Assembly: GCA_965223905.1 (NCBI GenBank)
Contig: CBDCXV010000002.1
Location: 448,001 to 512,000, forward strand
Origin: Candidatus Latescibacterota bacterium
GTDB lineage: Bacteria; Latescibacterota; UBA2968; UBA8231
Reading direction: 5' to 3'
Length of the DNA: 64,000 nt
The notes beneath the pieces are model-generated. The model was not told the DNA's origin. It was given only the letters and a program-made list of their open reading frames with translations, and searched no databases. The stretch's first letter is position 1, and each line of letters starts with the position of its first letter. The translations under genes and the position numbers were made by a program. Shown here in pieces: positions 1 to 64,000 of the stretch.

Positions 1-2
1 AT

Positions 3-758
3 CGTGTCGTCGGAGTGGTCCAGACCGTGCCCGACGGATCCCGCCAATCGGTGGGGGCCGACATGTGGGTACCGCTCGATCCGTACCACCCCGGGATGGC
101 GCACAAATTCCTCGGCGGGCTGAACCTCCTGTTGCTGGCCCGCAGCCCGAGCGATTTCCTCGCAATCAGGAAGGAGTTCGGCGCGATGCTGGAAGCGATC
201 GACCTGTCGAGCCACCCCTGGGCATACTTCGTCAGCGCCTTTCCCGGGACGGACCTGGACGAAATCGCCATCCTGCGAGCGATGGTTTTCGGTTCTGGCC
301 AGTGGGTGAGCTCAGATATGGCAGCCATGCTCGAAGCTCTGCCGGGGTTGCGATCGAGATTGATCCTTTCAGCTCTCGGCGTCGTGCTGCTGTTCATGGC
401 AGTCACCTCTTTGAGTCTTGTCAATCTCAACGTGAGCCGCATCATGGAACGAGCGTCTGAAATAGGAGTGCGCAAGAGCTTCGGGGCTACTTCGATTCAA
501 CTGGTGCGGCAGTTCCTCATCGAAAACCTGGTCCTCACCATGTTGGGCGGCCTTGTCGGTTTCTGTATTTCATACGGCATTCTCGAATTCCGCATGGGCA
601 TGACAGCCGGCATCCCGGACGACTTCGGCATGAACTACCGTCTGTTCCTCGCCGGCCTTCTCTTCACCATGTTCTTCGGTCTGGTCTCGGGCATCTACCC
701 CGCCTGGAGAATGTCCCGGCTCCACCCGGTCGAAGCGGTGAGGGGAGGTAGAAGATGA
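3..758 (+). CDS. ABC transporter permease, FtsX/MacB family (5'-truncated by window edge)
   Basis: Frame open from base 3; C-terminal FtsX motif ERASEIGVRKSFGA, TM helices, ends YPAWRMSRLHPVEAVR. Confidence 0.9.
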   Translation, partial: RVVGVVQTVPDGSRQSVGADMWVPLDPYHPGMAHKFLGGLNLLLLARSPSDFLAIRKEFGAMLEAIDLSSHPWAYFVSAFPGTDLDEIAILRAMVFGSGQWVSSDMAAMLEALPGLRSRLILSALGVVLLFMAVTSLSLVNLNVSRIMERASEIGVRKSFGATSIQLVRQFLIENLVLTMLGGLVGFCISYGILEFRMGMTAGIPDDFGMNYRLFLAGLLFTMFFGLVSGIYPAWRMSRLHPVEAVRGGRR

Positions 759-1957
759 TCCGCCATTTCCTGAGGCTGACCTGGAACCGGAAACGGGGTC
801 AGTTCCTGCTGGGCCTGGAGCTGCTGGTATGCTTTCTGTTGATCGCCGCGGTGACCACCTATGCGTTTCGCGATTACCTGAATTTCCGGCGTCCCCTGGG
901 TTACGAGGTAGAGGATGTATGGACCGTCAGATTCGGGACACCGAGTTCCCATACGGGAGAATGGACCGCGGCGGATTCCATCGCCATGCAGCAGGCAATC
1001 CTCATATTGAGGAGCATGCCGGAGGTCGTCGCTGTCGCCGAAAACCCCACCCCGCCGATGTCGGGGGCCGTTTCTACGTCGACTCTCGAACTGCCCGGAC
1101 AGGGATCTCGACAATGCTACTACACCGAGTCCGGCATGGACCTGGCGAAGGTGTTGCGCCTCGATATCGCGCGCGGCAGATGGTTCGACGGCACCGACCT
1201 GGCGGCGGCAAAACCGGGGTTCGTGATCAACGAGGGTCTGGCGCGAGCCATGCACGGAAGCGCCGACCCGGTCGGCAAACCGTTCACCACGGACGGGAGC
1301 GACAATCTCGGCCCCATCATCGGAGTCGTTTCCGACTATCGCCAATTGGGCAGGTTCGAGGACCCGCACTGGTCGAGATTGCGCCTGGTGCGGCACGACC
1401 GGCCGCTCGCCGAAGGCCTGCCGACAAGCTTCATGGTCCGCCTGCAGCCGGGAACGCCGCGTCAGTTCGAGCGCGTGTTGCGGCAGAAGCTGAATGCCGC
1501 GGCGCCGGGATGGCACCTGGATCTCCGTTCCCTGAAGGATGTTCACGCCGGCCCGGTTCAGGAAATTTTTAGATCAATACGTGTGTGGTTCGCCGGTCTG
1601 GCCGCGGCAATCGTCTGCCTCGTAGCTCTTAGCCTTGTCGGAATCATGTGCCAGACCATCGCCGAGCGGACCCGGGAAATAGGTGTGCGGCGGGCAGCAG
1701 GCGCGAATGCCATGGGGGTGTACGCCCAGTTCATCGGGGAGGGGCTCATGCTGACTACGGTTGCCATGGGGTTCGGGGGCTTCCTTCTGGGCCAGGTTGC
1801 GATCCTTGGATTCTTCCCCGAGCTTCCGCCCGCTGCCTGGTTGGCAGGTGCGGCCTCCGCAGCTGTTCTGATGTATCTGATCATCGTCCTGGCCACAGCC
1901 TATCCGGCCTGGCTCGCGACCCGGGTGCACCCGGTCCAGGCGCTTCACTGGGAATGA
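755..1957 (+). CDS. ABC transporter permease, FtsX/MacB family
   Basis: MacB-like periplasmic region (GRWF, VINEGLA), ERTREIGVRRAAGA, PAWLATRVHPVQALHWE; ATGA overlap with upstream gene. Confidence 0.92.
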   Translation: MIRHFLRLTWNRKRGQFLLGLELLVCFLLIAAVTTYAFRDYLNFRRPLGYEVEDVWTVRFGTPSSHTGEWTAADSIAMQQAILILRSMPEVVAVAENPTPPMSGAVSTSTLELPGQGSRQCYYTESGMDLAKVLRLDIARGRWFDGTDLAAAKPGFVINEGLARAMHGSADPVGKPFTTDGSDNLGPIIGVVSDYRQLGRFEDPHWSRLRLVRHDRPLAEGLPTSFMVRLQPGTPRQFERVLRQKLNAAAPGWHLDLRSLKDVHAGPVQEIFRSIRVWFAGLAAAIVCLVALSLVGIMCQTIAERTREIGVRRAAGANAMGVYAQFIGEGLMLTTVAMGFGGFLLGQVAILGFFPELPPAAWLAGAASAAVLMYLIIVLATAYPAWLATRVHPVQALHWE

Positions 1958-1991
1958 CCCGCGCAAAACCGGGCGCGCTCAACGGCCTCCC

Positions 1992-3362
1992 GTGATCCTC
2001 ATCGTCGACGACGATCCCGCCATCGCCGCCTCGCTCGAACTGCTGCTCAAGCAGGCGGGATACCCGGCGCGCAGCGTCGCCACTCCCGGGCAGGCGCTGC
2101 GCCTCCTCGCCGCCGGGAAATGCCGGCTCCTCCTGCAGGACATGAACTTTTCCTCCGAGACCACGGGGGAGGAAGGCCTGGACCTCCTCCGCGCCGTCAA
2201 GAACCGCTACCCGCGGCTGCCCGTCATCCTCATCACCGCCTGGGGCTCGATCGAGCTGGCGGTGCAGGGGATGCGCCTGGGGGCCTTCGATTTCCTGACC
2301 AAGCCGTGGTCGAACGAGCGCATGATCCAGGCGGTTCGGACGGCGCTCGGGGTCGCCGGGGCACGGCCCCGGGAGGACGCCTCCGTCAGCCGGGAACAAC
2401 TGGATCGACAGTACGACTTCAGCAACATCATCGGCAGCGACCCGCAGCTTATGAAGGTCCTCGACATTGCCGGCAGGGTCGCTCCCACCGACGCCTCGGT
2501 GTTGCTCACCGGCGAAAGCGGCACCGGAAAGGACGAGGTCGCGGTTGCCGTCGTGCGCAACAGCGCCCGCCGCGACCGTCCCTTCGTCAAGGTCAACCTT
2601 GGGGGAATCTCCACCTCCCTGTTCGAGAGCGAGATGTTCGGACACGTGAAGGGGGCCTTCACCGATGCCCGCGCCGATCGCCGGGGGCGGTTCTCGATGG
2701 CCGACCAAGGCACCATCTTCCTCGACGAGATCGGCGACCTGGAGCCGGCCAGCCAGGTGAAGCTGTTGCGTGTCCTGCAGGAACGCACCTTCGAAGTGCT
2801 CGGCTCCAGCGAGATCCAATCGGTGGACGTCAGGGTCATTGCCGCTACCAACAGGGACCTCCCCGGCATGGTAGCCGCGGGGGATTTTCGCGAGGACCTG
2901 TTCTACCGGCTCAACCTCATTTCGCTGCATCTCCCTCCCCTGCGCCAGCGAAGGGGGGACATACCGGACCTGGCACGGCACCTGCTCCGCGTCGCCGCCC
3001 ACACCCACGGCCGCGATGAGCTGGAGCTCAATGACCCCGCCCTCGACTGGTTGAGCGCAAGGGAATGGCCGGGAAACGTGCGCGAGCTCAAACAGCTGAT
3101 CGAGCGAACCGTGCTCATCACCCGGGGTGATCGACTCGACCCGTCCCACCTCGCCGCCGCGGCCGCCATGGAACCGGAAGCCTCGCCGCGGCAAGGCGAG
3201 TTCCCCGAAGCCGGCTCGATGACCCTGGACGAGGTCGAGCGCGCCGTCATTCAGCGGTGCCTCGAACGCTACGGCAACAACCTGACCAGTGTCGCCGCGG
3301 CGTTGGGTCTGAGCCGCGGCTCTCTGTACCGGCGGCTGGAGAAACACGGGATTCGCCCTTGA
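1992..3362 (+). CDS. Sigma-54-type response regulator (NtrC family: REC-AAA+-Fis HTH)
   Basis: ILIVDDD receiver, GESGTGK Walker A, GAFTDA loop, IFLDEIG Walker B, FREDLFYRL, WPGNVREL, C-terminal HTH. Confidence 0.95.
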   Translation: MILIVDDDPAIAASLELLLKQAGYPARSVATPGQALRLLAAGKCRLLLQDMNFSSETTGEEGLDLLRAVKNRYPRLPVILITAWGSIELAVQGMRLGAFDFLTKPWSNERMIQAVRTALGVAGARPREDASVSREQLDRQYDFSNIIGSDPQLMKVLDIAGRVAPTDASVLLTGESGTGKDEVAVAVVRNSARRDRPFVKVNLGGISTSLFESEMFGHVKGAFTDARADRRGRFSMADQGTIFLDEIGDLEPASQVKLLRVLQERTFEVLGSSEIQSVDVRVIAATNRDLPGMVAAGDFREDLFYRLNLISLHLPPLRQRRGDIPDLARHLLRVAAHTHGRDELELNDPALDWLSAREWPGNVRELKQLIERTVLITRGDRLDPSHLAAAAAMEPEASPRQGEFPEAGSMTLDEVERAVIQRCLERYGNNLTSVAAALGLSRGSLYRRLEKHGIRP

Positions 3363-4660
3363 AGCTCAAGACCAAGCTCCTGGTCTTTCTGGCCGTCCTT
3401 CACCTCGCCATTGCAGTCCTGCTTTTCCTTCTGTACCCGGGCAATGCAGTACTGTTCATCGCCGCCGAAATGATCCTCCTGGGCTCGTTTCTCATCGGGT
3501 GGCGCTGGGTGAACCGGATTTCGGAACCGCTCTATCTGAGCGACATGGGAGCCGAGCTGATCGGCGAGGGGGATTTCACCACCAAGTTCGTCGAGGTGGG
3601 GCAGCGGGAGGTGGACAAACTCGTGCGCATCTACAACCACATGATCGACCGCTTCCGGGACGAACGGGTTCGGCTGGAGGAACAGAATCTCTTCCTCCAT
3701 CAGGTGGTCGATCGATCGCCGTCGGGCATTGCAATCTTCGGCGTCGACGGGAACATCGACCGCATCAATCCGGCGGCAGAGCGGATGTTGGGGGTCGGCC
3801 GGGACGATGCCGCGGGAAAGTGCCTGGCGGATGTGGGGGGTTCTCTCGCCGAGGCCATGGAGCAGCTTCCCATGAATGGCGCCCGGATCGTCACCCCGCA
3901 AGCCGGGACAAAGTTGAGAATCCGGAAATCGAAGTTTGTCGACCGGGGTGTGCCGCGAACCTTCGTCATGATGGAGGAGCTTACCGACGAGATCCGCCGT
4001 TCGGAACGGGATGCCTACGAAAAGTTGATTCGCATGATCTCCCACGAGGCCAACAATTCTCTCGCCGCCATCAGATCCCTGCTCGAGAGCGCCCGGAACT
4101 ACAGCCCCCAGATCGGCGAGAGGGATCGCCCCGACTTTTCCACCGCCCTCGATATCTCCATCGAGCGTTCGGAGCATCTCGAAAGCTTCATGAAACGGTA
4201 CGCGGAAGTCGTGAGAATTCCCGCCCCGGAAAAGCGGCCGGCAGATCTGGTCGATCTGTTGCGCCAGGTGGAGCGCTTCCTGCATGCCGAATGCAAACGG
4301 AGAAGCATCGATTGGAAATGGGACCTCGGCGCGGACTCGTGCCTTGTCGATCTGGACCGGGACCAGATGGAGCACGTCCTGCTCAACATCCTCAAGAACG
4401 CCGTGGAAGCGATCGGCGAGTGCGGAACCATTGCGATACGGCTCAATATGAATGGGCGGATCGAGCTGGCCATCGAAGATACCGGCTCCGGCATCGACCC
4501 GGGGGTGCGGGAAAAGCTGTTTACGCCCTTCTTCAGCAGCAAGGAAGGCGGACAGGGTGTGGGGCTTACCCTCGCGGCCGAAATCCTGCGAAACCACGGA
4601 TTTCGCTACACCCTGGAAAGCGAACCGGGAAAACCCACGCGATTTCTCATCTGGTTCTGA
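3359..4660 (+). CDS. PAS-containing sensor histidine kinase
   Basis: TTG start overlapping regulator stop; two N-terminal TM helices, SHEANNSL H-box, NILKNAVEA, DTGSGI, GQGVGL boxes. Confidence 0.92.
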   Translation: MKLKTKLLVFLAVLHLAIAVLLFLLYPGNAVLFIAAEMILLGSFLIGWRWVNRISEPLYLSDMGAELIGEGDFTTKFVEVGQREVDKLVRIYNHMIDRFRDERVRLEEQNLFLHQVVDRSPSGIAIFGVDGNIDRINPAAERMLGVGRDDAAGKCLADVGGSLAEAMEQLPMNGARIVTPQAGTKLRIRKSKFVDRGVPRTFVMMEELTDEIRRSERDAYEKLIRMISHEANNSLAAIRSLLESARNYSPQIGERDRPDFSTALDISIERSEHLESFMKRYAEVVRIPAPEKRPADLVDLLRQVERFLHAECKRRSIDWKWDLGADSCLVDLDRDQMEHVLLNILKNAVEAIGECGTIAIRLNMNGRIELAIEDTGSGIDPGVREKLFTPFFSSKEGGQGVGLTLAAEILRNHGFRYTLESEPGKPTRFLIWF

Positions 4661-4892
4661 GCAGATCGGGAAGGATCTAAGCTCGCCCGGGCTTGCCATT
4701 TCCATAGCGAACCTGCTATGGCTCGTTCCTTCTCTACTACAACACTTGCATCGTTATAGAGAATTGGGGCTGCTGACCCCGGAAGCGGAACATCACTGTC
4801 GCGCCGGGGAACTCCAGTCAGCGCGTTAACGCTTCCTCGATGACCGACAAACCGTCGGGTCGGTTTTGTTGTGGCGTTTATACCAGTGCCTG

Positions 4893-5648
4893 CTACTCGG
4901 AAGGAAAGGGCAGGGCAGCGGGTGCGGAACTCGTGAAGACCGAGCCCGGCAGTTCGTCGGAGACAGCCACATCGGTGTGCCGGCGCTCGCCGCGGCCGTC
5001 GGAAAGCAGAATGGATCCATGCCGCTGCCAGTCGGTCCAGGGGCCGGTAAAGCGCGGTTCGGCGTCGGCCGCCTCGCTATAGAACGCCCACTGGGTCACC
5101 AGCCGCGATTCTTGTTCGATCCAGACCGCGTATTTGTTCTGCGGGGTGACCCCGACATCTTTGAAGGTGAGCTCCAGAACTTCAGCTGGCCGGCCGTCCT
5201 CGGTTGCTTCCAGTCCCCGGTAGCGCAGGGTAACGCCGGTGTCCTTGAGCTTGTAGGGCATGACCAGCCAGTACGAGTCGTTGATCCAGGCGCGGTAGCC
5301 GTGCTCGAGCTTGGCCGCCAGCGTGTCGGGATCGTCGATTTCCACACCCGCGGCGAAGGCGCGGCCCTCCTTGCTGTGGATGTTCATCAGCACCGTCAGA
5401 TCGCCTTGCTCGAAACGGATGTCCCCGGTCCACTTGTCCCACACGTGCAAGCGGAAACCGAAGAAGCGCCAAGTGATGTAGCGGGTGGCATCCCAGTTGG
5501 CGCGGCCGCCCAGGGCGGCCATGACTTCGTCGGCCAGGGCGATGGCCTCCGGGTCGGAAACGGCGGCATTGAAGCCGGGGGCTGGAGGATTGTCGGCGGC
5601 GTGGGCCAGGTTGGTGCAAAAGATGAAGACCATGAGTAGGCGCAACAT
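4893..5648 (-). CDS. Conserved secreted hypothetical protein, copy 1
   Basis: 251 aa, signal peptide ending LAHA, RBS GGA; near-identical paralog at 9474-10229. Confidence 0.85.
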   Translation of the reverse strand: MLRLLMVFIFCTNLAHAADNPPAPGFNAAVSDPEAIALADEVMAALGGRANWDATRYITWRFFGFRLHVWDKWTGDIRFEQGDLTVLMNIHSKEGRAFAAGVEIDDPDTLAAKLEHGYRAWINDSYWLVMPYKLKDTGVTLRYRGLEATEDGRPAEVLELTFKDVGVTPQNKYAVWIEQESRLVTQWAFYSEAADAEPRFTGPWTDWQRHGSILLSDGRGERRHTDVAVSDELPGSVFTSSAPAALPFPSE

Positions 5649-5762
5649 GAGGATCCTTTCGGCTGTGGTGGCCGGAGCTTACTAAAAGAGTCTGCGCTGA
5701 ATGCTTGCAGACAGCTTCTTACGAATGATCAGGTCGAACCTCGGGTAGCAAATTCTCAAACT

Positions 5763-6310
5763 CGGCCCCATCTCCTGCGCTACCACGGTGTCCTGGCGCC
5801 CCGGGACCGGGACCGCGACCGCATGGTGACGGCATCGCCACTTGTGGAGCTGCCGGCTTGAAACGCGATTCGAGCGCTTCGTCCTGCGGTCATCGGCTGG
5901 GGTGGGCGGCCCTGCTCTCCCGGGTGTTGCCGCCGAGATCACCCAATTCGCCGCCTGTGGCGGTGGCCTGAGAATCATCGCCGCCGTTACCGATCCGGCC
6001 TCGATCCGAGGCTATCTGGAGGGGGTAGGGCTGCCGACCCGGCCCCCAGCGTTGGCTCCGCCTCAGCCGCGGTTCGGGTTTGCCGTTTGACCTCCCTTCT
6101 GGATCACTTCCGGTGACGGCCGTATGGCCGGGTGCGTCCTGAATGGCCTCCTCAGGTAGCGGATTGATCCTGATCCGGGCGGACAGGAAACAAAACGGCA
6201 CTGCGAGCCCTTTCAAAGGACATGCAAACGACCACCAGGGAGCTTACCCTGCCCCTGGGTGTTCAGTGCCTTGACAGCGGGCCAAAATAGATGCCTCATT
6301 TTTCCTATCC
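5763..6310 (+). mobile_element. IS91/ISCR-family remnant: transposase 3' fragment plus oriIS-like end, copy 1
   Basis: Encodes PHLLRYHGVLAP (Y2 transposase motif) and CGGGLRIIAAVTDPASIRGYLEGVGLPTRPP (typical C-terminus); ends about 220 bp after the stop in TTTCCTATCC, like ISCR oriIS TTCCTATA. Confidence 0.8.
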
Positions 6311-6314
6311 TTAA

Positions 6315-6749
6315 GGTAAAATTATCGTCAATGACCGCATTGCCGACAGCATGTTGCAGCAGATTCTGACGCGAACTGATGAATACGATGTGATTATCAC
6401 CCCGAATTTGAACGGGGATTATCTCTCGGATGCCGAAGCAGCACAGGTCGGCGGTATCGGTATGGCACCCGGCGGTAACCTCAGCGATGAAGTCGCACTT
6501 TTTGAGGCGACGCATGGCACCGCACCGAAGTACACCGATCAGGATGTCGTCAATCCGGGTTCGCTTATCCTCTCTGCGGTGATGATGCTGGAGCACATCG
6601 GCTGGGAAGAAGCCGCCGACCTGATTATTTCGGGACTTGAGAAGACCATCCTCCAGAAACGGGTGACCTATGATCTGGAACGTCTCATGGAAGGCGCGAC
6701 GAAAGTCCGCACCTCCGAGTTCGGCGCATCGATTATCGAGAACTTTTAG
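6315..6749 (+). pseudogene. icd: Isocitrate dehydrogenase 3' fragment
   Basis: [41 protein letters not shown] motifs; N-terminal two-thirds missing, begins at the oriIS-like end. Confidence 0.9.
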
Positions 6750-6788
6750 CGAAAACCTCTTCCACCCCACATAGCAAAGGAACGGCAT

Positions 6789-6926
6789 ATGTCCTTAAAA
6801 ACGAAGCTTATTCTGGGAGCAGGTGTGTTGGCTGCCATCGGCATCGGCATCGGTCTTGAATTACATCGTCTTCACAGACGAATTCTCGAAGAGTTAGTCG
6901 CAATTCGCCAGCAAGGCGAGCGGTAA
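6789..6926 (+). CDS. Small membrane-anchored protein (45 aa)
   Basis: MSLKTKLILGAGVLAAIGIGIGLELH..., RBS AAAGGA upstream. Confidence 0.5.
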   Translation: MSLKTKLILGAGVLAAIGIGIGLELHRLHRRILEELVAIRQQGER

Positions 6927-7076
6927 TTGATACCGTTTCCAACTGCCCCGTGTTTCCCTCCCTGAACTGGTAGGTGCGGTTTGTAACCGCATTGATTAGC
7001 CCTGTAAGGGCGATATCTGTGTAGTTCTAACGAAAGAAATATTCCTCTTTCTGTGCCAGAGAACGAGGTAAACATC

Positions 7077-7812
7077 ATGATTACCGAACTCAGCGCGCAA
7101 AATTTCAAATCGTGGAAAAACACGGGTAAATTGCAGATCGCACCCTTAACCGGATTCTTCGGCGCGAACAGTTCCGGCAAAACCAGTATCCTGCAAACAC
7201 TACTCATGCTAAAGCAGACCGTGGAGCGTCCACTAGATTGGAAAGAGGTAATTGATTTCGGTGACGATGATTCCCTCGTTAACTTGGGGGATTTTGACGA
7301 CCTAATCCACGGACACAGACGTAACCATCCACTCAGGATCTCAATATTGTGGAAATTTTCCGAAAAATTAAGCCTACCGGATGTAGACGAAGTGGATACC
7401 CTCTCGTTTGAGCTCGCTATCAATAATGTGGAGAATTCAACTTCTGAGCCGAGTTTCAGTTATAAAGTGGGTGAGCAACACTTTGGGATAAGTTGGAATA
7501 ATCAGGGGAACTGTCGGGTTTACGCTTTTGGTAGGTCGACTACTCCTATGACTCTATTTCGATGCTATGGGATTCGCAGTGCTTATCCTGATATAATGCA
7601 ACTTTTCTCATCACTCCAAACTTGTTTTGAAAATTTATTCCGCAGCATCCGCTACCTCGGCCCGCTCCGTGAATATCCTCGTCGACATTACGCATGGCAG
7701 GGCAAGCATTCACCAGGTGTTGGGCAGCACGGAGAAGATATGGTCACCGCCCTTTTTTCCGGGCGAATTCAACTCCGTTCTCTTGACGAGCAGATCCCCA
7801 AATGGCTGCAGC
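7077..7812 (+). pseudogene. AAA/ABC-type ATPase (AAA_21-like), 3'-truncated by IS91 remnant
   Basis: NFKSW...FGANSSGKTSILQ Walker A, YLGPLREYPRR; sequence switches to the repeat at 7813 before the Walker B region. Confidence 0.85.
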
Positions 7813-8252
7813 TTCGAGCGCTTCGTCCTGCGGTCATCGGCTGGGGTGGGCGGCCCTGCTCTCCCGGGTGTTGCCGCCGAGATCACCCAATTCGCCGCCT
7901 GTGGCGGTGGCCTGAGAATCATCGCCGCCGTTACCGATCCGGCCTCGATCCGAGGCTATCTGGAGGGGGTAGGGCTGCCGACCCGGCCCCCAGCGTTGGC
8001 TCCGCCTCAGCCGCGGTTCGGGTTTGCCGTTTGACCTCCCTTCTGGATCACTTCCGGTGACGGCCGTATGGCCGGGTGCGTCCTGAATGGCCTCCTCAGG
8101 TAGCGGATTGATCCTGATCCGGGCGGACAGGAAACAAAACGGCACTGCGAGCCCTTTCAAAGGACATGCAAACGACCACCAGGGAGCTTGCCCTGCCCCT
8201 GGGTGTTCAGTGCCTTGACAGCGGGCCAAAATAGATGCCTCCCTTTTCCTAT
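7813..8252 (+). mobile_element. IS91/ISCR remnant copy 2 (440-bp direct repeat of 5869-6308)
   Basis: Nearly identical to 5869-6308 (about 3 differences seen), ends TTTCCTAT. Confidence 0.85.
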
Positions 8253-8614
8253 ATGTTTATGGTATGTGAACGTGTTCGTCAGCGATTTCGGACGCGCGCT
8301 CGAGTTCTACGAGGGCCTGCTCGGCTGCACCACCCAACGAAGGATACCTAGTTCGGCTACGCTTCCTTCGCGACGGCCGAAGTCGGGTTCGCCATCCTCG
8401 GACCGACGATGCGAAACTCGTCGGCCGGCACACGGGCGTTGGTTTCGGCGTAAAGGACCTCATCGCCGCCCACCGGGACCTCGCGGCAAAAAGCGTCGAC
8501 TTTTGGATGCCGCCGGAGAAACAGCCGTGGGGCGGTTTCATGGCCATGTTTCGCGATCCGGATGGCAACAGCTTTTATCTCGACCAGTTGGATGACCGGC
8601 ATGCCGATCATTGA
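8253..8614 (+). pseudogene. VOC/glyoxalase family gene, frameshifted and start-less
   Basis: YVNVFVSDFGRALEFYEGLLG in one frame; GVGFGVKDL...PPEKQPWGGFMAMFRDPDGN in another. Confidence 0.75.
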
Positions 8615-8975
8615 TGTCGAACTCGTCACAATCGCGGATGAGCCCAACGCGGCAAGTAAGGAGCAGTTGCAAATTCTCGCCGATGAACTGGGAGACTTAT
8701 TCGACAGCGGGCCCGCGGGCACCTGGATCAGATTACGGTCCATCGACCAGGCCGAATACGCTGAGAATCGAACGCCCCCCGGGACGAGCGTGCGTCCGAC
8801 TTTCGTCAACGTCTTGCACGCCGTATTGCCCGAGGCGGGCGCGCTTCGCACGGAAATGGCCGGGATCGCGGAAATCGTCGCCCGAACGCTGGGGCGACCG
8901 CGGGACAACGTGCATGTGCTCTATGCTCCCGGAGCAAAAGGGCGGATCGGTTTCGGTGGAGAACTGCTGGAGTAG
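8601..8975 (+). CDS. Tautomerase-superfamily-like protein
   Basis: Starts M-P-I-I-D-V (Pro1), about 124 aa, ends LGRPRDNVHVLY...IGFGGEL. Confidence 0.6.
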   Translation: MPIIDVELVTIADEPNAASKEQLQILADELGDLFDSGPAGTWIRLRSIDQAEYAENRTPPGTSVRPTFVNVLHAVLPEAGALRTEMAGIAEIVARTLGRPRDNVHVLYAPGAKGRIGFGGELLE

Positions 8976-9420
8976 TGGGTGTACCGCATCGACCGCGCCG
9001 TGGACCGGCACTGCTGTAACGTCATCCGTCGACCGAACGCTTACTTTCGGTTGCGACTCTTTCCTGCACCCTCCAGCAAGCTGATCATCCAACCGAATCT
9101 GTGGTCCCGTTTCTCAGAAGTAGCTGACTCTGTTGAATGGGCTCGCCCACCTCTCCCGGTTCTACAGGCTTCTCGTGAAGCATATTCCTGTACCGACGAA
9201 CCGGGGGGATCACGAACTTGGGTGGCGTTCGCATGAACGAGGACGAGGAATGCGGATCGAGGCAAGGGTTGCGAAGGCGTTGGCGGTCATATGCGTGCGG
9301 AACATCTTGCCTGAGGACATCCACGCTGGGACGGTGCCCGTCATCGGACCAGGGACTTATGGGATGCCACGGTCGTCGACGGGGACGGGCGGCGTGAACT
9401 GAACGCTCCCCATGCAAACG

Positions 9421-9449
9421 CCGACCCAGCCGTTGGGTCGGCGTTTTTG
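9421..9449. terminator. Hairpin, possible intrinsic terminator
   Basis: CCGACCCA-GCCGT-TGGGTCGG followed by CGTTTTTGT; degenerate copy near 4844-4868. Confidence 0.45.
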
Positions 9450-9473
9450 TGGCGTTGATTTTAGCAGTGCCTG

Positions 9474-10229
9474 CTACTCGGAAGGCAAGGGCAATGCAGC
9501 GGGTGCGGAACTCGCGAAGACCGAGCGCGGCAGTTCGTCGGAGACAGCCACATCGGTGTGCCGGCGCTCGCCGCGGCCGTCGGAAAGCAGAATGGATCCA
9601 TGCCGCTGCCAGTCGGTCCAGGGGCCGGTAAAGCGCGGTTCGGTGTCGGCCGCTTCGCTGTAGAACGCCCATTGGGTAACCAGCCGCGATTCTTGTTCGA
9701 TCCAGACCGCGTATTTGTTCTGCGGGGTGACCCCGACATCTTTGAAGGTGAGCTCCAGAACTTCAGCTGGCCGGCCGTCCTGGGTGGCTTCCAGTCCGCG
9801 GTAGCGCAGGGTGACGCCGGTGTCCTTGAGCTTGTAGGGCATGACCAGCCAGTACGAGTCGTTGATCCAGGCGCGGTAGCCGTGGTCGAGCTTGGCCGCC
9901 AGCGTGTCGGGATCGCTGACTTCCACCCCGGCGGCGAAGGCGCGGCCCTCCTTGCTGTGGATGTTCATCAGCACCGTCAGATCCCCTTGCTCGAAGCGGA
10001 TGTCCCCGGTCCACTTGTCCCACACGTGCAGGCGGAAACCGAAAAAGCGCCAGGTGATGTAGCGGGTGGCATCCCAGTCGGCGCGGCCGCCCAGCGCGGC
10101 CATGACTTCGTCGGCCAGGGCGATGGCCTCGGGGTCGGAACCGGCGGCGTCGAAGCCGGGGGCTGGAGGATTGTCGGCGGCGTGGGCCAGGTTGGTGCAA
10201 AAGATGAAGACCATGAGTAGGCGCAACAT
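9474..10229 (-). CDS. Conserved secreted hypothetical protein, copy 2
   Basis: 251 aa; 11 aa differences from 4893-5648 by manual comparison. Confidence 0.85.
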   Translation of the reverse strand: MLRLLMVFIFCTNLAHAADNPPAPGFDAAGSDPEAIALADEVMAALGGRADWDATRYITWRFFGFRLHVWDKWTGDIRFEQGDLTVLMNIHSKEGRAFAAGVEVSDPDTLAAKLDHGYRAWINDSYWLVMPYKLKDTGVTLRYRGLEATQDGRPAEVLELTFKDVGVTPQNKYAVWIEQESRLVTQWAFYSEAADTEPRFTGPWTDWQRHGSILLSDGRGERRHTDVAVSDELPRSVFASSAPAALPLPSE

Positions 10230-10357
10230 GAGGACCCTTTCGATGCGATGGCCGGAGGTGAAGTTAGCGCTTCAGGAAAGACGACTTGGAACTACAGTAA
10301 TCCGTGAAATCCCGGAACCTGTTGTTGGAGGAGCGATCCTATGAAAAAGGTGCAGGG

Positions 10358-11116
10358 TCAATCGCGCATGGTGCTTTGCGCGGAAATGAACAGGTCTTCC
10401 ACCAGGTTGGGAACCCGCGGACTCATACCTTGCGCCTGAAGATGCTCCGCCCACGCTTCGAGATAGCCCTCGAACGTCTCATCGACGTTCGCATCCCAGC
10501 AGTTCAGCCGGCCACAGTCGCGCCATAGCGAAGGATCTTCAAGGAACCGATCCAGCAGGGCGATTGCCAGGGTGCGGTTGAGTTCGCGGATGCATGGATC
10601 CTTTTCCATTCTGCCAAGGTTGTCGGTCAGCCAGACTCGAAAATCGCCATCCTCGGGTTGCCGGCAGCCTTGTTCGATCTCCTCGGCGTAGGTCCTGAAG
10701 TTCGGTGCGAACGCTTCTGCGCCGAAAACGCAAATGGGCGGATGATTCTTCCAGAAATCCGCAAGCCGATGCAGCACAAACAGCGACGCCAGCTCGCACA
10801 AGCTCTCTTCGAACCACTTGTGCTTGTGCTCCCTGCGGCGCTCGAAATTGGTCATGACATGGCACAGCTCGTGCGAGAACTGATACACGTACTGACACCA
10901 GTAGGTGTCCCGGGCGGTGATTCTGATCTCGTAACGTCCGTGGCCGTAGAACACTTGAGGCGATTGGTTCCACCAGGCGACGTGAATGGGAGCATCCGGA
11001 TGCTTGTTGAAGGCTTGTACGAGCACCTCGTACGCAGACTCCAGAACCGCGTGTACGGCGGAAAGGCTTGCACCTCCCCAGTTGCCGTTCTCTATCCGCA
11101 ATTGCCCGTGTGACAC
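10358..11116 (-). CDS. Putative zinc metallopeptidase (gluzincin-like)
   Basis: YQFSHELCH (HExxH) plus WFEESLCE; GTG start overlaps the ATPase stop (TAGTG). Confidence 0.7.
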   Translation of the reverse strand: MSHGQLRIENGNWGGASLSAVHAVLESAYEVLVQAFNKHPDAPIHVAWWNQSPQVFYGHGRYEIRITARDTYWCQYVYQFSHELCHVMTNFERRREHKHKWFEESLCELASLFVLHRLADFWKNHPPICVFGAEAFAPNFRTYAEEIEQGCRQPEDGDFRVWLTDNLGRMEKDPCIRELNRTLAIALLDRFLEDPSLWRDCGRLNCWDANVDETFEGYLEAWAEHLQAQGMSPRVPNLVEDLFISAQSTMRD

Positions 11117-12681
11117 TACTCCACCCCGCTGACCTTGGGCGACGCCGGACGAGCGCCATGGGGGCCGCGCTCGCGCGGGCCGAGCATGTTCTGGAAGTCG
11201 ACTATATCGTGGCAGATGTAGTCCCCGGCTTCCAGGTCGGCCCGCTGTTCGGAAGAAAACCGCACCGAATAGAGGGCGAGTTCCCGGCGCCAACGTCGAA
11301 ACCGGCTTCCGCTGTCCGACCCGAGAAACAGATCCACCTGCTCGCGGAAGGCGTTGAGCGACAGAGGATCGTGCCTTGCCGCATTGCGTTTGCACGAGCC
11401 GAAGCGGACGACTCGGTCTTCCTCGTTCCATGCGATGAGGTCGACCTCGATCGACACATTGGTTCGCCGTGGCCTGTTCCAATAGCCTTTGACGCGATCC
11501 GAAACAGGGAAGTCGCCACCCGCGCGTGACCCCGCCTCGGTCGCCTCCCGTACCATTCGTTCGAAGGCGAAACCTTCAAGGGTGCGCAGCCGGGCAGTCA
11601 GGCGCTTCGCAACTCTTGATACGGGCTCGATTCGGGCGGCCTGGCAGGCGGGGTGAATGACGCTCAGCCATGCGAGAAGAAAGGGGTCCGAAACAGCGTA
11701 GCGGGCGCGGCGCCGGCGTTCTCCGAAAATCGGGTCCTGTTTCTCAACCAGCCGAAGTTCCTGTCCAAGGGTTTTCAGATACGGTCCCAGCGAAAGTTCA
11801 GGCGCGGATTCCTGCAATTCGGTGTGAGTGCAGGGCCCCCGCTCGGCGATTACGCGAAGCAGCGCAACGTAGTTGCGGCGCAACTCGCGGCCGAGCAGAC
11901 TCTCCCCCTCCTCGCGCAACGGCGAGTCCGAACGAAGGAACAGCCACTCGCACACCTGCTGGGCCCAGGGTGTCCACTCGGGAATACCATGGAGGTCGAC
12001 GTCCTGCTCGGCGTAGTGGCGCCAGTACTTCGGTACCCCGCCGAAGAGGGTCCACAACGTCAGGCACCGGGGGGGGTCGGCTGCACCGTGCTCGCGGCAC
12101 ACCTCGAACACGGTCGCGAGATCCCAGGGATCGAGGGAGATGTCGAATGTCGTGCGCCCGAACAAGGGCGCGCGCCGATCATTGAGCAAAGCCTCCATCT
12201 CTGTCTGGACAGAGCCCAGGAGGATCAATCCACCGGTCGTGTCCAGATCCTGGAGCTTGTCGACTTCGGCCTGAAGCAGTGAGGGAAAGCCACGGAGCGG
12301 ACCGCCGTGGCAGGTCTGGAACTCGTCCAGTATTACCACCCCACCGGCGGAACACAGCGATCCCACCGCCCTGGCCACTCCTGGAAGACCCCGGGTGGCG
12401 CTCGACTCATCCAGATGGCGTTCGAGCCCCGCTTCCCGTACGGCGTTCCGGAACACAGTGGCAAAATCCGCAGGCGTACTGTCCGGCAACTGGACGAGAA
12501 GGCAGGGAACTTCGTTGGGCTCGTCCTCCTCCAGGACTCTGAGCGCTTGCTGGACGAGGGCGGTCTTGCCGACCCTGCGACGCCCCCGGATGGTTCCGAA
12601 GAACCATCTACGCTGGCGCAACCGGGCCAACAGGCTGCCCAGTTCGTCCGTGCGTCCGTAAAAGGTCCATGGTCCCTGCAT
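11116..12681 (-). CDS. Archaeal-type AAA ATPase with wHTH and C-terminal DUF234/PD-(D/E)xK-like domain
   Basis: FYGRTDEL, GRRRVGKT Walker A, ILDEFQ Walker B, FGGVPKY, EVDLIA...GSCK. Confidence 0.85.
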   Translation of the reverse strand: MQGPWTFYGRTDELGSLLARLRQRRWFFGTIRGRRRVGKTALVQQALRVLEEDEPNEVPCLLVQLPDSTPADFATVFRNAVREAGLERHLDESSATRGLPGVARAVGSLCSAGGVVILDEFQTCHGGPLRGFPSLLQAEVDKLQDLDTTGGLILLGSVQTEMEALLNDRRAPLFGRTTFDISLDPWDLATVFEVCREHGAADPPRCLTLWTLFGGVPKYWRHYAEQDVDLHGIPEWTPWAQQVCEWLFLRSDSPLREEGESLLGRELRRNYVALLRVIAERGPCTHTELQESAPELSLGPYLKTLGQELRLVEKQDPIFGERRRRARYAVSDPFLLAWLSVIHPACQAARIEPVSRVAKRLTARLRTLEGFAFERMVREATEAGSRAGGDFPVSDRVKGYWNRPRRTNVSIEVDLIAWNEEDRVVRFGSCKRNAARHDPLSLNAFREQVDLFLGSDSGSRFRRWRRELALYSVRFSSEQRADLEAGDYICHDIVDFQNMLGPRERGPHGARPASPKVSGVE

Positions 12682-12831
12682 TTCTTACAAGATAATTTTT
12701 TTTACTTAATAGGCAAGGCGGGTGGTGGGACAGCGCACAGGGATCCAGAGCAGGCGCGCGAGAGGGGGATCCCGGCCATACTGATGAAGGGCGCAACTTC
12801 GAGCTGCTGCGGCACGAGGCGGCGGCAGAGA

Positions 12832-13998
12832 TCAGGGGCGCTCGGGGGCCGGAACCCAACCGCGCTCCTGCCGCCAGTCCGGCCCGACGTCGGCAAACCG
12901 GCCCAGCCCGAGGCCGCTGATGTCGATGCTTGACTCGCCGTGGAGCACCAGATCGCTGACCACCTTGCCCGTGGCGGGGGTGATGCCGAATCCATGGGCC
13001 GACGCGGTGACGACCACGTAGTTGCCCGGCCGGTCCGGGATGCCGATGACGGGCAGATAGTCGGGGGCCTGTTCCACCACCCCGGCCCAGCTCCGGATTA
13101 CCGGTACGTCCGCGGCTCCCGGAAGCAGCTCGGCGAGCCGCCTGGCGATGTTCCTGATGAGGGGGGTGTTGGGCTTGTCGGGATCGGCGGTCAGGCCCAC
13201 GTCGGTCCATTCGTGGGGCCCTCCCCCGAATAGGAGGTTGCCCCTTGCGGCCTGGCGCCCGTAGAGACCGTTGCCGACAAGGGCGATCCTGAAGAGCGGC
13301 TGCAGGGGAGCGGTGGCCAGCATCTCCACCCTTGCCGGCGCCACGGGGACGTGAACCCCCACCATCTCCGCCAGCAGACCGGTCTGCGGCCCCGCGGCGC
13401 CGACCACCACCTCGGCTTCGATGGCGCCCGCGGTCGTCTCCACCGAAGAGACCCTCCCGCCGGCGACATGGATGCCGGTGACCGCGGTGTTCTGGTAGAG
13501 CCTGCCCCCCAGGTCCTGAAAAGCCCACGCGAATGCCTGGACCGTCCGCTGCGGATTGGCGTGACCGCCATTGGGGTAAAAGATCCCGCCGAGGGTCCTT
13601 TCGGTGATCCCGGGAACCAGGTCACGTATCTCCGAAGGGTCCACCACCTCTACGCTGATGCCGTGGCGCAGCGCAACGTCCCGCTCCAGGAGGAGCTCGC
13701 CCATCTCCTCTTCCGTCACGGCGACCTGGAGCCTGCCCTCCTGTATGAACTCGATGGGATACCCCAGCTCATCGTCCAGCGCCGCCCATAATTTCAAGGA
13801 CTCTACGGCCATCGGTATCAGCGGCGGCTCGTCGACCCGCTCGCTGATCATCCCGCCGTTTCGGCCGGAGGCCTCGCTTCCGACGGTTCCCTTCTCGATT
13901 ACCGCGACGTCCTTGCCCGCCCTGGCCAGGAACCAGGCCGCGCTCAGGCCCGAGACGCCAGCCCCGATGACGACTACGTCCGCGCTGTCGACAGTCAT
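12832..13998 (-). CDS. FAD-dependent oxidoreductase (DAO / sarcosine oxidase beta-like)
   Basis: VVVIGAGVSG, ASGRNGG, HGFGITPATG. Confidence 0.9.
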   Translation of the reverse strand: MTVDSADVVVIGAGVSGLSAAWFLARAGKDVAVIEKGTVGSEASGRNGGMISERVDEPPLIPMAVESLKLWAALDDELGYPIEFIQEGRLQVAVTEEEMGELLLERDVALRHGISVEVVDPSEIRDLVPGITERTLGGIFYPNGGHANPQRTVQAFAWAFQDLGGRLYQNTAVTGIHVAGGRVSSVETTAGAIEAEVVVGAAGPQTGLLAEMVGVHVPVAPARVEMLATAPLQPLFRIALVGNGLYGRQAARGNLLFGGGPHEWTDVGLTADPDKPNTPLIRNIARRLAELLPGAADVPVIRSWAGVVEQAPDYLPVIGIPDRPGNYVVVTASAHGFGITPATGKVVSDLVLHGESSIDISGLGLGRFADVGPDWRQERGWVPAPERP

Positions 13999-14003
13999 GA
14001 TAC

Positions 14004-15536
14004 CTACCCCAGCACCTGGTTCGTCGGGCTGAACCACTTGGCCCAGTCCCTGCGCACCTGCTCCGCCTCTTCGTGGGGCCACATGACCTTCAGCGGCAGC
14101 GGCCTTACAGGCGCCCGGTAAGACATCGGGGGCACTTCGGATATGTCGGTGCCGGACTCCCCGGCAAGCAGCAGGGACACTTGCTCGCGGCAACGCCGGC
14201 CCTGGCAGTGGCCCATTCCGGCCCTTGTCAGGCGCTTGACCTGGTCCGGGTTGACGGGGCCATCCTTCACCTGGGTCCGGAGGCTCCGGCGACTCATCTG
14301 CTCCGATCCCCATTCGAGGTACCGCGGCGGCTGCAGGCCGATGAGCTCGGCGCGCGTGACCTCCTCGCACTGGCACGCGAAGACATCCAGGCCACCGGCG
14401 TTGACGAGGGATTGAAGCCATTTCTTCCAGCCGGTGTGCACCTCGGCCGGTGTTGCGGTGACGGCCCCGGCCTGGATCTGGGACCTCCGGGCGAGGGCCT
14501 CCGGGTTGTCGATTGCGCCCAGCGACTCGGCAGCGGCCACTCCGGCGAGGCGGCCCTGATTCCGTGCCATCCCGGGGTCCAGGATCATTCCGTCGTGGAA
14601 GCCGGCGGCGTCGCCCGCCACGAACACGGTGTCGACGCTGGTCCGCATCCAGTCGTCGTGGACCGGCACGTACCCGCCGAGCTCGGACTTGAAGGTGAGG
14701 TCGCAGTCGAGGAGACCGAGGAGCTCCACGTTGGGCACCAGGCCGATGGCGAGGCACACGGTGTCGGCGGCAATAACCTTTTCGGAGCCGGCCACCGGCT
14801 CGTTGTCGCCGTCGATCCCGACCAGCACGACGGACTCGATATCGCCGGCCTTGCCGGAGGCTTCCTTGACGGTGTGGGAGGTGAACAGCTCTACGCCATC
14901 CCCCTGCAAGCCCGCCATGAGGGACTCGTCGCCCCGGGCGGAGGAGGACACGTCCACGACCGCGGCTACCTCTACGCCTCTATCCAGCGCCATCCTTGCG
15001 GTGTTGAGGCCCAGGTTGCCCGAGCCCATGACCACCATGCGCCGCGAGCTCAAAGCCTGGTATCGACTCATCAGCGAGCAGGCGCCGTTGGCTCCCATTG
15101 CGCCGGCCATGTTCGACCCGGCAAAAGACAGGCCCAGGTCCCGGGAGCCGGCTGCCACGATCAGCCGGTCGTACTTCACGACCCACGACTGCCTGTCGTC
15201 GGCGAGGCCGAGCTGCGGGCCGTCGAGGACCCTGCTGGTTCCGGTATTGCGAAAGGCACCCCACACACACGTCCCGAGCTGGACGTCGACGCCGGCTTCC
15301 TCCGCCTCCGCCAGAGCGTCGTTGGCCGCGGCCACCCTCTCGAGCATCACGGCCTTGTCGGGCAGCGTGCCCAGGGTCCGTTGGCCGAAGAGCTGAGGTG
15401 CGTCCAGCCCCATCATGGACAGGCCGACGGGGTTCTCGTCGATGAGCGTGACCTGCACTCCGGCCTTGGCCGCTTCGATGGCGGCGGCCGTCCCCGATAC
15501 CCCCGCCCCCACGACCACCAGTGGTTTGGATTCCAT
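14004..15536 (-). CDS. FAD/NAD(P)-binding oxidoreductase with BFD-like Cys cluster (HcnB/opine oxidase A-like)
   Basis: VVVGAGVSG, FVAGDAAG, CQCEEVT, KRLTRAGMGHCQGRRC, RAPVRP. Confidence 0.88.
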   Translation of the reverse strand: MESKPLVVVGAGVSGTAAAIEAAKAGVQVTLIDENPVGLSMMGLDAPQLFGQRTLGTLPDKAVMLERVAAANDALAEAEEAGVDVQLGTCVWGAFRNTGTSRVLDGPQLGLADDRQSWVVKYDRLIVAAGSRDLGLSFAGSNMAGAMGANGACSLMSRYQALSSRRMVVMGSGNLGLNTARMALDRGVEVAAVVDVSSSARGDESLMAGLQGDGVELFTSHTVKEASGKAGDIESVVLVGIDGDNEPVAGSEKVIAADTVCLAIGLVPNVELLGLLDCDLTFKSELGGYVPVHDDWMRTSVDTVFVAGDAAGFHDGMILDPGMARNQGRLAGVAAAESLGAIDNPEALARRSQIQAGAVTATPAEVHTGWKKWLQSLVNAGGLDVFACQCEEVTRAELIGLQPPRYLEWGSEQMSRRSLRTQVKDGPVNPDQVKRLTRAGMGHCQGRRCREQVSLLLAGESGTDISEVPPMSYRAPVRPLPLKVMWPHEEAEQVRRDWAKWFSPTNQVLG

Positions 15537-15619
15537 GCGAGGTCCCTCCCGTCGACCCGGAGGCCTGTTCTGCGTCACATGTGCCTGGATGAATGGATGT
15601 GGATCCTGCCCGGAGTGGC

Positions 15620-16681
15620 CTAGGCGACTCTTCGCGGCGATGGGATCCGGGCCGGCAGGGCGCCGCCCAGGGCCTTGATGTAGTCGGCGCCGAATCCACA
15701 GCAGGTGCCTATGACCTGGGCTCCCATTCCGACCCAGCGGGCGGCCTCCCGCGTCAACTCCTCCGCGGTCTCCTCGTTGGCAACGCTGCTGTCCTGCCAG
15801 GTCTCCAGGTAGTCCTCCCGGCCCGCGTCCGGATAGGCGGCCATCGGGCCGGACCATTGGTCGCGCATGACCTGAAGCGCCGCGGCGGTGGCATCTATCC
15901 TGCTGTGGAACACGCCGAGCAGGTCGGGCTTCAGGGGCGTGATCTCGGCGATGCCTTCGGCCAGGGTCATGGTATAGTCGACCGTCCGCCAGCTCGAAGT
16001 CCACATCGGCATCCCCATGCCGACAGCATAGTGACGGTCGTCAGCCAGGCTCATCCTGACCGTCTGCCCGTCCGGCGCCATGGAGGCGGTGAATCCCACC
16101 CACACCGGCAGTCCCGTGGCCTTGGCCGCCTCGGTGGCAACCACCCTGGACTCGTTGTCGGCCCACATGTTCTCCATCAGGAGGAAGTCCACCCCGGACT
16201 CGGCCAGGATATCCGCCTGCTCGCCGGCGTAGACCCTCAGCTCCTCCGCCGAGATGCTGGCGCCATACCCGTAGCCGGTGCCGCCCAGGAGGGTTCCGGT
16301 CCTGCGGTCGCGGATGGGGATCCGGCACGAGATGGAGCCGGCGATGTACACGGACCGGTCGCCGCCGGCCCGGTCTCTGGCCTCCAGCGCCGCGTCCACG
16401 GCCCGCGTGTTTATCTCCCTCACCAGCTCGCTGTACCCGGACGCCTCCAGAGCGGGGCGCAGGGTGCTGAAGGTGTTGGTGGTTATGATGTCGGCACCCG
16501 CCCTGATGTAGCGCTCGTGCATCTGCCGCACCGTCGCCGGGTGGGTGTAGTTGCCGGGGCCGCACCACGAGGCAGGGTGCATGGGCACGCCCATGGCCTG
16601 GAGCTCCGTTCCGATGGCCCCGTCCAGGACGATCACTTCACCCTGGTCCATGCGGCTCTTCAAGTTCTCATAGTTGGCCAT
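15620..16681 (-). CDS. Homocysteine S-methyltransferase family protein
   Basis: LDGAIGTEL, HERYIRAGADIITTNTF, IGTCCG. Confidence 0.9.
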   Translation of the reverse strand: MANYENLKSRMDQGEVIVLDGAIGTELQAMGVPMHPASWCGPGNYTHPATVRQMHERYIRAGADIITTNTFSTLRPALEASGYSELVREINTRAVDAALEARDRAGGDRSVYIAGSISCRIPIRDRRTGTLLGGTGYGYGASISAEELRVYAGEQADILAESGVDFLLMENMWADNESRVVATEAAKATGLPVWVGFTASMAPDGQTVRMSLADDRHYAVGMGMPMWTSSWRTVDYTMTLAEGIAEITPLKPDLLGVFHSRIDATAAALQVMRDQWSGPMAAYPDAGREDYLETWQDSSVANEETAEELTREAARWVGMGAQVIGTCCGFGADYIKALGGALPARIPSPRRVA

Positions 16682-16829
16682 GGCCTGATCCTCCGATATG
16701 GCTCGGCATTTTATCCGGCGTTCCCCATTGTCGAGCTGCCTGGGTCCAGACAACGCACGAGGCTGCAAGCCGCCATGGTAGATTTGCTCACGAGTACCGT
16801 CAACAACCAAATCGAGCTCATAAAAATTC

Positions 16830-17128
16830 AACGCGGTTGGTGGGACAGTGACGGCTACGCCGACCGCGGACAGATGTTTGCGCGGTGGCTCGAAGAGTGG
16901 CCGGAAACCGGCCTGGACATGGCATCGCTGGCGAGGTGGTACCGCTCCGAGATGGACCGGCAGGTGAAGCCCGACATGGAGGTCAACGGATTCCTTGCCC
17001 AGCTCAACGAGCGACGGGTGCCCTGGGGCATCGTCACAAACGGCAGGACGAGCCAGCACGGCAAATGCCGGGCCGCGGGCCTGGACCGGCTCGCTCCCTT
17101 CATCATCTCCCTGCGGCCAATGGTCTGA
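16830..17128 (+). pseudogene. HAD-family hydrolase internal fragment
   Basis: WGIVTNGRTSQHGKCRAAGLD...IIS resembles HAD motif II region; lacks motif I and C-terminus. Confidence 0.55.
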
Positions 17129-17183
17129 AACTCGTCTCGAGGTGGCCTGGTCCACATTTTCCCTGAATAGGAGGTATATCAAA

Positions 17184-18008
17184 ATGGATTTCTTTCAACT
17201 AACCGAGGCTCAACGCCGGGGCATGGATACGGATGGTTTTCTAGTTATCCCGCAAGCTATCGATGCCGAGACTGTCGCCGGAATGACTGAAGCAGCGGAC
17301 CGAATAATGGCATCATTCACGGACGATCCGAAAAGGGGCTATCTGCAACTTCGAGAAGGTATCGTTCAGGAAGAAGCTTTCGACCCGCTCATCTCAAACC
17401 CGGCTACCGTTTCCCGGGTCGTTCAGTTGCTCAGTCCCAATATCCATCTCCACACAGCTTCGCTTCTCTACAAGAAGCCCCAACCTCCTGACACAACGCC
17501 CGCCTCCCGCGGCTGGCACCGCGACATCGGTATTGCAGAAGACCTTGGACATCAAGGTCTGCCGCGAATTGGAATAAAGGTCTGCTACTGTTTGACGGAC
17601 TTTCCAGAGCCTGATTCCGGTATGACCTTGATGGCACGCGGAAGCCACCTGAACGGCGGGCCGTTGGCAATTCCCAAGGGCGAGCCCGACCCGCCGACAG
17701 TGGTCGATCCGTGTTTGCGCGCCGGGGATGCCGTCTTGTTTGAAAACCGTACGTTCCACACTGCAGCGCCCAATCTGAGCGATTCCACCTCAAAGGCGAT
17801 AATCTACGGTTACGCCTATCGGTGGATGAAGGTCGATGTCAACCTCGATTCACCGGATGAACGGGTACTGGAACGGGTAGACGACGATATCGACAGACAG
17901 CTATTAGGTGCATACCGGGATGTCGATACATCGTCCCAAGCCCTGATAGACTGGGCGGAACACTACGGTGTCAGTCCGGAACGCATGCCTTGGGTTGTCG
18001 AGGTGTAA
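17184..18008 (+). CDS. Phytanoyl-CoA dioxygenase (PhyH) family protein
   Basis: DGFLVI, WHRD, GSH, AGDAVLF...FHTA; RBS AGGAGG. Confidence 0.9.
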   Translation: MDFFQLTEAQRRGMDTDGFLVIPQAIDAETVAGMTEAADRIMASFTDDPKRGYLQLREGIVQEEAFDPLISNPATVSRVVQLLSPNIHLHTASLLYKKPQPPDTTPASRGWHRDIGIAEDLGHQGLPRIGIKVCYCLTDFPEPDSGMTLMARGSHLNGGPLAIPKGEPDPPTVVDPCLRAGDAVLFENRTFHTAAPNLSDSTSKAIIYGYAYRWMKVDVNLDSPDERVLERVDDDIDRQLLGAYRDVDTSSQALIDWAEHYGVSPERMPWVVEV

Positions 18009-18304
18009 AAAACCTACTTGATCGATTTCGGAACACTGGGGCCAGTACGGGCCTGGCGCGGTCGGCGTCGGCTGGGAACTGGGGCTCATGGGACTCGCGA
18101 TCCATCTCGCGCAACCGACCGGGCCGAAGCCGGACGAAGCCGCTTTTGCCGCTTCACCGGACGGCAGGGGGTTCATCCGAATCGGCCGAGCCTGCCTGAT
18201 GCACGAGCCCTTCGAGCGCGTTCAGCACAGAACTCCTGGAACGCGGCCGCGGCGTCGCTGATGTGCAAGACCGACTGGCCTGCTACCACCACGCTCGTGC
18301 AACG

Positions 18305-19342
18305 ATGTCGATCCTGACGGGAAGAGCCAGTGACTTCCTGAAGATCGCTGCGGCTGCCGCGGGGCGCGGCGACCTCCGGACGGTCCAGGATGTACTGGCG
18401 CTGAAGCCTGCCTGGATCCGCCGCGCAGGTTCCCACGGCCGCACCATGTTGTGGGAAGCCGCGTACCGGGGACGGCTCGCCATGGTCGATTTTCTGCTCG
18501 ACCGGGGCGCTGACATCGACGCCTGCGGCTGCCACTTCACGCCGCTGCTGGTCGAAATCTCCCCCTGCTGCGCCGCCCGTTACAAGCGACACCCCCCGGT
18601 CGCCGACCGTCTGCTGGAACGCGGTGCAGCGACCGATATCTACACCGCCGCTTTTCTCGGCGAAAGCGATGCGGTCGCCGACTGCCTGGACCGGCAACCG
18701 GGGCTGGCAACAGCCGAGAAAGCGCAGCACGATTCCAGCCGGCCCATGACGGTCCTTCACTACGCCGTCAGCGGCGGGCACCTTCCCATCGTCGCGATGC
18801 TGTTGGCGTGCGGCGCCGATCCGCGGCCGTACAGCGGCTGCCTGATCCGCTTTGCCGTATGGCGGGATCGCCCCGGCATCCTGAAAGCCCTGCTCGACGC
18901 CGGGGCGGATCCGACCCGGGCCGAGGTCCCTCGCGCCGGCATCGTCAATGCGGGAATCGTCGAACTGTTGGCCGCTCGCGGCGTCGCAGTGGATGTGGAC
19001 CACGCCGAGGGTGGTTGGCCGCCCCTTGTCTTTCAGTCGCGCGGCGACCGAGGCGGCAACGTCCAACGCGTCCGCGACCTGCTCGACCGGGGCGCCCATG
19101 TCAATGTCAGGAACCACAAGGGCCAGACCGCATTGCACTGTGCCGCCAAAGCGGGATTCGACCGAATCGTTGCCCTGCTGCTCGACCGGGGGGCCGAGGT
19201 GCACGCCAAGGACGACAACGGCGCAACGCCGCTGGCGATGGCCTTGCGCTCAAAGGTGAAAGACAAGGATCGGCTTGCGGTCGTCCTCCGCCTGCTCACC
19301 GAGGCAGGCGGCGATGACGGCGCTGACAACCCGAAGCGGTAG
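18305..19342 (+). CDS. Ankyrin repeat protein
   Basis: Multiple ANK motifs: GRTMLWEAA, TVLHYAV, GQTALHCAA, GATPLAMA. Confidence 0.9.
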   Translation: MSILTGRASDFLKIAAAAAGRGDLRTVQDVLALKPAWIRRAGSHGRTMLWEAAYRGRLAMVDFLLDRGADIDACGCHFTPLLVEISPCCAARYKRHPPVADRLLERGAATDIYTAAFLGESDAVADCLDRQPGLATAEKAQHDSSRPMTVLHYAVSGGHLPIVAMLLACGADPRPYSGCLIRFAVWRDRPGILKALLDAGADPTRAEVPRAGIVNAGIVELLAARGVAVDVDHAEGGWPPLVFQSRGDRGGNVQRVRDLLDRGAHVNVRNHKGQTALHCAAKAGFDRIVALLLDRGAEVHAKDDNGATPLAMALRSKVKDKDRLAVVLRLLTEAGGDDGADNPKR

Positions 19343-19510
19343 GGCTGCTCCCTGCGTCATGGCCGGGCAGGGCGCAGGTCGCCGGATTCGTCCCCTTCCA
19401 TACCATCATCGCCTTGATTGAAGGCCAAAAAAGGGGCCTTATCTTCCTGGCACCTCGTTGGCGGCCCTGTTTGCGAGGTGTGTGGGGCGCGCCGAACCAT
19501 GGAGACTGAG

Positions 19511-20099
19511 ATGAACCTTACCCGAATTGGCCTGCTCGCCGCGGTTGGGAGCCTCGTGCCCGCCGCCGTCTGCGCGGGGCAATCGATCGATGACGCGAGG
19601 ACCGCTTTTTCAGAGGGCCGTTTTCTAGACGCGGCCGGTCTCGGCGAGGCGGTCGGGACTTCTGAAGGCTACGCCCTGCCGGTACGCGCAGACCATCGGC
19701 ACGATGAAGGCGCTTCGCGAAGGTATCGGGGGCAAGACCCGCGATTTGTTCGAAGCGACCCTTGCCCGCGATCCCGCCTTCGCCAGGGCCTATCTGGCCC
19801 TCGGCGGCTGGCACGCCGACATCGTTTCCCGTGCCGGACGCCTGATGGCCCGGGCCCTGTACGGGGCAACCCGGAAGAAGGCGGTGGAGAATCACGAACG
19901 TGCCCTGGTACTGGCACCGGAGTCGAAGGTGGTGCTGCTGGAGTATGCGCTCAGGCTCCCGGAGCTCGACCGCAAGGGGGGCAGGGAACGGGCCAGGGAA
20001 TTGCTGTCGAAGGCGGTCGAAATACCGGTGCGGGATGCCTACGACGGCTTCATCCAACAACGGATAGTGGCGGAACTGGCGGCCCTGGAGGCCGAATAG
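19511..20099 (+). pseudogene. Secreted TPR-like protein broken by internal deletion/frameshift
   Basis: Signal peptide and N-terminus in frame from 19511; TPR-like helices (ARDPAFARAYLALGGWH) continue in another frame from about 19680. Confidence 0.65.
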
Positions 20100-20252
20100 C
20101 CCAAGCTGCCCGAGCTGCGGAAGTCACCGCGCTGCGTTGTGGCATTGCGCCGTGACATTCGAGGCCTTCGCCGGTAGGGGGCAGGCGCGCCCCTTCGCCT
20201 GAGCCGGCGTCGAGTTCGCCCCCGACCTGCCAGGTTCGTGCGCCAGGCTCCC

Positions 20253-21353
20253 CTAGGCCACCGCGTATTGCCGCAGGGCTTCCTGGTCGAAGGCCAGTCC
20301 CAGCCCGGGTTTGTCGGGAACCTCCAGGCAGCCCTCGATGAAATCGGGCGTTTCCTCCCACAGGCGCAGCGACCAGGGCATGTACTCCACCGTCAGGCCG
20401 TTGGGGATGGCCGCCATCAGCTGGATGTGGATCTCGGGCACCAGGTGGCTGACCACCGGCAGGTTGAAGGCCTCGGCCATCGCCGCCACCTTGCGCCACG
20501 GGGTGATTCCGCCGACTCGAAACAGGTCGATCATCACGATGTCCGCGGAGCCGTTCTCGATCATCTGCCGGAAGGGATTGATGCCGTAGACGTACTCCCC
20601 CGCGGCGATGGGGGTGAAAAGCGCGTCGGCGACCTTGGCCATGCCCTGGTAGTCGTCGTGGGCCACCACGTCTTCCAGCCAACAGAGGTGGTACTCCTCG
20701 ACACGGCGGCCCACGTCGATGGCCCGGTTGACGCTCCACGCCTGATTGATGTCGCACATCAGGTCGATGTCGTCCCCCACGGCATGGCGGAGCGTGCGGA
20801 TGCGCTCCACCTCGCGGCTGGCGGAAGCCTCGCCGCCCATCTGGGTCTTCATCTGGCGGAACCCCTTTTCCACCAGCATCGGCCCGATCTCGGCCAGGCG
20901 CTCGGCGCTTACCGGTCGCATCAGGGCGCCGCTGGCGTAGGTGGGGACGCGCCGGCGATAGCCGCCCAGCAGCGACGCCACCGATTGCCCCAGCGCCTTG
21001 CCCTTGATGTCCCAGAGAGCCATGTCCACCGCGGCCAGGGCCATCGCCAGCAACCCGCCGGGTCCGGCTCCCGAGGCAGCCTCCGTGAGCCGCTCCACGA
21101 TGCCCTCGATTTCCATGGGGTCCTCGCCGACGGTCATCCCGGCCAGTGCGTCCACCGACATCCGCAACGCCCCGTCGAGGGGACCGATCTGAAGGGCGGG
21201 AATGAAGGTGAGCCCGACGCCATCCACCCCTTCGTCGGTGGTCAATTCCAGCGTAACCATGGCCCGCCGCAGGCCGGTGTCGGGCAGGCTGTTGGCCAGA
21301 GGCTCATCCGCGGGAACGTGCACGAGGCGAGTCTGGAAACCGGCGATCTTCAT
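20253..21353 (-). CDS. Mandelate racemase/muconate lactonizing enzyme family protein
   Basis: AAVDMALWDIKGK, LMCDINQ, WLED, AAGE, GLGL. Confidence 0.92.
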   Translation of the reverse strand: MKIAGFQTRLVHVPADEPLANSLPDTGLRRAMVTLELTTDEGVDGVGLTFIPALQIGPLDGALRMSVDALAGMTVGEDPMEIEGIVERLTEAASGAGPGGLLAMALAAVDMALWDIKGKALGQSVASLLGGYRRRVPTYASGALMRPVSAERLAEIGPMLVEKGFRQMKTQMGGEASASREVERIRTLRHAVGDDIDLMCDINQAWSVNRAIDVGRRVEEYHLCWLEDVVAHDDYQGMAKVADALFTPIAAGEYVYGINPFRQMIENGSADIVMIDLFRVGGITPWRKVAAMAEAFNLPVVSHLVPEIHIQLMAAIPNGLTVEYMPWSLRLWEETPDFIEGCLEVPDKPGLGLAFDQEALRQYAVA

Positions 21354-21636
21354 GGCGTGCCTAATCGATTGGGGTCGGGAAACCGCCAGTGGCAGTCGGC
21401 ACACCTTTCGCCGGAGCCAAAAGACTCCGGGGATGCAACTTGCAGCGGCCGAGTTCCGGGTGTGCGCTGGCGCTTTCAAGGGAATAAGGGTAGTAATTCT
21501 TGAGCAAGGGTAGTAACAAGGGGATTTACTGATCCTGATTCACGGTCCCGACTGTTCCTGCGAGCATGGGGATTTGCCTGGCGTTCCCTGCCAAATACTC
21601 TGCCAGGCGTTCATCTTCAGACAGGATACAATGTAG

Positions 21637-23685
21637 ATGGCAGACGAGACCTACTCGGGCGTCCGGCCGATGGCGGTCAGCTCTGAGGGCATCAGCTTCG
21701 TGAAGAACATCATGACTCCCGCCCGGGACGGCACGAAGCTCGCCATGGACATTCACGTGCCGGCGGGGGAAGGCCCGTGGCCCGTGATCCTCACCTACAT
21801 CCCGTACCGCAAGGACGACCAGGAGCCGCTGGCAGGGATGCAGCACCATTGGGCGCGGCACGGCTACGTCGGCGCCCGCGTCGACTGCCGGGGCACCGGC
21901 TCCAGCGAAGGCTCCAACGACGATGAGTACCGCCCCGTGGAACACCGCGACGGCTACGACGTGATCGAGTGGATCGCCGGGCAGGACTGGTGCGACGGCA
22001 AGATCGCCATGACCGGCGGCTCCTACGGGGGGTTCTCCAGCGTGCAGGTCGCTGCCCTGACGCCCCCTCACCTGGAGACGATCATTCCCTGGAACTACAC
22101 CGACGACAGGTACACGGACGACTGCCACTACCGCGGCGGGGCCTGGCGCTGCTACTACGACATAGGCGCATACGGCTGCTCCATGATCGGCATGAACTCC
22201 ATGCCCCCCTATCCCGAGTACAGCGGCGACCGCTGGGCCGAGCTTTGGAAGGAGCACCTCGAGCAGAACGAACCTTACCTGCTCACCTGGCTGGCAAACC
22301 AGAAGGACGGGGAGTACTGGCGCACCGGCAGCATTCGGGGCCGCTACCACGAGATCGAGGCCCCGGCGCTGCTCATCGGAGGATGGCGCGACGGCTACTG
22401 CAACGCGCCGCTCAGAACGTCGCAGCACATGACCGCGCCGACCAAGGTGCTCATCGGCCCGTGGAACCACTCCGGCCCGGACTGCGAAACCCCCGGTCCG
22501 TCGCTGGCCCGCGAGCACCTGACCGTGCGGTGGTGCGACTACTGGCTCAAGGGAATGGACAACGGCATCATGGAGGAGCCGGCCATCAACGTCTACGTCC
22601 AGAGGTTCGACGTGCCGGACGCGGATCGCACGTACACCTCAGGCTACTGGCGCACGGAGCCGGCGTTCCCCGTTCCCGGCGGTCGTACGCACCGGCTCGA
22701 TCTCGGCAGCGACCTCACGCCGGACAACCCGGACATGACCCGCGACGGCTGCGAAGAGTACGAGTACAGGCCGTCCGTGGGCCTGGCGGGCGGTCTCTGG
22801 AGCGCGGGCGTGCCCTTTGGTCTGCCCGGCGACCAGCGCGTGGACGAGATCCACTCGGCGAACTACACCTCGGAGCCTCTGGACGAACCCCTGGAGATCA
22901 TCGGCATGGGCAAGGCGGTGATCCACGTCAGCTCCACGGCCCCCGTCATGGCGTTCGTGGCCCGGCTCTCGGACGTCGCGCCCGACGGCGCCAGCGCGCA
23001 GGTGACGATGGGCGTGCTGAACGGGACAAGGCGCAACTCGCACACGGACCCGGAGCCTATGGAGCCGGGAGAGATCTACGAGCTGCACGTCGACCTGGAC
23101 GCCACGGCGTGGAGATTCGAGCGCGGGCACAGGATCCGGCTCTCCATCAGCAGCGCGGACTTTCCCAACCTGTGGCCGACCCCTTACCGCGGAACGAACC
23201 GCGTATACCGGGACAGCGGACGCGAGTCGTACCTGGAACTGCCGGTCGTGCCGACCCGGGAAGCCCCCGCTGGAGAACTGCCGCCGGACGAAATGGAGTA
23301 CGAGCCTTCCGCGGCGCCGCAACGGTACCCGGAGGCTTCGCCCCGCGTGGTTCCCTGGGAGATTGCTCAGGACGTCATGAGGGACCGGACCGGTCTCAGG
23401 TTGCACCTCGTCAACGAAAGCAGGGCCAGCGCCGGCATGACCGTAAAGATGGAGTCCAGGCTGGAGGTGTGGACGAACAACCGCGACCCCGCGGACACTA
23501 CGGCAACAGGCCGGCACTTCAGGACCATCACCCGCACGGACGGGGTGATCAACGTGGACACCTCGGCGAACGTTCGCAGCACCCGGGACGCTTTTCACGT
23601 CTCCATCGAGCTGGAGGTTCGCATCGATGGCCTGACGCATCACCGGCGCAGCTGGGTCGATTCGTTCAACAGGGAACTGCTTTGA
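21637..23685 (+). CDS. CocE/NonD family hydrolase (peptidase S15)
   Basis: RDGTKLAMD, DCRGTGSSEG, GGSYGG nucleophile, IGPWNH, GHRIRLSIS. Confidence 0.93.
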   Translation: MADETYSGVRPMAVSSEGISFVKNIMTPARDGTKLAMDIHVPAGEGPWPVILTYIPYRKDDQEPLAGMQHHWARHGYVGARVDCRGTGSSEGSNDDEYRPVEHRDGYDVIEWIAGQDWCDGKIAMTGGSYGGFSSVQVAALTPPHLETIIPWNYTDDRYTDDCHYRGGAWRCYYDIGAYGCSMIGMNSMPPYPEYSGDRWAELWKEHLEQNEPYLLTWLANQKDGEYWRTGSIRGRYHEIEAPALLIGGWRDGYCNAPLRTSQHMTAPTKVLIGPWNHSGPDCETPGPSLAREHLTVRWCDYWLKGMDNGIMEEPAINVYVQRFDVPDADRTYTSGYWRTEPAFPVPGGRTHRLDLGSDLTPDNPDMTRDGCEEYEYRPSVGLAGGLWSAGVPFGLPGDQRVDEIHSANYTSEPLDEPLEIIGMGKAVIHVSSTAPVMAFVARLSDVAPDGASAQVTMGVLNGTRRNSHTDPEPMEPGEIYELHVDLDATAWRFERGHRIRLSISSADFPNLWPTPYRGTNRVYRDSGRESYLELPVVPTREAPAGELPPDEMEYEPSAAPQRYPEASPRVVPWEIAQDVMRDRTGLRLHLVNESRASAGMTVKMESRLEVWTNNRDPADTTATGRHFRTITRTDGVINVDTSANVRSTRDAFHVSIELEVRIDGLTHHRRSWVDSFNRELL

Positions 23686-23769
23686 CCGGCGAAAGCTCTC
23701 CCGGTGTGCTGTCAGCGGCAGGCTGGCGCGGTCAGGTATCTATCTTACCGAAAAAGGAATCCACGTATC

Positions 23770-24435
23770 ATGGCGGTAGAGGTAGGACAGATGGCGCCCA
23801 ACTTTGGCGTCTCGAGCTGGGTGCAGGGAGCTCCGACCAACTTCGACCAGGAGAGGGGCCACATCGTGGTGCTGGAGGTCTTCCAGGTCAACTGTCCCGG
23901 ATGCTTCCTGTATGCCATACCTGACGCGATACGCCTGTACCACAAGTACAGGAACGACGGGGTGCGCGTCCTGGGACTGGCCACCGCCTTTGAGGACTAT
24001 GACAAGAACACGCTCGACAACCTCAGGTTGCTGGCTGAAACCGGCCAGGTGACAGGGGAGACCAGGAAGGCACTCGCAATGAGCGGGCAGCTGCAGGAGG
24101 GAGACAGGCTGCCCTACGAGATCCCGTTTCCGCTCGGGATGGACCATCTTGCGAGGATGTCCGGCGAGCCCGGCCACGAAGCGATAATGGGCGTGATATA
24201 CCCCCGGATACCCGACTTCGACTCGCAGCCCGGGAACTACAGGATGCAGCTCATTCAGAGGGTGAAGGACTATCTGAGGGCCAGGGAATATTCGGCCGAG
24301 ACGTTTGAGAAGTTCGCCCTGCGCGGAACCCCGTCTACCATACTGGTCGACCGCAAGGGAGTTCTCCGGGACGTCTCTTTCGGCCAGACGGGCCACTTGG
24401 ACGGAATGATCCAAAGGATCCTCGCCGAGGACTGA
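23770..24435 (+). CDS. Thioredoxin-fold redoxin (TlpA/AhpC-like)
   Basis: FQVNCPGC, GLATAFE, LRGTPSTILVDRKG. Confidence 0.85.
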   Translation: MAVEVGQMAPNFGVSSWVQGAPTNFDQERGHIVVLEVFQVNCPGCFLYAIPDAIRLYHKYRNDGVRVLGLATAFEDYDKNTLDNLRLLAETGQVTGETRKALAMSGQLQEGDRLPYEIPFPLGMDHLARMSGEPGHEAIMGVIYPRIPDFDSQPGNYRMQLIQRVKDYLRAREYSAETFEKFALRGTPSTILVDRKGVLRDVSFGQTGHLDGMIQRILAED

Positions 24436-24557
24436 ATCAGCAGGCCGGGACGAGCGCAAGGTGCCAGATACCCGGCACTGGTCATCGGTCGGATTTCATC
24501 CCGGTCTGGCTCCCCGGTGGAACCACGGTCGACAACTGATGGGAGGTCGGAATCGCC

Positions 24558-25394
24558 ATGAACAACACTGAAAAGTTCCTCTTCGACCTGCAGGGCTTCA
24601 TCGTCGTCCGCGAGTTCCTCTCGCAGGGCGAAGTCAAAGCCCTCAACGACGCTTTCGACGCCAACTGGGACAAGCGCCGCGAAGACCCAATCGGCGACCC
24701 CAGCGGCAACATGGCCGGGCTGGACAAGCGCGGCATCTTCACCGGCATGCTCACCTGGGAGCAGCCCCATTGCCAGCCATTCCGCGACCTGCTCGCGCAC
24801 CGCAAGCTCCTGCCCTACCTCGACACCCTGCACGGACGCGGCTGGAAGCTCGACCACGAGCCGCTCATGATTACCGGTTCCAGGGGTATCGAAGGCCTGC
24901 GCATTCACGGAACCACCAACGTCCTCTTCAACGGCTCCCGCTTCTACGCGTACTCCAACGGCCAGATGCGCTGCGGCCTTCTCGTCGTCCAGTACACTTT
25001 GCACGACCAGAGCCCCGGCGACGGCGGCCTCTGCGTCATTCCTGGCAGCCACAAGGCGAACTTCAGCTGCCCTCCGAGAATCACGACATGGGAGGAGCAC
25101 CCGGAGATCGTTTACCAAGTGCCTCTGAAGGCCGGCGACATGGTCATCTTCAGCGAGAACACCTTGCACGGCACTCTGCCGTGGCAGGCAGACCACGACC
25201 GCCGCGCCCTGCTCTACCGGTACACGCCGAAGTACCTGCACTACGACGGCGGCACGTACGAGGTCACCCAGCCGGAATGGGTGTCGGAACTGACCGAGGC
25301 CCAGCAGGCGGTGCTCGAGCCCCCCTACATCTACCATCACCCACTTATCGAACTCGATGGCGAAGCAGTGGTCCGCCCACGCCGCGAGGATTAG
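24558..25394 (+). CDS. Phytanoyl-CoA dioxygenase (PhyH) family protein
   Basis: FDLQGFIVV, IHG, IPGSHK, AGDMVIFSENTLHG, RRALLYRY. Confidence 0.9.
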   Translation: MNNTEKFLFDLQGFIVVREFLSQGEVKALNDAFDANWDKRREDPIGDPSGNMAGLDKRGIFTGMLTWEQPHCQPFRDLLAHRKLLPYLDTLHGRGWKLDHEPLMITGSRGIEGLRIHGTTNVLFNGSRFYAYSNGQMRCGLLVVQYTLHDQSPGDGGLCVIPGSHKANFSCPPRITTWEEHPEIVYQVPLKAGDMVIFSENTLHGTLPWQADHDRRALLYRYTPKYLHYDGGTYEVTQPEWVSELTEAQQAVLEPPYIYHHPLIELDGEAVVRPRRED

Positions 25395-25474
25395 CTCGCG
25401 GTCAGTCACAAAATTCCGTACTTGAACCATTCATGGATGTCGTCTAAACCTTTTCGCTATAGGAGATTTATAAT

Positions 25475-26950
25475 TCAAAGCACTTCCCCGGACACCACCT
25501 CTTCAATGCGGGCGACCACCGCTGGAACATCGAAAACATTATCAGGTCGACTCGCCATCCGGCCGTCCGGGCCCACCAGGAAATAGGAGGGTATGCTCCG
25601 GACCAGGTACAACTGAGCAACCTCCGCCTGCCATCCGCCCGGGGCGTGGACGTGGACGCCGGTCACCCCGTGCTCATCGACCGCCCGGTGCCACTCGTCG
25701 GCGGGGTCCAGAGAGAGATTCAGAAAGACCACCTTCTGGTCCCGGGTCCGCTGTTTGATCTCTTCCAGATGGGGTACTGCCTCGATGCACGGGCCGCACC
25801 AACTCGCCCAGAAGTCCAGGAAAACCGTCTGGCCTATGAAATCGCTCAGGGAGACGCTTTTGCCCTGGAGATCCTCGAGGGTGAAGGCTGGCGCCGGCTC
25901 CCCGGGTTTGAGCCTGGCTGTTTCCCGCACGACCTCCTCTACGGCCTCGGTGTATTCGGGATAGGGGTTGTCCTGGAGGAATTCGGCAAGGCGTTGTTCG
26001 CCCTGGTCAAAACGGCCCTCCTGCAAATCCTCAATGATTTCACCGGCGAGAAAGAAGAACAGGACTCTGCCGTGCAAGAGCCGCTTGGCCAAGTGGTAGC
26101 TGATGTTGTGGGGTTGAATCAAGTCTCCTCGGCGTTGGTTTTCCTCCAACCGTACAATGAAGTCCGGCAGATACGTGATGGTGTGGGGTTGGATAAAGGC
26201 TCGGCGTTGCTCCTCGGAAATTTGCTCCCGGAAGGCCCGTGTCTCGGCTTCCTCTTCCATGCGCCAGAAATTGCGCTCCAGATAGATGCGATAATGGGTT
26301 GTTCCGATGGCCGCTTCGTCAACCAGTTCAACTGGATCGAGGATGTCGTAATAGTCCGCGGGGAGGCCCTCGTTCCTGTTTCCATTGGCGATCATGTAAT
26401 CAGTGGGATAGGAGACCACGAAATTGGCCCACTCATAGGTTATCTCAGCGCGGTAGTAGGCGATAAACCCCGGCGTTAGTCGGTACTGGCTGCAACCCTC
26501 GTCCAGGAAGCGCTCCAATTCCGAGCGCCGCTGGTCGACTATTCGGCGAAAGGCGTCGGCTTCCAGGTCCTTGTAGTCGATGCGCAGGTTATCGGGGAAG
26601 CGAGCCCTCAGGGCGGCGAGGAACTGGTTGTTGCCGGCCCCCTTGCCGGAGAAGCGGAGGGACCGGGGCAGGTCGAGCACGTCCGCCTCGATATGCAACT
26701 GGTCGCCCGGTTCCAGGAAAAGCTTGACCTCCTCGGGGCCGACCGAGACCATTCGCGCTTCGGTAAGCGGCAGCTCCACCGCGAGGCAGCCCTCTTCGTC
26801 GATGGGGGCTTCGAACCTGACGGGCTTGTGGTAGACAGGCGTTTGCTGGTAGCTGCCGAAAATGCTTTGGCCCTCCGGAGCATTGGCGAGCCTGGCGGTG
26901 ACGCGAGTCGAGGGCGGGGGCATGGAAGTCTCCTGCCGTTTGTCGGCCAT
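25475..26950 (-). CDS. TlpA disulfide reductase family protein with long N-terminal domain
   Basis: APAFTLEDLQGK, LDFWASWCGPC, IPSYFLVGPDG. Confidence 0.88.
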   Translation of the reverse strand: MADKRQETSMPPPSTRVTARLANAPEGQSIFGSYQQTPVYHKPVRFEAPIDEEGCLAVELPLTEARMVSVGPEEVKLFLEPGDQLHIEADVLDLPRSLRFSGKGAGNNQFLAALRARFPDNLRIDYKDLEADAFRRIVDQRRSELERFLDEGCSQYRLTPGFIAYYRAEITYEWANFVVSYPTDYMIANGNRNEGLPADYYDILDPVELVDEAAIGTTHYRIYLERNFWRMEEEAETRAFREQISEEQRRAFIQPHTITYLPDFIVRLEENQRRGDLIQPHNISYHLAKRLLHGRVLFFFLAGEIIEDLQEGRFDQGEQRLAEFLQDNPYPEYTEAVEEVVRETARLKPGEPAPAFTLEDLQGKSVSLSDFIGQTVFLDFWASWCGPCIEAVPHLEEIKQRTRDQKVVFLNLSLDPADEWHRAVDEHGVTGVHVHAPGGWQAEVAQLYLVRSIPSYFLVGPDGRMASRPDNVFDVPAVVARIEEVVSGEVL

Positions 26951-27068
26951 TCATCGGCGCATGGTGGCGCGGTCCCCGGAGCTTGACCGAGGATGGATAA
27001 CGTTTCCTATTGTGCAGGAATCCGGACCTGAGATTCGAACCCAAAACATCAACATGGGAGATGATCTG

Positions 27069-27881
27069 ATGCAGACGAGTTTTTCCGGTTTTTTAATGGC
27101 ATTGCTTCTCAGTCTTGGTCTGACGGCCTGCGGAGAAAGCGAGCTGGAGAAACAGAGACGGGAATACAACCAGAAGATTGAGGAGGCCGCTGCCCGCATC
27201 GAATCGCTCCATTTCGAGGTGGGCGGTTCCCAGACCCAGCTCGTCACCTTGCAGGCCAAACTCGACAGCCTCGACAAGTTCGAGATGCTCCTGCAGGAGA
27301 AGAACCAGCAACTCCGGAAGGAAGTGAAGAAATACCGCTCCATGGCCGAGAAACGCCGCCGCATGAACGTGGAGTTGCAGGAGGCGATCAGCCTGCTGCA
27401 GGGGGAGAAGGAGGCCGACGCAGCGCAAATCGACCGGCTGATCGTCGCGTCGGACAGCCTTACCGCGGCCCTGCGCGAGCAGAGAGACCTCACCTGGAAA
27501 CTGTCAGAGGAGCTGGAGGATGCCAACAGGAAAATCGAAAGAACGGAAGCGGAGCTCGACCAGGCGAAAAACACGGTGCGCGTGGTGGTGGGCACCGAGG
27601 ATCGCCTGAAGGAGGAGGGGTTTCTGGAGACGGGACGCCGCTTCTTCCGCAAAGGGTACAAGCTGGTCCAGAAACCTGGGGACGAATACCAGGTCAAATT
27701 CCTGGCTATCGGTGAGCGACTTACCCTGAATCCCGATCAGAAGCTGAAGGAGCTGATCGGCCGTTCGGGCAAGCTGAAGAAAGAGAAGGACTATATGGTG
27801 GAGGTGAGCGACGGCGTCACCCAGGTCACCATCGTCAACGACATCCTGAAAGGAGAGGCGGTGCTGGTGGTGGTCGAGTGA
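27069..27881 (+). CDS. Coiled-coil lipoprotein
   Basis: Lipobox LTAC, long E/K/Q-rich heptad region. Confidence 0.7.
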   Translation: MQTSFSGFLMALLLSLGLTACGESELEKQRREYNQKIEEAAARIESLHFEVGGSQTQLVTLQAKLDSLDKFEMLLQEKNQQLRKEVKKYRSMAEKRRRMNVELQEAISLLQGEKEADAAQIDRLIVASDSLTAALREQRDLTWKLSEELEDANRKIERTEAELDQAKNTVRVVVGTEDRLKEEGFLETGRRFFRKGYKLVQKPGDEYQVKFLAIGERLTLNPDQKLKELIGRSGKLKKEKDYMVEVSDGVTQVTIVNDILKGEAVLVVVE

Positions 27882-27989
27882 CGCCAGGCTCTCAAGAGAG
27901 CGCGACTGCCCCGATGCGTGTCCGGGGGCGCTCCCTGGGTTCCAGCGCTTCGCACGTCCGGTTTCATCGGGGACAGCGAGACCCTCGTC

Positions 27990-28322
27990 ATGAGGTTTGA
28001 AGCCGCCGAGGGCTCGAGCCCCGACCACCGCCCCGCAGGAGGGTTCGGAGCGGTGGAGGTCCTCGCCGAGGCCATCGAAGCGGCGGTGGCCGCGACCGGG
28101 AAGCCGGATCCGGCCGCAATCCGCGACCACCTCTTCGCCCTCGAGACCGAGACCGTGTTGGGTCCGTTCAGCGTCTTCCCTCTCGGCGATCCCCAAGCCG
28201 GCGCCCAGCGCGCGCTCAAGGGCGTCCAGATCCAGTGGCAGGACGACGGGGAGGGCGGGCTCGCCCTGCGCATCATCCACCCGGAAACTGTCGCCGAGGC
28301 GCCCCCCTGCTTCATGCGCTGA
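27990..28322 (+). pseudogene. Branched-chain amino acid ABC substrate-binding protein, 3' fragment
   Basis: VLAEAIEAA...DPAAIRDHL..LETETVLGPF, IQWQD...IIHPE. Confidence 0.6.
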
Positions 28323-28425
28323 CCTGGCCGCGCGGCGCAGGCCTCCGGGGTTGCGCGTCCTCGCCTGCAAACACCCGATCCGTGGCCGACACCGCACCAT
28401 TGGGAGTTCCCCCAGGAGATATCGC

Positions 28426-29232
28426 ATGGCCATGACCGAAGAAGAACGCTTCCGCTTCGACCTCACCGGCTTCCTGGTGCGTCCCGCCATCCTCACCCCG
28501 GACCAGGTCGCCGCCATCGTCGATCAGATCGACCGCATCAAGCACGACCCCGGATCGCTGCCGCCCGAGCACCGCGACGTGCCCGGCGGCCCGGCCAGCA
28601 TACTGATCGACCATCCCCGGGTGGTCGACGTGATCCGCGAGGTGATCGGACCCGACATCCGGCTGGAGGGTTGCGGCTGCGTCTGGCGCAGGAAGGGGGA
28701 GGCGCACGGCCAGCTGCACGGGGGCGGCCCCGGCCAGGCCGATCCCATCTTCGGCTACCGCGTGAAGAACGGGCGCATCCACGCCGGCATGGTGCGGGTG
28801 ATTTTCGAGCTGACCGACATCGCCCTGGAAGATCAGAGCACCCATTTCCTCATCGGCAGCCACAAGTCCGAATTCCCCATGCACGAAGACCACCTGTCGC
28901 TGGAGGAGGGCAAGCGCAGCCCCTTTCTCACCACGTACGCCTGCCCGGCCGGCAGCGCCGTTTTCTTCACCGAGAACCTGTGCCACGCCGGACCGGTGTG
29001 GCGCCGCGACACCCCGCGCGTCACCATCCTCCACGCCTACTCGCACCTGGCCACCCACTGGCACCGGCTGAAGATCCCCCCGGCGGTGCTGCGCGGCCTG
29101 CCGCGCGAGAAGCAGGCCTATTTCCGCCAGCCCTGGATCGCCGACTTCCGCACCGACCCGGCGACCCACAACACCGCGGAGCGCTTCCTGGGCAACGAGG
29201 AAGCGCCCATCGACACGGACCATACGCCCTGA
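28426..29232 (+). CDS. Phytanoyl-CoA dioxygenase (PhyH) family protein
   Basis: FDLTGFLV, LHGG, GSHK, AGSAVFFTENLCHA; RBS AGGAG. Confidence 0.88.
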   Translation: MAMTEEERFRFDLTGFLVRPAILTPDQVAAIVDQIDRIKHDPGSLPPEHRDVPGGPASILIDHPRVVDVIREVIGPDIRLEGCGCVWRRKGEAHGQLHGGGPGQADPIFGYRVKNGRIHAGMVRVIFELTDIALEDQSTHFLIGSHKSEFPMHEDHLSLEEGKRSPFLTTYACPAGSAVFFTENLCHAGPVWRRDTPRVTILHAYSHLATHWHRLKIPPAVLRGLPREKQAYFRQPWIADFRTDPATHNTAERFLGNEEAPIDTDHTP

Positions 29233-29344
29233 GGCGGTAGTGCCTGCGCGCGTAGGCAAGCGTACGAACGAGGGCGCCGTGAGCCGGGATTGAGGGGAAG
29301 AATCGCACAGATGAAGGGGTTTGGATTGAAACCGCGATTTACCC

Positions 29345-29500
29345 CTCAAGGTGCAGCGGCGGCCACCGCCACCAGTCCGATTCCGGCGGCCCATCCCACG
29401 TCGATGACGCCGGCGTCTCCCGGCGCCGCTGCAGCCAATACAGCGCGGCCATGACCGCCATGGCCGCCGGCAGGCTCCAGGCCAGTACGCCGACACGGCC
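29345..29500 (-). pseudogene. DUF1295-like membrane protein 5' fragment, frameshifted
   Basis: LYWLQRRR / DAGVIDVGWAAGIG split across frames; DUF1295 commonly follows cfa. Confidence 0.55.
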
Positions 29501-29502
29501 GC

Positions 29503-30789
29503 TTAAACCTGGCCGTGGAGGATCTCGGGCAACTGCGCGGAGCGCCGGTTGGCGGGCCGGGCGAGGAGCATCTGCACGTCGGAGATGTAGCGCTCTTCGA
29601 AACCGCCGATGCAGTAGGAAAAATAGAAGTCCCACGTGCGCATGAATTCCTCGGAAAACCCAAGTTGTCGCACTCGCTCTTCGGCGTCCCGAAAACGCGC
29701 CCGCCAGGCCCTCAGGGTGCGGGCGTAGTGGGGCCCGATGTCCTCGAGATGCACCGGGCGCATGTCGGTTGCCGCGGCCAGCGAGCTGTGGATGGTCGCC
29801 AGCGACGGAATGCAGCTGCCCGGAAAGATGTAGGCCTTGATGAAATCGACGGAGCGGCGCGCCCGCTCGTAGGCCCAGTCGCCGATGACGATGGCCTGCA
29901 ACAGCATCAGGCCCTCCGGTTTGAGCAGGCGGGAGCAACAGCCGAAAAAGGTGTCGAAGTAGTGGTGGCCGACCGCTTCGATCATCTCTATGGAGACCAG
30001 CTTGTCGTACTGCCCCTGCAGGTCGCGGTAGTCGGACAGCACCACCTCCACCCGCTCATCGAGGCCGGCGTCGCGCACCCGTTGGCGCGCCAGGTCGCGC
30101 TGCTCCCGGGAAATGGTCGCCGTGGTCACGCGGCAGCCGTACTCGCGGGCCGCGTGCAGGGCGAAACCGCCCCATCCCGTGCCGATCTCCAGAAGGTGGT
30201 CCTCGGGCGCCAGGGCGAGCTTCCTGCAGATCCGGTCAACCTTGTAGCGGGAGGCCTCCTCCAGGGAACTGTCCGGCCGCGGGAACAGGGCGCTCGAATA
30301 CATCAGGTTGTCGTCGAGGAAGAGGCGGAAGAAGTCGTTGCTCAGATCGTAGTGGGCGGCGATGTTGCGCCGGCTGCCCCGGAGCGTATTGCGCTTGAGG
30401 GCATGCCCCAGCCTTCGCGCGGGCGCGGCCAGCCGTACCCAGCCCCGCTCGCGCCGATGCATCGACTCCATGTTGGCCACTGCCAACCGGCACATCGCCG
30501 GCAGGTCGTCGCAGCTCCACCACCCCTGTATATAGCCTTCGGCCGCGCCGATGGTTCCCCCCAAGGCCAGGGCGCGGAAGAACCGCGGATGATGGACCTG
30601 CAAAACCACTTCGGGGCCGTCTTCTGTCCGCCCCAGGGTGCGCTGCCGTTCCCCTTCGACCAGGCGGATCGCCCCGCCCCGCAAGTTCTGCAATTGCCCC
30701 AACACCATCCGCCGCGCCCAGCGATCCGTCCAGCCGCCCGGGCCTGGGGCCCGGTTTTCAGCTGCGGGAGAGAGAGCCATGTGCGACAT
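29503..30789 (-). CDS. cfa: Cyclopropane-fatty-acyl-phospholipid synthase
   Basis: NIAAHYDLSNDFF, LEIGTGWGG, SIEMIEAVG, YIFPG, HYARTL. Confidence 0.93.
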   Translation of the reverse strand: MSHMALSPAAENRAPGPGGWTDRWARRMVLGQLQNLRGGAIRLVEGERQRTLGRTEDGPEVVLQVHHPRFFRALALGGTIGAAEGYIQGWWSCDDLPAMCRLAVANMESMHRRERGWVRLAAPARRLGHALKRNTLRGSRRNIAAHYDLSNDFFRLFLDDNLMYSSALFPRPDSSLEEASRYKVDRICRKLALAPEDHLLEIGTGWGGFALHAAREYGCRVTTATISREQRDLARQRVRDAGLDERVEVVLSDYRDLQGQYDKLVSIEMIEAVGHHYFDTFFGCCSRLLKPEGLMLLQAIVIGDWAYERARRSVDFIKAYIFPGSCIPSLATIHSSLAAATDMRPVHLEDIGPHYARTLRAWRARFRDAEERVRQLGFSEEFMRTWDFYFSYCIGGFEERYISDVQMLLARPANRRSAQLPEILHGQV

Positions 30790-31094
30790 GGGTTTTTCCT
30801 TTAACAACAACTTGGGATGAGGGTGAACGGGACAGCGCTTGAGCCAAAGTTTAAGAGCCTGCCAGTGAATGGCGCCAATGACTTTTGTCGTCAGCAGCGG
30901 ATCGTCTCCCGTCGCGTAGAGCTCGATAAAGTCGCGGCAGGGCCCCCCGAGCAGAGGTACGATGCACAGGGCGCCTGTTTGAAGTGGTGACTTCCCGTCC
31001 TAATTTGGCGCGCGCCGGATGCTGAAACCGGCGGCGACATCCATAGCGAGTCGAGAGTTCCGGACACAGCCGACCGGAGGGAGTGACTGGTTTT

Positions 31095-32240
31095 ATGAAG
31101 ATCACCGACATCGAGGTCATCTCGTTCCGCAGCACGACGCGGCAACGACCGCACAAGTGGGGGTACGGCGTGCTGGGAGAAGAGCGCGAAAGCACCGACG
31201 CCATCACCCGCATAACGACCGACGAAGGGTTGGAAGGGTACATGGTGGGCGGCGACCGGCGCTACATCGAGGGACCGGTGAAACGGATGCTCGTCGGCGA
31301 GGACCCCCTCAACCGCGAGCAGCTGTGGAACTGGATGGATCAGCTGACCACCTTCGGCCACGGCCTTCCGGAACACGTTGCCGGCACCGTGGACTGCGCC
31401 CTGTGGGACCTGCTGGGACGCCTGGCGGGACTGCCGGTCAGCAAGCTGCTGGGCGGCGCCAGGGAGCGGGTCAAGGCGTATGCGAGCACGTATCCGAACA
31501 TGGGCGAACCCGACCTCTACGCCGAGCACGCCGCCGCGTGCAGGCGGCAGGGATACAAGGCCTACAAGGTGCATGCCTACATATGCTGGAATCCCCGGAC
31601 GTGGGAACCTGCCCCGCAGGTGCCGGGATTCCCCCGGGAGGACGTCGAGGTCTGCAAGGCCGTGCGCGAGGCGGTCGGCGACGACATGGTGTTGATGCTG
31701 GATCCGTTCGGCGTCTACACCGCGGAGCAGGCCCTGTGGGTAGGGCGCGAGCTGGAGAAGCTCGGGTACTACTGGTTGGAGCACCCGATGATCGAGACGC
31801 GCATGGAGCCGTACCGCCGCCTGACCCGAGAGCTCGACATTGCCGTGCTGGCGCCCGAGCACGTTCCGGGAGGAGTCTTCACCCGCGCCGAGTGGGTGCT
31901 TCAGGGGGCGTCGGACATGCTGCGTATCGACCACAACTACGGCGGTATCTCCGGGTCCTGGAAGATGGCCAACGTGGCACAGGCGTTCGGACTGCAGTGC
32001 GAGATGCACGGAGGGGGCTGGGCCAACAGCCAGATTCTGGGGGCCACCACCGAGGCCACGTGCGAGTATTTCGAGCGCGGCCTGCTGCACCCCGAAGTCG
32101 ACTACGAGACCCCCCCGCCGCATCTGAAGGCGATCTGCGATCCCCTCGATGAGGAGGGCAACGTGATCCTGCCGCAGACGCCCGGTCTCGGGATGGAGTT
32201 CAACTGGGACTATATCGAGGACAACCGGGTCCGCGACTGA
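31095..32240 (+). CDS. Enolase-superfamily (mandelate racemase-like) protein
   Basis: VDCALWDLLG, KAYKVH, LMLD, WLEHP, PGLG. Confidence 0.9.
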   Translation: MKITDIEVISFRSTTRQRPHKWGYGVLGEERESTDAITRITTDEGLEGYMVGGDRRYIEGPVKRMLVGEDPLNREQLWNWMDQLTTFGHGLPEHVAGTVDCALWDLLGRLAGLPVSKLLGGARERVKAYASTYPNMGEPDLYAEHAAACRRQGYKAYKVHAYICWNPRTWEPAPQVPGFPREDVEVCKAVREAVGDDMVLMLDPFGVYTAEQALWVGRELEKLGYYWLEHPMIETRMEPYRRLTRELDIAVLAPEHVPGGVFTRAEWVLQGASDMLRIDHNYGGISGSWKMANVAQAFGLQCEMHGGGWANSQILGATTEATCEYFERGLLHPEVDYETPPPHLKAICDPLDEEGNVILPQTPGLGMEFNWDYIEDNRVRD

Positions 32241-32256
32241 AGAAACCGGCGCCCGC

Positions 32257-32694
32257 TTACTTGGGCTCGCCGCCGCTCATCAGCACCCCGGCGCGCTCGA
32301 CCAGCTCCATCAACACCTCCATCTCGACCTCGGCGAGGCGGCGGAAGCCGATGCTGCTCTTGCCGACCTTGACCCTGCCGAGCCGGCCGGCGTACGCCTC
32401 GGTGAGGTAGCGGCGGCCGTCGGCGGCGTTGACGTAGACGCTGTAGTAGTTCTTCTGCCGCGCCAGCCCGACGATGAACCACTCCACCGGCTTTTTGTCG
32501 GAGCGCACGTAGGAGTAGTCGCCGTAGCCGATGATGGCCTGTTCGCTGCCGCCCCAGAACACCCCCTCCCACAGGCTGCGCCGGTGACCGGGCAGCGCCG
32601 CGGCGATGCGCCGGTCCAGCGCGGTCATGTCGCCGCGGATCTCCTCCGGCAGCGATGCGAGGTATTCGTCGGGTGATGTGGATACGCGTTTCAT
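32257..32694 (-). CDS. DUF1801 (YdhG-like) protein
   Basis: IIGYG, GLARQKNYYSVY, GKSSIGF. Confidence 0.8.
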   Translation of the reverse strand: MKRVSTSPDEYLASLPEEIRGDMTALDRRIAAALPGHRRSLWEGVFWGGSEQAIIGYGDYSYVRSDKKPVEWFIVGLARQKNYYSVYVNAADGRRYLTEAYAGRLGRVKVGKSSIGFRRLAEVEMEVLMELVERAGVLMSGGEPK

Positions 32695-32758
32695 GCTCGA
32701 AACCTACGGCACCGAACCGAGACCATCCGGTCGTTGACGATTGCTGGTCTCCACGTTT

Positions 32759-33943
32759 CTACTCCGATGTATCCAGGATGGCCAATGCCGCCTCGATATG
32801 CCCCACCGCCTTCCGATCCCCATCGAGGGCTTCAGCGATGAGAGCGCGTGCCCTGGCGCGGGCGTCCTCCGGAAAGTTGTCTTCATGCTTCGCTGTATGG
32901 CATATCTCGTAAAGCGGCTCCAGCGCATCCAATTCCCGTTCATACTGGGCAGCCGCGGCGTTCAGCTCACCACCCGCTTCCGGGAACATGGCGGCGAGCT
33001 CCCGAAGATATCCCGCGGCACCTTGCCGGCTGGCCCGGATGATCCGGGCGTGAAAATGGGAATGGAAGGGAGAACCATCCTCCGACTCGAGGGCCTCAAT
33101 CCAGAGCTCGTAGGCGGCAAATCCGCGAGCGTCGACATCGTAGACGGCCTCTGACGGATCATAGCGCCTTCCGTTCGCGAAGGCGACGGCATTCCGCAGC
33201 GCGGTGCGGTGCGTTGTCCTTTCGTCGACGTCCGACGGACGGTCGTAAACCATCACGTTGAACAACTCGACCGGGTCGGTATGGCCGATGGCATCATAGC
33301 GAACGGAAAAATCGGACCCTTCCCGGGTTCGCCATTTGTGCCGGACGGTGTACGTCTCGTCGGTGTCGTCGTAGCCGACGAGCATACCCCAGTTGCCCGC
33401 CCCGATACCGCTCGCCTTCTGCTCAGGGCTCATCGCCTGCCAGGCAAGGGCGGGGATTCCCTTCTGCAGGCTCGCCCGAACCGCATCCCTCGCTTCCGCC
33501 TTGAGGGCGGGAAGGTCGACGTCGAGGTCCGCCTTTGTAGCGTGGAAAACACGGAACCGTGCTATCTGCGGGTAGAGATCGTACCAGAGCCACCAATCGA
33601 GGTTGGCGTCGTGCCAGACTTCCCCGCCGCCCTTTCGCATCTCGAAGGCGAAGGCGTGTCCGGTGACGCCGCGTAGACGATCGGTGGACCACTCCGTTTG
33701 TCCGGCGCTCTGCAACATGGGATGGAGGACGGAGATGAGAGTCGAAAGGTTCGGTTGCGAGGGGTGGGCGTCCACGAGGAGAGGCATCGTCCGATCTCCT
33801 TCCGGCGCGGGATCGGTCAGATCTGCGCCCGCTGTGGTTGTGTCGGATACAGCCGGGGCAAGGACACCGGCGCTGGACACGTGGTCGGCGCCCGAGCATG
33901 TCGCCGTCAGCCAAAGGGCAGACAGCACCAGTAAGTACTGCAT
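32759..33943 (-). CDS. Secreted hypothetical protein (BtrH-like/papain-fold possible)
   Basis: Signal peptide; GVTGHAFAF, WGMLVGYDD, GFAAYELW. Confidence 0.6.
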   Translation of the reverse strand: MQYLLVLSALWLTATCSGADHVSSAGVLAPAVSDTTTAGADLTDPAPEGDRTMPLLVDAHPSQPNLSTLISVLHPMLQSAGQTEWSTDRLRGVTGHAFAFEMRKGGGEVWHDANLDWWLWYDLYPQIARFRVFHATKADLDVDLPALKAEARDAVRASLQKGIPALAWQAMSPEQKASGIGAGNWGMLVGYDDTDETYTVRHKWRTREGSDFSVRYDAIGHTDPVELFNVMVYDRPSDVDERTTHRTALRNAVAFANGRRYDPSEAVYDVDARGFAAYELWIEALESEDGSPFHSHFHARIIRASRQGAAGYLRELAAMFPEAGGELNAAAAQYERELDALEPLYEICHTAKHEDNFPEDARARARALIAEALDGDRKAVGHIEAALAILDTSE

Positions 33944-34181
33944 ACCCGATCCCTCGCGACCTTCCGGTAGGCGGGGATACTTGATAGTCCTCATTATGGC
34001 AGTGGGGGAGCTGAAAACGATGGAGGTCGATAGCCCGAGCTCCCCCCGAGCAGTCTCCTGTATTTGGATATTGGTGCCCGATTCCGGCTCGGCTCACGCC
34101 GAGTCTGCGACCGACCCCGGCTTGGTGGTTCCGACCGGGCTGCAGGGCGGCCGAATTCACGCGGAAGTGCGCGCGCAGGAA

Positions 34182-35318
34182 CTAGTGCAGAAGACGGTAC
34201 CTCACGTCCCCGAAGGCCGTGCTGCTCTCCCACACCATAAAGCCGAAAGCCCCCGCGCGGAAGGTCTCGTCGGCAACCTGGTTGACCAGCTTCCCATCGA
34301 CGTACGAGGTCAGAGAGGCACCCCGGGCTGCGATCTGGACCTCGTATTCCTGGCCGGCGTGAAGGGCGTGGTTCACTACGCTCAGCTTGGTTACACCGCG
34401 GTCGACCACCTTGCTGACGGCAACCGCCTGCCATCCCAGGAGGAAATCAAGCATATAGAAGTTCCTCCCGTCCTCTGACAGGCGGAAGGCCGCTTGAGCG
34501 TTCCCTCCGGAGATCGGGGTCACCAGAAAGGAGAGCTCGTAGTCGGACCAGGTCGGCTCCCCGGCGATGAGCAGGGGGGACTCCTCCCCGAGTTCCCTGC
34601 TGTCACCGACGATGGCGTTGCCTTCGACTCTCCAGGTCTTCTCGAGAGCGTCTCGCTCCGCGACCGGATGCGGCCTCCAGGAGGACAGTCCCTCATCGGC
34701 TGGAACCACCTGCCAATTGATGAGCCCCCTCATTCCCCCGATGACGTCGCGGGGGGATGTCTCCGGAGAGGCGGTGGGCTCGTGTGATTTCCTTGCCATG
34801 TCCCGGATCCTTTCTCGCATCAGTCTGCGCGATCTGTGGAGTCGGCTCTTTGCAGTACCGACGGGTATGCCGAGTTGTTCGGCGATTCGATGGAGCTCCA
34901 TACCGGCCAGATAGAAAAGGGTGACGACGGCCCTGTCCGGCGGCGCGAGGCTGTTGACCAGGACCTTGAGCTCTCTGTAGTCGAGGGAGGCCTGCAAGTC
35001 CGATGAGAGCAAATCGTTCCTCAACTCGTACTCTGGAAGGCGTTCCCGCTCGAGCCGCTTTTGCCGCAGCATCTTTCGGGCGACGTTGCGGGCGATGGTG
35101 TGGAGCCATGCCGGGAATTTGCCGGGGTCTTTCAGATCATCGAGGCGCCGGAAGGCCAGGATGAACGCTTCCTGCGCGGCATCCTCGACATCGTCCGGAT
35201 CGCCGAGAAGGGACGAAACCGTTCGAACGACGCTTGCCCAATGCCTGTCCACAAGCAGGCGAAAGGCATCCTGACTGCCCTGGTTGCACCTGGCAACGAG
35301 TTCCTGGTCTGAGAACAC
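34182..35318 (-). CDS. ECF sigma-70 factor with C-terminal beta-sandwich (DUF1080/ConA-like) extension
   Basis: DAAQEAF, FPAWLHTIARN, GTAKSRLHRSR; C-term WRVEGNAIVG, WSDYELS, YVDGKLV. Confidence 0.88.
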   Translation of the reverse strand: MFSDQELVARCNQGSQDAFRLLVDRHWASVVRTVSSLLGDPDDVEDAAQEAFILAFRRLDDLKDPGKFPAWLHTIARNVARKMLRQKRLERERLPEYELRNDLLSSDLQASLDYRELKVLVNSLAPPDRAVVTLFYLAGMELHRIAEQLGIPVGTAKSRLHRSRRLMRERIRDMARKSHEPTASPETSPRDVIGGMRGLINWQVVPADEGLSSWRPHPVAERDALEKTWRVEGNAIVGDSRELGEESPLLIAGEPTWSDYELSFLVTPISGGNAQAAFRLSEDGRNFYMLDFLLGWQAVAVSKVVDRGVTKLSVVNHALHAGQEYEVQIAARGASLTSYVDGKLVNQVADETFRAGAFGFMVWESSTAFGDVRYRLLH

Positions 35319-35495
35319 GCTTCTCCCTCAATCCCGTGCCGGTCGGACCGGATTGCACATTAATGATCCGGGAATTCACCCCGGGTTCACGAAAAATCGA
35401 GGAGTAATTGCGCAGCCTGCACAACCGTGGCCGGTGCCTTTATATTGACGACCGAGGGGAGAACGGATGAATGAACTGCTAGTATTTTTGCGAGC

Positions 35496-35888
35496 GTGTT
35501 TTTCCGCGAGGTATTCCAGCCCGTCCTCGAGTCGGAGTTTCCCGGGGTTCTGACCAAGCTGAGCGCCGGCGTCGTGGGAGGTGGGTCGGACAGTCTGGGA
35601 ACGGACGACGAACTGTCCCGCGATCACGACTGGGGGGTAGGCCGGTGCCGGTTGTGCCTGCCCGAGGATGAGGCAGCGGACAAGGGTCGCGCCATCTCGG
35701 AGGCACTGTCCGCGGCAGTACCTGAAGGATATCTGGGACTGCCGAGGAATGTGCATTCTGAGGGACTGCTGCCGGACGCGAAACCACGCCATGCGATGGG
35801 GGCGTTCGATCTGATCGGGAGCATCGAGTCGGAAGAAATTAAGGATATCGGGCGTGAGCTGGACCCGAATCTGGGACCAGATCTGTAG
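35496..35888 (+). pseudogene. DUF4037-associated protein remnant
   Basis: AGVVGGGSDSLGTDDELSRDHDWG motif; internally deleted. Confidence 0.6.
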
Positions 35889-35985
35889 GGAGAGAGACTA
35901 TATTCACTTCCGGTCCCCTCTTTAAGACCGGAGCGCGGGGAAGCCCCATGCCGGATACATCTGGGTTCAAACAGAAGGTGAGTTT

Positions 35986-36076
35986 TTGAAAAAGAGACTG
36001 TTGTTCAACTGTACCCTGTTGTTCGTGTGTGTCCTGTTCGTCCCGAACAGCTTGGCCCAGGACTATACCCGCTGGA
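35986..36076 (+). pseudogene. 5' stub of a secreted protein (signal peptide + AQDYTRW)
   Basis: Signal peptide, then abrupt switch at GGGAATTAT to AT-rich sequence. Confidence 0.45.
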
Positions 36077-36347
36077 GGGGGAATTATATCGATAACTACG
36101 CAAGGGTAACTTTAGTAATATCATCCGCGAATTTAAAGAAATTCTGGTATAATATAGTAGAGAAAATACCAGAGAGAAGGACATCCAGGTCCTCAAGTGT
36201 TTAGCCCCGAACACGGAAGCCATGTCAGATTGACACCGCGCGTAATCGCCGCTGGGGGTGAGGAATCATTCCGGCTGGTTGACAAGCGGGCAAGGAGGAT
36301 AGCTGAGGATTTCTCAGGTGCAGGCTGACGAGAGGCACCGAGCACCG

Positions 36348-36675
36348 GGTTGTCACCTTGCTGACCGTTCGGAAAGATTTCCCGCTTTCATCGACAGACT
36401 CAGTTCGACCGACGATGCGGAAGCGAGGCAACAGGCAGCGGTTGTCACCTTGCTGACCATTCGAGATGAATTCCCGCTTCGATCCACAGACTCAGTTCGA
36501 CCCCCGATGCGAAGAAAGACAGGGTAGGTACCCAGCGGGAAGGTTCCTCATGGACCCGGAGAGCATCCCTGCATCCGGGAAAACAGACGAGCAGGAAACC
36601 GAGGTATGGCCCCTGTTGCAGTCGTTGATTTCACCTGGGGTTTTTCACCTTGCTGACTTTTCGGAAGGATTCGCC
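36348..36675. repeat. Diverged direct repeats (two ~75-bp units with 92-bp period, plus one partial)
   Basis: GGTTGTCACCTTGCTGACC...ACAGACTCAGTTCGACC at 36348 and 36440; TCACCTTGCTGAC..TTCGGAA near 36645. Confidence 0.8.
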
Positions 36676-37690
36676 CTCCCTCCACCGATGATGAGTGAAG
36701 GGAGTCGGAGGGACCTCTGTCTCCACCAGATCCCGGTACGTCAGCCGTTTCCGCATCATCCGCGCCGTCAAATACCTCATCTGCTCGTCGGAGTCCAAGT
36801 GGCGAATGTTGAACCTGCCTGTGATCTCGTTGAGGTATCGGGGGAGATACTTGGGTGATACGTGGTGATAGGTCCCGTGATAGGTCCCGTGATAGGTCCC
36901 GTGATAGGTTCCTTCCGCCAGAGCATTAAACGATTCCGCTCCGTTGGTATGGGCGCCGCATCTTACGTATTCACCTTTATTGTGGATTACGGTTACGTGC
37001 ATCCCCGCCACTCCGAAATCGGAATAGGCACTGAACTCGTCGGGGTAAAGGATTGCCCCTGGGACCAGGTTTTTCCTTGCGATTGGGCGCAAGGTCTTGC
37101 GCTTCCTGTCCGGAACCACCTCGGTGCCAACCCTGCCGGTTTCCATGTCAAACACTACGACCCCGATCTTCACGCCCTTCCGCCTGTTGCCGCCAAACTT
37201 CTTGTTGCGGTGCCTGTTATAATCGTTTCCCACGAAAAAGGCTTCGTCCATTTGAACTCTCCTGCTGCGCAGCGGTTCCTGATCCGACCACCCTTCCCGG
37301 ATGCGATGCAGCATAAAAAATGCCGACGAATACGCAAGGCCGGGGTCGCGGGCAAGCTGCCTGGCGCTGATTCCCTTCGGGCGGGATAGGTGCAGGTGGA
37401 TTCCTATGGCCCATTTTTGCCAGGGGATCTTGGAGTGGGACATCACGGTTGGTGATTGGTGCGAACATCGCTTTCGACAGTCGCCACACCAGTAGGGCTG
37501 GGGTTTCCGGTTGGGACATTCCGATATCATGCCGCAGCGGCCGCAGTGCGGGCAGTGTATGTTGACGGGAAGGCCGTCTACTGTCTTTCCCCATCTGAAC
37601 TCTTCAAACCATTTTTCCGCCGTTGAAGGTCTGGAAATTTCCTGAATAATTCGATTAACGAGATACGTTTACCATACTCATCCTTGATAA
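36631..37690 (-). mobile_element. IS1595-family (ISXO2-like) transposase pseudogene
   Basis: Zn ribbon CPHCG...CGDC, KGISARQLAR, QMDEAF, HTNGAESF, GTYHHVSPKYLPRYLNE; frameshift near 37627. Confidence 0.88.
36865..36908. repeat. 12-bp tandem repeat (GTGATAGGTCCC) about 3.5 copies, in frame (GTYH repeats)
   Basis: Direct reading; protein GTYHGTYHGTYHGTYH. Confidence 0.9.
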
Positions 37691-38218
37691 CCTTCGGGCC
37701 GTGGAATACCGAACTTGAGACCAGCGGCCCAAAAAAAATATTGTGATTCACGCTCCCATAGGGTTCCTTTCGGTTAGTGGGAAGGTGACCTGTCGGCGTT
37801 CACCGACAGATAGGGACTGGGAAGCGGTGGCGGAGCCTGACAGCTTCCCCCTTGCTCTGTGACTAACAAATATTATTGGCTGAATTAAAAAAGCGAATCG
37901 GTGGGAAACTTTATGGAGAGAGGCGGATAAGGGCGGCGAAAAACTTTAATTCCTGAGAGCAGGGGAGGGCGAGCAGGGAAGGGGAGAGGGCTAATCCCCT
38001 GAAAGGTCTATTTCTCGGGGGTCGGGGAAACGAAGTTGAGTTACGGCGGCGGTATCATTTCGGACAGTCGACGCGGAGATACGGGGGTCTCGGATAATCG
38101 AGAGGATGCTGCGCGACGCTTTCCGAGTGGCGAGAATCGGAGGACTGCGGCGACTGCTCGAAACTCAAGGCGAGTCCGCAATCCCCGGGGTAATCCGGGG
38201 CGATTCAGGAACTGCGGA

Positions 38219-38292
38219 TCGAGGTGCCGCTGAGGGATACGACTTGGTGGGGGGCTATTTCTGGACGGCAAGAGCTTCGGCGGCGAGGGTCT
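38219..38292. repeat. Diverged direct repeat, copy A (partner 41175-41246)
   Basis: TCGAGGTGCCGCTGA(A)GGGATACGA.TTGGTGG...AAGAGCT. Confidence 0.75.
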
Positions 38293-38309
38293 GTATCGCC
38301 TGGGAGTGG

Positions 38310-38491
38310 CACCCGCATCAGGGCCGCAACATGAACGGCATGACCCCGCTGCAGGCGTTCAAGAAAGGGCTTGACAACCAACTAGGCTCCGGGAAATTGG
38401 GAAATGGAGGAGAGCAGTGGAGAAAAACGCAGGCTGGAACAATTACTTCGAGGAAAAGGGGGGAGTGCTAGGTAGTTACCATTACTGCACA
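38310..38491 (+). mobile_element. IS481-family 3' remnant
   Basis: PHQGRNMNGMTPLQAF resembles IS481 transposase C-terminus; candidate end ...ATTACTGCACA. Confidence 0.55.
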
Positions 38492-38553
38492 TACCAGACC
38501 CGGAACCCGTCTAATGGATTTACCTTCTTTCTTGGATTGCCTTTTCTGTTTTG

Positions 38554-41015
38554 TCAAACCGCCGTTGCGGGTATGGTTGCCTCAAATTGGGCAAGAAATT
38601 GATCTACTTCACTGTCGGTAAATCCTTCTTTGTAGACTACCTGGACTTTTGCAAACTCCGCTTTTTTGCACAAGTTTTAGGTGTGCGACGATTCTCTCCT
38701 GCGTCCACCCTACTGTTATGGCCTGTTCGACCGCCCAGGTGATGGTTTTACTGAGCGTTTCTCGCGACACGGCTCGACAGGCTTCGCCAATGGTCGTCAG
38801 CACGGTATGAGCCCAGTCACGCGCACGGCCCTGCCGCCTCCGTGCCCTGAGCAGACTGTGCGTCAGCATCACGAGGTACCTATGCCGGGTCTGGCCCTCG
38901 CCGCTGCGTAACTGACCGTCTCCCATGCCCAGATGGTGCTTGCCGTCCCGATGAAAAGTCTCGGTGCCCGTCCAGCGTTTGCGATAGACGTTCAGAATAC
39001 GACTGATCTCCCAGTGCACGCGATTGGTCAGTAGAAACTTGACCGCTTCCCTGCCGTTCTTGCGATCCCACAGGATCACCAAGCGAACCCGGTGCTTGAG
39101 CTTGGGCAGACGCAGGGTTTTGGTGAAATACCGGTGAAATACCATTGTTTGCGCTTGCCGATGCTGACCTGTTTGCGATCCTCGGGTGGGATCTTCGCAG
39201 CCACTTCCGTGGCCTTCATCAGGCCGCCCTTGAACTCGACCTTGCGGTTGCTCTTCAGGGCCCCTACGTAGCCGCGCTCATGACTATGGATGTGATCGAG
39301 ACACTCGACACTGCTGAAGTAGCAGTCGAAGGCGAAATCGCCCGGGATCTGTCGGTACACGACCCCGTCCACCAGCTCTTTGAACAGCTCGGTATGGCTC
39401 TTGAAGGAGGTGTCCGTCTCCCCTTCCTGGCGCTTGCGAAAGCGACGGAATTCCAACGGATAGTATTTCCCCGAGGTGCACACGTAGTGGGCGATGACGT
39501 AGTCGTGGGCAATCCTATAGCGCTGGTCGGAGTGATCCCAAAACCAACCCACGTCCTCGATCTTGTCTCCGCTGTGGCCGACCAAGGTGTTGTCGATGGC
39601 GATCACCCCGCGCCCCGAATAGCGCGTCGAGGGGCGCTCCTGCAACCATTCCAGGCGGTGTTCGTTGAGCCAATTCCCGTCCCATCGCACCTGCGTAATC
39701 CAGCGGTTCAGGCAGGACTGGTCGGTGGTCTCGACGAACTCGGCGTTGATCGCCGATACATGTTTGCGTTCGGCCACCATCAACCCGGTCAGATACTGGG
39801 CAAAGTGACGGCGCTTCGGGGCGTTGGCGAAGATGCCGCCGAACTCTGCCACCGCTTCTTCAACCACCGTGGGAAAATCAACAATACCTGGCATGAACAA
39901 CCTCTCTCATGGCCAGGGGAAACGAAGGCGGGGGATGCCTTCGTCCTACCAAAAATACCAAGTTCCATCGAATTCGCGCTACCCTCTATCCTTGACCGAT
40001 TATCCCAGGAATTCTGCCTTTTGCAAAAGTCCAGGACTACCACGTGTTCACGCACCATATTTGGCATTTGGGAAATTAGAGCCGTCACATCCGTTTCGTC
40101 TTTTCTCTGGTCTATGACGAATACATGCGTTCCTTCTCGGAAATTATCTGTTAGAACTGTGTTGATTTGTGGGTCTCTAAACGAGAACCCGACGAAAATA
40201 ATAGCATGGGCTTGACGGGCAACTCCTCCAAGGTGGCCATAAAATGTATCAAAAGGGGACTCCAGTAGTTGATCCTTAAACCCTGGATATAAAATGACAT
40301 TATTTGTGGAATCAAAAGGTTGGTTCTGGATGTTTGAAAACTCTATTCTCCCATTGTAGTGTTTCCAGTCTATCGAGCCGTGTAATTTGGTTAGAAGTCC
40401 TGACTTTCCCGATGGATTGTCTTTAGTCCAGTGATCTTCGTTCAAGGTGAAAGCGATCCCTTGCTGGTTCCTCCCATATTCTATGTCAAGATCATTTACA
40501 TTGATAGTTCTTTCCAAAATGGTATCGTAATTTGTAGTGAAAATCTCTACCCTCCGGTTGGCAATGAGACCTTGAATAAACCGGCTCCAACGGTTGTCTT
40601 TATAAAAGGATTCGTCCTCCCTGGCGCCATAAACTTTATGAATTTCTTCATAAATAGAGTTTTTAATTTTGATCAATCCGGGAATAAAAGATGATATTTC
40701 ATTGATGACAATGGTATAATCAACCCGTGATTTGCTTAACATACTATGTATTCTATTACCGGCCATCATCCACCCCAAGGGTCTCCCATCATTTTTCATC
40801 ATTGATGCCTCTTCCAGATAATCATCAATTGCCCACAGCATATGTTCTATATCTATTTTCGGTCCTATGGTGTGGGTTAAGAATCCATGTATTTGATCGT
40901 ACCACATAGATCCAGTAACACTCTTTGGTAGACGGCTAAAAAAGCCGTCTGTGGTAGGGAACTTTCTCTTGTCTATGGCAGCCGATCCGCCCGCACCGAC
41001 GAATAACAAGATCAT
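38554..41015 (-). pseudogene. SIR2-like (SIR2_2) protein interrupted near its 3' end by IS701
   Basis: FVGAGGS, FTTNYD, KLHGSIDW, FVGFSFRD; removing IS plus one TSD restores ...HVVVYKEGFTDSEVDQFLAQFEATIPATAV-stop at 38554. Confidence 0.85.
38641..40034 (-). mobile_element. IS701-family element, complete ends, frameshifted transposase
   Basis: 15-bp IRs CTGGACTTTTGCAAA (38641-38655; 40020-40034), 6-bp TSD GACTAC; transposase (AIDNT, AFDCYF, ETFHRDGKHHLG) split by 11-bp tandem duplication at 39122-39143. Confidence 0.9.
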
Positions 41016-41174
41016 GATGTTCTTTCTTTCTGAGTTTGTATTTCAGCAACTGATTGACTCCACCCGAAAGCTATTCACCTTTCAGGCATTTTTGGATACT
41101 CCAGGGAGGATTCGTCCTTAATTCAGAATAGGCTGTTTTGCATTCTCTGAGACAGCATCCCTATATCCCAAGCG

Positions 41175-41246
41175 TCGAGGTGCCGCTGAAGGGATACGAG
41201 TTGGTGGCGCTGTTTCTCGAAAGGAAGAGCTCCGCCGCATGGATCT
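41175..41246. repeat. Diverged direct repeat, copy B
   Basis: Matches 38219-38292. Confidence 0.75.
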
Positions 41247-41652
41247 AAGTAGCCGAATAAATACCGGTTTGACAAGCTAACCTCAATAATTCTCTTATAA
41301 CGTCCTCGTCATCATTGTCATATCCAGCTATTTCAGAATGTGACTTATCGTTGCACGCAGGGAAGCGGTTAACCTCAAGACAGCAATTATTTTTATTTTC
41401 CACTGCACGAACATCTCCAGCATTCAATTTGGCGAGCTTGGATTTAGGGCTGATCTTGTTAAACTTGGATCGAAGTTTCTCCCTAACTCCTTTGAGTGCG
41501 ATCTTTGAAGAAGAACTAAAATATTCAAGCCAATTAACTGATAGATTTTCCCCCGGACGCAATATAAAGGCATCACTTGTCGGCAGACCGTCTTCTCCAA
41601 TAGTAGCTGCTCTACACCATCGGGTAATGTGGTTACCATCGGGTATTACCAT
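41245..41652 (-). CDS. Hypothetical protein, possible ADP-ribosyltransferase/RES-like fold
   Basis: 135 aa; R near N-term, AF, LSVNW, C-terminal SHSEIAG pattern; overlaps upstream ORF. Confidence 0.55.
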   Translation of the reverse strand: MVIPDGNHITRWCRAATIGEDGLPTSDAFILRPGENLSVNWLEYFSSSSKIALKGVREKLRSKFNKISPKSKLAKLNAGDVRAVENKNNCCLEVNRFPACNDKSHSEIAGYDNDDEDVIRELLRLACQTGIYSAT

Positions 41653-42344
41653 ACCTCTTCTGTCTCCGGAGGTATGCTGGTATACCCTCGCAAAAAATCT
41701 TGAAAGGCAATTTCCTGTTGTTCCAAGGGGATCAATCCGCCAGGATCTTCACCTGAAAAGGGAGTAGGGATATCCTGTTTTGACATCATAATTTGTTGAT
41801 TCCCTTGAAAAGGGTTTACGGTTTTGATAAACCCCATTCGGCGCAGTATCGGACTCACACTCTCGGCTATATCCTCAGATAGTAAAACTAAATCGTTGGC
41901 ATGCCATTCCTTGGTAGAAGATTGCCCGGAAACTTTAACCTGTTTCAGGGAGAGGAATCTCAAAATTAAAATATCGAACCTGGTAGTTTTCCATTGAGCA
42001 GAAAGAATCCCATTGGCAGCAGTAATATCCTGATAGAGGATTTCTGGATTTTGTTTGAAAAACATCCTAAGTGATTCCTCGGATTCTTTGTCTATAGGGA
42101 GTTCTTCTTCCGGATACTCCGCCACGACCTTTTTCAAATATCTTAACCTATTTTCAACGGCAGTCATGTAATCACCAAATGGCGTAAGTCCTCCAATTTG
42201 AACCCGAATCGAGTCATCATGACAGGTTGCTGAAAGCGACTCAGTCAACTTTTCAAGAATGCCATACTCTCTTGGGGCTTTGGCAATATCGGTCTCGACA
42301 GTCCAGCGCCCTCCCCGGATGAATTTACCCTTAGGACTTTTCAA
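41646..42344 (-). CDS. Hypothetical protein (middle gene of AT-rich operon)
   Basis: 232 aa ORF, TTG start 1 bp after upstream stop, RBS AGGAG. Confidence 0.65.
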   Translation of the reverse strand: MKSPKGKFIRGGRWTVETDIAKAPREYGILEKLTESLSATCHDDSIRVQIGGLTPFGDYMTAVENRLRYLKKVVAEYPEEELPIDKESEESLRMFFKQNPEILYQDITAANGILSAQWKTTRFDILILRFLSLKQVKVSGQSSTKEWHANDLVLLSEDIAESVSPILRRMGFIKTVNPFQGNQQIMMSKQDIPTPFSGEDPGGLIPLEQQEIAFQDFLRGYTSIPPETEEVW

Positions 42345-42345
42345 A

Positions 42346-43053
42346 TTAAAAATCTCCTATTATTTCTTTCAGTGAATTCAATACGAACCTCTGGCGTTCC
42401 GGCCATCTACTAATTGCCTCTCGCTGGGCTTCGGCATCAAGTGGACCTTGATGATGAATGTTAATATCGGCGCCTAATACAACAAGTTTGTTTTCTATAA
42501 CCTCACTTACTTTATTTTCCCCAACGTCTCTTCTCCGGGTTACATATACAGCTGGTTCTAATGTCATATTGCATACTACAGCCTCGCCTGCACTTAAAAT
42601 GAATTTTGGGACCACAGAAATCAAGGGGAGGTCTGAAAGATGGGGAGCAAACTGAGAAATAATCCATTGATTAGAGTCTTTCCCCTGGAAATCGAAGTAT
42701 ATTATACAATTTAGTCCGAGCTCCTTATAAGGGGCATGGGGAAATCTTGCAAGGTATGCATCGGCAAGGTCATGGACAAGATAACTGTCCATGACTTCCT
42801 CAGGTTTGTCAACAAACTCCTGTATAATATTGAGCCTGTTCTTATTCATCCTCCATCGAGTTCCATTATCGTAAATATAACCAGCCGCCTCTAATCCAGA
42901 TTCTCCACCAGCTACTTTCCAGTCTTCAGGGACTATCCCATTTTCTGCCAATAAATTTGGCGTAAAGGTTGCCGGACTGAAGCTTTCAGAAACAATGACA
43001 ACACTTGTCGAAATAAGGCTGTATCGAGGGTGTTTTTGTGCAGCATCCTTCAT
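42346..43053 (-). CDS. Hypothetical protein, TIGR04255-like
   Basis: N-terminal SVVIVSESFSPATFTPNLL, LGLN, DINIHH patterns; RBS AGGA. Confidence 0.55.
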   Translation of the reverse strand: MKDAAQKHPRYSLISTSVVIVSESFSPATFTPNLLAENGIVPEDWKVAGGESGLEAAGYIYDNGTRWRMNKNRLNIIQEFVDKPEEVMDSYLVHDLADAYLARFPHAPYKELGLNCIIYFDFQGKDSNQWIISQFAPHLSDLPLISVVPKFILSAGEAVVCNMTLEPAVYVTRRRDVGENKVSEVIENKLVVLGADINIHHQGPLDAEAQREAISRWPERQRFVLNSLKEIIGDF

Positions 43054-43124
43054 ATCATCGTCCTATTTCAATGAGGTTCTTCATCCGATGGGTACGGGCT
43101 GACGAGGATTAGCTCCGGGATGTC

Positions 43125-43514
43125 ACCACGACCTCGTAAGCGCTCTGAATCTCCTGAAACTTTTCCTCCGCCAGCTTGATGATTCCAGGGGGAATCTCCT
43201 CGCCAGTCAGCCTGCGGGTGATATTCCTGACATAGTTCCCGGTATTTCCGTTTCAGTTCCTCGTCCTCCGGCGAGCATCCCAGCGTCTCGTAGGACCCCG
43301 CCAGCACCTGTTCCTCGAACTCCCTCCCAAGCTCCTCGTCCGTTACCGCTTCGCCCTCGGAGCTGACTAACAGGTGTCTGTTGACCAGCCTGGTCAACTC
43401 CAACAGGGTCACCTGATCCTGGCCGCTGAAGATCCTCCTCAGATTTTCGTCCGCTTTTGATCCTTCCCGGGTTTCTCGCGTCCTGTAAATCGTTATCCCC
43501 GATGTATTCTCCAC
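43125..43514 (-). pseudogene. DjlA/TerB-like J-domain protein remnant
   Basis: YETLGCSP...LKRKYRELCQEYHP then, in shifted frame, IIKLAEEKFQEIQSAYEVV. Confidence 0.65.
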
Positions 43515-44304
43515 AGTGCTTCAACTACCTGTGCTCGGGACACCGGCGCGCAGCCAACGATAACAGCTCTCCCAAGGGGGGTAGCCTATTCGGAACCTGG
43601 ATTCCAAGTAAGCAGAGAGGCCGCCTGTTCAGTCATTGTGCTCATCACCTCCGCCTCTTTGCGAGTCGGTGATCGCCCACGAATGATGCTCCATCCGAGG
43701 CATCGCTTCTGACACCGTTCAGGTAGAATACCCGGCGCTCGCGCCACAGTCAAGAACCTATTTGCCCACCTCCTTGGAGGCCCCCGATCCCCAGGTCAAC
43801 CCGGAATGCTGAGGAGTAAGCGGATTGGAACTCAGGATTTCTGCCCGCTCTCAACTCCTATATAGAGTATACGATCTGAGTGTCGGAATTGGGGTTTTTC
43901 CGAACGCCGTAACGTGTTATTTCACAACAGGTTACTTAGAGCCTTCCGCCGGGGATGAAGCCGTTCTGCATGTCGGACAACGATCACAGCTCCGGCCATC
44001 CTGTTTCCCCTCCGTATCAACATGAGCTTGCTGGACCGGAGTCCTTCCTCGGCCCCTGGGCCTGAGAGCGGCCATCATGAGACCGGGAGGGATCACCTTG
44101 TACCGGAACCTACGCCCCTTCTTCATCGGCCTGATCGCGATACTGCACGGGTGAATCGGCAATCGACTTTAAAAAAGGAGATAATTTCTCCATGGAACAG
44201 GAATCGGAAGTGATTGAGACGATCAAAGCAGAAAACTCCGGCCTTTCACTAAAATCTCGCTTGCGTAGTTATCGATATTAATCCCTTTTCGATCGGGCTG
44301 CATC

Positions 44305-44438
44305 TCAGGAAAGTCGGCCTCGTCGTCTATGGGGACGGACGCGGTCAGGACGGTTGGGGCTTCAACCTCCACATCACGAGGTTGAGATCACCGGCGCCGG
44401 ACCCGGGGCGAAACTCCGGACCCGCACCCGGCGATCAG
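44305..44438 (-). pseudogene. RES toxin 3' remnant (diverged repeat of about 52080-52225)
   Basis: CGGTCAGGACGGTTGGGGCT...CCACATCACGAGGTTGAGATCA...GGCGAAACTCCGGACCCGCA shared; encodes RVRSFAPG...DLNLVMW. Confidence 0.8.
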
Positions 44439-44465
44439 ACCGACCACAACCCGCCCGGGCTCCGG

Positions 44466-47400
44466 TCAACCGCCTGGAACCGGGACCCCTCCCCCCGCCG
44501 TCTCCGCCCCCCCGCCCGCCGCGGAGAAGTGACGGCCGAAAAACCGCCCCATGTCGTCGGTCAGCGAGTACATCACCGGCACGAGGACCAGGGTCAGGAA
44601 GGTGGCGAAGAGGATGCCGACGATCACGGCGATCGCCATCGGGCCCCACCACGCGGCCTGCTCGCCCCCCCAGTACAGGTCCGGATCGAGACTCCCGTAG
44701 AGGCCGAAGAAGTCGAAGTTGAGCCCGATGGCCAGCGGCACCAGGCCGAGGGCGGTGGTGACCGCGGTCAGGATCACCGGCCGCAGGCGCGTGCGCCCGG
44801 CCCGGATGAGGGCGGCCTGGCGCTCGAGACCGTCGCGCCGGCGCAGCAGGTCGATGTAATGGACGAGGACGATGGCGTTGTTGACCACGATCCCGGCCAG
44901 GGAGATGACGCCGACGCCGGTCATGATGATCCCGAAGGGCATGCGGAACACCATGAGCCCGAACAGGACCCCGGCGGTGGACATGATCACCGAGGTGAGG
45001 ATGATGAGGGGCTTGATCACCGAGTTGAACTGGGTCACGAGGATGAAGGCGATCAGGCCCAGGGCGGCCAGGAAGGCGGTGGTCAGGAACTGCATGGCCT
45101 CGGCCTGGTCCTCCTGCTGGCCGGTGTAGCGCACCGTGTAGCCGGGCGGCAGTTCGTTCTCGACGAAAGGTTCCAGGCTCTGCTGCACCTCGGCGAGAAC
45201 GGCGTTCTTGTTGAGGCCGGCGCGCACGTCGGAGCTGATCGTCGCCATGCGGTCCATGTCCTTGCGGCGGATCGAGCCGAGCCCCTCCCCCACCGTCCAG
45301 CGGGCCACGGACACCAGCGGGATGGGCTCGCCCGGACCGTTCTCAACGACCAGGTCGCGCAGCGACTCCAGGTCCTTCCGCCAGGGCTCGGCGAGGCGGA
45401 CGACGATGTCGTACTCGTCGTTGCCGGTGCGGTACTGGCTCGCCTCCGTGCCCTGCACGGCGGTGCGCACCACGCCGGCCACGTCCGCCGTCGACAGCCC
45501 GAACAGGGCGGCCCTCTCGCGGTCGACGTGCACTGCCAGCTCCGGGCGGGCTTCGTCGAGGTCGCTCTCCAGGCCGCTGAGCCGTTCCCCGACCGGGGCG
45601 TTCCTCAGGATCTGCAGCATGCGATCGGACAGGTCCTTGAGCACCCCGGGATCCTTGCCGGCGATCTCGATGTTCACGGGCGCTCCCGCGGGCGGCCCGT
45701 CCACCGGCTTGTCCACCGAGATCTCGGCGCCGGCGATCTCGCGCCCCACCCTTTCCTGCATGTGCGCCAGGGTCAGGAAGCTGTCGAACCGGCGCTCCTG
45801 GTAGTCGATGAAGTTCACCATCAGGCGCGCGTCGTTGGCTCCCTGGGTGCCGCCCATCAGCGGGCTGCCCCCGGCGCCGACGGTGGTCACCGCGGATTCG
45901 GCGTCTTCGTAGCCCTCGACGCCGCGCACCTGCAGCTCCAGCTCGCCGGCGATGCTGTCGAGGAACTCGACGCGCGTGCCTACCGGCGCCTCGACGTCGA
46001 CCCAGACCTGCCGCGGCGGGATGTCCTCGGGGAAGAACACGATGCCGCTGTTGAACAGGGAGAAGGCCACTGCCATGGCCGCCAGCACGGAGAAGGATGC
46101 GGCCACGACGGTGAGACGATGGCCGAGGGCCCAGCCGAGGACGCCCTCGTAGCGGTCGACCAGCCAGGGAAGGCCCGTGCTCTGAAAGCGGCTGGCCAGG
46201 GGACCGAGGATCCACCGGTGGGACAGCGTGGCCGCCAGGGCGGTGGCGATCAGCAGGGCCAGGGTCAAGGCGTTGACCGCGGCCAGCAACGCGGCCCCCA
46301 GAAGGGCCAGGGCGATCAGCACCAGGCGACCCGTCCGCGGCAGCCGGGGCCGGCGTTCCCCCTCCAGGCGCAGCCACCGGCTGCACAGCACGGGGACGAT
46401 CACGAGGGCGACGAACAGGGAGCTGGACAGGGTCACGATCAGGGTCGTGGGCAGGTACTTCATGAACTCGCCGACGGTGCCCGACCAGAACAGCAGCGGA
46501 CCGAAGGCGGCCAGGGTCGTCAGCGTCGAGGCGATGACGGGCAGGGCCACCTCCCCGGTGGCCTTGCGCGCGGCCGCGGCCCGCTCCCAGCCCTCCTCGA
46601 CGTAGCGGTAGGTGTTCTCGACGATGACGATGGCGTTGTCGACCAGCATGCCGAGGGAGAGGATCAGCGAGAACAGGACCACCATGTTCATGGTCACGCC
46701 GAGCAGCCCGAGGAGGAGAAAGGAGAGCAGCATCGACGTCGGGATGGCGACGCCGACGAAGACCGAGGTGCGCACGCCGAGGAAGAACAGGAGCACACCG
46801 ACAATCAGCAGCAGGCCGGAGAGGATGTTGTTCTCCAGGCTGTTGACCATCATGCGGATGTCGCGGGACATGTCCGAGGTCGTCTTCACCACCGTGGCGG
46901 GCGGGAAGTCCGCCTCCATCCGGGCGATCTCCGCGTGCACGGCGTCGGCCGTCTCGATGATGTTCTTACCCGTTCGCTTGATCACGTCGAGGGTCACCAC
47001 CGGCCGGCCGTCGAGACGGGCGTAGCTTTGGCGCTCGGCGAACCCGAAATCGACCTCGGCGACGTCGCGCACGTACACCGGGCGGCCCCCGGGGGCGTCC
47101 ACGACGAGGTCGCCGATCGACAGGGGGTCGTCGATCTCGCCGTCGACGCGGACCAGGAACTTCCGCTCGCCGACGTCGATCGAGCCGCCGGGGATGTTGA
47201 CGTTCTCGTTGCGCACGGTCTCGACCACGTCCTTCAGGGTCAGGCCGTAGTAGAGCAGCCGCGGCAGGGAGACGTCGACCTGCACCTCGCGCTCGCGGCC
47301 TCCGCGCAGGTCGACGCGCAGCACCGACGGGATCTGCTCGAGGCGGTCCTGCAGCTCCTCGCCCACCTGCTTGAGGCGGACCAGCCCGTACTCCCCGGAC

Positions 47401-47882
47401 AGGTTGACCTGCAGGATCGGCAACTCCTGGAAGTCGAACTCGAAGATCCGGGGCTCCTCGGCGTCGGCGGGGAGCTCGGCCTTGGCCAGGTCGACCTTCT
47501 CGCGCACCTGCCGCAGGGCATCGTTCAGGTCGACCTCGGTGCTGAACTCCGCCACCACGCTGGAGTAGCCCTCGACCGAGGTCGAGGTCAGCTCCTTCAG
47601 GTCGGGGATGGTCTTCAGATCCTGCTCCATCACCCGCGTCACCAGCGATTCCATGTCCTTCGGCGACACCCCCGGGTAGAAGGTGTTGACGGCGATCACG
47701 GGGATCTCGATCTCGGGGAAAGCCTCCTTGGGGACGCCGCGGTAGGCCAGGGTGCCGGCCAGGGCGATGATGGCGAACAGCATGAGCACGCTGGTGCCGT
47801 GACGCACCGCCCACGAGGTGACGGGCAGTTCGTTGAAGGCGTCGCCGCCGCCGGGACGATCGGTCGTTTTCGGTCCGTTCAC
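44466..47882 (-). CDS. RND efflux permease (AcrB/AcrD/AcrF family)
   Basis: 1138 aa; GMLVDNAIVIVEN, GIVVNNAIVL, RLRPVILT. Confidence 0.95.
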   Translation of the reverse strand: MNGPKTTDRPGGGDAFNELPVTSWAVRHGTSVLMLFAIIALAGTLAYRGVPKEAFPEIEIPVIAVNTFYPGVSPKDMESLVTRVMEQDLKTIPDLKELTSTSVEGYSSVVAEFSTEVDLNDALRQVREKVDLAKAELPADAEEPRIFEFDFQELPILQVNLSGEYGLVRLKQVGEELQDRLEQIPSVLRVDLRGGREREVQVDVSLPRLLYYGLTLKDVVETVRNENVNIPGGSIDVGERKFLVRVDGEIDDPLSIGDLVVDAPGGRPVYVRDVAEVDFGFAERQSYARLDGRPVVTLDVIKRTGKNIIETADAVHAEIARMEADFPPATVVKTTSDMSRDIRMMVNSLENNILSGLLLIVGVLLFFLGVRTSVFVGVAIPTSMLLSFLLLGLLGVTMNMVVLFSLILSLGMLVDNAIVIVENTYRYVEEGWERAAAARKATGEVALPVIASTLTTLAAFGPLLFWSGTVGEFMKYLPTTLIVTLSSSLFVALVIVPVLCSRWLRLEGERRPRLPRTGRLVLIALALLGAALLAAVNALTLALLIATALAATLSHRWILGPLASRFQSTGLPWLVDRYEGVLGWALGHRLTVVAASFSVLAAMAVAFSLFNSGIVFFPEDIPPRQVWVDVEAPVGTRVEFLDSIAGELELQVRGVEGYEDAESAVTTVGAGGSPLMGGTQGANDARLMVNFIDYQERRFDSFLTLAHMQERVGREIAGAEISVDKPVDGPPAGAPVNIEIAGKDPGVLKDLSDRMLQILRNAPVGERLSGLESDLDEARPELAVHVDRERAALFGLSTADVAGVVRTAVQGTEASQYRTGNDEYDIVVRLAEPWRKDLESLRDLVVENGPGEPIPLVSVARWTVGEGLGSIRRKDMDRMATISSDVRAGLNKNAVLAEVQQSLEPFVENELPPGYTVRYTGQQEDQAEAMQFLTTAFLAALGLIAFILVTQFNSVIKPLIILTSVIMSTAGVLFGLMVFRMPFGIIMTGVGVISLAGIVVNNAIVLVHYIDLLRRRDGLERQAALIRAGRTRLRPVILTAVTTALGLVPLAIGLNFDFFGLYGSLDPDLYWGGEQAAWWGPMAIAVIVGILFATFLTLVLVPVMYSLTDDMGRFFGRHFSAAGGGAETAGGGVPVPGG

Positions 47883-48991
47883 AGGCCGCGGCGGGGTACG
47901 ATGCGCAGGCGGTCGCCGTCCGCCACCTGCTCCTGGCCGACGACGATCAGGCGCTCCGCGGGCGACAGGCCGGAGGTGGCCACCACCTCGTCGCCGCCGG
48001 AGGCGCCGAGGGTGACGGGACGCGCCCGGGCGACGGGGCCGTCCACCCCGTCGGCGGCGACGAAGGCGGCGAAGCCCTCCTCGGTGCGCACCAGGGCCTG
48101 GTTCGGCACCACGATGGCCCCCGGGTGGACTTCGAGCACGAGCGTCACCTCGGCGACCATGGCCGGTTTGGCCCCGGCCACCGGACGTTCGAGGTCGAGC
48201 TCGACGGGGAAGGTGCGCTGGCCGCCGTCGACCGCGGCTCCCACGTAGGTCACGGTGGCATCGCAGGTGTCTTCGAGGGCGTCAAAGGCGACGACCGCCT
48301 TGTCTCCGGGGGTCACTTTCGCGGCGTAGCGCTCGGGAACGCCGGCGGTCACCTTCAGCGGCTCCAGGTCGAGGATGCGGGCCACTGGCTGGCCCGGGGA
48401 GACGACCGAGCCGACCTCGACGAGGCGGCGGTCGAGCACGCCGTCGAAGGGGGCGCGCACGACGGCGCGGCGCAGCCGCGCTTCGATCAGATCCAGCCGG
48501 GCCCGGGACTGATCGGCGACGTACCGGGCTTCGACGTACTCCTCTTCGGTGCCGATGCCGTCCTCTTCGTAGAGCCGCTTCCGGCGCCCCCACTGGTCCT
48601 CGTCCAGCGCCGCCCGGGCCTCGGCCTCGTCGCGCTGGGCGCGCAGCAGGTCGTCGTCCAGCCGCACCAGGGCCTGTCCGCGGCGCACCTTCTCTCCCTT
48701 GTCGGCCAGCACCGCGGCCACCGTGCCGCCCTCCTCGGCGGCCACCATCACCTCGCGGTCGGCGCGCACCGTGCCGGTCAGGCGGATCGCGTCGGTGAAG
48801 GGCCGCGGGGCCAGGGTCTCGACTTCGACGTTGACGACGCGGCGGTTGGCGTTCGCGGTCGCCTCCAAGGCAGCGGCCTCGTCGGCGGTCCCGGGCCCGT
48901 CTCCGCAGCCGCCGAGGGCGAGCAGGGCTCCGCCGGCCGCCGGCAGAAGGGCGCCAAGGACGCGGCGCCCCGATGGCAGTTGATTCCTCAC
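47879..48991 (-). CDS. RND periplasmic adaptor (MFP) lipoprotein
   Basis: Lipobox LGGC, VRAPFDG, RTFPVE, VPNQAL. Confidence 0.93.
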   Translation of the reverse strand: MRNQLPSGRRVLGALLPAAGGALLALGGCGDGPGTADEAAALEATANANRRVVNVEVETLAPRPFTDAIRLTGTVRADREVMVAAEEGGTVAAVLADKGEKVRRGQALVRLDDDLLRAQRDEAEARAALDEDQWGRRKRLYEEDGIGTEEEYVEARYVADQSRARLDLIEARLRRAVVRAPFDGVLDRRLVEVGSVVSPGQPVARILDLEPLKVTAGVPERYAAKVTPGDKAVVAFDALEDTCDATVTYVGAAVDGGQRTFPVELDLERPVAGAKPAMVAEVTLVLEVHPGAIVVPNQALVRTEEGFAAFVAADGVDGPVARARPVTLGASGGDEVVATSGLSPAERLIVVGQEQVADGDRLRIVPRRGL

Positions 48992-51063
48992 TCCGTCTCC
49001 TTCCGATCGGTTGCGGCCTCGCCGTCCACCGGGGGCACGCGCCCGACGGCGAGGTCGAGCCGGGCCCGGCCGGCGAGCCGGTCGTGGGCGGCCCGGGCCA
49101 TGTTGAACTCGCTCTGGCGCAGGGCGACCTCGGCGTCGGTCACCTCGAGCTGGCTGCCGAGACCCTCGCGGTAGCGGGCGCTGGCGATCTCGAACCCCCG
49201 CCGGGCCTGCGATACAGCGAGACGCTGGCCCTTCTCGCGCTGGGCGGCTTCGGCAAGCGCCGCCTCCAGGTCCTGGACCTGGACCGCGGCCTCGTCCCGG
49301 GCCATCTGCGCCCGGAGCTGCGCCTGGCGCAGGGCGGCCCGCCTCTGGTCGACGCGGGCGTCCCGCTGCAGGCCGGAGAACAGGGGCAGCTCCAGGGACA
49401 CGCCGGCGATCTTGCTAATGGCGCGATTGTCGGCGCTGCCGAAGAAGTCGAGCCTTCCGTTCTGCTGCGCCTGCACGTCCCAGGTGGCGAACAGGGAGAC
49501 CGTGGGCAGGTACTCCACCTGCTCGAGCCGCACCTGTTCCCGGCTCAGCTCGGCGGTCTGTTCGAACTGGCGCACGTCGGAGCGGTGAGCCAGCGCCGTC
49601 TGCACGAGATCCCCTGCAGGAAGCCCCGGACCGGACTCCGCGGCGGTGAGGGTTGCGCTCCCGGACAGCCGCAGTCGGCCGGGGTCGTCGAGGACCAGCT
49701 CCAGGCCCAGCCGTCGTCGCGCCGAGGCCCCGGCGTTGCGGGCGAGCAGCAGCTGCGGCTCGAGGTTGGCCAGCTCGACCTCGAGACGCAGCACGTCGTA
49801 ATCGGAAGCCAGGCCGGCCCGCGCCCGGCCGCGCGTCTCCTCGAGGGCCTTCCGCAGGCGCTCCAGGGACCGCTCGGTCAGGCGCACCTCCTCGCCGCGC
49901 AGCAGCAGCTCGTAGCACAGGAGGCGCACCCGCGTCGCCACCTGCTGGGAGCGGCCGCGGACCATCTCCTGCCGCAGCCGCCGGAAGTTGCCGGCGGCGC
50001 CGAGGCCGACAAGGCCTCTCGGGTCGAACAGGGGCTGCCGCAGGGTGAGGGCGCTCTGCCAGCTGTTGTCGGCCCCGAACTCCAGGGACAGGAACTCCCC
50101 CGGCCGGGCCGCGGGATTGAAGATCCTCGCCGGCATGAAGAAGACGGGCGGCGAGATGTTGCGGACGTAGCTGGCGGAGAAGTCGAGGCGCGGAAAGATC
50201 TCCCCCCGGGCCTCCGAAACCTGCTCCTCGGCCTCGGTCAGGAGCAGCCGCGCCTCGGCCAGCTCGCGGCTGCGGTCCAGGGCGAGGTCGACCACCTCGT
50301 CGATGCTCAGGAGCAGCTCCGCGCCCGGCGGTGCCGTGTCCGCGTCGGCGGTCGCCCCGCCCCAGGCCAGCAGGATCCAGGCCAGCCCGGTCGCCAAACC
50401 AGTGCGCAGGCGACCCCTGCCACCGGATGCGGCCGCCGCCTCTGCCCGGGAGAGGTCCTCGATAGCGCGGTCCATCTCGGCCTCGTAGCCGGGGGTGGCC
50501 ATGCCGGTGATGGTCCGCCGGCTCGAGGCTCCGTAGTGGCGGCGGAACTCCCCGGGGTCCATGTGCAGGCAGCCGCGCAGGTAGATGGAGATCAGGCCGT
50601 GGGCGTGGGCCCACAGGGTGACGGACACGTCGTCGGGATCGAGGGGCTGGAAGAGGCCGGCGTCGATGCACTCGCGCACGCGGTCGTTGAAGAAGCGCCC
50701 GACGCTGGCGACCTGCTCCGTCACCTGCTCGGGGAACTCCTCCGCCCCGAGGGTGTGGGAGGGGGTGTAGAGCATCTCGTAGTACTTCGGCTGATCGAGG
50801 GCGAAGTCGAGATAGGCCTGCCCCGCCAGGTACAGCCGCTGTGCTGGGGTACGCCCGGAGAGGGCTCCGTAGAGCCGCTCGCTCAGCCGCCGGTAGGCTT
50901 CGGCGACGACGTCGAGGAGCATCTCCTCGCGGCTGTGGTAGTGGCGGTAGAGGGCCGGCGCCGTAACCCCGAGATCGCGGGCCAGCCGGCGCATGGACAC
51001 GGCTTCGGCGCCGCCCTCGAGGTAGAGCTCGCAGGCTCTCGTGAGAATATCGGTGCGGTCCAT
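48988..51063 (-). CDS. In-frame fusion: TetR-family regulator + TolC-family outer-membrane protein
   Basis: N-term SMRRLARDLGVTAPALYRHY HTH; internal signal-like segment; TolC repeats (FPRLDFSASY, YLPTVSL, LELPLFSG, RYREGLGSQLEV). Confidence 0.85.
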   Translation of the reverse strand: MDRTDILTRACELYLEGGAEAVSMRRLARDLGVTAPALYRHYHSREEMLLDVVAEAYRRLSERLYGALSGRTPAQRLYLAGQAYLDFALDQPKYYEMLYTPSHTLGAEEFPEQVTEQVASVGRFFNDRVRECIDAGLFQPLDPDDVSVTLWAHAHGLISIYLRGCLHMDPGEFRRHYGASSRRTITGMATPGYEAEMDRAIEDLSRAEAAAASGGRGRLRTGLATGLAWILLAWGGATADADTAPPGAELLLSIDEVVDLALDRSRELAEARLLLTEAEEQVSEARGEIFPRLDFSASYVRNISPPVFFMPARIFNPAARPGEFLSLEFGADNSWQSALTLRQPLFDPRGLVGLGAAGNFRRLRQEMVRGRSQQVATRVRLLCYELLLRGEEVRLTERSLERLRKALEETRGRARAGLASDYDVLRLEVELANLEPQLLLARNAGASARRRLGLELVLDDPGRLRLSGSATLTAAESGPGLPAGDLVQTALAHRSDVRQFEQTAELSREQVRLEQVEYLPTVSLFATWDVQAQQNGRLDFFGSADNRAISKIAGVSLELPLFSGLQRDARVDQRRAALRQAQLRAQMARDEAAVQVQDLEAALAEAAQREKGQRLAVSQARRGFEIASARYREGLGSQLEVTDAEVALRQSEFNMARAAHDRLAGRARLDLAVGRVPPVDGEAATDRKETE

Positions 51064-51065
51064 GA

Positions 51066-51100
51066 GTTAACGATGTTAACCGATGTTCCCGGTTTGTCAA
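51066..51100 (-). promoter_or_regulatory. Sigma-70 promoter overlapped by palindromic TetR operator candidate
   Basis: Minus strand TTGACA-16 bp-TAACAT, 9 bp before ATG (near-leaderless); GTTAAC-GAT-GTTAAC at 51066-51080. Confidence 0.65.
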
Positions 51101-51455
51101 CAGGGACGGGGGAACATTCGGTGAACCATGTTATGGGACGGCCCGGAAGGGGGGGCTCCGCTTCAGGAGCAAGCGGCGGTGGGGAAACGGTATTCCAGGT
51201 TGCGGGGCGGGCGCTCTGAACTACGGGGGCTGAATTGAACTATGCCCGAATTGCCTGGCTCCGTGCGGTTTGGAGCCTCGTGCTCGTCTAGTCGCGGGGG
51301 CCGGCTCCAAAGTGGGACATGCAGATTGGACCGGCCCTCTCCGGGCTGATGTTTGCGTCAGTCGTTACGTGATCTGAACAGGACGTGAACGGCGAAAGCG
51401 CGTTGGTCTATAGTGGCTGTACTGCGAAACCCGGTTATAGCCTTTTCCAATCGAG

Positions 51456-51776
51456 TCATCGGGATTCAGGATACTTGCCGGCGAACAGCTCTTCCCATTC
51501 GGATTTTTCCACGTACGAGATTCCGGGGACGCCGGGTACTCCCATCTCTGCCACCTCCTGCCAGACGCGAGCGGATAGGCCAAGAGTCCAACCGGGATCC
51601 AGGTTTTTCTGGTCGCCGTCGAATACGACGTAAATCTTCAGGTATTCGTCACCGTCGTGGTCGATTTCGGGTTCAACGATGATCGGATCGAACACGAACT
51701 CGTCCCGAAATCGCTCCGTCAGCAAGTCCTTGACCATGCCGGCAACTTTATCGGGAATGTCGGCGTCGATTGTCAT
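51456..51776 (-). CDS. Small acidic protein, possible MNT-like antitoxin; downstream partner truncated
   Basis: 106 aa, DHDGDEYLKIYVVFD; RBS AGGAG. Confidence 0.5.
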   Translation of the reverse strand: MTIDADIPDKVAGMVKDLLTERFRDEFVFDPIIVEPEIDHDGDEYLKIYVVFDGDQKNLDPGWTLGLSARVWQEVAEMGVPGVPGISYVEKSEWEELFAGKYPESR

Positions 51777-52066
51777 CGTAACGTCTCCTCGCTCGCCCAC
51801 GAGGGCAACCACAGGCAGGTCAGGCTCGGGGGCATGGGATTGACGGGTCGGGCCAAGCCCATGGCCCAAATACCCTGTTGATGCAACTAACTATTCGGAT
51901 AATACTCCCGCAAGTGGCGCGACGCTGTCCCAGATGGGTGGTATTCATCTCCAGAGGTAACACACCTCGTCCGGCATGGCTTCGTTCAGTGGGGCACATG
52001 GAGATCCGATATTGCCGGGCGTGGATCGCCTCTCTGCGCCGGCCGGTCGGCACGACTCCTTGTCAA

Positions 52067-52576
52067 TCAGGCTGGGTCTCCTGAGAGCCGACCTTCGTCG
52101 TCGATATGGACGACTCGGTCAGGACGGTTGGGGCTCCACTTCCACATCACGAGGTTGAGATCATTGGCGCCAGACCCGGCGGCGAAACTCCGGACCCGCA
52201 TGCCGGCATAACCTGCGGCGATCAGGCGGTCGGCCAGCGCCTGCGAGGCAGGGACCGACCCGGCCAGCATCTGCGCTTCCCAAGTGGGGCATGCGAGATC
52301 GGAATCGTCAACGCCCAAGGACCGGCACTGCTCTTCGTCCAGCGCATCGAAGACGGGCTCCGCATCGACCTCATAGGCGCAAAGGGTGATCGGCTGCAAT
52401 GTCCGGCCCAGCGGCTGCGCTTCGCGTACGGCAGTCAACAGCGCCAGCGAGGTATAGAGCGCGGGAATTCCACGCCGATTGAAGCGGCCGCCGTACCGGC
52501 GCGCGCCCTCGCCCGACAACGGCGTCCAGGACCACTGGGGATTGTGCGCCCGGTAAACCATCCCCCGGAATCGCAT
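52067..52576 (-). CDS. RES-domain toxin
   Basis: VYRAH, GGRFNRRG.PALYTS, AVREA, VRSFA, NLVMW. Confidence 0.92.
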   Translation of the reverse strand: MRFRGMVYRAHNPQWSWTPLSGEGARRYGGRFNRRGIPALYTSLALLTAVREAQPLGRTLQPITLCAYEVDAEPVFDALDEEQCRSLGVDDSDLACPTWEAQMLAGSVPASQALADRLIAAGYAGMRVRSFAAGSGANDLNLVMWKWSPNRPDRVVHIDDEGRLSGDPA

Positions 52577-52591
52577 CAGGACAGCAGGGAC

Positions 52592-52942
52592 TCAGGCATA
52601 GCCGCCTGCCATGATCCGGTCCAGGTAGGCACGCACTTGATCGGCCCTGCCTTCGCGCAGCAGCTGATCCGGGGTGGCGCCACCAAAGCCGGGCAGCGGC
52701 TCGGAGCGGAACCAGGCGTAGGCGGCTAGGGGGGATCCAGTTTCCTCTTCAACGCGGTTCAGGATCTCCAGCATCTGGCGCAGACGGATCTGCGTCTTGC
52801 GCGCCCGAACCCGGGATGCGCGCGTGAATGCGTCCTTTCCGAGGCCCAACGTGCCGGCGATCTCCGACTTGGTGGTGCGCAGGGCGTCGGCGACGAGCGT
52901 CGGTGAAAACACCTGATCCTCGACGAATTCATGGAATCGCAT
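52592..52942 (-). CDS. Xre/MbcA/ParS antitoxin
   Basis: AWFRSEPLPGFGGATPDQLL; upstream of RES. Confidence 0.9.
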   Translation of the reverse strand: MRFHEFVEDQVFSPTLVADALRTTKSEIAGTLGLGKDAFTRASRVRARKTQIRLRQMLEILNRVEEETGSPLAAYAWFRSEPLPGFGGATPDQLLREGRADQVRAYLDRIMAGGYA

Positions 52943-53107
52943 AACTACACCTCACAGTTTATGACATAATATAGCGAGATAAAATGTGTCAATCCAGGGT
53001 CATTGGGAGGTGCTGACGACGCCGTAATGGGAGTCAAGCCACAACATGCCCTTGACAACATATGTTGCCGAAGACACCGTCCATGAGCGCCTTCGATCCG
53101 GCCCGCA

Positions 53108-53166
53108 AGGCCGACGAGCCATTTGACCGGAACCTGGCCCGGCTCGCAAACACAGGAGGTTCCTGA
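53108..53166 (+). pseudogene. RelE/HigB-like toxin 3' stub
   Basis: ADEPFDRNLARLANTGGS-stop overlapping antitoxin ATG (TGATG). Confidence 0.5.
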
Positions 53167-53519
53167 TGCCTTTGAACGTGGAAGAAAAGATCGCGAGGCT
53201 CGATCCTGCCCGGCGCCGCAAGGTCGAGGATCGGGCGGCAGAGCTCATTGCCGAGGAGATGAGCCTGCGCCAGCTTCGCAAGGCCCGGCAGCTCACCCAG
53301 GCGCACGTCGCGCACCAACTGGGGATCTCGCAGGACGGGGTCTCCCGGCTCGAGCAACGAAGTGATCTATTGCTTTCGACGTTGCGCAAGACGGTGGAAG
53401 CCATGGGCGGCAGCCTGTCGCTCATCGCCAGATTCCCGGATCGTCCGCCGGTCGAGCTGTCCGGCATCGCCGACGGAAGCCCTCCAGCGGCGACCTCCGC
53501 GGCCAAGCCCAATGCCTGA
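53166..53519 (+). CDS. XRE-family antitoxin (orphan)
   Basis: LRQLRKARQLTQ...SQDGVSRLEQRSDLLLSTLR. Confidence 0.88.
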   Translation: MPLNVEEKIARLDPARRRKVEDRAAELIAEEMSLRQLRKARQLTQAHVAHQLGISQDGVSRLEQRSDLLLSTLRKTVEAMGGSLSLIARFPDRPPVELSGIADGSPPAATSAAKPNA

Positions 53520-53581
53520 CGACCGCCGCCCGAATTCTCAGCGGCAGATCCCTTCGTCAGCGTGACGGTCGGAGCAAGAGC

Positions 53582-54601
53582 GTGAAGACGGTTGCATTCT
53601 TCAACAACAAGGGAGGAGTGGGCCAGACCTCTCTCGTCTACCATCTGGCGTGGATGTTCGCCGAGCGGGGCCGCAGGGTCATTGCGGCAGACCTGGACCC
53701 TCAGGCCAATCTGAGCGGAATGTTCCTGACCGAAGAAACGTTGGAGGAGATGTCGAACGATCCGGCCAGGAAGACGATCAACGACGACATCGCGCCGCTC
53801 TTCGACGGGACCGGAGACATCGCCTCCGCTCCCCACGTCGAAGAGATCGGCGAAAGGATCGGGCTGCTCACCGGCGATCTCGGCCTGTCCGGACAGGAGG
53901 ATGACCTTTCGAGTCAATGGCCCCTCTGCCTGGACCGAAATCCACGAGCCTTCCGCGTAACCACGGCGTTCGCCCGACTCATTTGCCGCGCCGGAACAGG
54001 GTTCGACGCCGACCTCGCTCTTGTGGACGTGGCACCCAATCTGGGCGCCCTGAACCGGGCCTCTCTGGTGGCGTGCGACCACGTGATCGTTCCACTTGCG
54101 CCCGATCTGTTCTCCCTGCAGGGACTGCGCAACGTCGGGCCGACCCTGAGGATATGGCGGGAAGCCTGGTCCGAGCGGCGTGCAAAGAAGCCGGAAGACC
54201 TGGAGTTGGATCTGCCGCCAGGATCGATGCAGCCGGCCGGCTACGTCATCGTGCGGCACTCGATCAGGAACTACCGGCCGGCCAAGACCTTCGCGCGGAT
54301 TGAAGAGATCCCCGGGGAGTATCGGCAATCCGTCGTGCAGGCGGGTGACTGCAGCGCTGACTCCGCCTCCGTCGACCCCCACCTCCTCGCCCACCTGAAA
54401 GACTACCGCGCCCTGATGCCGCTGGCTCAGGAGGCGAGCAAACCCATGTTCATGCTGGTATCCGCCGACGGAGCCATCGGCGGATACCAGACGGCGGTCC
54501 AGGATTGCTACCGCGAGTTCAGGGACCTGGCACTGAAGATCGAAGACCGCATCGGTGTGGCCGATGACAGCGGAGACCCACGCGGTCCTTCGGCAGGATG
54601 A
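53582..54601 (+). CDS. ParA/AAA_31 family ATPase with variant Walker A
   Basis: FFNNKGGVGQTS, DLDPQANL, DVAPNLG, PDLFSLQGL. Confidence 0.88.
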   Translation: MKTVAFFNNKGGVGQTSLVYHLAWMFAERGRRVIAADLDPQANLSGMFLTEETLEEMSNDPARKTINDDIAPLFDGTGDIASAPHVEEIGERIGLLTGDLGLSGQEDDLSSQWPLCLDRNPRAFRVTTAFARLICRAGTGFDADLALVDVAPNLGALNRASLVACDHVIVPLAPDLFSLQGLRNVGPTLRIWREAWSERRAKKPEDLELDLPPGSMQPAGYVIVRHSIRNYRPAKTFARIEEIPGEYRQSVVQAGDCSADSASVDPHLLAHLKDYRALMPLAQEASKPMFMLVSADGAIGGYQTAVQDCYREFRDLALKIEDRIGVADDSGDPRGPSAG

Positions 54602-54626
54602 GCCGCCCAACCGGGAGCTCTTGGGC

Positions 54627-54677
54627 CGCCAGATTCCCAGATCGTCCGCCAGTCGAACTGTCCGGCATCGCCGACGG
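54627..54677 (+). repeat. 51-bp direct repeat of XRE gene 3' end (53426-53476)
   Basis: 48/51 identity by manual alignment. Confidence 0.9.
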
Positions 54678-54723
54678 CGACCCCCGCGACTGCCGCCGCC
54701 GTCGGTCCACTGAAGAGGTGACC

Positions 54724-54981
54724 ATGACCGCAACTAACAGAATGTCGCCGGTGCATCCCGGGGAGATCCTGCGGGACGAGATGGACGAGCGCGACCTTTC
54801 CGCCAACGCACTGGCCCAGGCGCTCGACATCCCCGCAAACCGGATCACCGCCATCCTCAACGGGCAGCGGGGTGTCACGCATGACACCGCACGCCGACTG
54901 TCCCGGTACTTCGGGACCACGCCAGAACTCTGGCTCAATCTGCAGAAGACCTGGGAGCTCCGCCGCGCCGAGATCGGGTGA
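54724..54981 (+). CDS. higA: HigA-family antitoxin (orphan)
   Basis: PVHPGEIL, RLSRYFGTTPELWLNLQ. Confidence 0.88.
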   Translation: MTATNRMSPVHPGEILRDEMDERDLSANALAQALDIPANRITAILNGQRGVTHDTARRLSRYFGTTPELWLNLQKTWELRRAEIG

Positions 54982-55009
54982 GGTACCTGCCCTGACGGGA
55001 CATCTTCCA

Positions 55010-56908
<1,899 letters not shown>

Positions 56909-56990
56909 GGCGTGCTGTCCGGAAGTCCGGCCCGGTGGCGGGGCACCCATCGCGTCCTACGGGATGTCCAATGTTGATCTTCGAAATAAG

Positions 56991-57015
56991 AATACATACT
57001 GTTTCAGTACGTATT
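56991..57015. promoter_or_regulatory. Inverted repeat upstream of AbrB-PIN operon (operator candidate)
   Basis: AATACATACTG-TTT-CAGTACGTATT (10/11), followed by AGGAGG. Confidence 0.6.
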
Positions 57016-57029
57016 GAAAGGAGGGTGAC

Positions 57030-57251
57030 ATGGAAGCTACACTCTCTCAGAGAGGGCAGGTGACCATTCCGAAGCCCTGCCGCGACAAGCTCGGGCTCAA
57101 GAAGGGCACGGTCCTGAATTTCGAGGCCAGGGACGGGATCCTCGTGGTGCGCAAGGTTCAACCTGAGGACGTGTTCCGCAAGTGGAGGGGTCGCGGCCGG
57201 CTTCCGGCCGGGCTTGGAGTCGACGAATACCTCGACGAAGTACGGGGATGA
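57030..57251 (+). CDS. AbrB/MazE/SpoVT-family antitoxin
   Basis: RGQVTIPK..RDKLGL..G. Confidence 0.9.
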   Translation: MEATLSQRGQVTIPKPCRDKLGLKKGTVLNFEARDGILVVRKVQPEDVFRKWRGRGRLPAGLGVDEYLDEVRG

Positions 57252-57661
57252 TTTCGGCCGTCGACTCATCCGTCATTCTGGACGTCGTCACTGCCGACCC
57301 CCGTCACGCCGATGAGTCCGAAGGGGTCCTGCTCCGCGCGTCACGGGAAGGGCAGGTCATCGCCTGTGAATGCGTCCTCGCCGAGATCCATCCGGCATTC
57401 GACGGTCCGGACTCCTTCGAGGAGTTCCTCACCGACTGGCAGGTGGAGTTCGTGCCATCCTCACGGCAGAGCGCGATCCTGGCCGGCCGCCACTTCGCCG
57501 CATATCTGCAACGGGGAGGCGCACGCCGTCGAATCGTGGCCGACTTCCTGATCGGCGCCCACGCGCAGACGCTGGCCGACCGCCTCGTGGCGCGCGACCG
57601 GGGATACCTGCGGGACTATTTCTCCGGGCTCAAGTTGCTCGATCCCTCCTCACCGGGTTGA
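57248..57661 (+). CDS. vapC: PIN-domain (VapC) toxin
   Basis: VDSSVILD, VLAE, ADFLIGAHA, RDRG; ATGA overlap. Confidence 0.88.
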   Translation: MISAVDSSVILDVVTADPRHADESEGVLLRASREGQVIACECVLAEIHPAFDGPDSFEEFLTDWQVEFVPSSRQSAILAGRHFAAYLQRGGARRRIVADFLIGAHAQTLADRLVARDRGYLRDYFSGLKLLDPSSPG

Positions 57662-57675
57662 CCCCATCGCCGGTC

Positions 57676-58502
<827 letters not shown>

Positions 58503-58513
<11 letters not shown>

Positions 58514-59789
58514 AGGCTCAACAGGAACTTCGGAAATGCCGCCCGGATGGCGGATCAGCCCTGTAGGGGAGGTCGTTGGGGTTCATAAGGAACAGGTTAC
58601 GCCTGAATTCCATCCAACCAGGCAATTCCATCACTTCTCGATTCCTGCCTACGACGAAAACAATGGACCTGTGATGGAGTCAGGTCGAGATATCGGCAGC
58701 AATAAGACCACGGTCCCACCCAATTCAGTACTCGTCTCAAAACTCAACCCACGAATACCAAGGGTGTGGATGCCGGAAATTGAAGAACGGCACCATGCCA
58801 TTGCCTCAACGGAATTCCTGGTCCTTCGACCAACGCATATTGATCGTGGCTTCTTGAAGCACCTGTTCCTCTCTCCACTCATGTCCTCGGAACTAGTGGC
58901 GCGAGCAACCGGGACAACTCGTAGCCATCAGAGGGTTCGTGCTCCTGATGTCCTTGCCATCCCAGTAGGTCTTCCTCCCCTTCCCGAGCAGCGAAAAATT
59001 GCCGCAATCCTCTCCTCAGTGGACGACGCCATCGAGAAGACCCAGGCGGTCATCGACCAGGTGCAGGTCGCCAAGCGCGGCCTGATGCAGGAGCTGCTCA
59101 CGCGGGGCCTGCCGGGCGGGCACACGCGGTTCAAGCAAACGGAGATCGGTGCAATACCCGTATGCTGGCAACTTGCATTGCTTGCCGAAGTGCTTGACGG
59201 AATAGATGCAGGATGGAGCCCTAAGTGTGAAGGGCGACCAGCAGCACTTAGCGAGTGGGGGGTGCTAAAGGTTAGCAGTATTTCGAGTGGACACTTCAAG
59301 CCTCACGAGAACAAGGTTCTCGCTGAGGGGTTGGAAACACGTGTTCAGCTTGAAGTAATGGAGGGCGATGTCTTGGTTGCTCGCGCCAGTGGTGTGCTGG
59401 GCCTTGTTGGACGTTCTGCGTTTGTGCACGGAACCAGACCGAGACTAATGCTGTCCGATAAGACACTGCGCCTGAAAGCCAAGGAATCTGTATTGCGGCC
59501 AATGTTTCTCAGTCTTCTCTTGGAAGATCCGCGAGTTCGGCGACAAATCCTTATGCGGACGACCGGCAGTCACATGAGAAATATTTCGCAACAGGCGCTC
59601 CGACGAGTGCTGGTTCCGGTTCCGTCATTAGATGAGCAAGAACGCATTGAAGTACTGGAAGTTTACGCCGGGACCCGATTGGAAGAGGAGAGGAAATCCC
59701 AAGATCAGTTGGAAGCAGTCAAAAGGACACTCATGTCCGTCCTCCTCACCGGCGAGCTCCGGCTCACCCCTGACACCGAAGTCGCATGA
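58503..59789 (+). CDS. hsdS: Type I R-M specificity subunit
   Basis: Two TRDs, PPLPEQRKIAAIL, KRGLMQELLT, VPSLDEQERI, LMSVLLTGELR. Confidence 0.93.
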
Positions 59790-59828
59790 CCCCCAAGGCA
59801 ACCGGCTGGGCCGAGCTGCACCTCGCGG
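59786..59828 (+). repeat. hsdR 5' stub, copy 1 (43 bp)
   Basis: 38/43 to 63759-63801; ATGA overlap with hsdS stop. Confidence 0.9.
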
Positions 59829-59933
59829 GGTGCGGCTCGATCAGGCAGGCGCCGTGGAGACGGGTAGTGTATAGCGCAAAATGAGGCAGGGTGGGACAGA
59901 AACCCCAATGGCTGAGACAGGGGAGAGACAGAA

Positions 59934-60821
59934 ATAGCGTTTTCGACAGCGACAAAAGAGGCCGTGCGTAAGAGTTCATGGTTCGCATGTTGCCTGTGCA
60001 GAAAAATCAGCATGGGACTCGAAGTGCATCACATCGTGCCCAAAGCAGAGGGCGGGTCTGACTCAGAGGACAATGCCGCACCGTTGTGTCCGACTTGCCA
60101 CAGGATTTTCGGAGGTAACCCTGAACTGCGCTCTCGAATACGCGGTATGCGGAATTGGTGGTACAAGGCCTGCGAGTGTTTGTTCGCAGAGCGCGAACCT
60201 GGGCAGGTGTTCCGTTCGATTCACGAACTCTTCTCTACAGATGAGCTGGAACGATTGACGATCCACAACCCAACCTATGTACTCGGTACGGCCGGTGAAG
60301 GACTCGGGTCAACAAGGTTCTCTTTTCATGGGGAGGAGTATGTTCATCCGTTGATCGTCAAGGAACTACTCGGGTGGATTTCGGACAGCAACGAGACAGT
60401 TGTTGGGGTTGATTTGAAATCGGCCCACCGAAGCAACAGGTTTTCCGGAGACTTTTCGGTGCAGGACGATGAAGCGAGTACAATGGTTGAATGGCGGGAC
60501 GAGAGAGAGTCGTTCAAGTACAGGCATGTGGCAACCACGCCGTCTGGCATAGAGATAGTAGAGTGCTACGATTGGGGAGGAGGCAGTGGGGTATTCGGGA
60601 CGGTCGCCTTGTTCTGCCTTGAACTAGATCGAGCAGCAGAAGCTGTTGGTGGATCACTCTCCTCCCGTGATCGTCATGTACTTAAAATCCTTGGCCAGTT
60701 CGGGCTTGGTGATCGGTATAGCGGCGACATTCAGTATGGGAACGGCGTGCTTGAGGTTGGGCCGGATCGGGGATGGTTCAGAAGGGGAAGGGAAGCGGCA
60801 TGGCGACTACCCGTCCTGTAA
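59934..60821 (+). CDS. HNH endonuclease with unknown C-terminal domain
   Basis: CCLC, EVHHIVP, GGSDSEDNAAPLCPTCH; likely ancestral start is ATA at 59934, first usable GTG at 59964. Confidence 0.85.
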   Translation: MAFSTATKEAVRKSSWFACCLCRKISMGLEVHHIVPKAEGGSDSEDNAAPLCPTCHRIFGGNPELRSRIRGMRNWWYKACECLFAEREPGQVFRSIHELFSTDELERLTIHNPTYVLGTAGEGLGSTRFSFHGEEYVHPLIVKELLGWISDSNETVVGVDLKSAHRSNRFSGDFSVQDDEASTMVEWRDERESFKYRHVATTPSGIEIVECYDWGGGSGVFGTVALFCLELDRAAEAVGGSLSSRDRHVLKILGQFGLGDRYSGDIQYGNGVLEVGPDRGWFRRGREAAWRLPVL

Positions 60822-60938
60822 TTTGAGTCAGATGGCAGTGAGGGGTTGTTGTTCTGGTGGCTGCTTTCCTTATCCGAGACGCGGCGTACGAAATTGCTAC
60901 CCGCCATCCGGTACCAGGCAGAACTCAGCCGATATCAA

Positions 60939-60993
60939 GCGATCGATGAGTCGGCTGGCGACCCTCGACCGTTGATGAAGACGTTTCGGAATG
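60939..60993 (+). pseudogene. Addiction-module antidote internal remnant
   Basis: AIDESAGDPRPLMKTFRN matches AIEESDGDPRLLMKAFRN at 63258. Confidence 0.75.
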
Positions 60994-61002
60994 GGGGCCT
61001 TC

Positions 61003-61204
61003 GGGACCTTCGAGCCGAGCCAGACTCAGCCGCAACTGGAACGGCTTGAGCAACCGGTTCAACGTGGCCTGCGTCGGGTTGTGCCGCGGGTGAATCGCAC
61101 GCAGGACCTTCGGACCCGCCATCCCCGCTCGCTCGCCGAACTCCTTGACGCCTCATTGCCCGAATCACCTTTCCAAGGGCGGTCTGGACCGGCAGTTCCT
61201 CATC
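61003..61204 (-). pseudogene. Frameshifted 3' copy of the antitoxin at 61716-62009
   Basis: About 200-bp direct repeat of 61719-61919 with an indel. Confidence 0.85.
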
Positions 61205-61454
61205 AGCACGGACCAACCGACCAGGGATCGATGACCTTGATTCGCGTGTCCTCGAAATCCCGCACGTTGCGCGTCACCAGGGCAGCGTCCCGGGAGCGGC
61301 ATATGGCCGCGATCTGGCAGTCGGCCTCGCCGATCGGCCCGCCCGCGCGGCGGCGGTCGGCCGCGATCTCCGCGTAGGCTCGGTCGGCGGCGCTGTCGAA
61401 CGGCAGAATCCGTTCTCTGAAGCCTTGTTCGAGCCACCGGTTCATGGCAAACAT
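61203..61454 (-). pseudogene. VapC/FitB PIN toxin lacking N-terminus
   Basis: ILPFD, DCQIAAIC, LVTRNVRDF, VIDPW; catalytic N-terminal DTN motif absent. Confidence 0.85.
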
Positions 61455-61463
61455 GCCGGCCGC

Positions 61464-61709
61464 TCAGGAGAAATCCGGAGGCTTGCGCATCGGGCCGCGC
61501 GGGGGGAGTTCGAGCTCCACGCCGCCAAGGGACGCGAAGCACTCGCGGGTGAACTTCGCCAGGTCGGGGGGACCGGTCCGCCCATCATTGACAGCGTCAC
61601 GCAGGATGATGCGCACCTCTTCCTCCATCGAACGGTGATTCTCGGCGGCGCGCACGCGCAGTCGCGTCCTCACGTCGTCGTCGAGATTGCGGATCGTGAT
61701 GGTCGCCAT
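61464..61709 (-). CDS. FitA-like ribbon-helix-helix antitoxin
   Basis: MATITIRNLDD...LRVRAAENHRSMEEEVRIIL. Confidence 0.9.
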   Translation of the reverse strand: MATITIRNLDDDVRTRLRVRAAENHRSMEEEVRIILRDAVNDGRTGPPDLAKFTRECFASLGGVELELPPRGPMRKPPDFS

Positions 61710-61715
61710 TGGCCG

Positions 61716-62009
61716 TTAGGGACCTTCGAGCCGAGCCAGACTCAGCCGTAGCTGAAACCGCTTGAGCAACCGGTTCAACGTGGCCTGTGTCGGGTTGTGC
61801 CGCGGGTGAATCGCACGCAAGACGTTCGGACCCGCCATCCCCGCGCGCTCGCCGAACTCCTTGACGCCCATGGCCCGAATCACCTTTCCAAGGGCGGTCT
61901 GGACCGGCAGTCCCTCATCCATGGCTGCAAGAAGGAATTCGCGTGCGAACTCCGGGTCGCGCAGGTCCTGCGCCAGTCCTTCGTTCCAATCTCGACTGCG
62001 TCGTGCCAT
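61716..62009 (-). CDS. HTH antitoxin, addiction-module antidote-like (orphan)
   Basis: LRDPEFAREFL, NPTQATLNRLL; RBS GAGGA. Confidence 0.8.
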   Translation of the reverse strand: MARRSRDWNEGLAQDLRDPEFAREFLLAAMDEGLPVQTALGKVIRAMGVKEFGERAGMAGPNVLRAIHPRHNPTQATLNRLLKRFQLRLSLARLEGP

Positions 62010-62061
62010 GTCACGTCCTCTCCGGATAGTCTCGCCAATAGTCCTGAGCGCGGCGGATCCG

Positions 62062-62154
62062 GCAACCGGAACCCCCGGATTGGGGACGGTAACGAAGATC
62101 GCTTCGGCCTGCGGGGTGACGCTGCGGTTCGTACAGCGGGGATCCATGAGCTGA
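62062..62154 (+). pseudogene. Addiction-module antidote 3' remnant
   Basis: LGTVTKIASACGVTLRFVQRGS matches end of 63186-63485. Confidence 0.8.
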
Positions 62155-62188
62155 AAGCCGTCTCAGTTACTCCTGAACTCGAACCCCC

Positions 62189-62231
62189 ATGACCTGCAAG
62201 ACCACCGGCTGGGACGAGCTGCACCTCGCGG
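62189..62231 (+). repeat. hsdR 5' stub, copy 2 (43 bp), preceded by hsdS-like tip
   Basis: 37/43 to 63759-63801; preceded by VTPELEPP-stop resembling hsdS end LTPDTEVA-stop. Confidence 0.9.
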
Positions 62232-62271
62232 ACGGGCAAGCGACGGGACAGACTTGAGCCAATAATTGGCT

Positions 62272-62439
62272 TTATTTGGTTACGGTTCGGTAAGTTTTGC
62301 TTTTTGCGTCCCACTCATAATGACCAATGGTTGGAACGAGCCTTTCATTCTTTCCCCTGGAGACTTCTCTCGATCTTCGCTCTACTGGCGCGCCTTCCTG
62401 CTGCACAGTCCTTTTGGATGGTTCTCGTTTTCTTGCCAT
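62272..62439 (-). CDS. Small basic protein (55 aa)
   Basis: AAGGAGG RBS 7 bp before ATG; MARKREPSKRTVQQEGAPVERRSREV... Confidence 0.5.
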   Translation of the reverse strand: MARKREPSKRTVQQEGAPVERRSREVSRGKNERLVPTIGHYEWDAKSKTYRTVTK

Positions 62440-63070
62440 AATTCTTCCTCCTTAACGTACCATTCCGATCAGTCGCTTTTCACAAAAGGTTCAATATTTT
62501 GGCCGAGCATATGCCTACAGAAAGGCCTGGCAGATTTTGCCCAAAAACAACATTGGGCCAATAAGCGGTTATCTGTTTTATAAAGTTGCTCCAGTTCATT
62601 GATTTGGGTGGACCTGATTACTCTTCAAGGTGTAGAGGCCGCCCTGCGGGCGATACCGGCACGTTTGGCGGTCGTTAGCCTTGCAGGACGGGCTTTAGCC
62701 AACCATGTCGCCGAGCTATTCGGGCGAGATCTGACAGTTTGCGGAGACTCTTCGATTTTCGCCCGTGACGACCTTTGCGGCGTGTATGGAGCAGCCGATG
62801 ACGTCGGCTGGCCGTTTCTGGCCTTGGGGCTCTGCAGGGATGGCCGCCCCCCCACCGGGTTTGACGGGGGGCCTAAAATAAAGAGTTCCCAAAGGCAGAT
62901 CACCGATTTTTATCGCGGTTCCCCTCTCATTGTCAAGGCTTTTGCGTTGCCATGTCAAGGGCGTATGAGCAAATTTTTCGCAAAATCCGTGCCATAGCCA
63001 GTCGGATTGGATTTCAAATGGAGATAACTACCGGTGATCGCAAGATCCGACGCGAATGCTACTTGACGTA

Positions 63071-63090
63071 GTGTAGCCAAACGGCTACAC
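63071..63090. promoter_or_regulatory. Perfect inverted repeat (TA operator candidate) next to TTGACG
   Basis: GTGTAGCC-AAAC-GGCTACAC. Confidence 0.7.
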
Positions 63091-63092
63091 AA

Positions 63093-63183
63093 TTGTATGG
63101 GATCGGGATCGTCCACTAAGTTGCCGCTGACGGTACGATCCCGTTCGATGCATGGTTCCGAAGACGTACAGACAGGAGAAAAG
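63093..63183 (+). pseudogene. Addiction-module killer (RelE/HigB-like) 5' stub
   Basis: IVH-stop-VAADGTIPFDAWFRRRTDRR, then deletion to antidote start. Confidence 0.6.
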
Positions 63184-63185
63184 GC

Positions 63186-63485
63186 ATGTCCGTCAGAGCT
63201 CATGATGCCAGCGAATACCTCCGGACCCCGGAGGATGTCGCGGCGTACCTCAACGCCGCGATCGAGGAATCGGATGGCGACCCGCGCCTCTTGATGAAGG
63301 CGTTTCGGAACGTCGCCGCGGCCCAGGGTGGTGTTTCCGCCATGGCGCGGAGAGCCGAGGTAGACCGCGTGGCTCTCTCCCGCGGCTTGTCGGGAAACCG
63401 GGACCCCCGATTGGGGACGGTGACGAAGATCGCCGCGGCCTGCGGCGTGACCCTGCGGTTCGAGCAGCGTGGATCCACGGGTTGA
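63186..63485 (+). CDS. Addiction-module antidote protein (HI1420-like HTH)
   Basis: DASEYLRTPEDVAAYLNAA, GNRDPRLGTVTKI. Confidence 0.9.
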   Translation: MSVRAHDASEYLRTPEDVAAYLNAAIEESDGDPRLLMKAFRNVAAAQGGVSAMARRAEVDRVALSRGLSGNRDPRLGTVTKIAAACGVTLRFEQRGSTG

Positions 63486-63508
63486 ACCTTATATGAGGAG
63501 ACCAAGAC

Positions 63509-63736
63509 ATGGCGATATCAATTAAACTTCCTGCTGACGCAGAGCAACGGCTTGAATTTCTGGCGCAGCAAACCGGGCGCACCAAGGATGTCTGCCTGCG
63601 CGAGACTATCGCACGGGGTCTTGATGACATGGAGGACTACTATCTCGGTGCCGAAGTCCTGAAGCGCGTCCGAGACGGTGGGGAGCAGGTATATTCCGCT
63701 GCCGAGGTGAAGAAGTCGCTTTGTCTGGACGATTGA
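63509..63736 (+). CDS. CopG/RelB-like RHH antitoxin (orphan)
   Basis: SIKLP..EQRLEFLAQQTGRTK...LDDMEDYY; RBS GAGGAG; no RelE follows. Confidence 0.82.
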   Translation: MAISIKLPADAEQRLEFLAQQTGRTKDVCLRETIARGLDDMEDYYLGAEVLKRVRDGGEQVYSAAEVKKSLCLDD

Positions 63737-63758
63737 GTACACCTAGACTGCCACCCCC

Positions 63759-64000
63759 ATGACCCCCAAAGCCACCGGCTGGAACGAGCTCCACCTCGCG
63801 GAAGACCCCGCCGTCGACCTGCTGCAATCCCTCGGCTACACCTACGTCCCCCCCGAAGACCTCGACCGCGAACGCGCCAGCTTCAAGGAGCCCATCCTGA
63901 CCGGCCGCCTCGCCATGGCCCTCAAACGCCTGAACCCCTGGCTTTCCGGGCCCAACCTCACCAACGCCGTAAGGGCGGTCACGCAGGTCCCAGCGGCCAG
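63759..64000 (+). CDS. hsdR: Type I R-M restriction subunit, 5' part (runs off window)
   Basis: MTPKATGWNELHLAEDPAVDLLQSLGYTY...LKRLNPWL typical HsdR N-terminus. Confidence 0.85.
   Translation, partial: MTPKATGWNELHLAEDPAVDLLQSLGYTYVPPEDLDRERASFKEPILTGRLAMALKRLNPWLSGPNLTNAVRAVTQVPAA

Follow-up and report, generated by a model that had tools for sequence, protein, structure and literature searches.

In the 64,000-nucleotide stretch of Latescibacterota DNA analysed here (the window), the first 43 nt of hsdR are present three times, starting at 59786, 62189 and 63759. These copies are, on balance, probably scars left when alleles of a type I restriction-modification operon recombined, either unequally or anchored by homology, and not att sites as an earlier note on this DNA had proposed.

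The operon and its three hsdR starts

The operon contains a complete hsdM (55010..56908, plus strand), with N6_Mtase (343 bits) and HsdM_N (115 bits) matches in Pfam over the ORF 54872-56908; the start given is inferred and corresponds to the earliest ATG within the conserved part. A cassette (57030..57661) composed of a plus-strand MazE/AbrB-type antitoxin (57030-57251; Pfam MazE_antitoxin, 37.6 bits) and a plus-strand PIN toxin (about 57248-57661; Pfam PIN, 24.4 bits, cut-off 23.6) sits between two hsdM 3' copies, the second of which (57665..58513, plus strand) is an open frame of the last ~830 nt of the gene whose end overlaps the hsdS start. Positions 56088-56387 and 57693-57992 form a direct repeat with 96% identity, and by genome self-comparison the hsdM 3' repeat covers 832 nt at 94.7% identity. 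Over 276 codons, both frames being open, the copies show 29 synonymous vs 18 non-synonymous codon differences; since they differ mostly at synonymous sites, the comparison indicates that two functional alleles were joined here. The hsdS gene (58503..59789, plus strand; Pfam Methylase_S, 50.9 bits in two stretches) ends with a stop codon overlapping the ATG of the first hsdR copy (ATGA). Elsewhere the genome has five or more other hsdR genes of full length.

Copy 1 (59786..59828, plus strand, 43 nt) begins a 32-codon dead-end frame and copy 2 (62189..62231, plus strand, 43-44 nt) a 22-codon one, whereas copy 3 (63759-63801) is the start of the true hsdR (63759..64000, plus strand), which runs beyond the window (L001:6759-9773) and encodes a complete 1004-aa HsdR with HSDR_N, SWI2_SNF2 and T1RH-like_C domains. 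The three diverged copies described in the earlier note are real: copies 1 and 2 differ from copy 3 at 5 and 6 of 43 positions, respectively, a 28-nt degenerate core matches exactly the three copy sites (three or more matches in 0 of 100 shuffles), and a fuzzy search of the whole 7,924,944-base genome, with as many as 9 substitutions tolerated, returned no further copy. Likewise, copies 1 and 2 do lose their likeness to hsdR at one point, after CACCTCGCGG, their endpoints at most 1 nt apart, and the sequence 3' of each resembles the hsdR continuation no better than shuffled sequence does (p = 0.24 and 0.22). The hsdS-like tip with an ATGA overlap reported 5' of copy 2 was also recovered (62156..62188, plus strand), being identical at 18/25 positions to the hsdS end of a related locus, L002 (p = 0.02), and a repeat search of the window returned a 65-nt family at hsdS/hsdR with three members. 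An hsdS tip before copy 3 of the window has no statistical support; before the true hsdR such a remnant is statistically supported only in locus L003 (19/25, p < 0.01), and the tip of the class C loci described below is an 18-nt exact match judged by eye.

The cargo between hsdS and hsdR includes, as had been noted, an HNH nuclease and antitoxins; the latter are FitA-like and RelB-like antitoxins and PF21716-like antidotes. The 285-aa HNH-domain protein (59964..60821, plus strand; Pfam HNH, 43.3 bits) starts 135 nt 3' of copy 1; its C-terminal ~230 aa match no family, PADLOC and NCBIfam yield weak motif-level matches only, and homologues occur in 11 of 167 other genomes of the phylum, with adjoining type I genes in 2 of the 9 loci fetched. 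It is followed by a 5' fragment of a PF21716-type antidote gene (60939..60991, plus strand; 85% identity to 63258-63310), a partial 3' copy of a minus-strand antidote gene (60995..61204; 210 nt, 93.8% identity to 61711-61919), a minus-strand PIN toxin truncated to its C-terminal half (61203-61454; Pfam PIN, 28.6 bits, profile positions 66-117/120), a minus-strand FitA-like antitoxin (61464-61709; Pfam FitA-like_RHH, 71.3 bits), and the minus-strand HTH antidote itself (61716..62009; TIGR02684 31.4 bits and PF21716 24.2 bits, both below cut-off), whose toxin is missing. In L024, a Gp49-like frame (21.7 bits, below the 23.9 cut-off) precedes the matching minus-strand antidote, and L006 has extra sequence at the position matching the missing toxin. 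The first block ends with a 3' fragment of the plus-strand antidote gene that retains its stop codon (62060..62155; 81-83% identity to 63391-63486).

Directly 3' of the copy-2 frame end lies a plus-strand terminator-like palindrome followed by a T-run (62256..62272), which is not significant alone, since 5 such sites were found vs 4.1 expected. A stretch of lower GC content (62259..63056; 45-57% GC) contains ORFs matching nothing in Pfam, PADLOC or NCBIfam and has no Rfam match; its first part (62259-62572) is 88% identical to L002. A plus-strand TTGACG box with a perfect 8+8 palindrome (63063..63090), conserved in L003 and L006, is likely the promoter and operator of the complete plus-strand HTH antidote gene that follows (63186..63485; PF21716 52.3 bits, TIGR02684 59.1 bits). 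Both this antidote and the RelB-like ribbon-helix-helix antitoxin behind it (63509..63736, plus strand; NF048017, 84.6 bits) have no toxin partner, and the latter gene stands directly 5' of hsdR in five Latescibacterota loci (the window, L002, L003, L006 and L009). The earlier proposal of a site accreting defence cargo therefore stands as regards the tandem blocks bounded by hsdR starts, but not as regards the cargo of the window, which is mostly orphan antitoxins, plus one truncated toxin and one HNH protein.

Junction classes among related loci

Our comparison covered this hsdR family at 31 distinct loci in three phyla. Seven were empty and 14 carried remnants; two remnants plus the true start occur at four loci (the window, L003, L018 and L022), confirming the hsdS-hsdR junction as a site of tandem cargo, with an hsdR-start copy delimiting every block. 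The breakpoint is set by the junction class and is constant within a class across phyla: about 60 nt in class A, with DEDD exonuclease cargo (L011, L026, L027, L013 and L014); 43 nt in class B (copy 1 of the window, L002, L006 and L003_B); and 75 nt in class C (L018 and L022), with further junctions at about 100 nt (L016 and L025) and at 120 nt or more (L012 and L015). In all classes the hsdR stubs are short (up to 165 nt of about 3000), as are the hsdS tips (up to about 50 nt). The relatives' cargo includes a PDC-S48/DEDDh exonuclease, a TrlF/Ppl-like ATPase and a Schlafen-like protein, all defence-candidate families. Between phyla, the DEDD-exonuclease cargo is 63-82% identical vs 80-86% for hsdR, which is neutral on independent movement of the cassettes.

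Class-B members have a common flank after the remnant, the window being homologous from 59829 onward to L002, L006 and L003_B, and the breakpoint of copy 1 is therefore inherited. The downstream order is also common to the class (antidote fragment, minus-strand HTH gene, antidote, RelB-like gene, hsdR), and the junction of the antidote fragment with the minus-strand HTH gene recurs in L003 and L006. In L002, the minus-strand HTH gene is joined straight to the lower-GC stretch with no copy 2, which reads as a ~229 bp deletion from a stacked ancestor. A junction of the copy-2 type was found in none of the 167 other genomes of the phylum. The 27-nt flank of copy 2 weakly resembles the class-B flank (p = 0.03 vs L003_B, not significant vs three others); a descent of copy 2 from class B is thus tentative, and, with the endpoints of copies 1 and 2 within 1 nt, this speaks against reading the copies as scars. 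So does the state of the copies, as both are intact in the window (ATG kept, no indels) while the class-B remnants of L002, L006 and L003 have decayed.

The genome was assembled from a metagenome and has 5.1% contamination, and the same runs hold many related sequences; both points favour the refuting case named in the earlier note, several strains joined by the assembler. Logan contigs of run X3 cover 59087-61026, 61991-63257 and 63567-63848; these independent public-run contigs match all three junctions with 0 differences, although no single public-run contig covers the whole interval among the matches listed. Moreover, contigs from runs of two other studies (X5 and X6) span the copy-2 junction, and the relatives have the same kind of architecture. 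Chimerism is unlikely on these contig matches, and we give next to no credence to an assembly artefact.

Insertion site, duplication or scar

The same geometry, in which a cassette stands between a whole gene and an incomplete second copy of that gene's end, turns up with repeats from 51 to 832 nt long: at four places within 11 kb, on another contig at an hsdR that is unrelated to the present one, and at toxin-antitoxin (TA) cassettes elsewhere. Within the 11 kb, the repeats measure 51 nt at a ParA-like gene, 832 nt at hsdM (MazE-PIN), 210 nt at the FitA-PIN' cassette and 65 nt, three times, at hsdS/hsdR. The unrelated hsdR (contig C1, 32% identical) comes with a weak-Phd/PIN cassette and a remnant, here about 115 nt long; the stop codon of the PIN gene overlaps the ATG of hsdR. 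Across the genome we identified 34 isolated repeat pairs; the ORFs in the gaps of 20 pairs were scanned, and those of 5 pairs have TA-type domains. At the four such pairs besides the C1 hsdR locus, the repeats consist of one end (5' or 3') of an adjacent gene that itself stays whole. A 125-nt repeat with 99.2% identity surrounds a MazE-PIN_3 cassette, for which no empty site was recovered. A TA cassette homologous to a repeat-flanked one lies at another locus in genome G001 without detectable repeats, an observation that also counts against scars.

The earlier att-site view would have integrase-less elements, each bringing a replacement hsdS tip and hsdR start, pile up in tandem at a fixed position of the hsdR start under a recombinase supplied in trans. 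The near-identical ends of copies 1 and 2, whose flanks are not demonstrably related, would fit such elements, as would the tip-like sequence 5' of copy 2 and perhaps copy 3, the coexistence of empty and occupied sites, and the loci with two remnants; other contigs of the genome have 19 matches to Phage_integrase and one to Resolvase, and these could act in trans. However, a fixed insertion nucleotide is not supported: breakpoints are scattered among homologous loci, the outcome that the earlier note named as refuting its view, and fall at 43, about 60, 75, about 100 and 120+ nt by class; that of copy 1 was inherited with its flank, and the unrelated hsdR in the same genome is broken at about 115 nt. 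The earlier note saw no integrase in the window, and this holds more widely: Phage_integrase and Resolvase have no match on the 659-kb contig C2, including the 13 kb downstream, and the cassettes examined contain no recombinase, with the sole exception of an IS transposase in L014. Furthermore, the hsdR start is not conserved beyond expectation at the nucleotide level, with no excess synonymous conservation in codons 1-25 and a synonymous-codon identity of 0.67-0.73 in codons 1-30, which lies within the 0.59-0.88 of the rest of the gene. One att site also does not fit the 51-, 210- and 832-nt repeats around other cassettes in the same 11 kb, nor does it explain an hsdM repeat derived from two functional alleles; we regard site-specific insertion as doubtful.

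Only a little less probable is the capture of cassettes at staggered double-strand breaks, with end joining and overhang fill-in duplicating 40-800 nt de novo, the survivors being duplications that span a gene boundary and later spread by homologous exchange. Contig C9 encodes Ku and LigD next to each other, the 99.2% repeat looks recent, and the repeats span the gene end with the gene whole where examined; yet the synonymous excess of the 832-nt hsdM repeat fits two alleles and not one decayed duplicate, and the 99.2% case yielded no empty site. Tandem type I operons cut down by deletions to one working set plus hsdM, hsdS and hsdR stubs would account for the presence of an hsdM stub of 832 nt, an hsdS tip and hsdR stubs within one 8-kb stretch of a genome rich in hsdR genes, but uniformly short stubs are not expected from random deletion ends, and a long intermediate hsdR stub was seen in 0 of the 31 loci, which makes this origin improbable. 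Homing, in which the HNH protein of the first cassette would cut a cassette-free hsdR near nt 43 and break repair would copy the cassette in, is more improbable still: the HNH gene is close to copy 1 and some of its homologues adjoin type I genes, but the class-B loci L002, L003 and L006 have the same junction and no HNH gene, the true hsdR at this locus still has its target intact, and duplication is not an expected product.

Probable recombination between operon alleles, and comparable systems

From the anatomy and the comparative pattern established above, we infer a recombination pathway in which DNA of one allele would enter a cell carrying another, one side recombining homologously through an anchor (hsdR, hsdM or a cassette gene) and the other joining illegitimately or out of register. 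Where this second joint fell inside the anchor, the recipient would retain a partial copy of the gene end beyond the new cargo, and the gene would stay whole. Because hsdS and hsdR overlap (ATGA), both genes would be kept only by events that duplicate the junction, and survivors would therefore cluster there. The resulting tip-plus-start repeats would offer short homologies through which unequal recombination between alleles may stack, swap or remove cassettes, thus generating empty, single and double states. In the window, copy 1 would be the inherited left junction of an old class-B cassette, and copy 2 most likely represents the left junction of a related second allele, attached 3 nt beyond the stop codon of the first cassette's antidote gene (62155/62156). 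The cargo consists of TA modules and defence-type genes such as are already known from within type I operons, most of the window's toxins having been lost afterwards. The intactness of copies 1 and 2, as against the decayed remnants of other class-B loci, is accommodated only because of later exchange with functional alleles.

Tandem accretion at a gene-end att site is familiar from SCC composite islands at rlmH/orfX and from integrase-less CIMEs next to ICEs, where dedicated recombinases generate short repeats at a single fixed position. The loci described here are alike in that gene-end direct repeats bound successive blocks, some blocks have no recombinase and the gene is intact; they differ in that repeat length and breakpoint change from event to event, spanning 43 to 165 nt at hsdR and 51 to 832 nt at other sites, and in that no recombinase is linked. 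Insertion-duplication (Campbell-type) integration proceeds by a single crossover through a gene-end fragment; to our knowledge, both it and homology-facilitated illegitimate recombination are known only as laboratory outcomes. The latter combines one homologous with one non-homologous joint (PMC3240628). Either route leaves a whole gene and a truncated copy around the insert, as at hsdR, hsdM, the antidote gene and others. A literature search at the level of record listings found no paper on either route as a way of cassette entry into restriction operons.

According to the accessible part of the report on the Streptococcus pneumoniae tvr locus, its own recombinase shuffles hsdS pieces via circles at two types of repeats (PMC6265443). 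A type I locus with direct repeats and TA homologues is common to both systems, and rearrangement by excision and reintegration may be counted as shared, but our loci have no recombinase or set of hsdS fragments, and their repeats are hsdR and hsdM ends. A further comparison is with genes embedded in type I operons, as in PrrC/EcoprrI, TgvAB of Vibrio cholerae VPI-2 and 'guilt by embedding'; in the portions of these papers available, the topic is what is embedded and not the route of entry (PMC3874165, PMC12707154, PMC11411939, bioRxiv 10.1101/2024.01.29.577857), and the main text of the preprint as accessed uses neither 'hsdR' nor 'recombination' as a word (bioRxiv 10.1101/2024.01.29.577857). 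As in those operons, complete and co-oriented hsdM, hsdS and hsdR have extra genes between them, and the relatives carry defence-candidate families; unlike them, the cassettes here are stacked, each bounded by a partial end of the neighbouring gene, and those of the window hold mostly orphan antitoxins, not working systems. While embedding in type I operons is thus already known, gene-end scars appear to be undescribed, and they mark a type I operon family that circulates among Latescibacterota, Vicinamibacterales and Gammaproteobacteria.

Anatomy of the type I operon and its cargo

The source genome, a 7.9-Mb metagenome-assembled genome of Latescibacterota, carries a type I restriction-modification operon that spans 55010-64000 of the window (G000:C2:448001-512000, where G000 is this genome and C2 the contig). 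The genes hsdM (55010-56908), hsdS (58503-59789) and hsdR (from 63759; 1004 aa, followed by a YgjP-like gene) are all complete and lie on one strand with other genes in between, as is characteristic of type I operons with embedded genes. These comprise a MazE-PIN pair (57030-57661), which separates hsdM from a repeat of its final ~830 nt (57665-58513), and a cargo of about 4 kb that lies between hsdS and hsdR.

The 43-nt start of hsdR occurs three times, at 59786 (copy 1), 62189 (copy 2) and 63759 (copy 3, the true gene), and nowhere else in the genome; relative to the true start, copy 1 shows 5 differences and copy 2 shows 6. Copy 1 overlaps the hsdS stop codon through ATGA; copy 2 overlaps in the same way the end of a 33-nt hsdS-like tip in front of it. 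Likeness to hsdR stops in both after CACCTCGCGG, beyond which the sequence is no more hsdR-like than shuffled sequence. The three copies, the common end of likeness in copies 1 and 2 and the tip before copy 2 had been described in the earlier note, every observation of which was confirmed here, and the suspicion that the assembler had joined different strains appears unlikely, as independent contigs from public runs match each junction. We also considered that the flanks of such remnants (i.e., partial hsdR-start copies left of cargo) might be decayed hsdR continuation, making the breakpoints illusory; this was unsupported, with six of seven tests not significant against shuffled sequence and p = 0.014 for the inner remnant of the related locus L003. 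An hsdS-tip remnant before copy 3 was not significant either, and that claim was dropped. An Rfam search of 56800-64000 returned no match at E up to 0.1, and a scan for promoters and terminators gave a result at chance level.

Both cargo blocks end in the same antidote gene, and their HNH and antitoxin content agrees with the first reading of the sequence. Block 1 (59829-62155) contains an HNH protein, a 5' antidote fragment, a minus-strand antidote gene, a FitA gene paired with a truncated PIN gene (PIN'), and a plus-strand 3' antidote fragment; the FitA/PIN' pair interrupts the minus-strand antidote gene, with a 210-nt duplication. In block 2 (62232-63758), a stretch of lower GC that matches no family is accompanied by a complete antidote gene, which carries a palindromic operator-like site, and by a RelB-like antitoxin gene. 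Toxins between hsdS and hsdR are all absent or truncated: the PIN domain is cut down to profile positions 66-117, and both antidotes and the RelB-like gene lack a toxin, leaving no adjacent intact pair of the kind that defines a type II toxin-antitoxin (TA) system. Such a pair, with toxin and antitoxin adjacent, is formed by the MazE-PIN genes between the hsdM copies, the PIN match being just above the cut-off. What the window carries between hsdS and hsdR is for the most part decayed, a graveyard of antitoxins.

Upstream of the orphan antidote gene, a TTGACG box and a perfect 8+8 palindrome (63063-63090) are kept in the related loci L003 and L006; as a speculation, these sites and the RelB-like gene directly before hsdR could now control hsdR. 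In 2 of 9 fetched loci (L079 and L081, from other genera), a homologue of the HNH protein (285 aa) lies beside an hsdS-like gene and an hsdR-like C-terminus. Past hsdR and the YgjP-like gene, three minus-strand genes lie in a row (L001:10580-13580, L001 being the operon locus extended downstream on C2), encoding a SIR2_2-domain protein, an unmatched 247-aa protein and a HATPase_c_3 protein, which may constitute another defence system. On the other side of the operon, three long plus-strand ORFs with no Pfam match (1288, 349 and 748 aa; 44382-51219) stand upstream of a RES/Xre TA pair (52067-52942, minus strand), and IS1595- and DDE_5-type transposase genes are found at 36631-39900.

Junctions in related hsdR loci

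An hsdR orthologue was present in 9 of the 76 genomes of the order, and further hsdR loci were obtained from a species collection (24) and from metagenomes (4); with duplicates removed, and with L032 and L037 from the metagenome scan excluded for having no hsdR start, 31 loci were kept. The HsdR proteins are 79-92% identical over their first 200 residues among metagenome-assembled genomes of Latescibacterota, Vicinamibacterales and Gammaproteobacteria (L009-L031 among them), which indicates that the operon moves between phyla and, as judged by sequence identity, points to recent transfer. Seven loci are empty, with hsdS directly overlapping hsdR (L004, L005, L007, L008, L019, L035 and L036), and 14 contain cargo together with at least one hsdR-start remnant. 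Another two (L009, L017) have cargo and an hsdS with its own stop but no remnant, two are doubtful (L023, L031), and six show no hsdS end within the fetched upstream DNA. Two remnants plus the true start were found in the window, L003, L018 and L022.

Recurrent cargo in the relatives includes a DEDD exonuclease with a BRCT domain (PADLOC candidate PDC-S48), Phd-PIN pairs directly before hsdR, RHH/ParE pairs, pairs of an antidote with a Gp49-like protein (the latter below the cut-off), a TrlF/Ppl-like ATPase with a Schlafen-like protein, a nucleotidyltransferase and, in one case, an IS transposase. Family assignments thus give hints of a defence role for the embedded genes, by way of PDC-S48/DEDDh, the TrlF/Ppl-like ATPase and SLFN_AlbA_2 in the relatives, the HNH match in the window being weak.

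Junctions were classed by the sequence following the remnant. Class A, with exonuclease cargo, breaks at about nt 60 of hsdR (L011, L026, L027, L013 and L014); class B breaks at nt 43 (copy 1 of the window, L002, L006 and the inner L003 remnant); class C at nt 75 (L018, L022); and two unnamed classes at about nt 100 (L016, L025) and at nt 120 or later (L012, L015). Crossover positions therefore differ among the five classes, with no single shared site, and the coincidence of breakpoints is limited to window copies 1 and 2. As the flank is common within a class, each class can be read as one old event carried along with the operon. A PIN gene precedes the class-C remnant of L018, and an hsdS-like end precedes the true hsdR there; these different preceding sequences argue that pieces of different alleles were joined.

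In its flank and in the gene order that follows downstream (antidote fragment, minus-strand HTH gene, antidote, RelB-like gene, hsdR), copy 1 agrees with its class B relatives; its breakpoint was therefore inherited and does not represent another hit at that site. The 27-nt flank of copy 2 showed one weak likeness (p = 0.03) and three none when compared with four class-B flanks, and no second junction of this type was found in 167 other genomes of the phylum. Copy 2 is probably where a second, related allele has its left junction, the joint lying 3 nt beyond the stop codon of the block 1 antidote gene. Three observations favour this: L002 joins directly the genes that flank copy 2 in the window, in L006 a piece of the lower-GC stretch immediately precedes the antidote fragment, and the two window blocks have the same antidote gene at their ends. 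The direct joint of L002 can be read as the product of a ~229-bp deletion in a stacked ancestor.

Gene-end repeats around other cassettes

hsdR is not the only gene at which a cassette lies between the intact gene and a duplicate of part of its end. In the same 11 kb, the MazE-PIN pair is flanked by an 832-nt repeat of the hsdM end, FitA-PIN' by the 210-nt repeat, and a ParA-like ATPase gene (53582-54601) by a 51-nt direct repeat (94% identity; 53426-53476 and 54627-54677), which is the 3' end of an HTH gene (53166-53519) and recurs where the following HTH gene begins. L003 and L006 have the 5' part of the antidote gene duplicated around a minus-strand module. A second hsdR, 32% identical to that of the window, lies on the minus strand of another contig (region G000:C1:1265246-1266528; L053). 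About 890 nt upstream of it is a ~115-nt copy of its own start in which ATG has become ATT; the two starts enclose a weak-Phd/PIN pair, whose PIN stop codon overlaps the hsdR ATG.

A crude genome-wide repeat screen (at least 79% identity, 40-300 nt, gap of 400-1500, few other repeats nearby) reduced 1871 raw pairs to 34 isolated ones. TA domains were detected in gap ORFs of 5 of 20 pairs scanned with Pfam, these 20 having been picked by eye for small ORFs, so that the fraction does not represent a rate. In the four TA cassettes other than that of the C1 hsdR, the repeats (72-125 nt) are the 5' or 3' end of a neighbouring gene, which itself is whole; these cassettes, on contigs C1 and C10, encode HicB (L054), MazE-PIN (L055), Phd-YoeB (L058) and MazE-PIN_3 (L061). 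The L061 repeat measures 125 nt at 99.2% identity, and no empty site for it was recovered in 30 relatives; another genome (G002) has the same repeat-flanked arrangement, and the homologous cassette in a further one (G001) sits at another locus, without repeats. Repeat length is thus variable, from 43-165 nt at hsdR to 51, 210 and 832 nt within the window and 72-125 nt elsewhere.

Origin of the repeats and route of entry

The earlier note had proposed that integrative elements enter at a fixed nucleotide of the hsdR start and restore the disrupted end, as at an att site. The coexistence of empty and occupied sites among related loci is in line with such accretion. However, breakpoints are scattered between classes in the hsdS-hsdR intervals of the relatives, an outcome named beforehand as speaking against this mechanism, and among 30 orthologues no core sequence conserved beyond coding needs was found in the hsdR start: synonymous-codon identity is 0.67-0.73 in codons 1-30, compared with 0.59-0.88 in later windows. 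The att-site mechanism is not supported; the locus can still be regarded as a cassette-accretion site in a looser, recombination-driven sense. In agreement with the absence of an integrase noted at first, no tyrosine or serine recombinase (PF00589, PF00239) was matched on the whole of C2 (659 kb), and none was found in the cassettes or among the ORFs of the 13 kb downstream of hsdR, beyond base 64000. Other contigs of the genome hold 19 and 1 matches to these families, respectively, and a site-specific recombinase acting in trans is a reading kept alive by the near-identical breakpoint of copies 1 and 2, which we nevertheless consider quite improbable. Joints 59797>62207 and 59769>62205, found in public-run contigs, carry other letters between their two sides; they may derive from empty-site relatives or other organisms, and weigh neither way on excision.

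The hsdM repeat argues for an origin from two alleles. Over 276 codons, the hsdM 3' copies differ by 29 synonymous and 18 non-synonymous codons, with both frames open, which indicates that both evolved as working genes before being joined, and hence that the repeat was brought together from two alleles, not duplicated in place and then decayed. The hsdR start copies, with 14 codons, are too short for a synonymous test; copies 1 and 2 are intact and have a CTG codon typical of alleles from another phylum. As the simplest account, we infer that diverged operon alleles would recombine homologously on one side and illegitimately, or out of register, on the other, and that a second joint falling inside the anchoring region would leave behind a partial duplicate of the gene end. 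Since hsdS and hsdR overlap, both genes stay intact only after events that duplicate their junction, and for this reason scars would gather there and be short. Leftover repeats would then allow unequal exchange, by which cassettes may be stacked or removed. Campbell-type insertion-duplication gives an outcome of this kind, and a definition of homology-facilitated illegitimate recombination is available (PMC3240628). As a variant, the first duplication could possibly have arisen by end joining at staggered breaks, a pathway available to the organism given its side-by-side Ku and LigD genes (G000:C9:93496-95412), although this origin fits the hsdM data less well than recombination between alleles.

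Genes embedded in type I operons are known from PrrC in EcoprrI (PMC3874165, PMC12707154) and TgvAB in Vibrio cholerae (PMC11411939), and have been surveyed under the term 'guilt by embedding' (bioRxiv 10.1101/2024.01.29.577857), in the main text of which the words 'hsdR' and 'recombination' are absent. Repeats and circles serve to rearrange the pneumococcal tvr locus, likewise of type I, which however uses a recombinase of its own (PMC6265443). No paper on gene-end remnants beside embedded cassettes was found at the level of titles and abstract beginnings, and an earlier description may exist. Position inside type I operons is already used to find new defence genes, and the route of entry is apparently undescribed.

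More broadly, and as a generalization that we regard as unlikely, TA and defence cassettes may enter operons at gene boundaries by a general, integrase-free route, duplicating tens to hundreds of bases of a gene end so that no gene breaks, and the leftover copies may act as portable homology arms for stacking, swapping and passing cassettes between restriction operons of different phyla. If true, this route would explain both the embedding of defence genes and the growth of defence islands without mobile-element genes. The insertions described here can be recognized by the scar they leave, a stretch duplicated from the end of the neighbouring gene; this scar recurs across three phyla, at another, unrelated restriction gene and at other TA cassettes of the same genome. 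If this scar does reflect homology-anchored recombination between alleles, it would provide a simple account of how cargo is gained and lost without a mobile-element enzyme, as well as a sequence signature for counting such events in genome collections.
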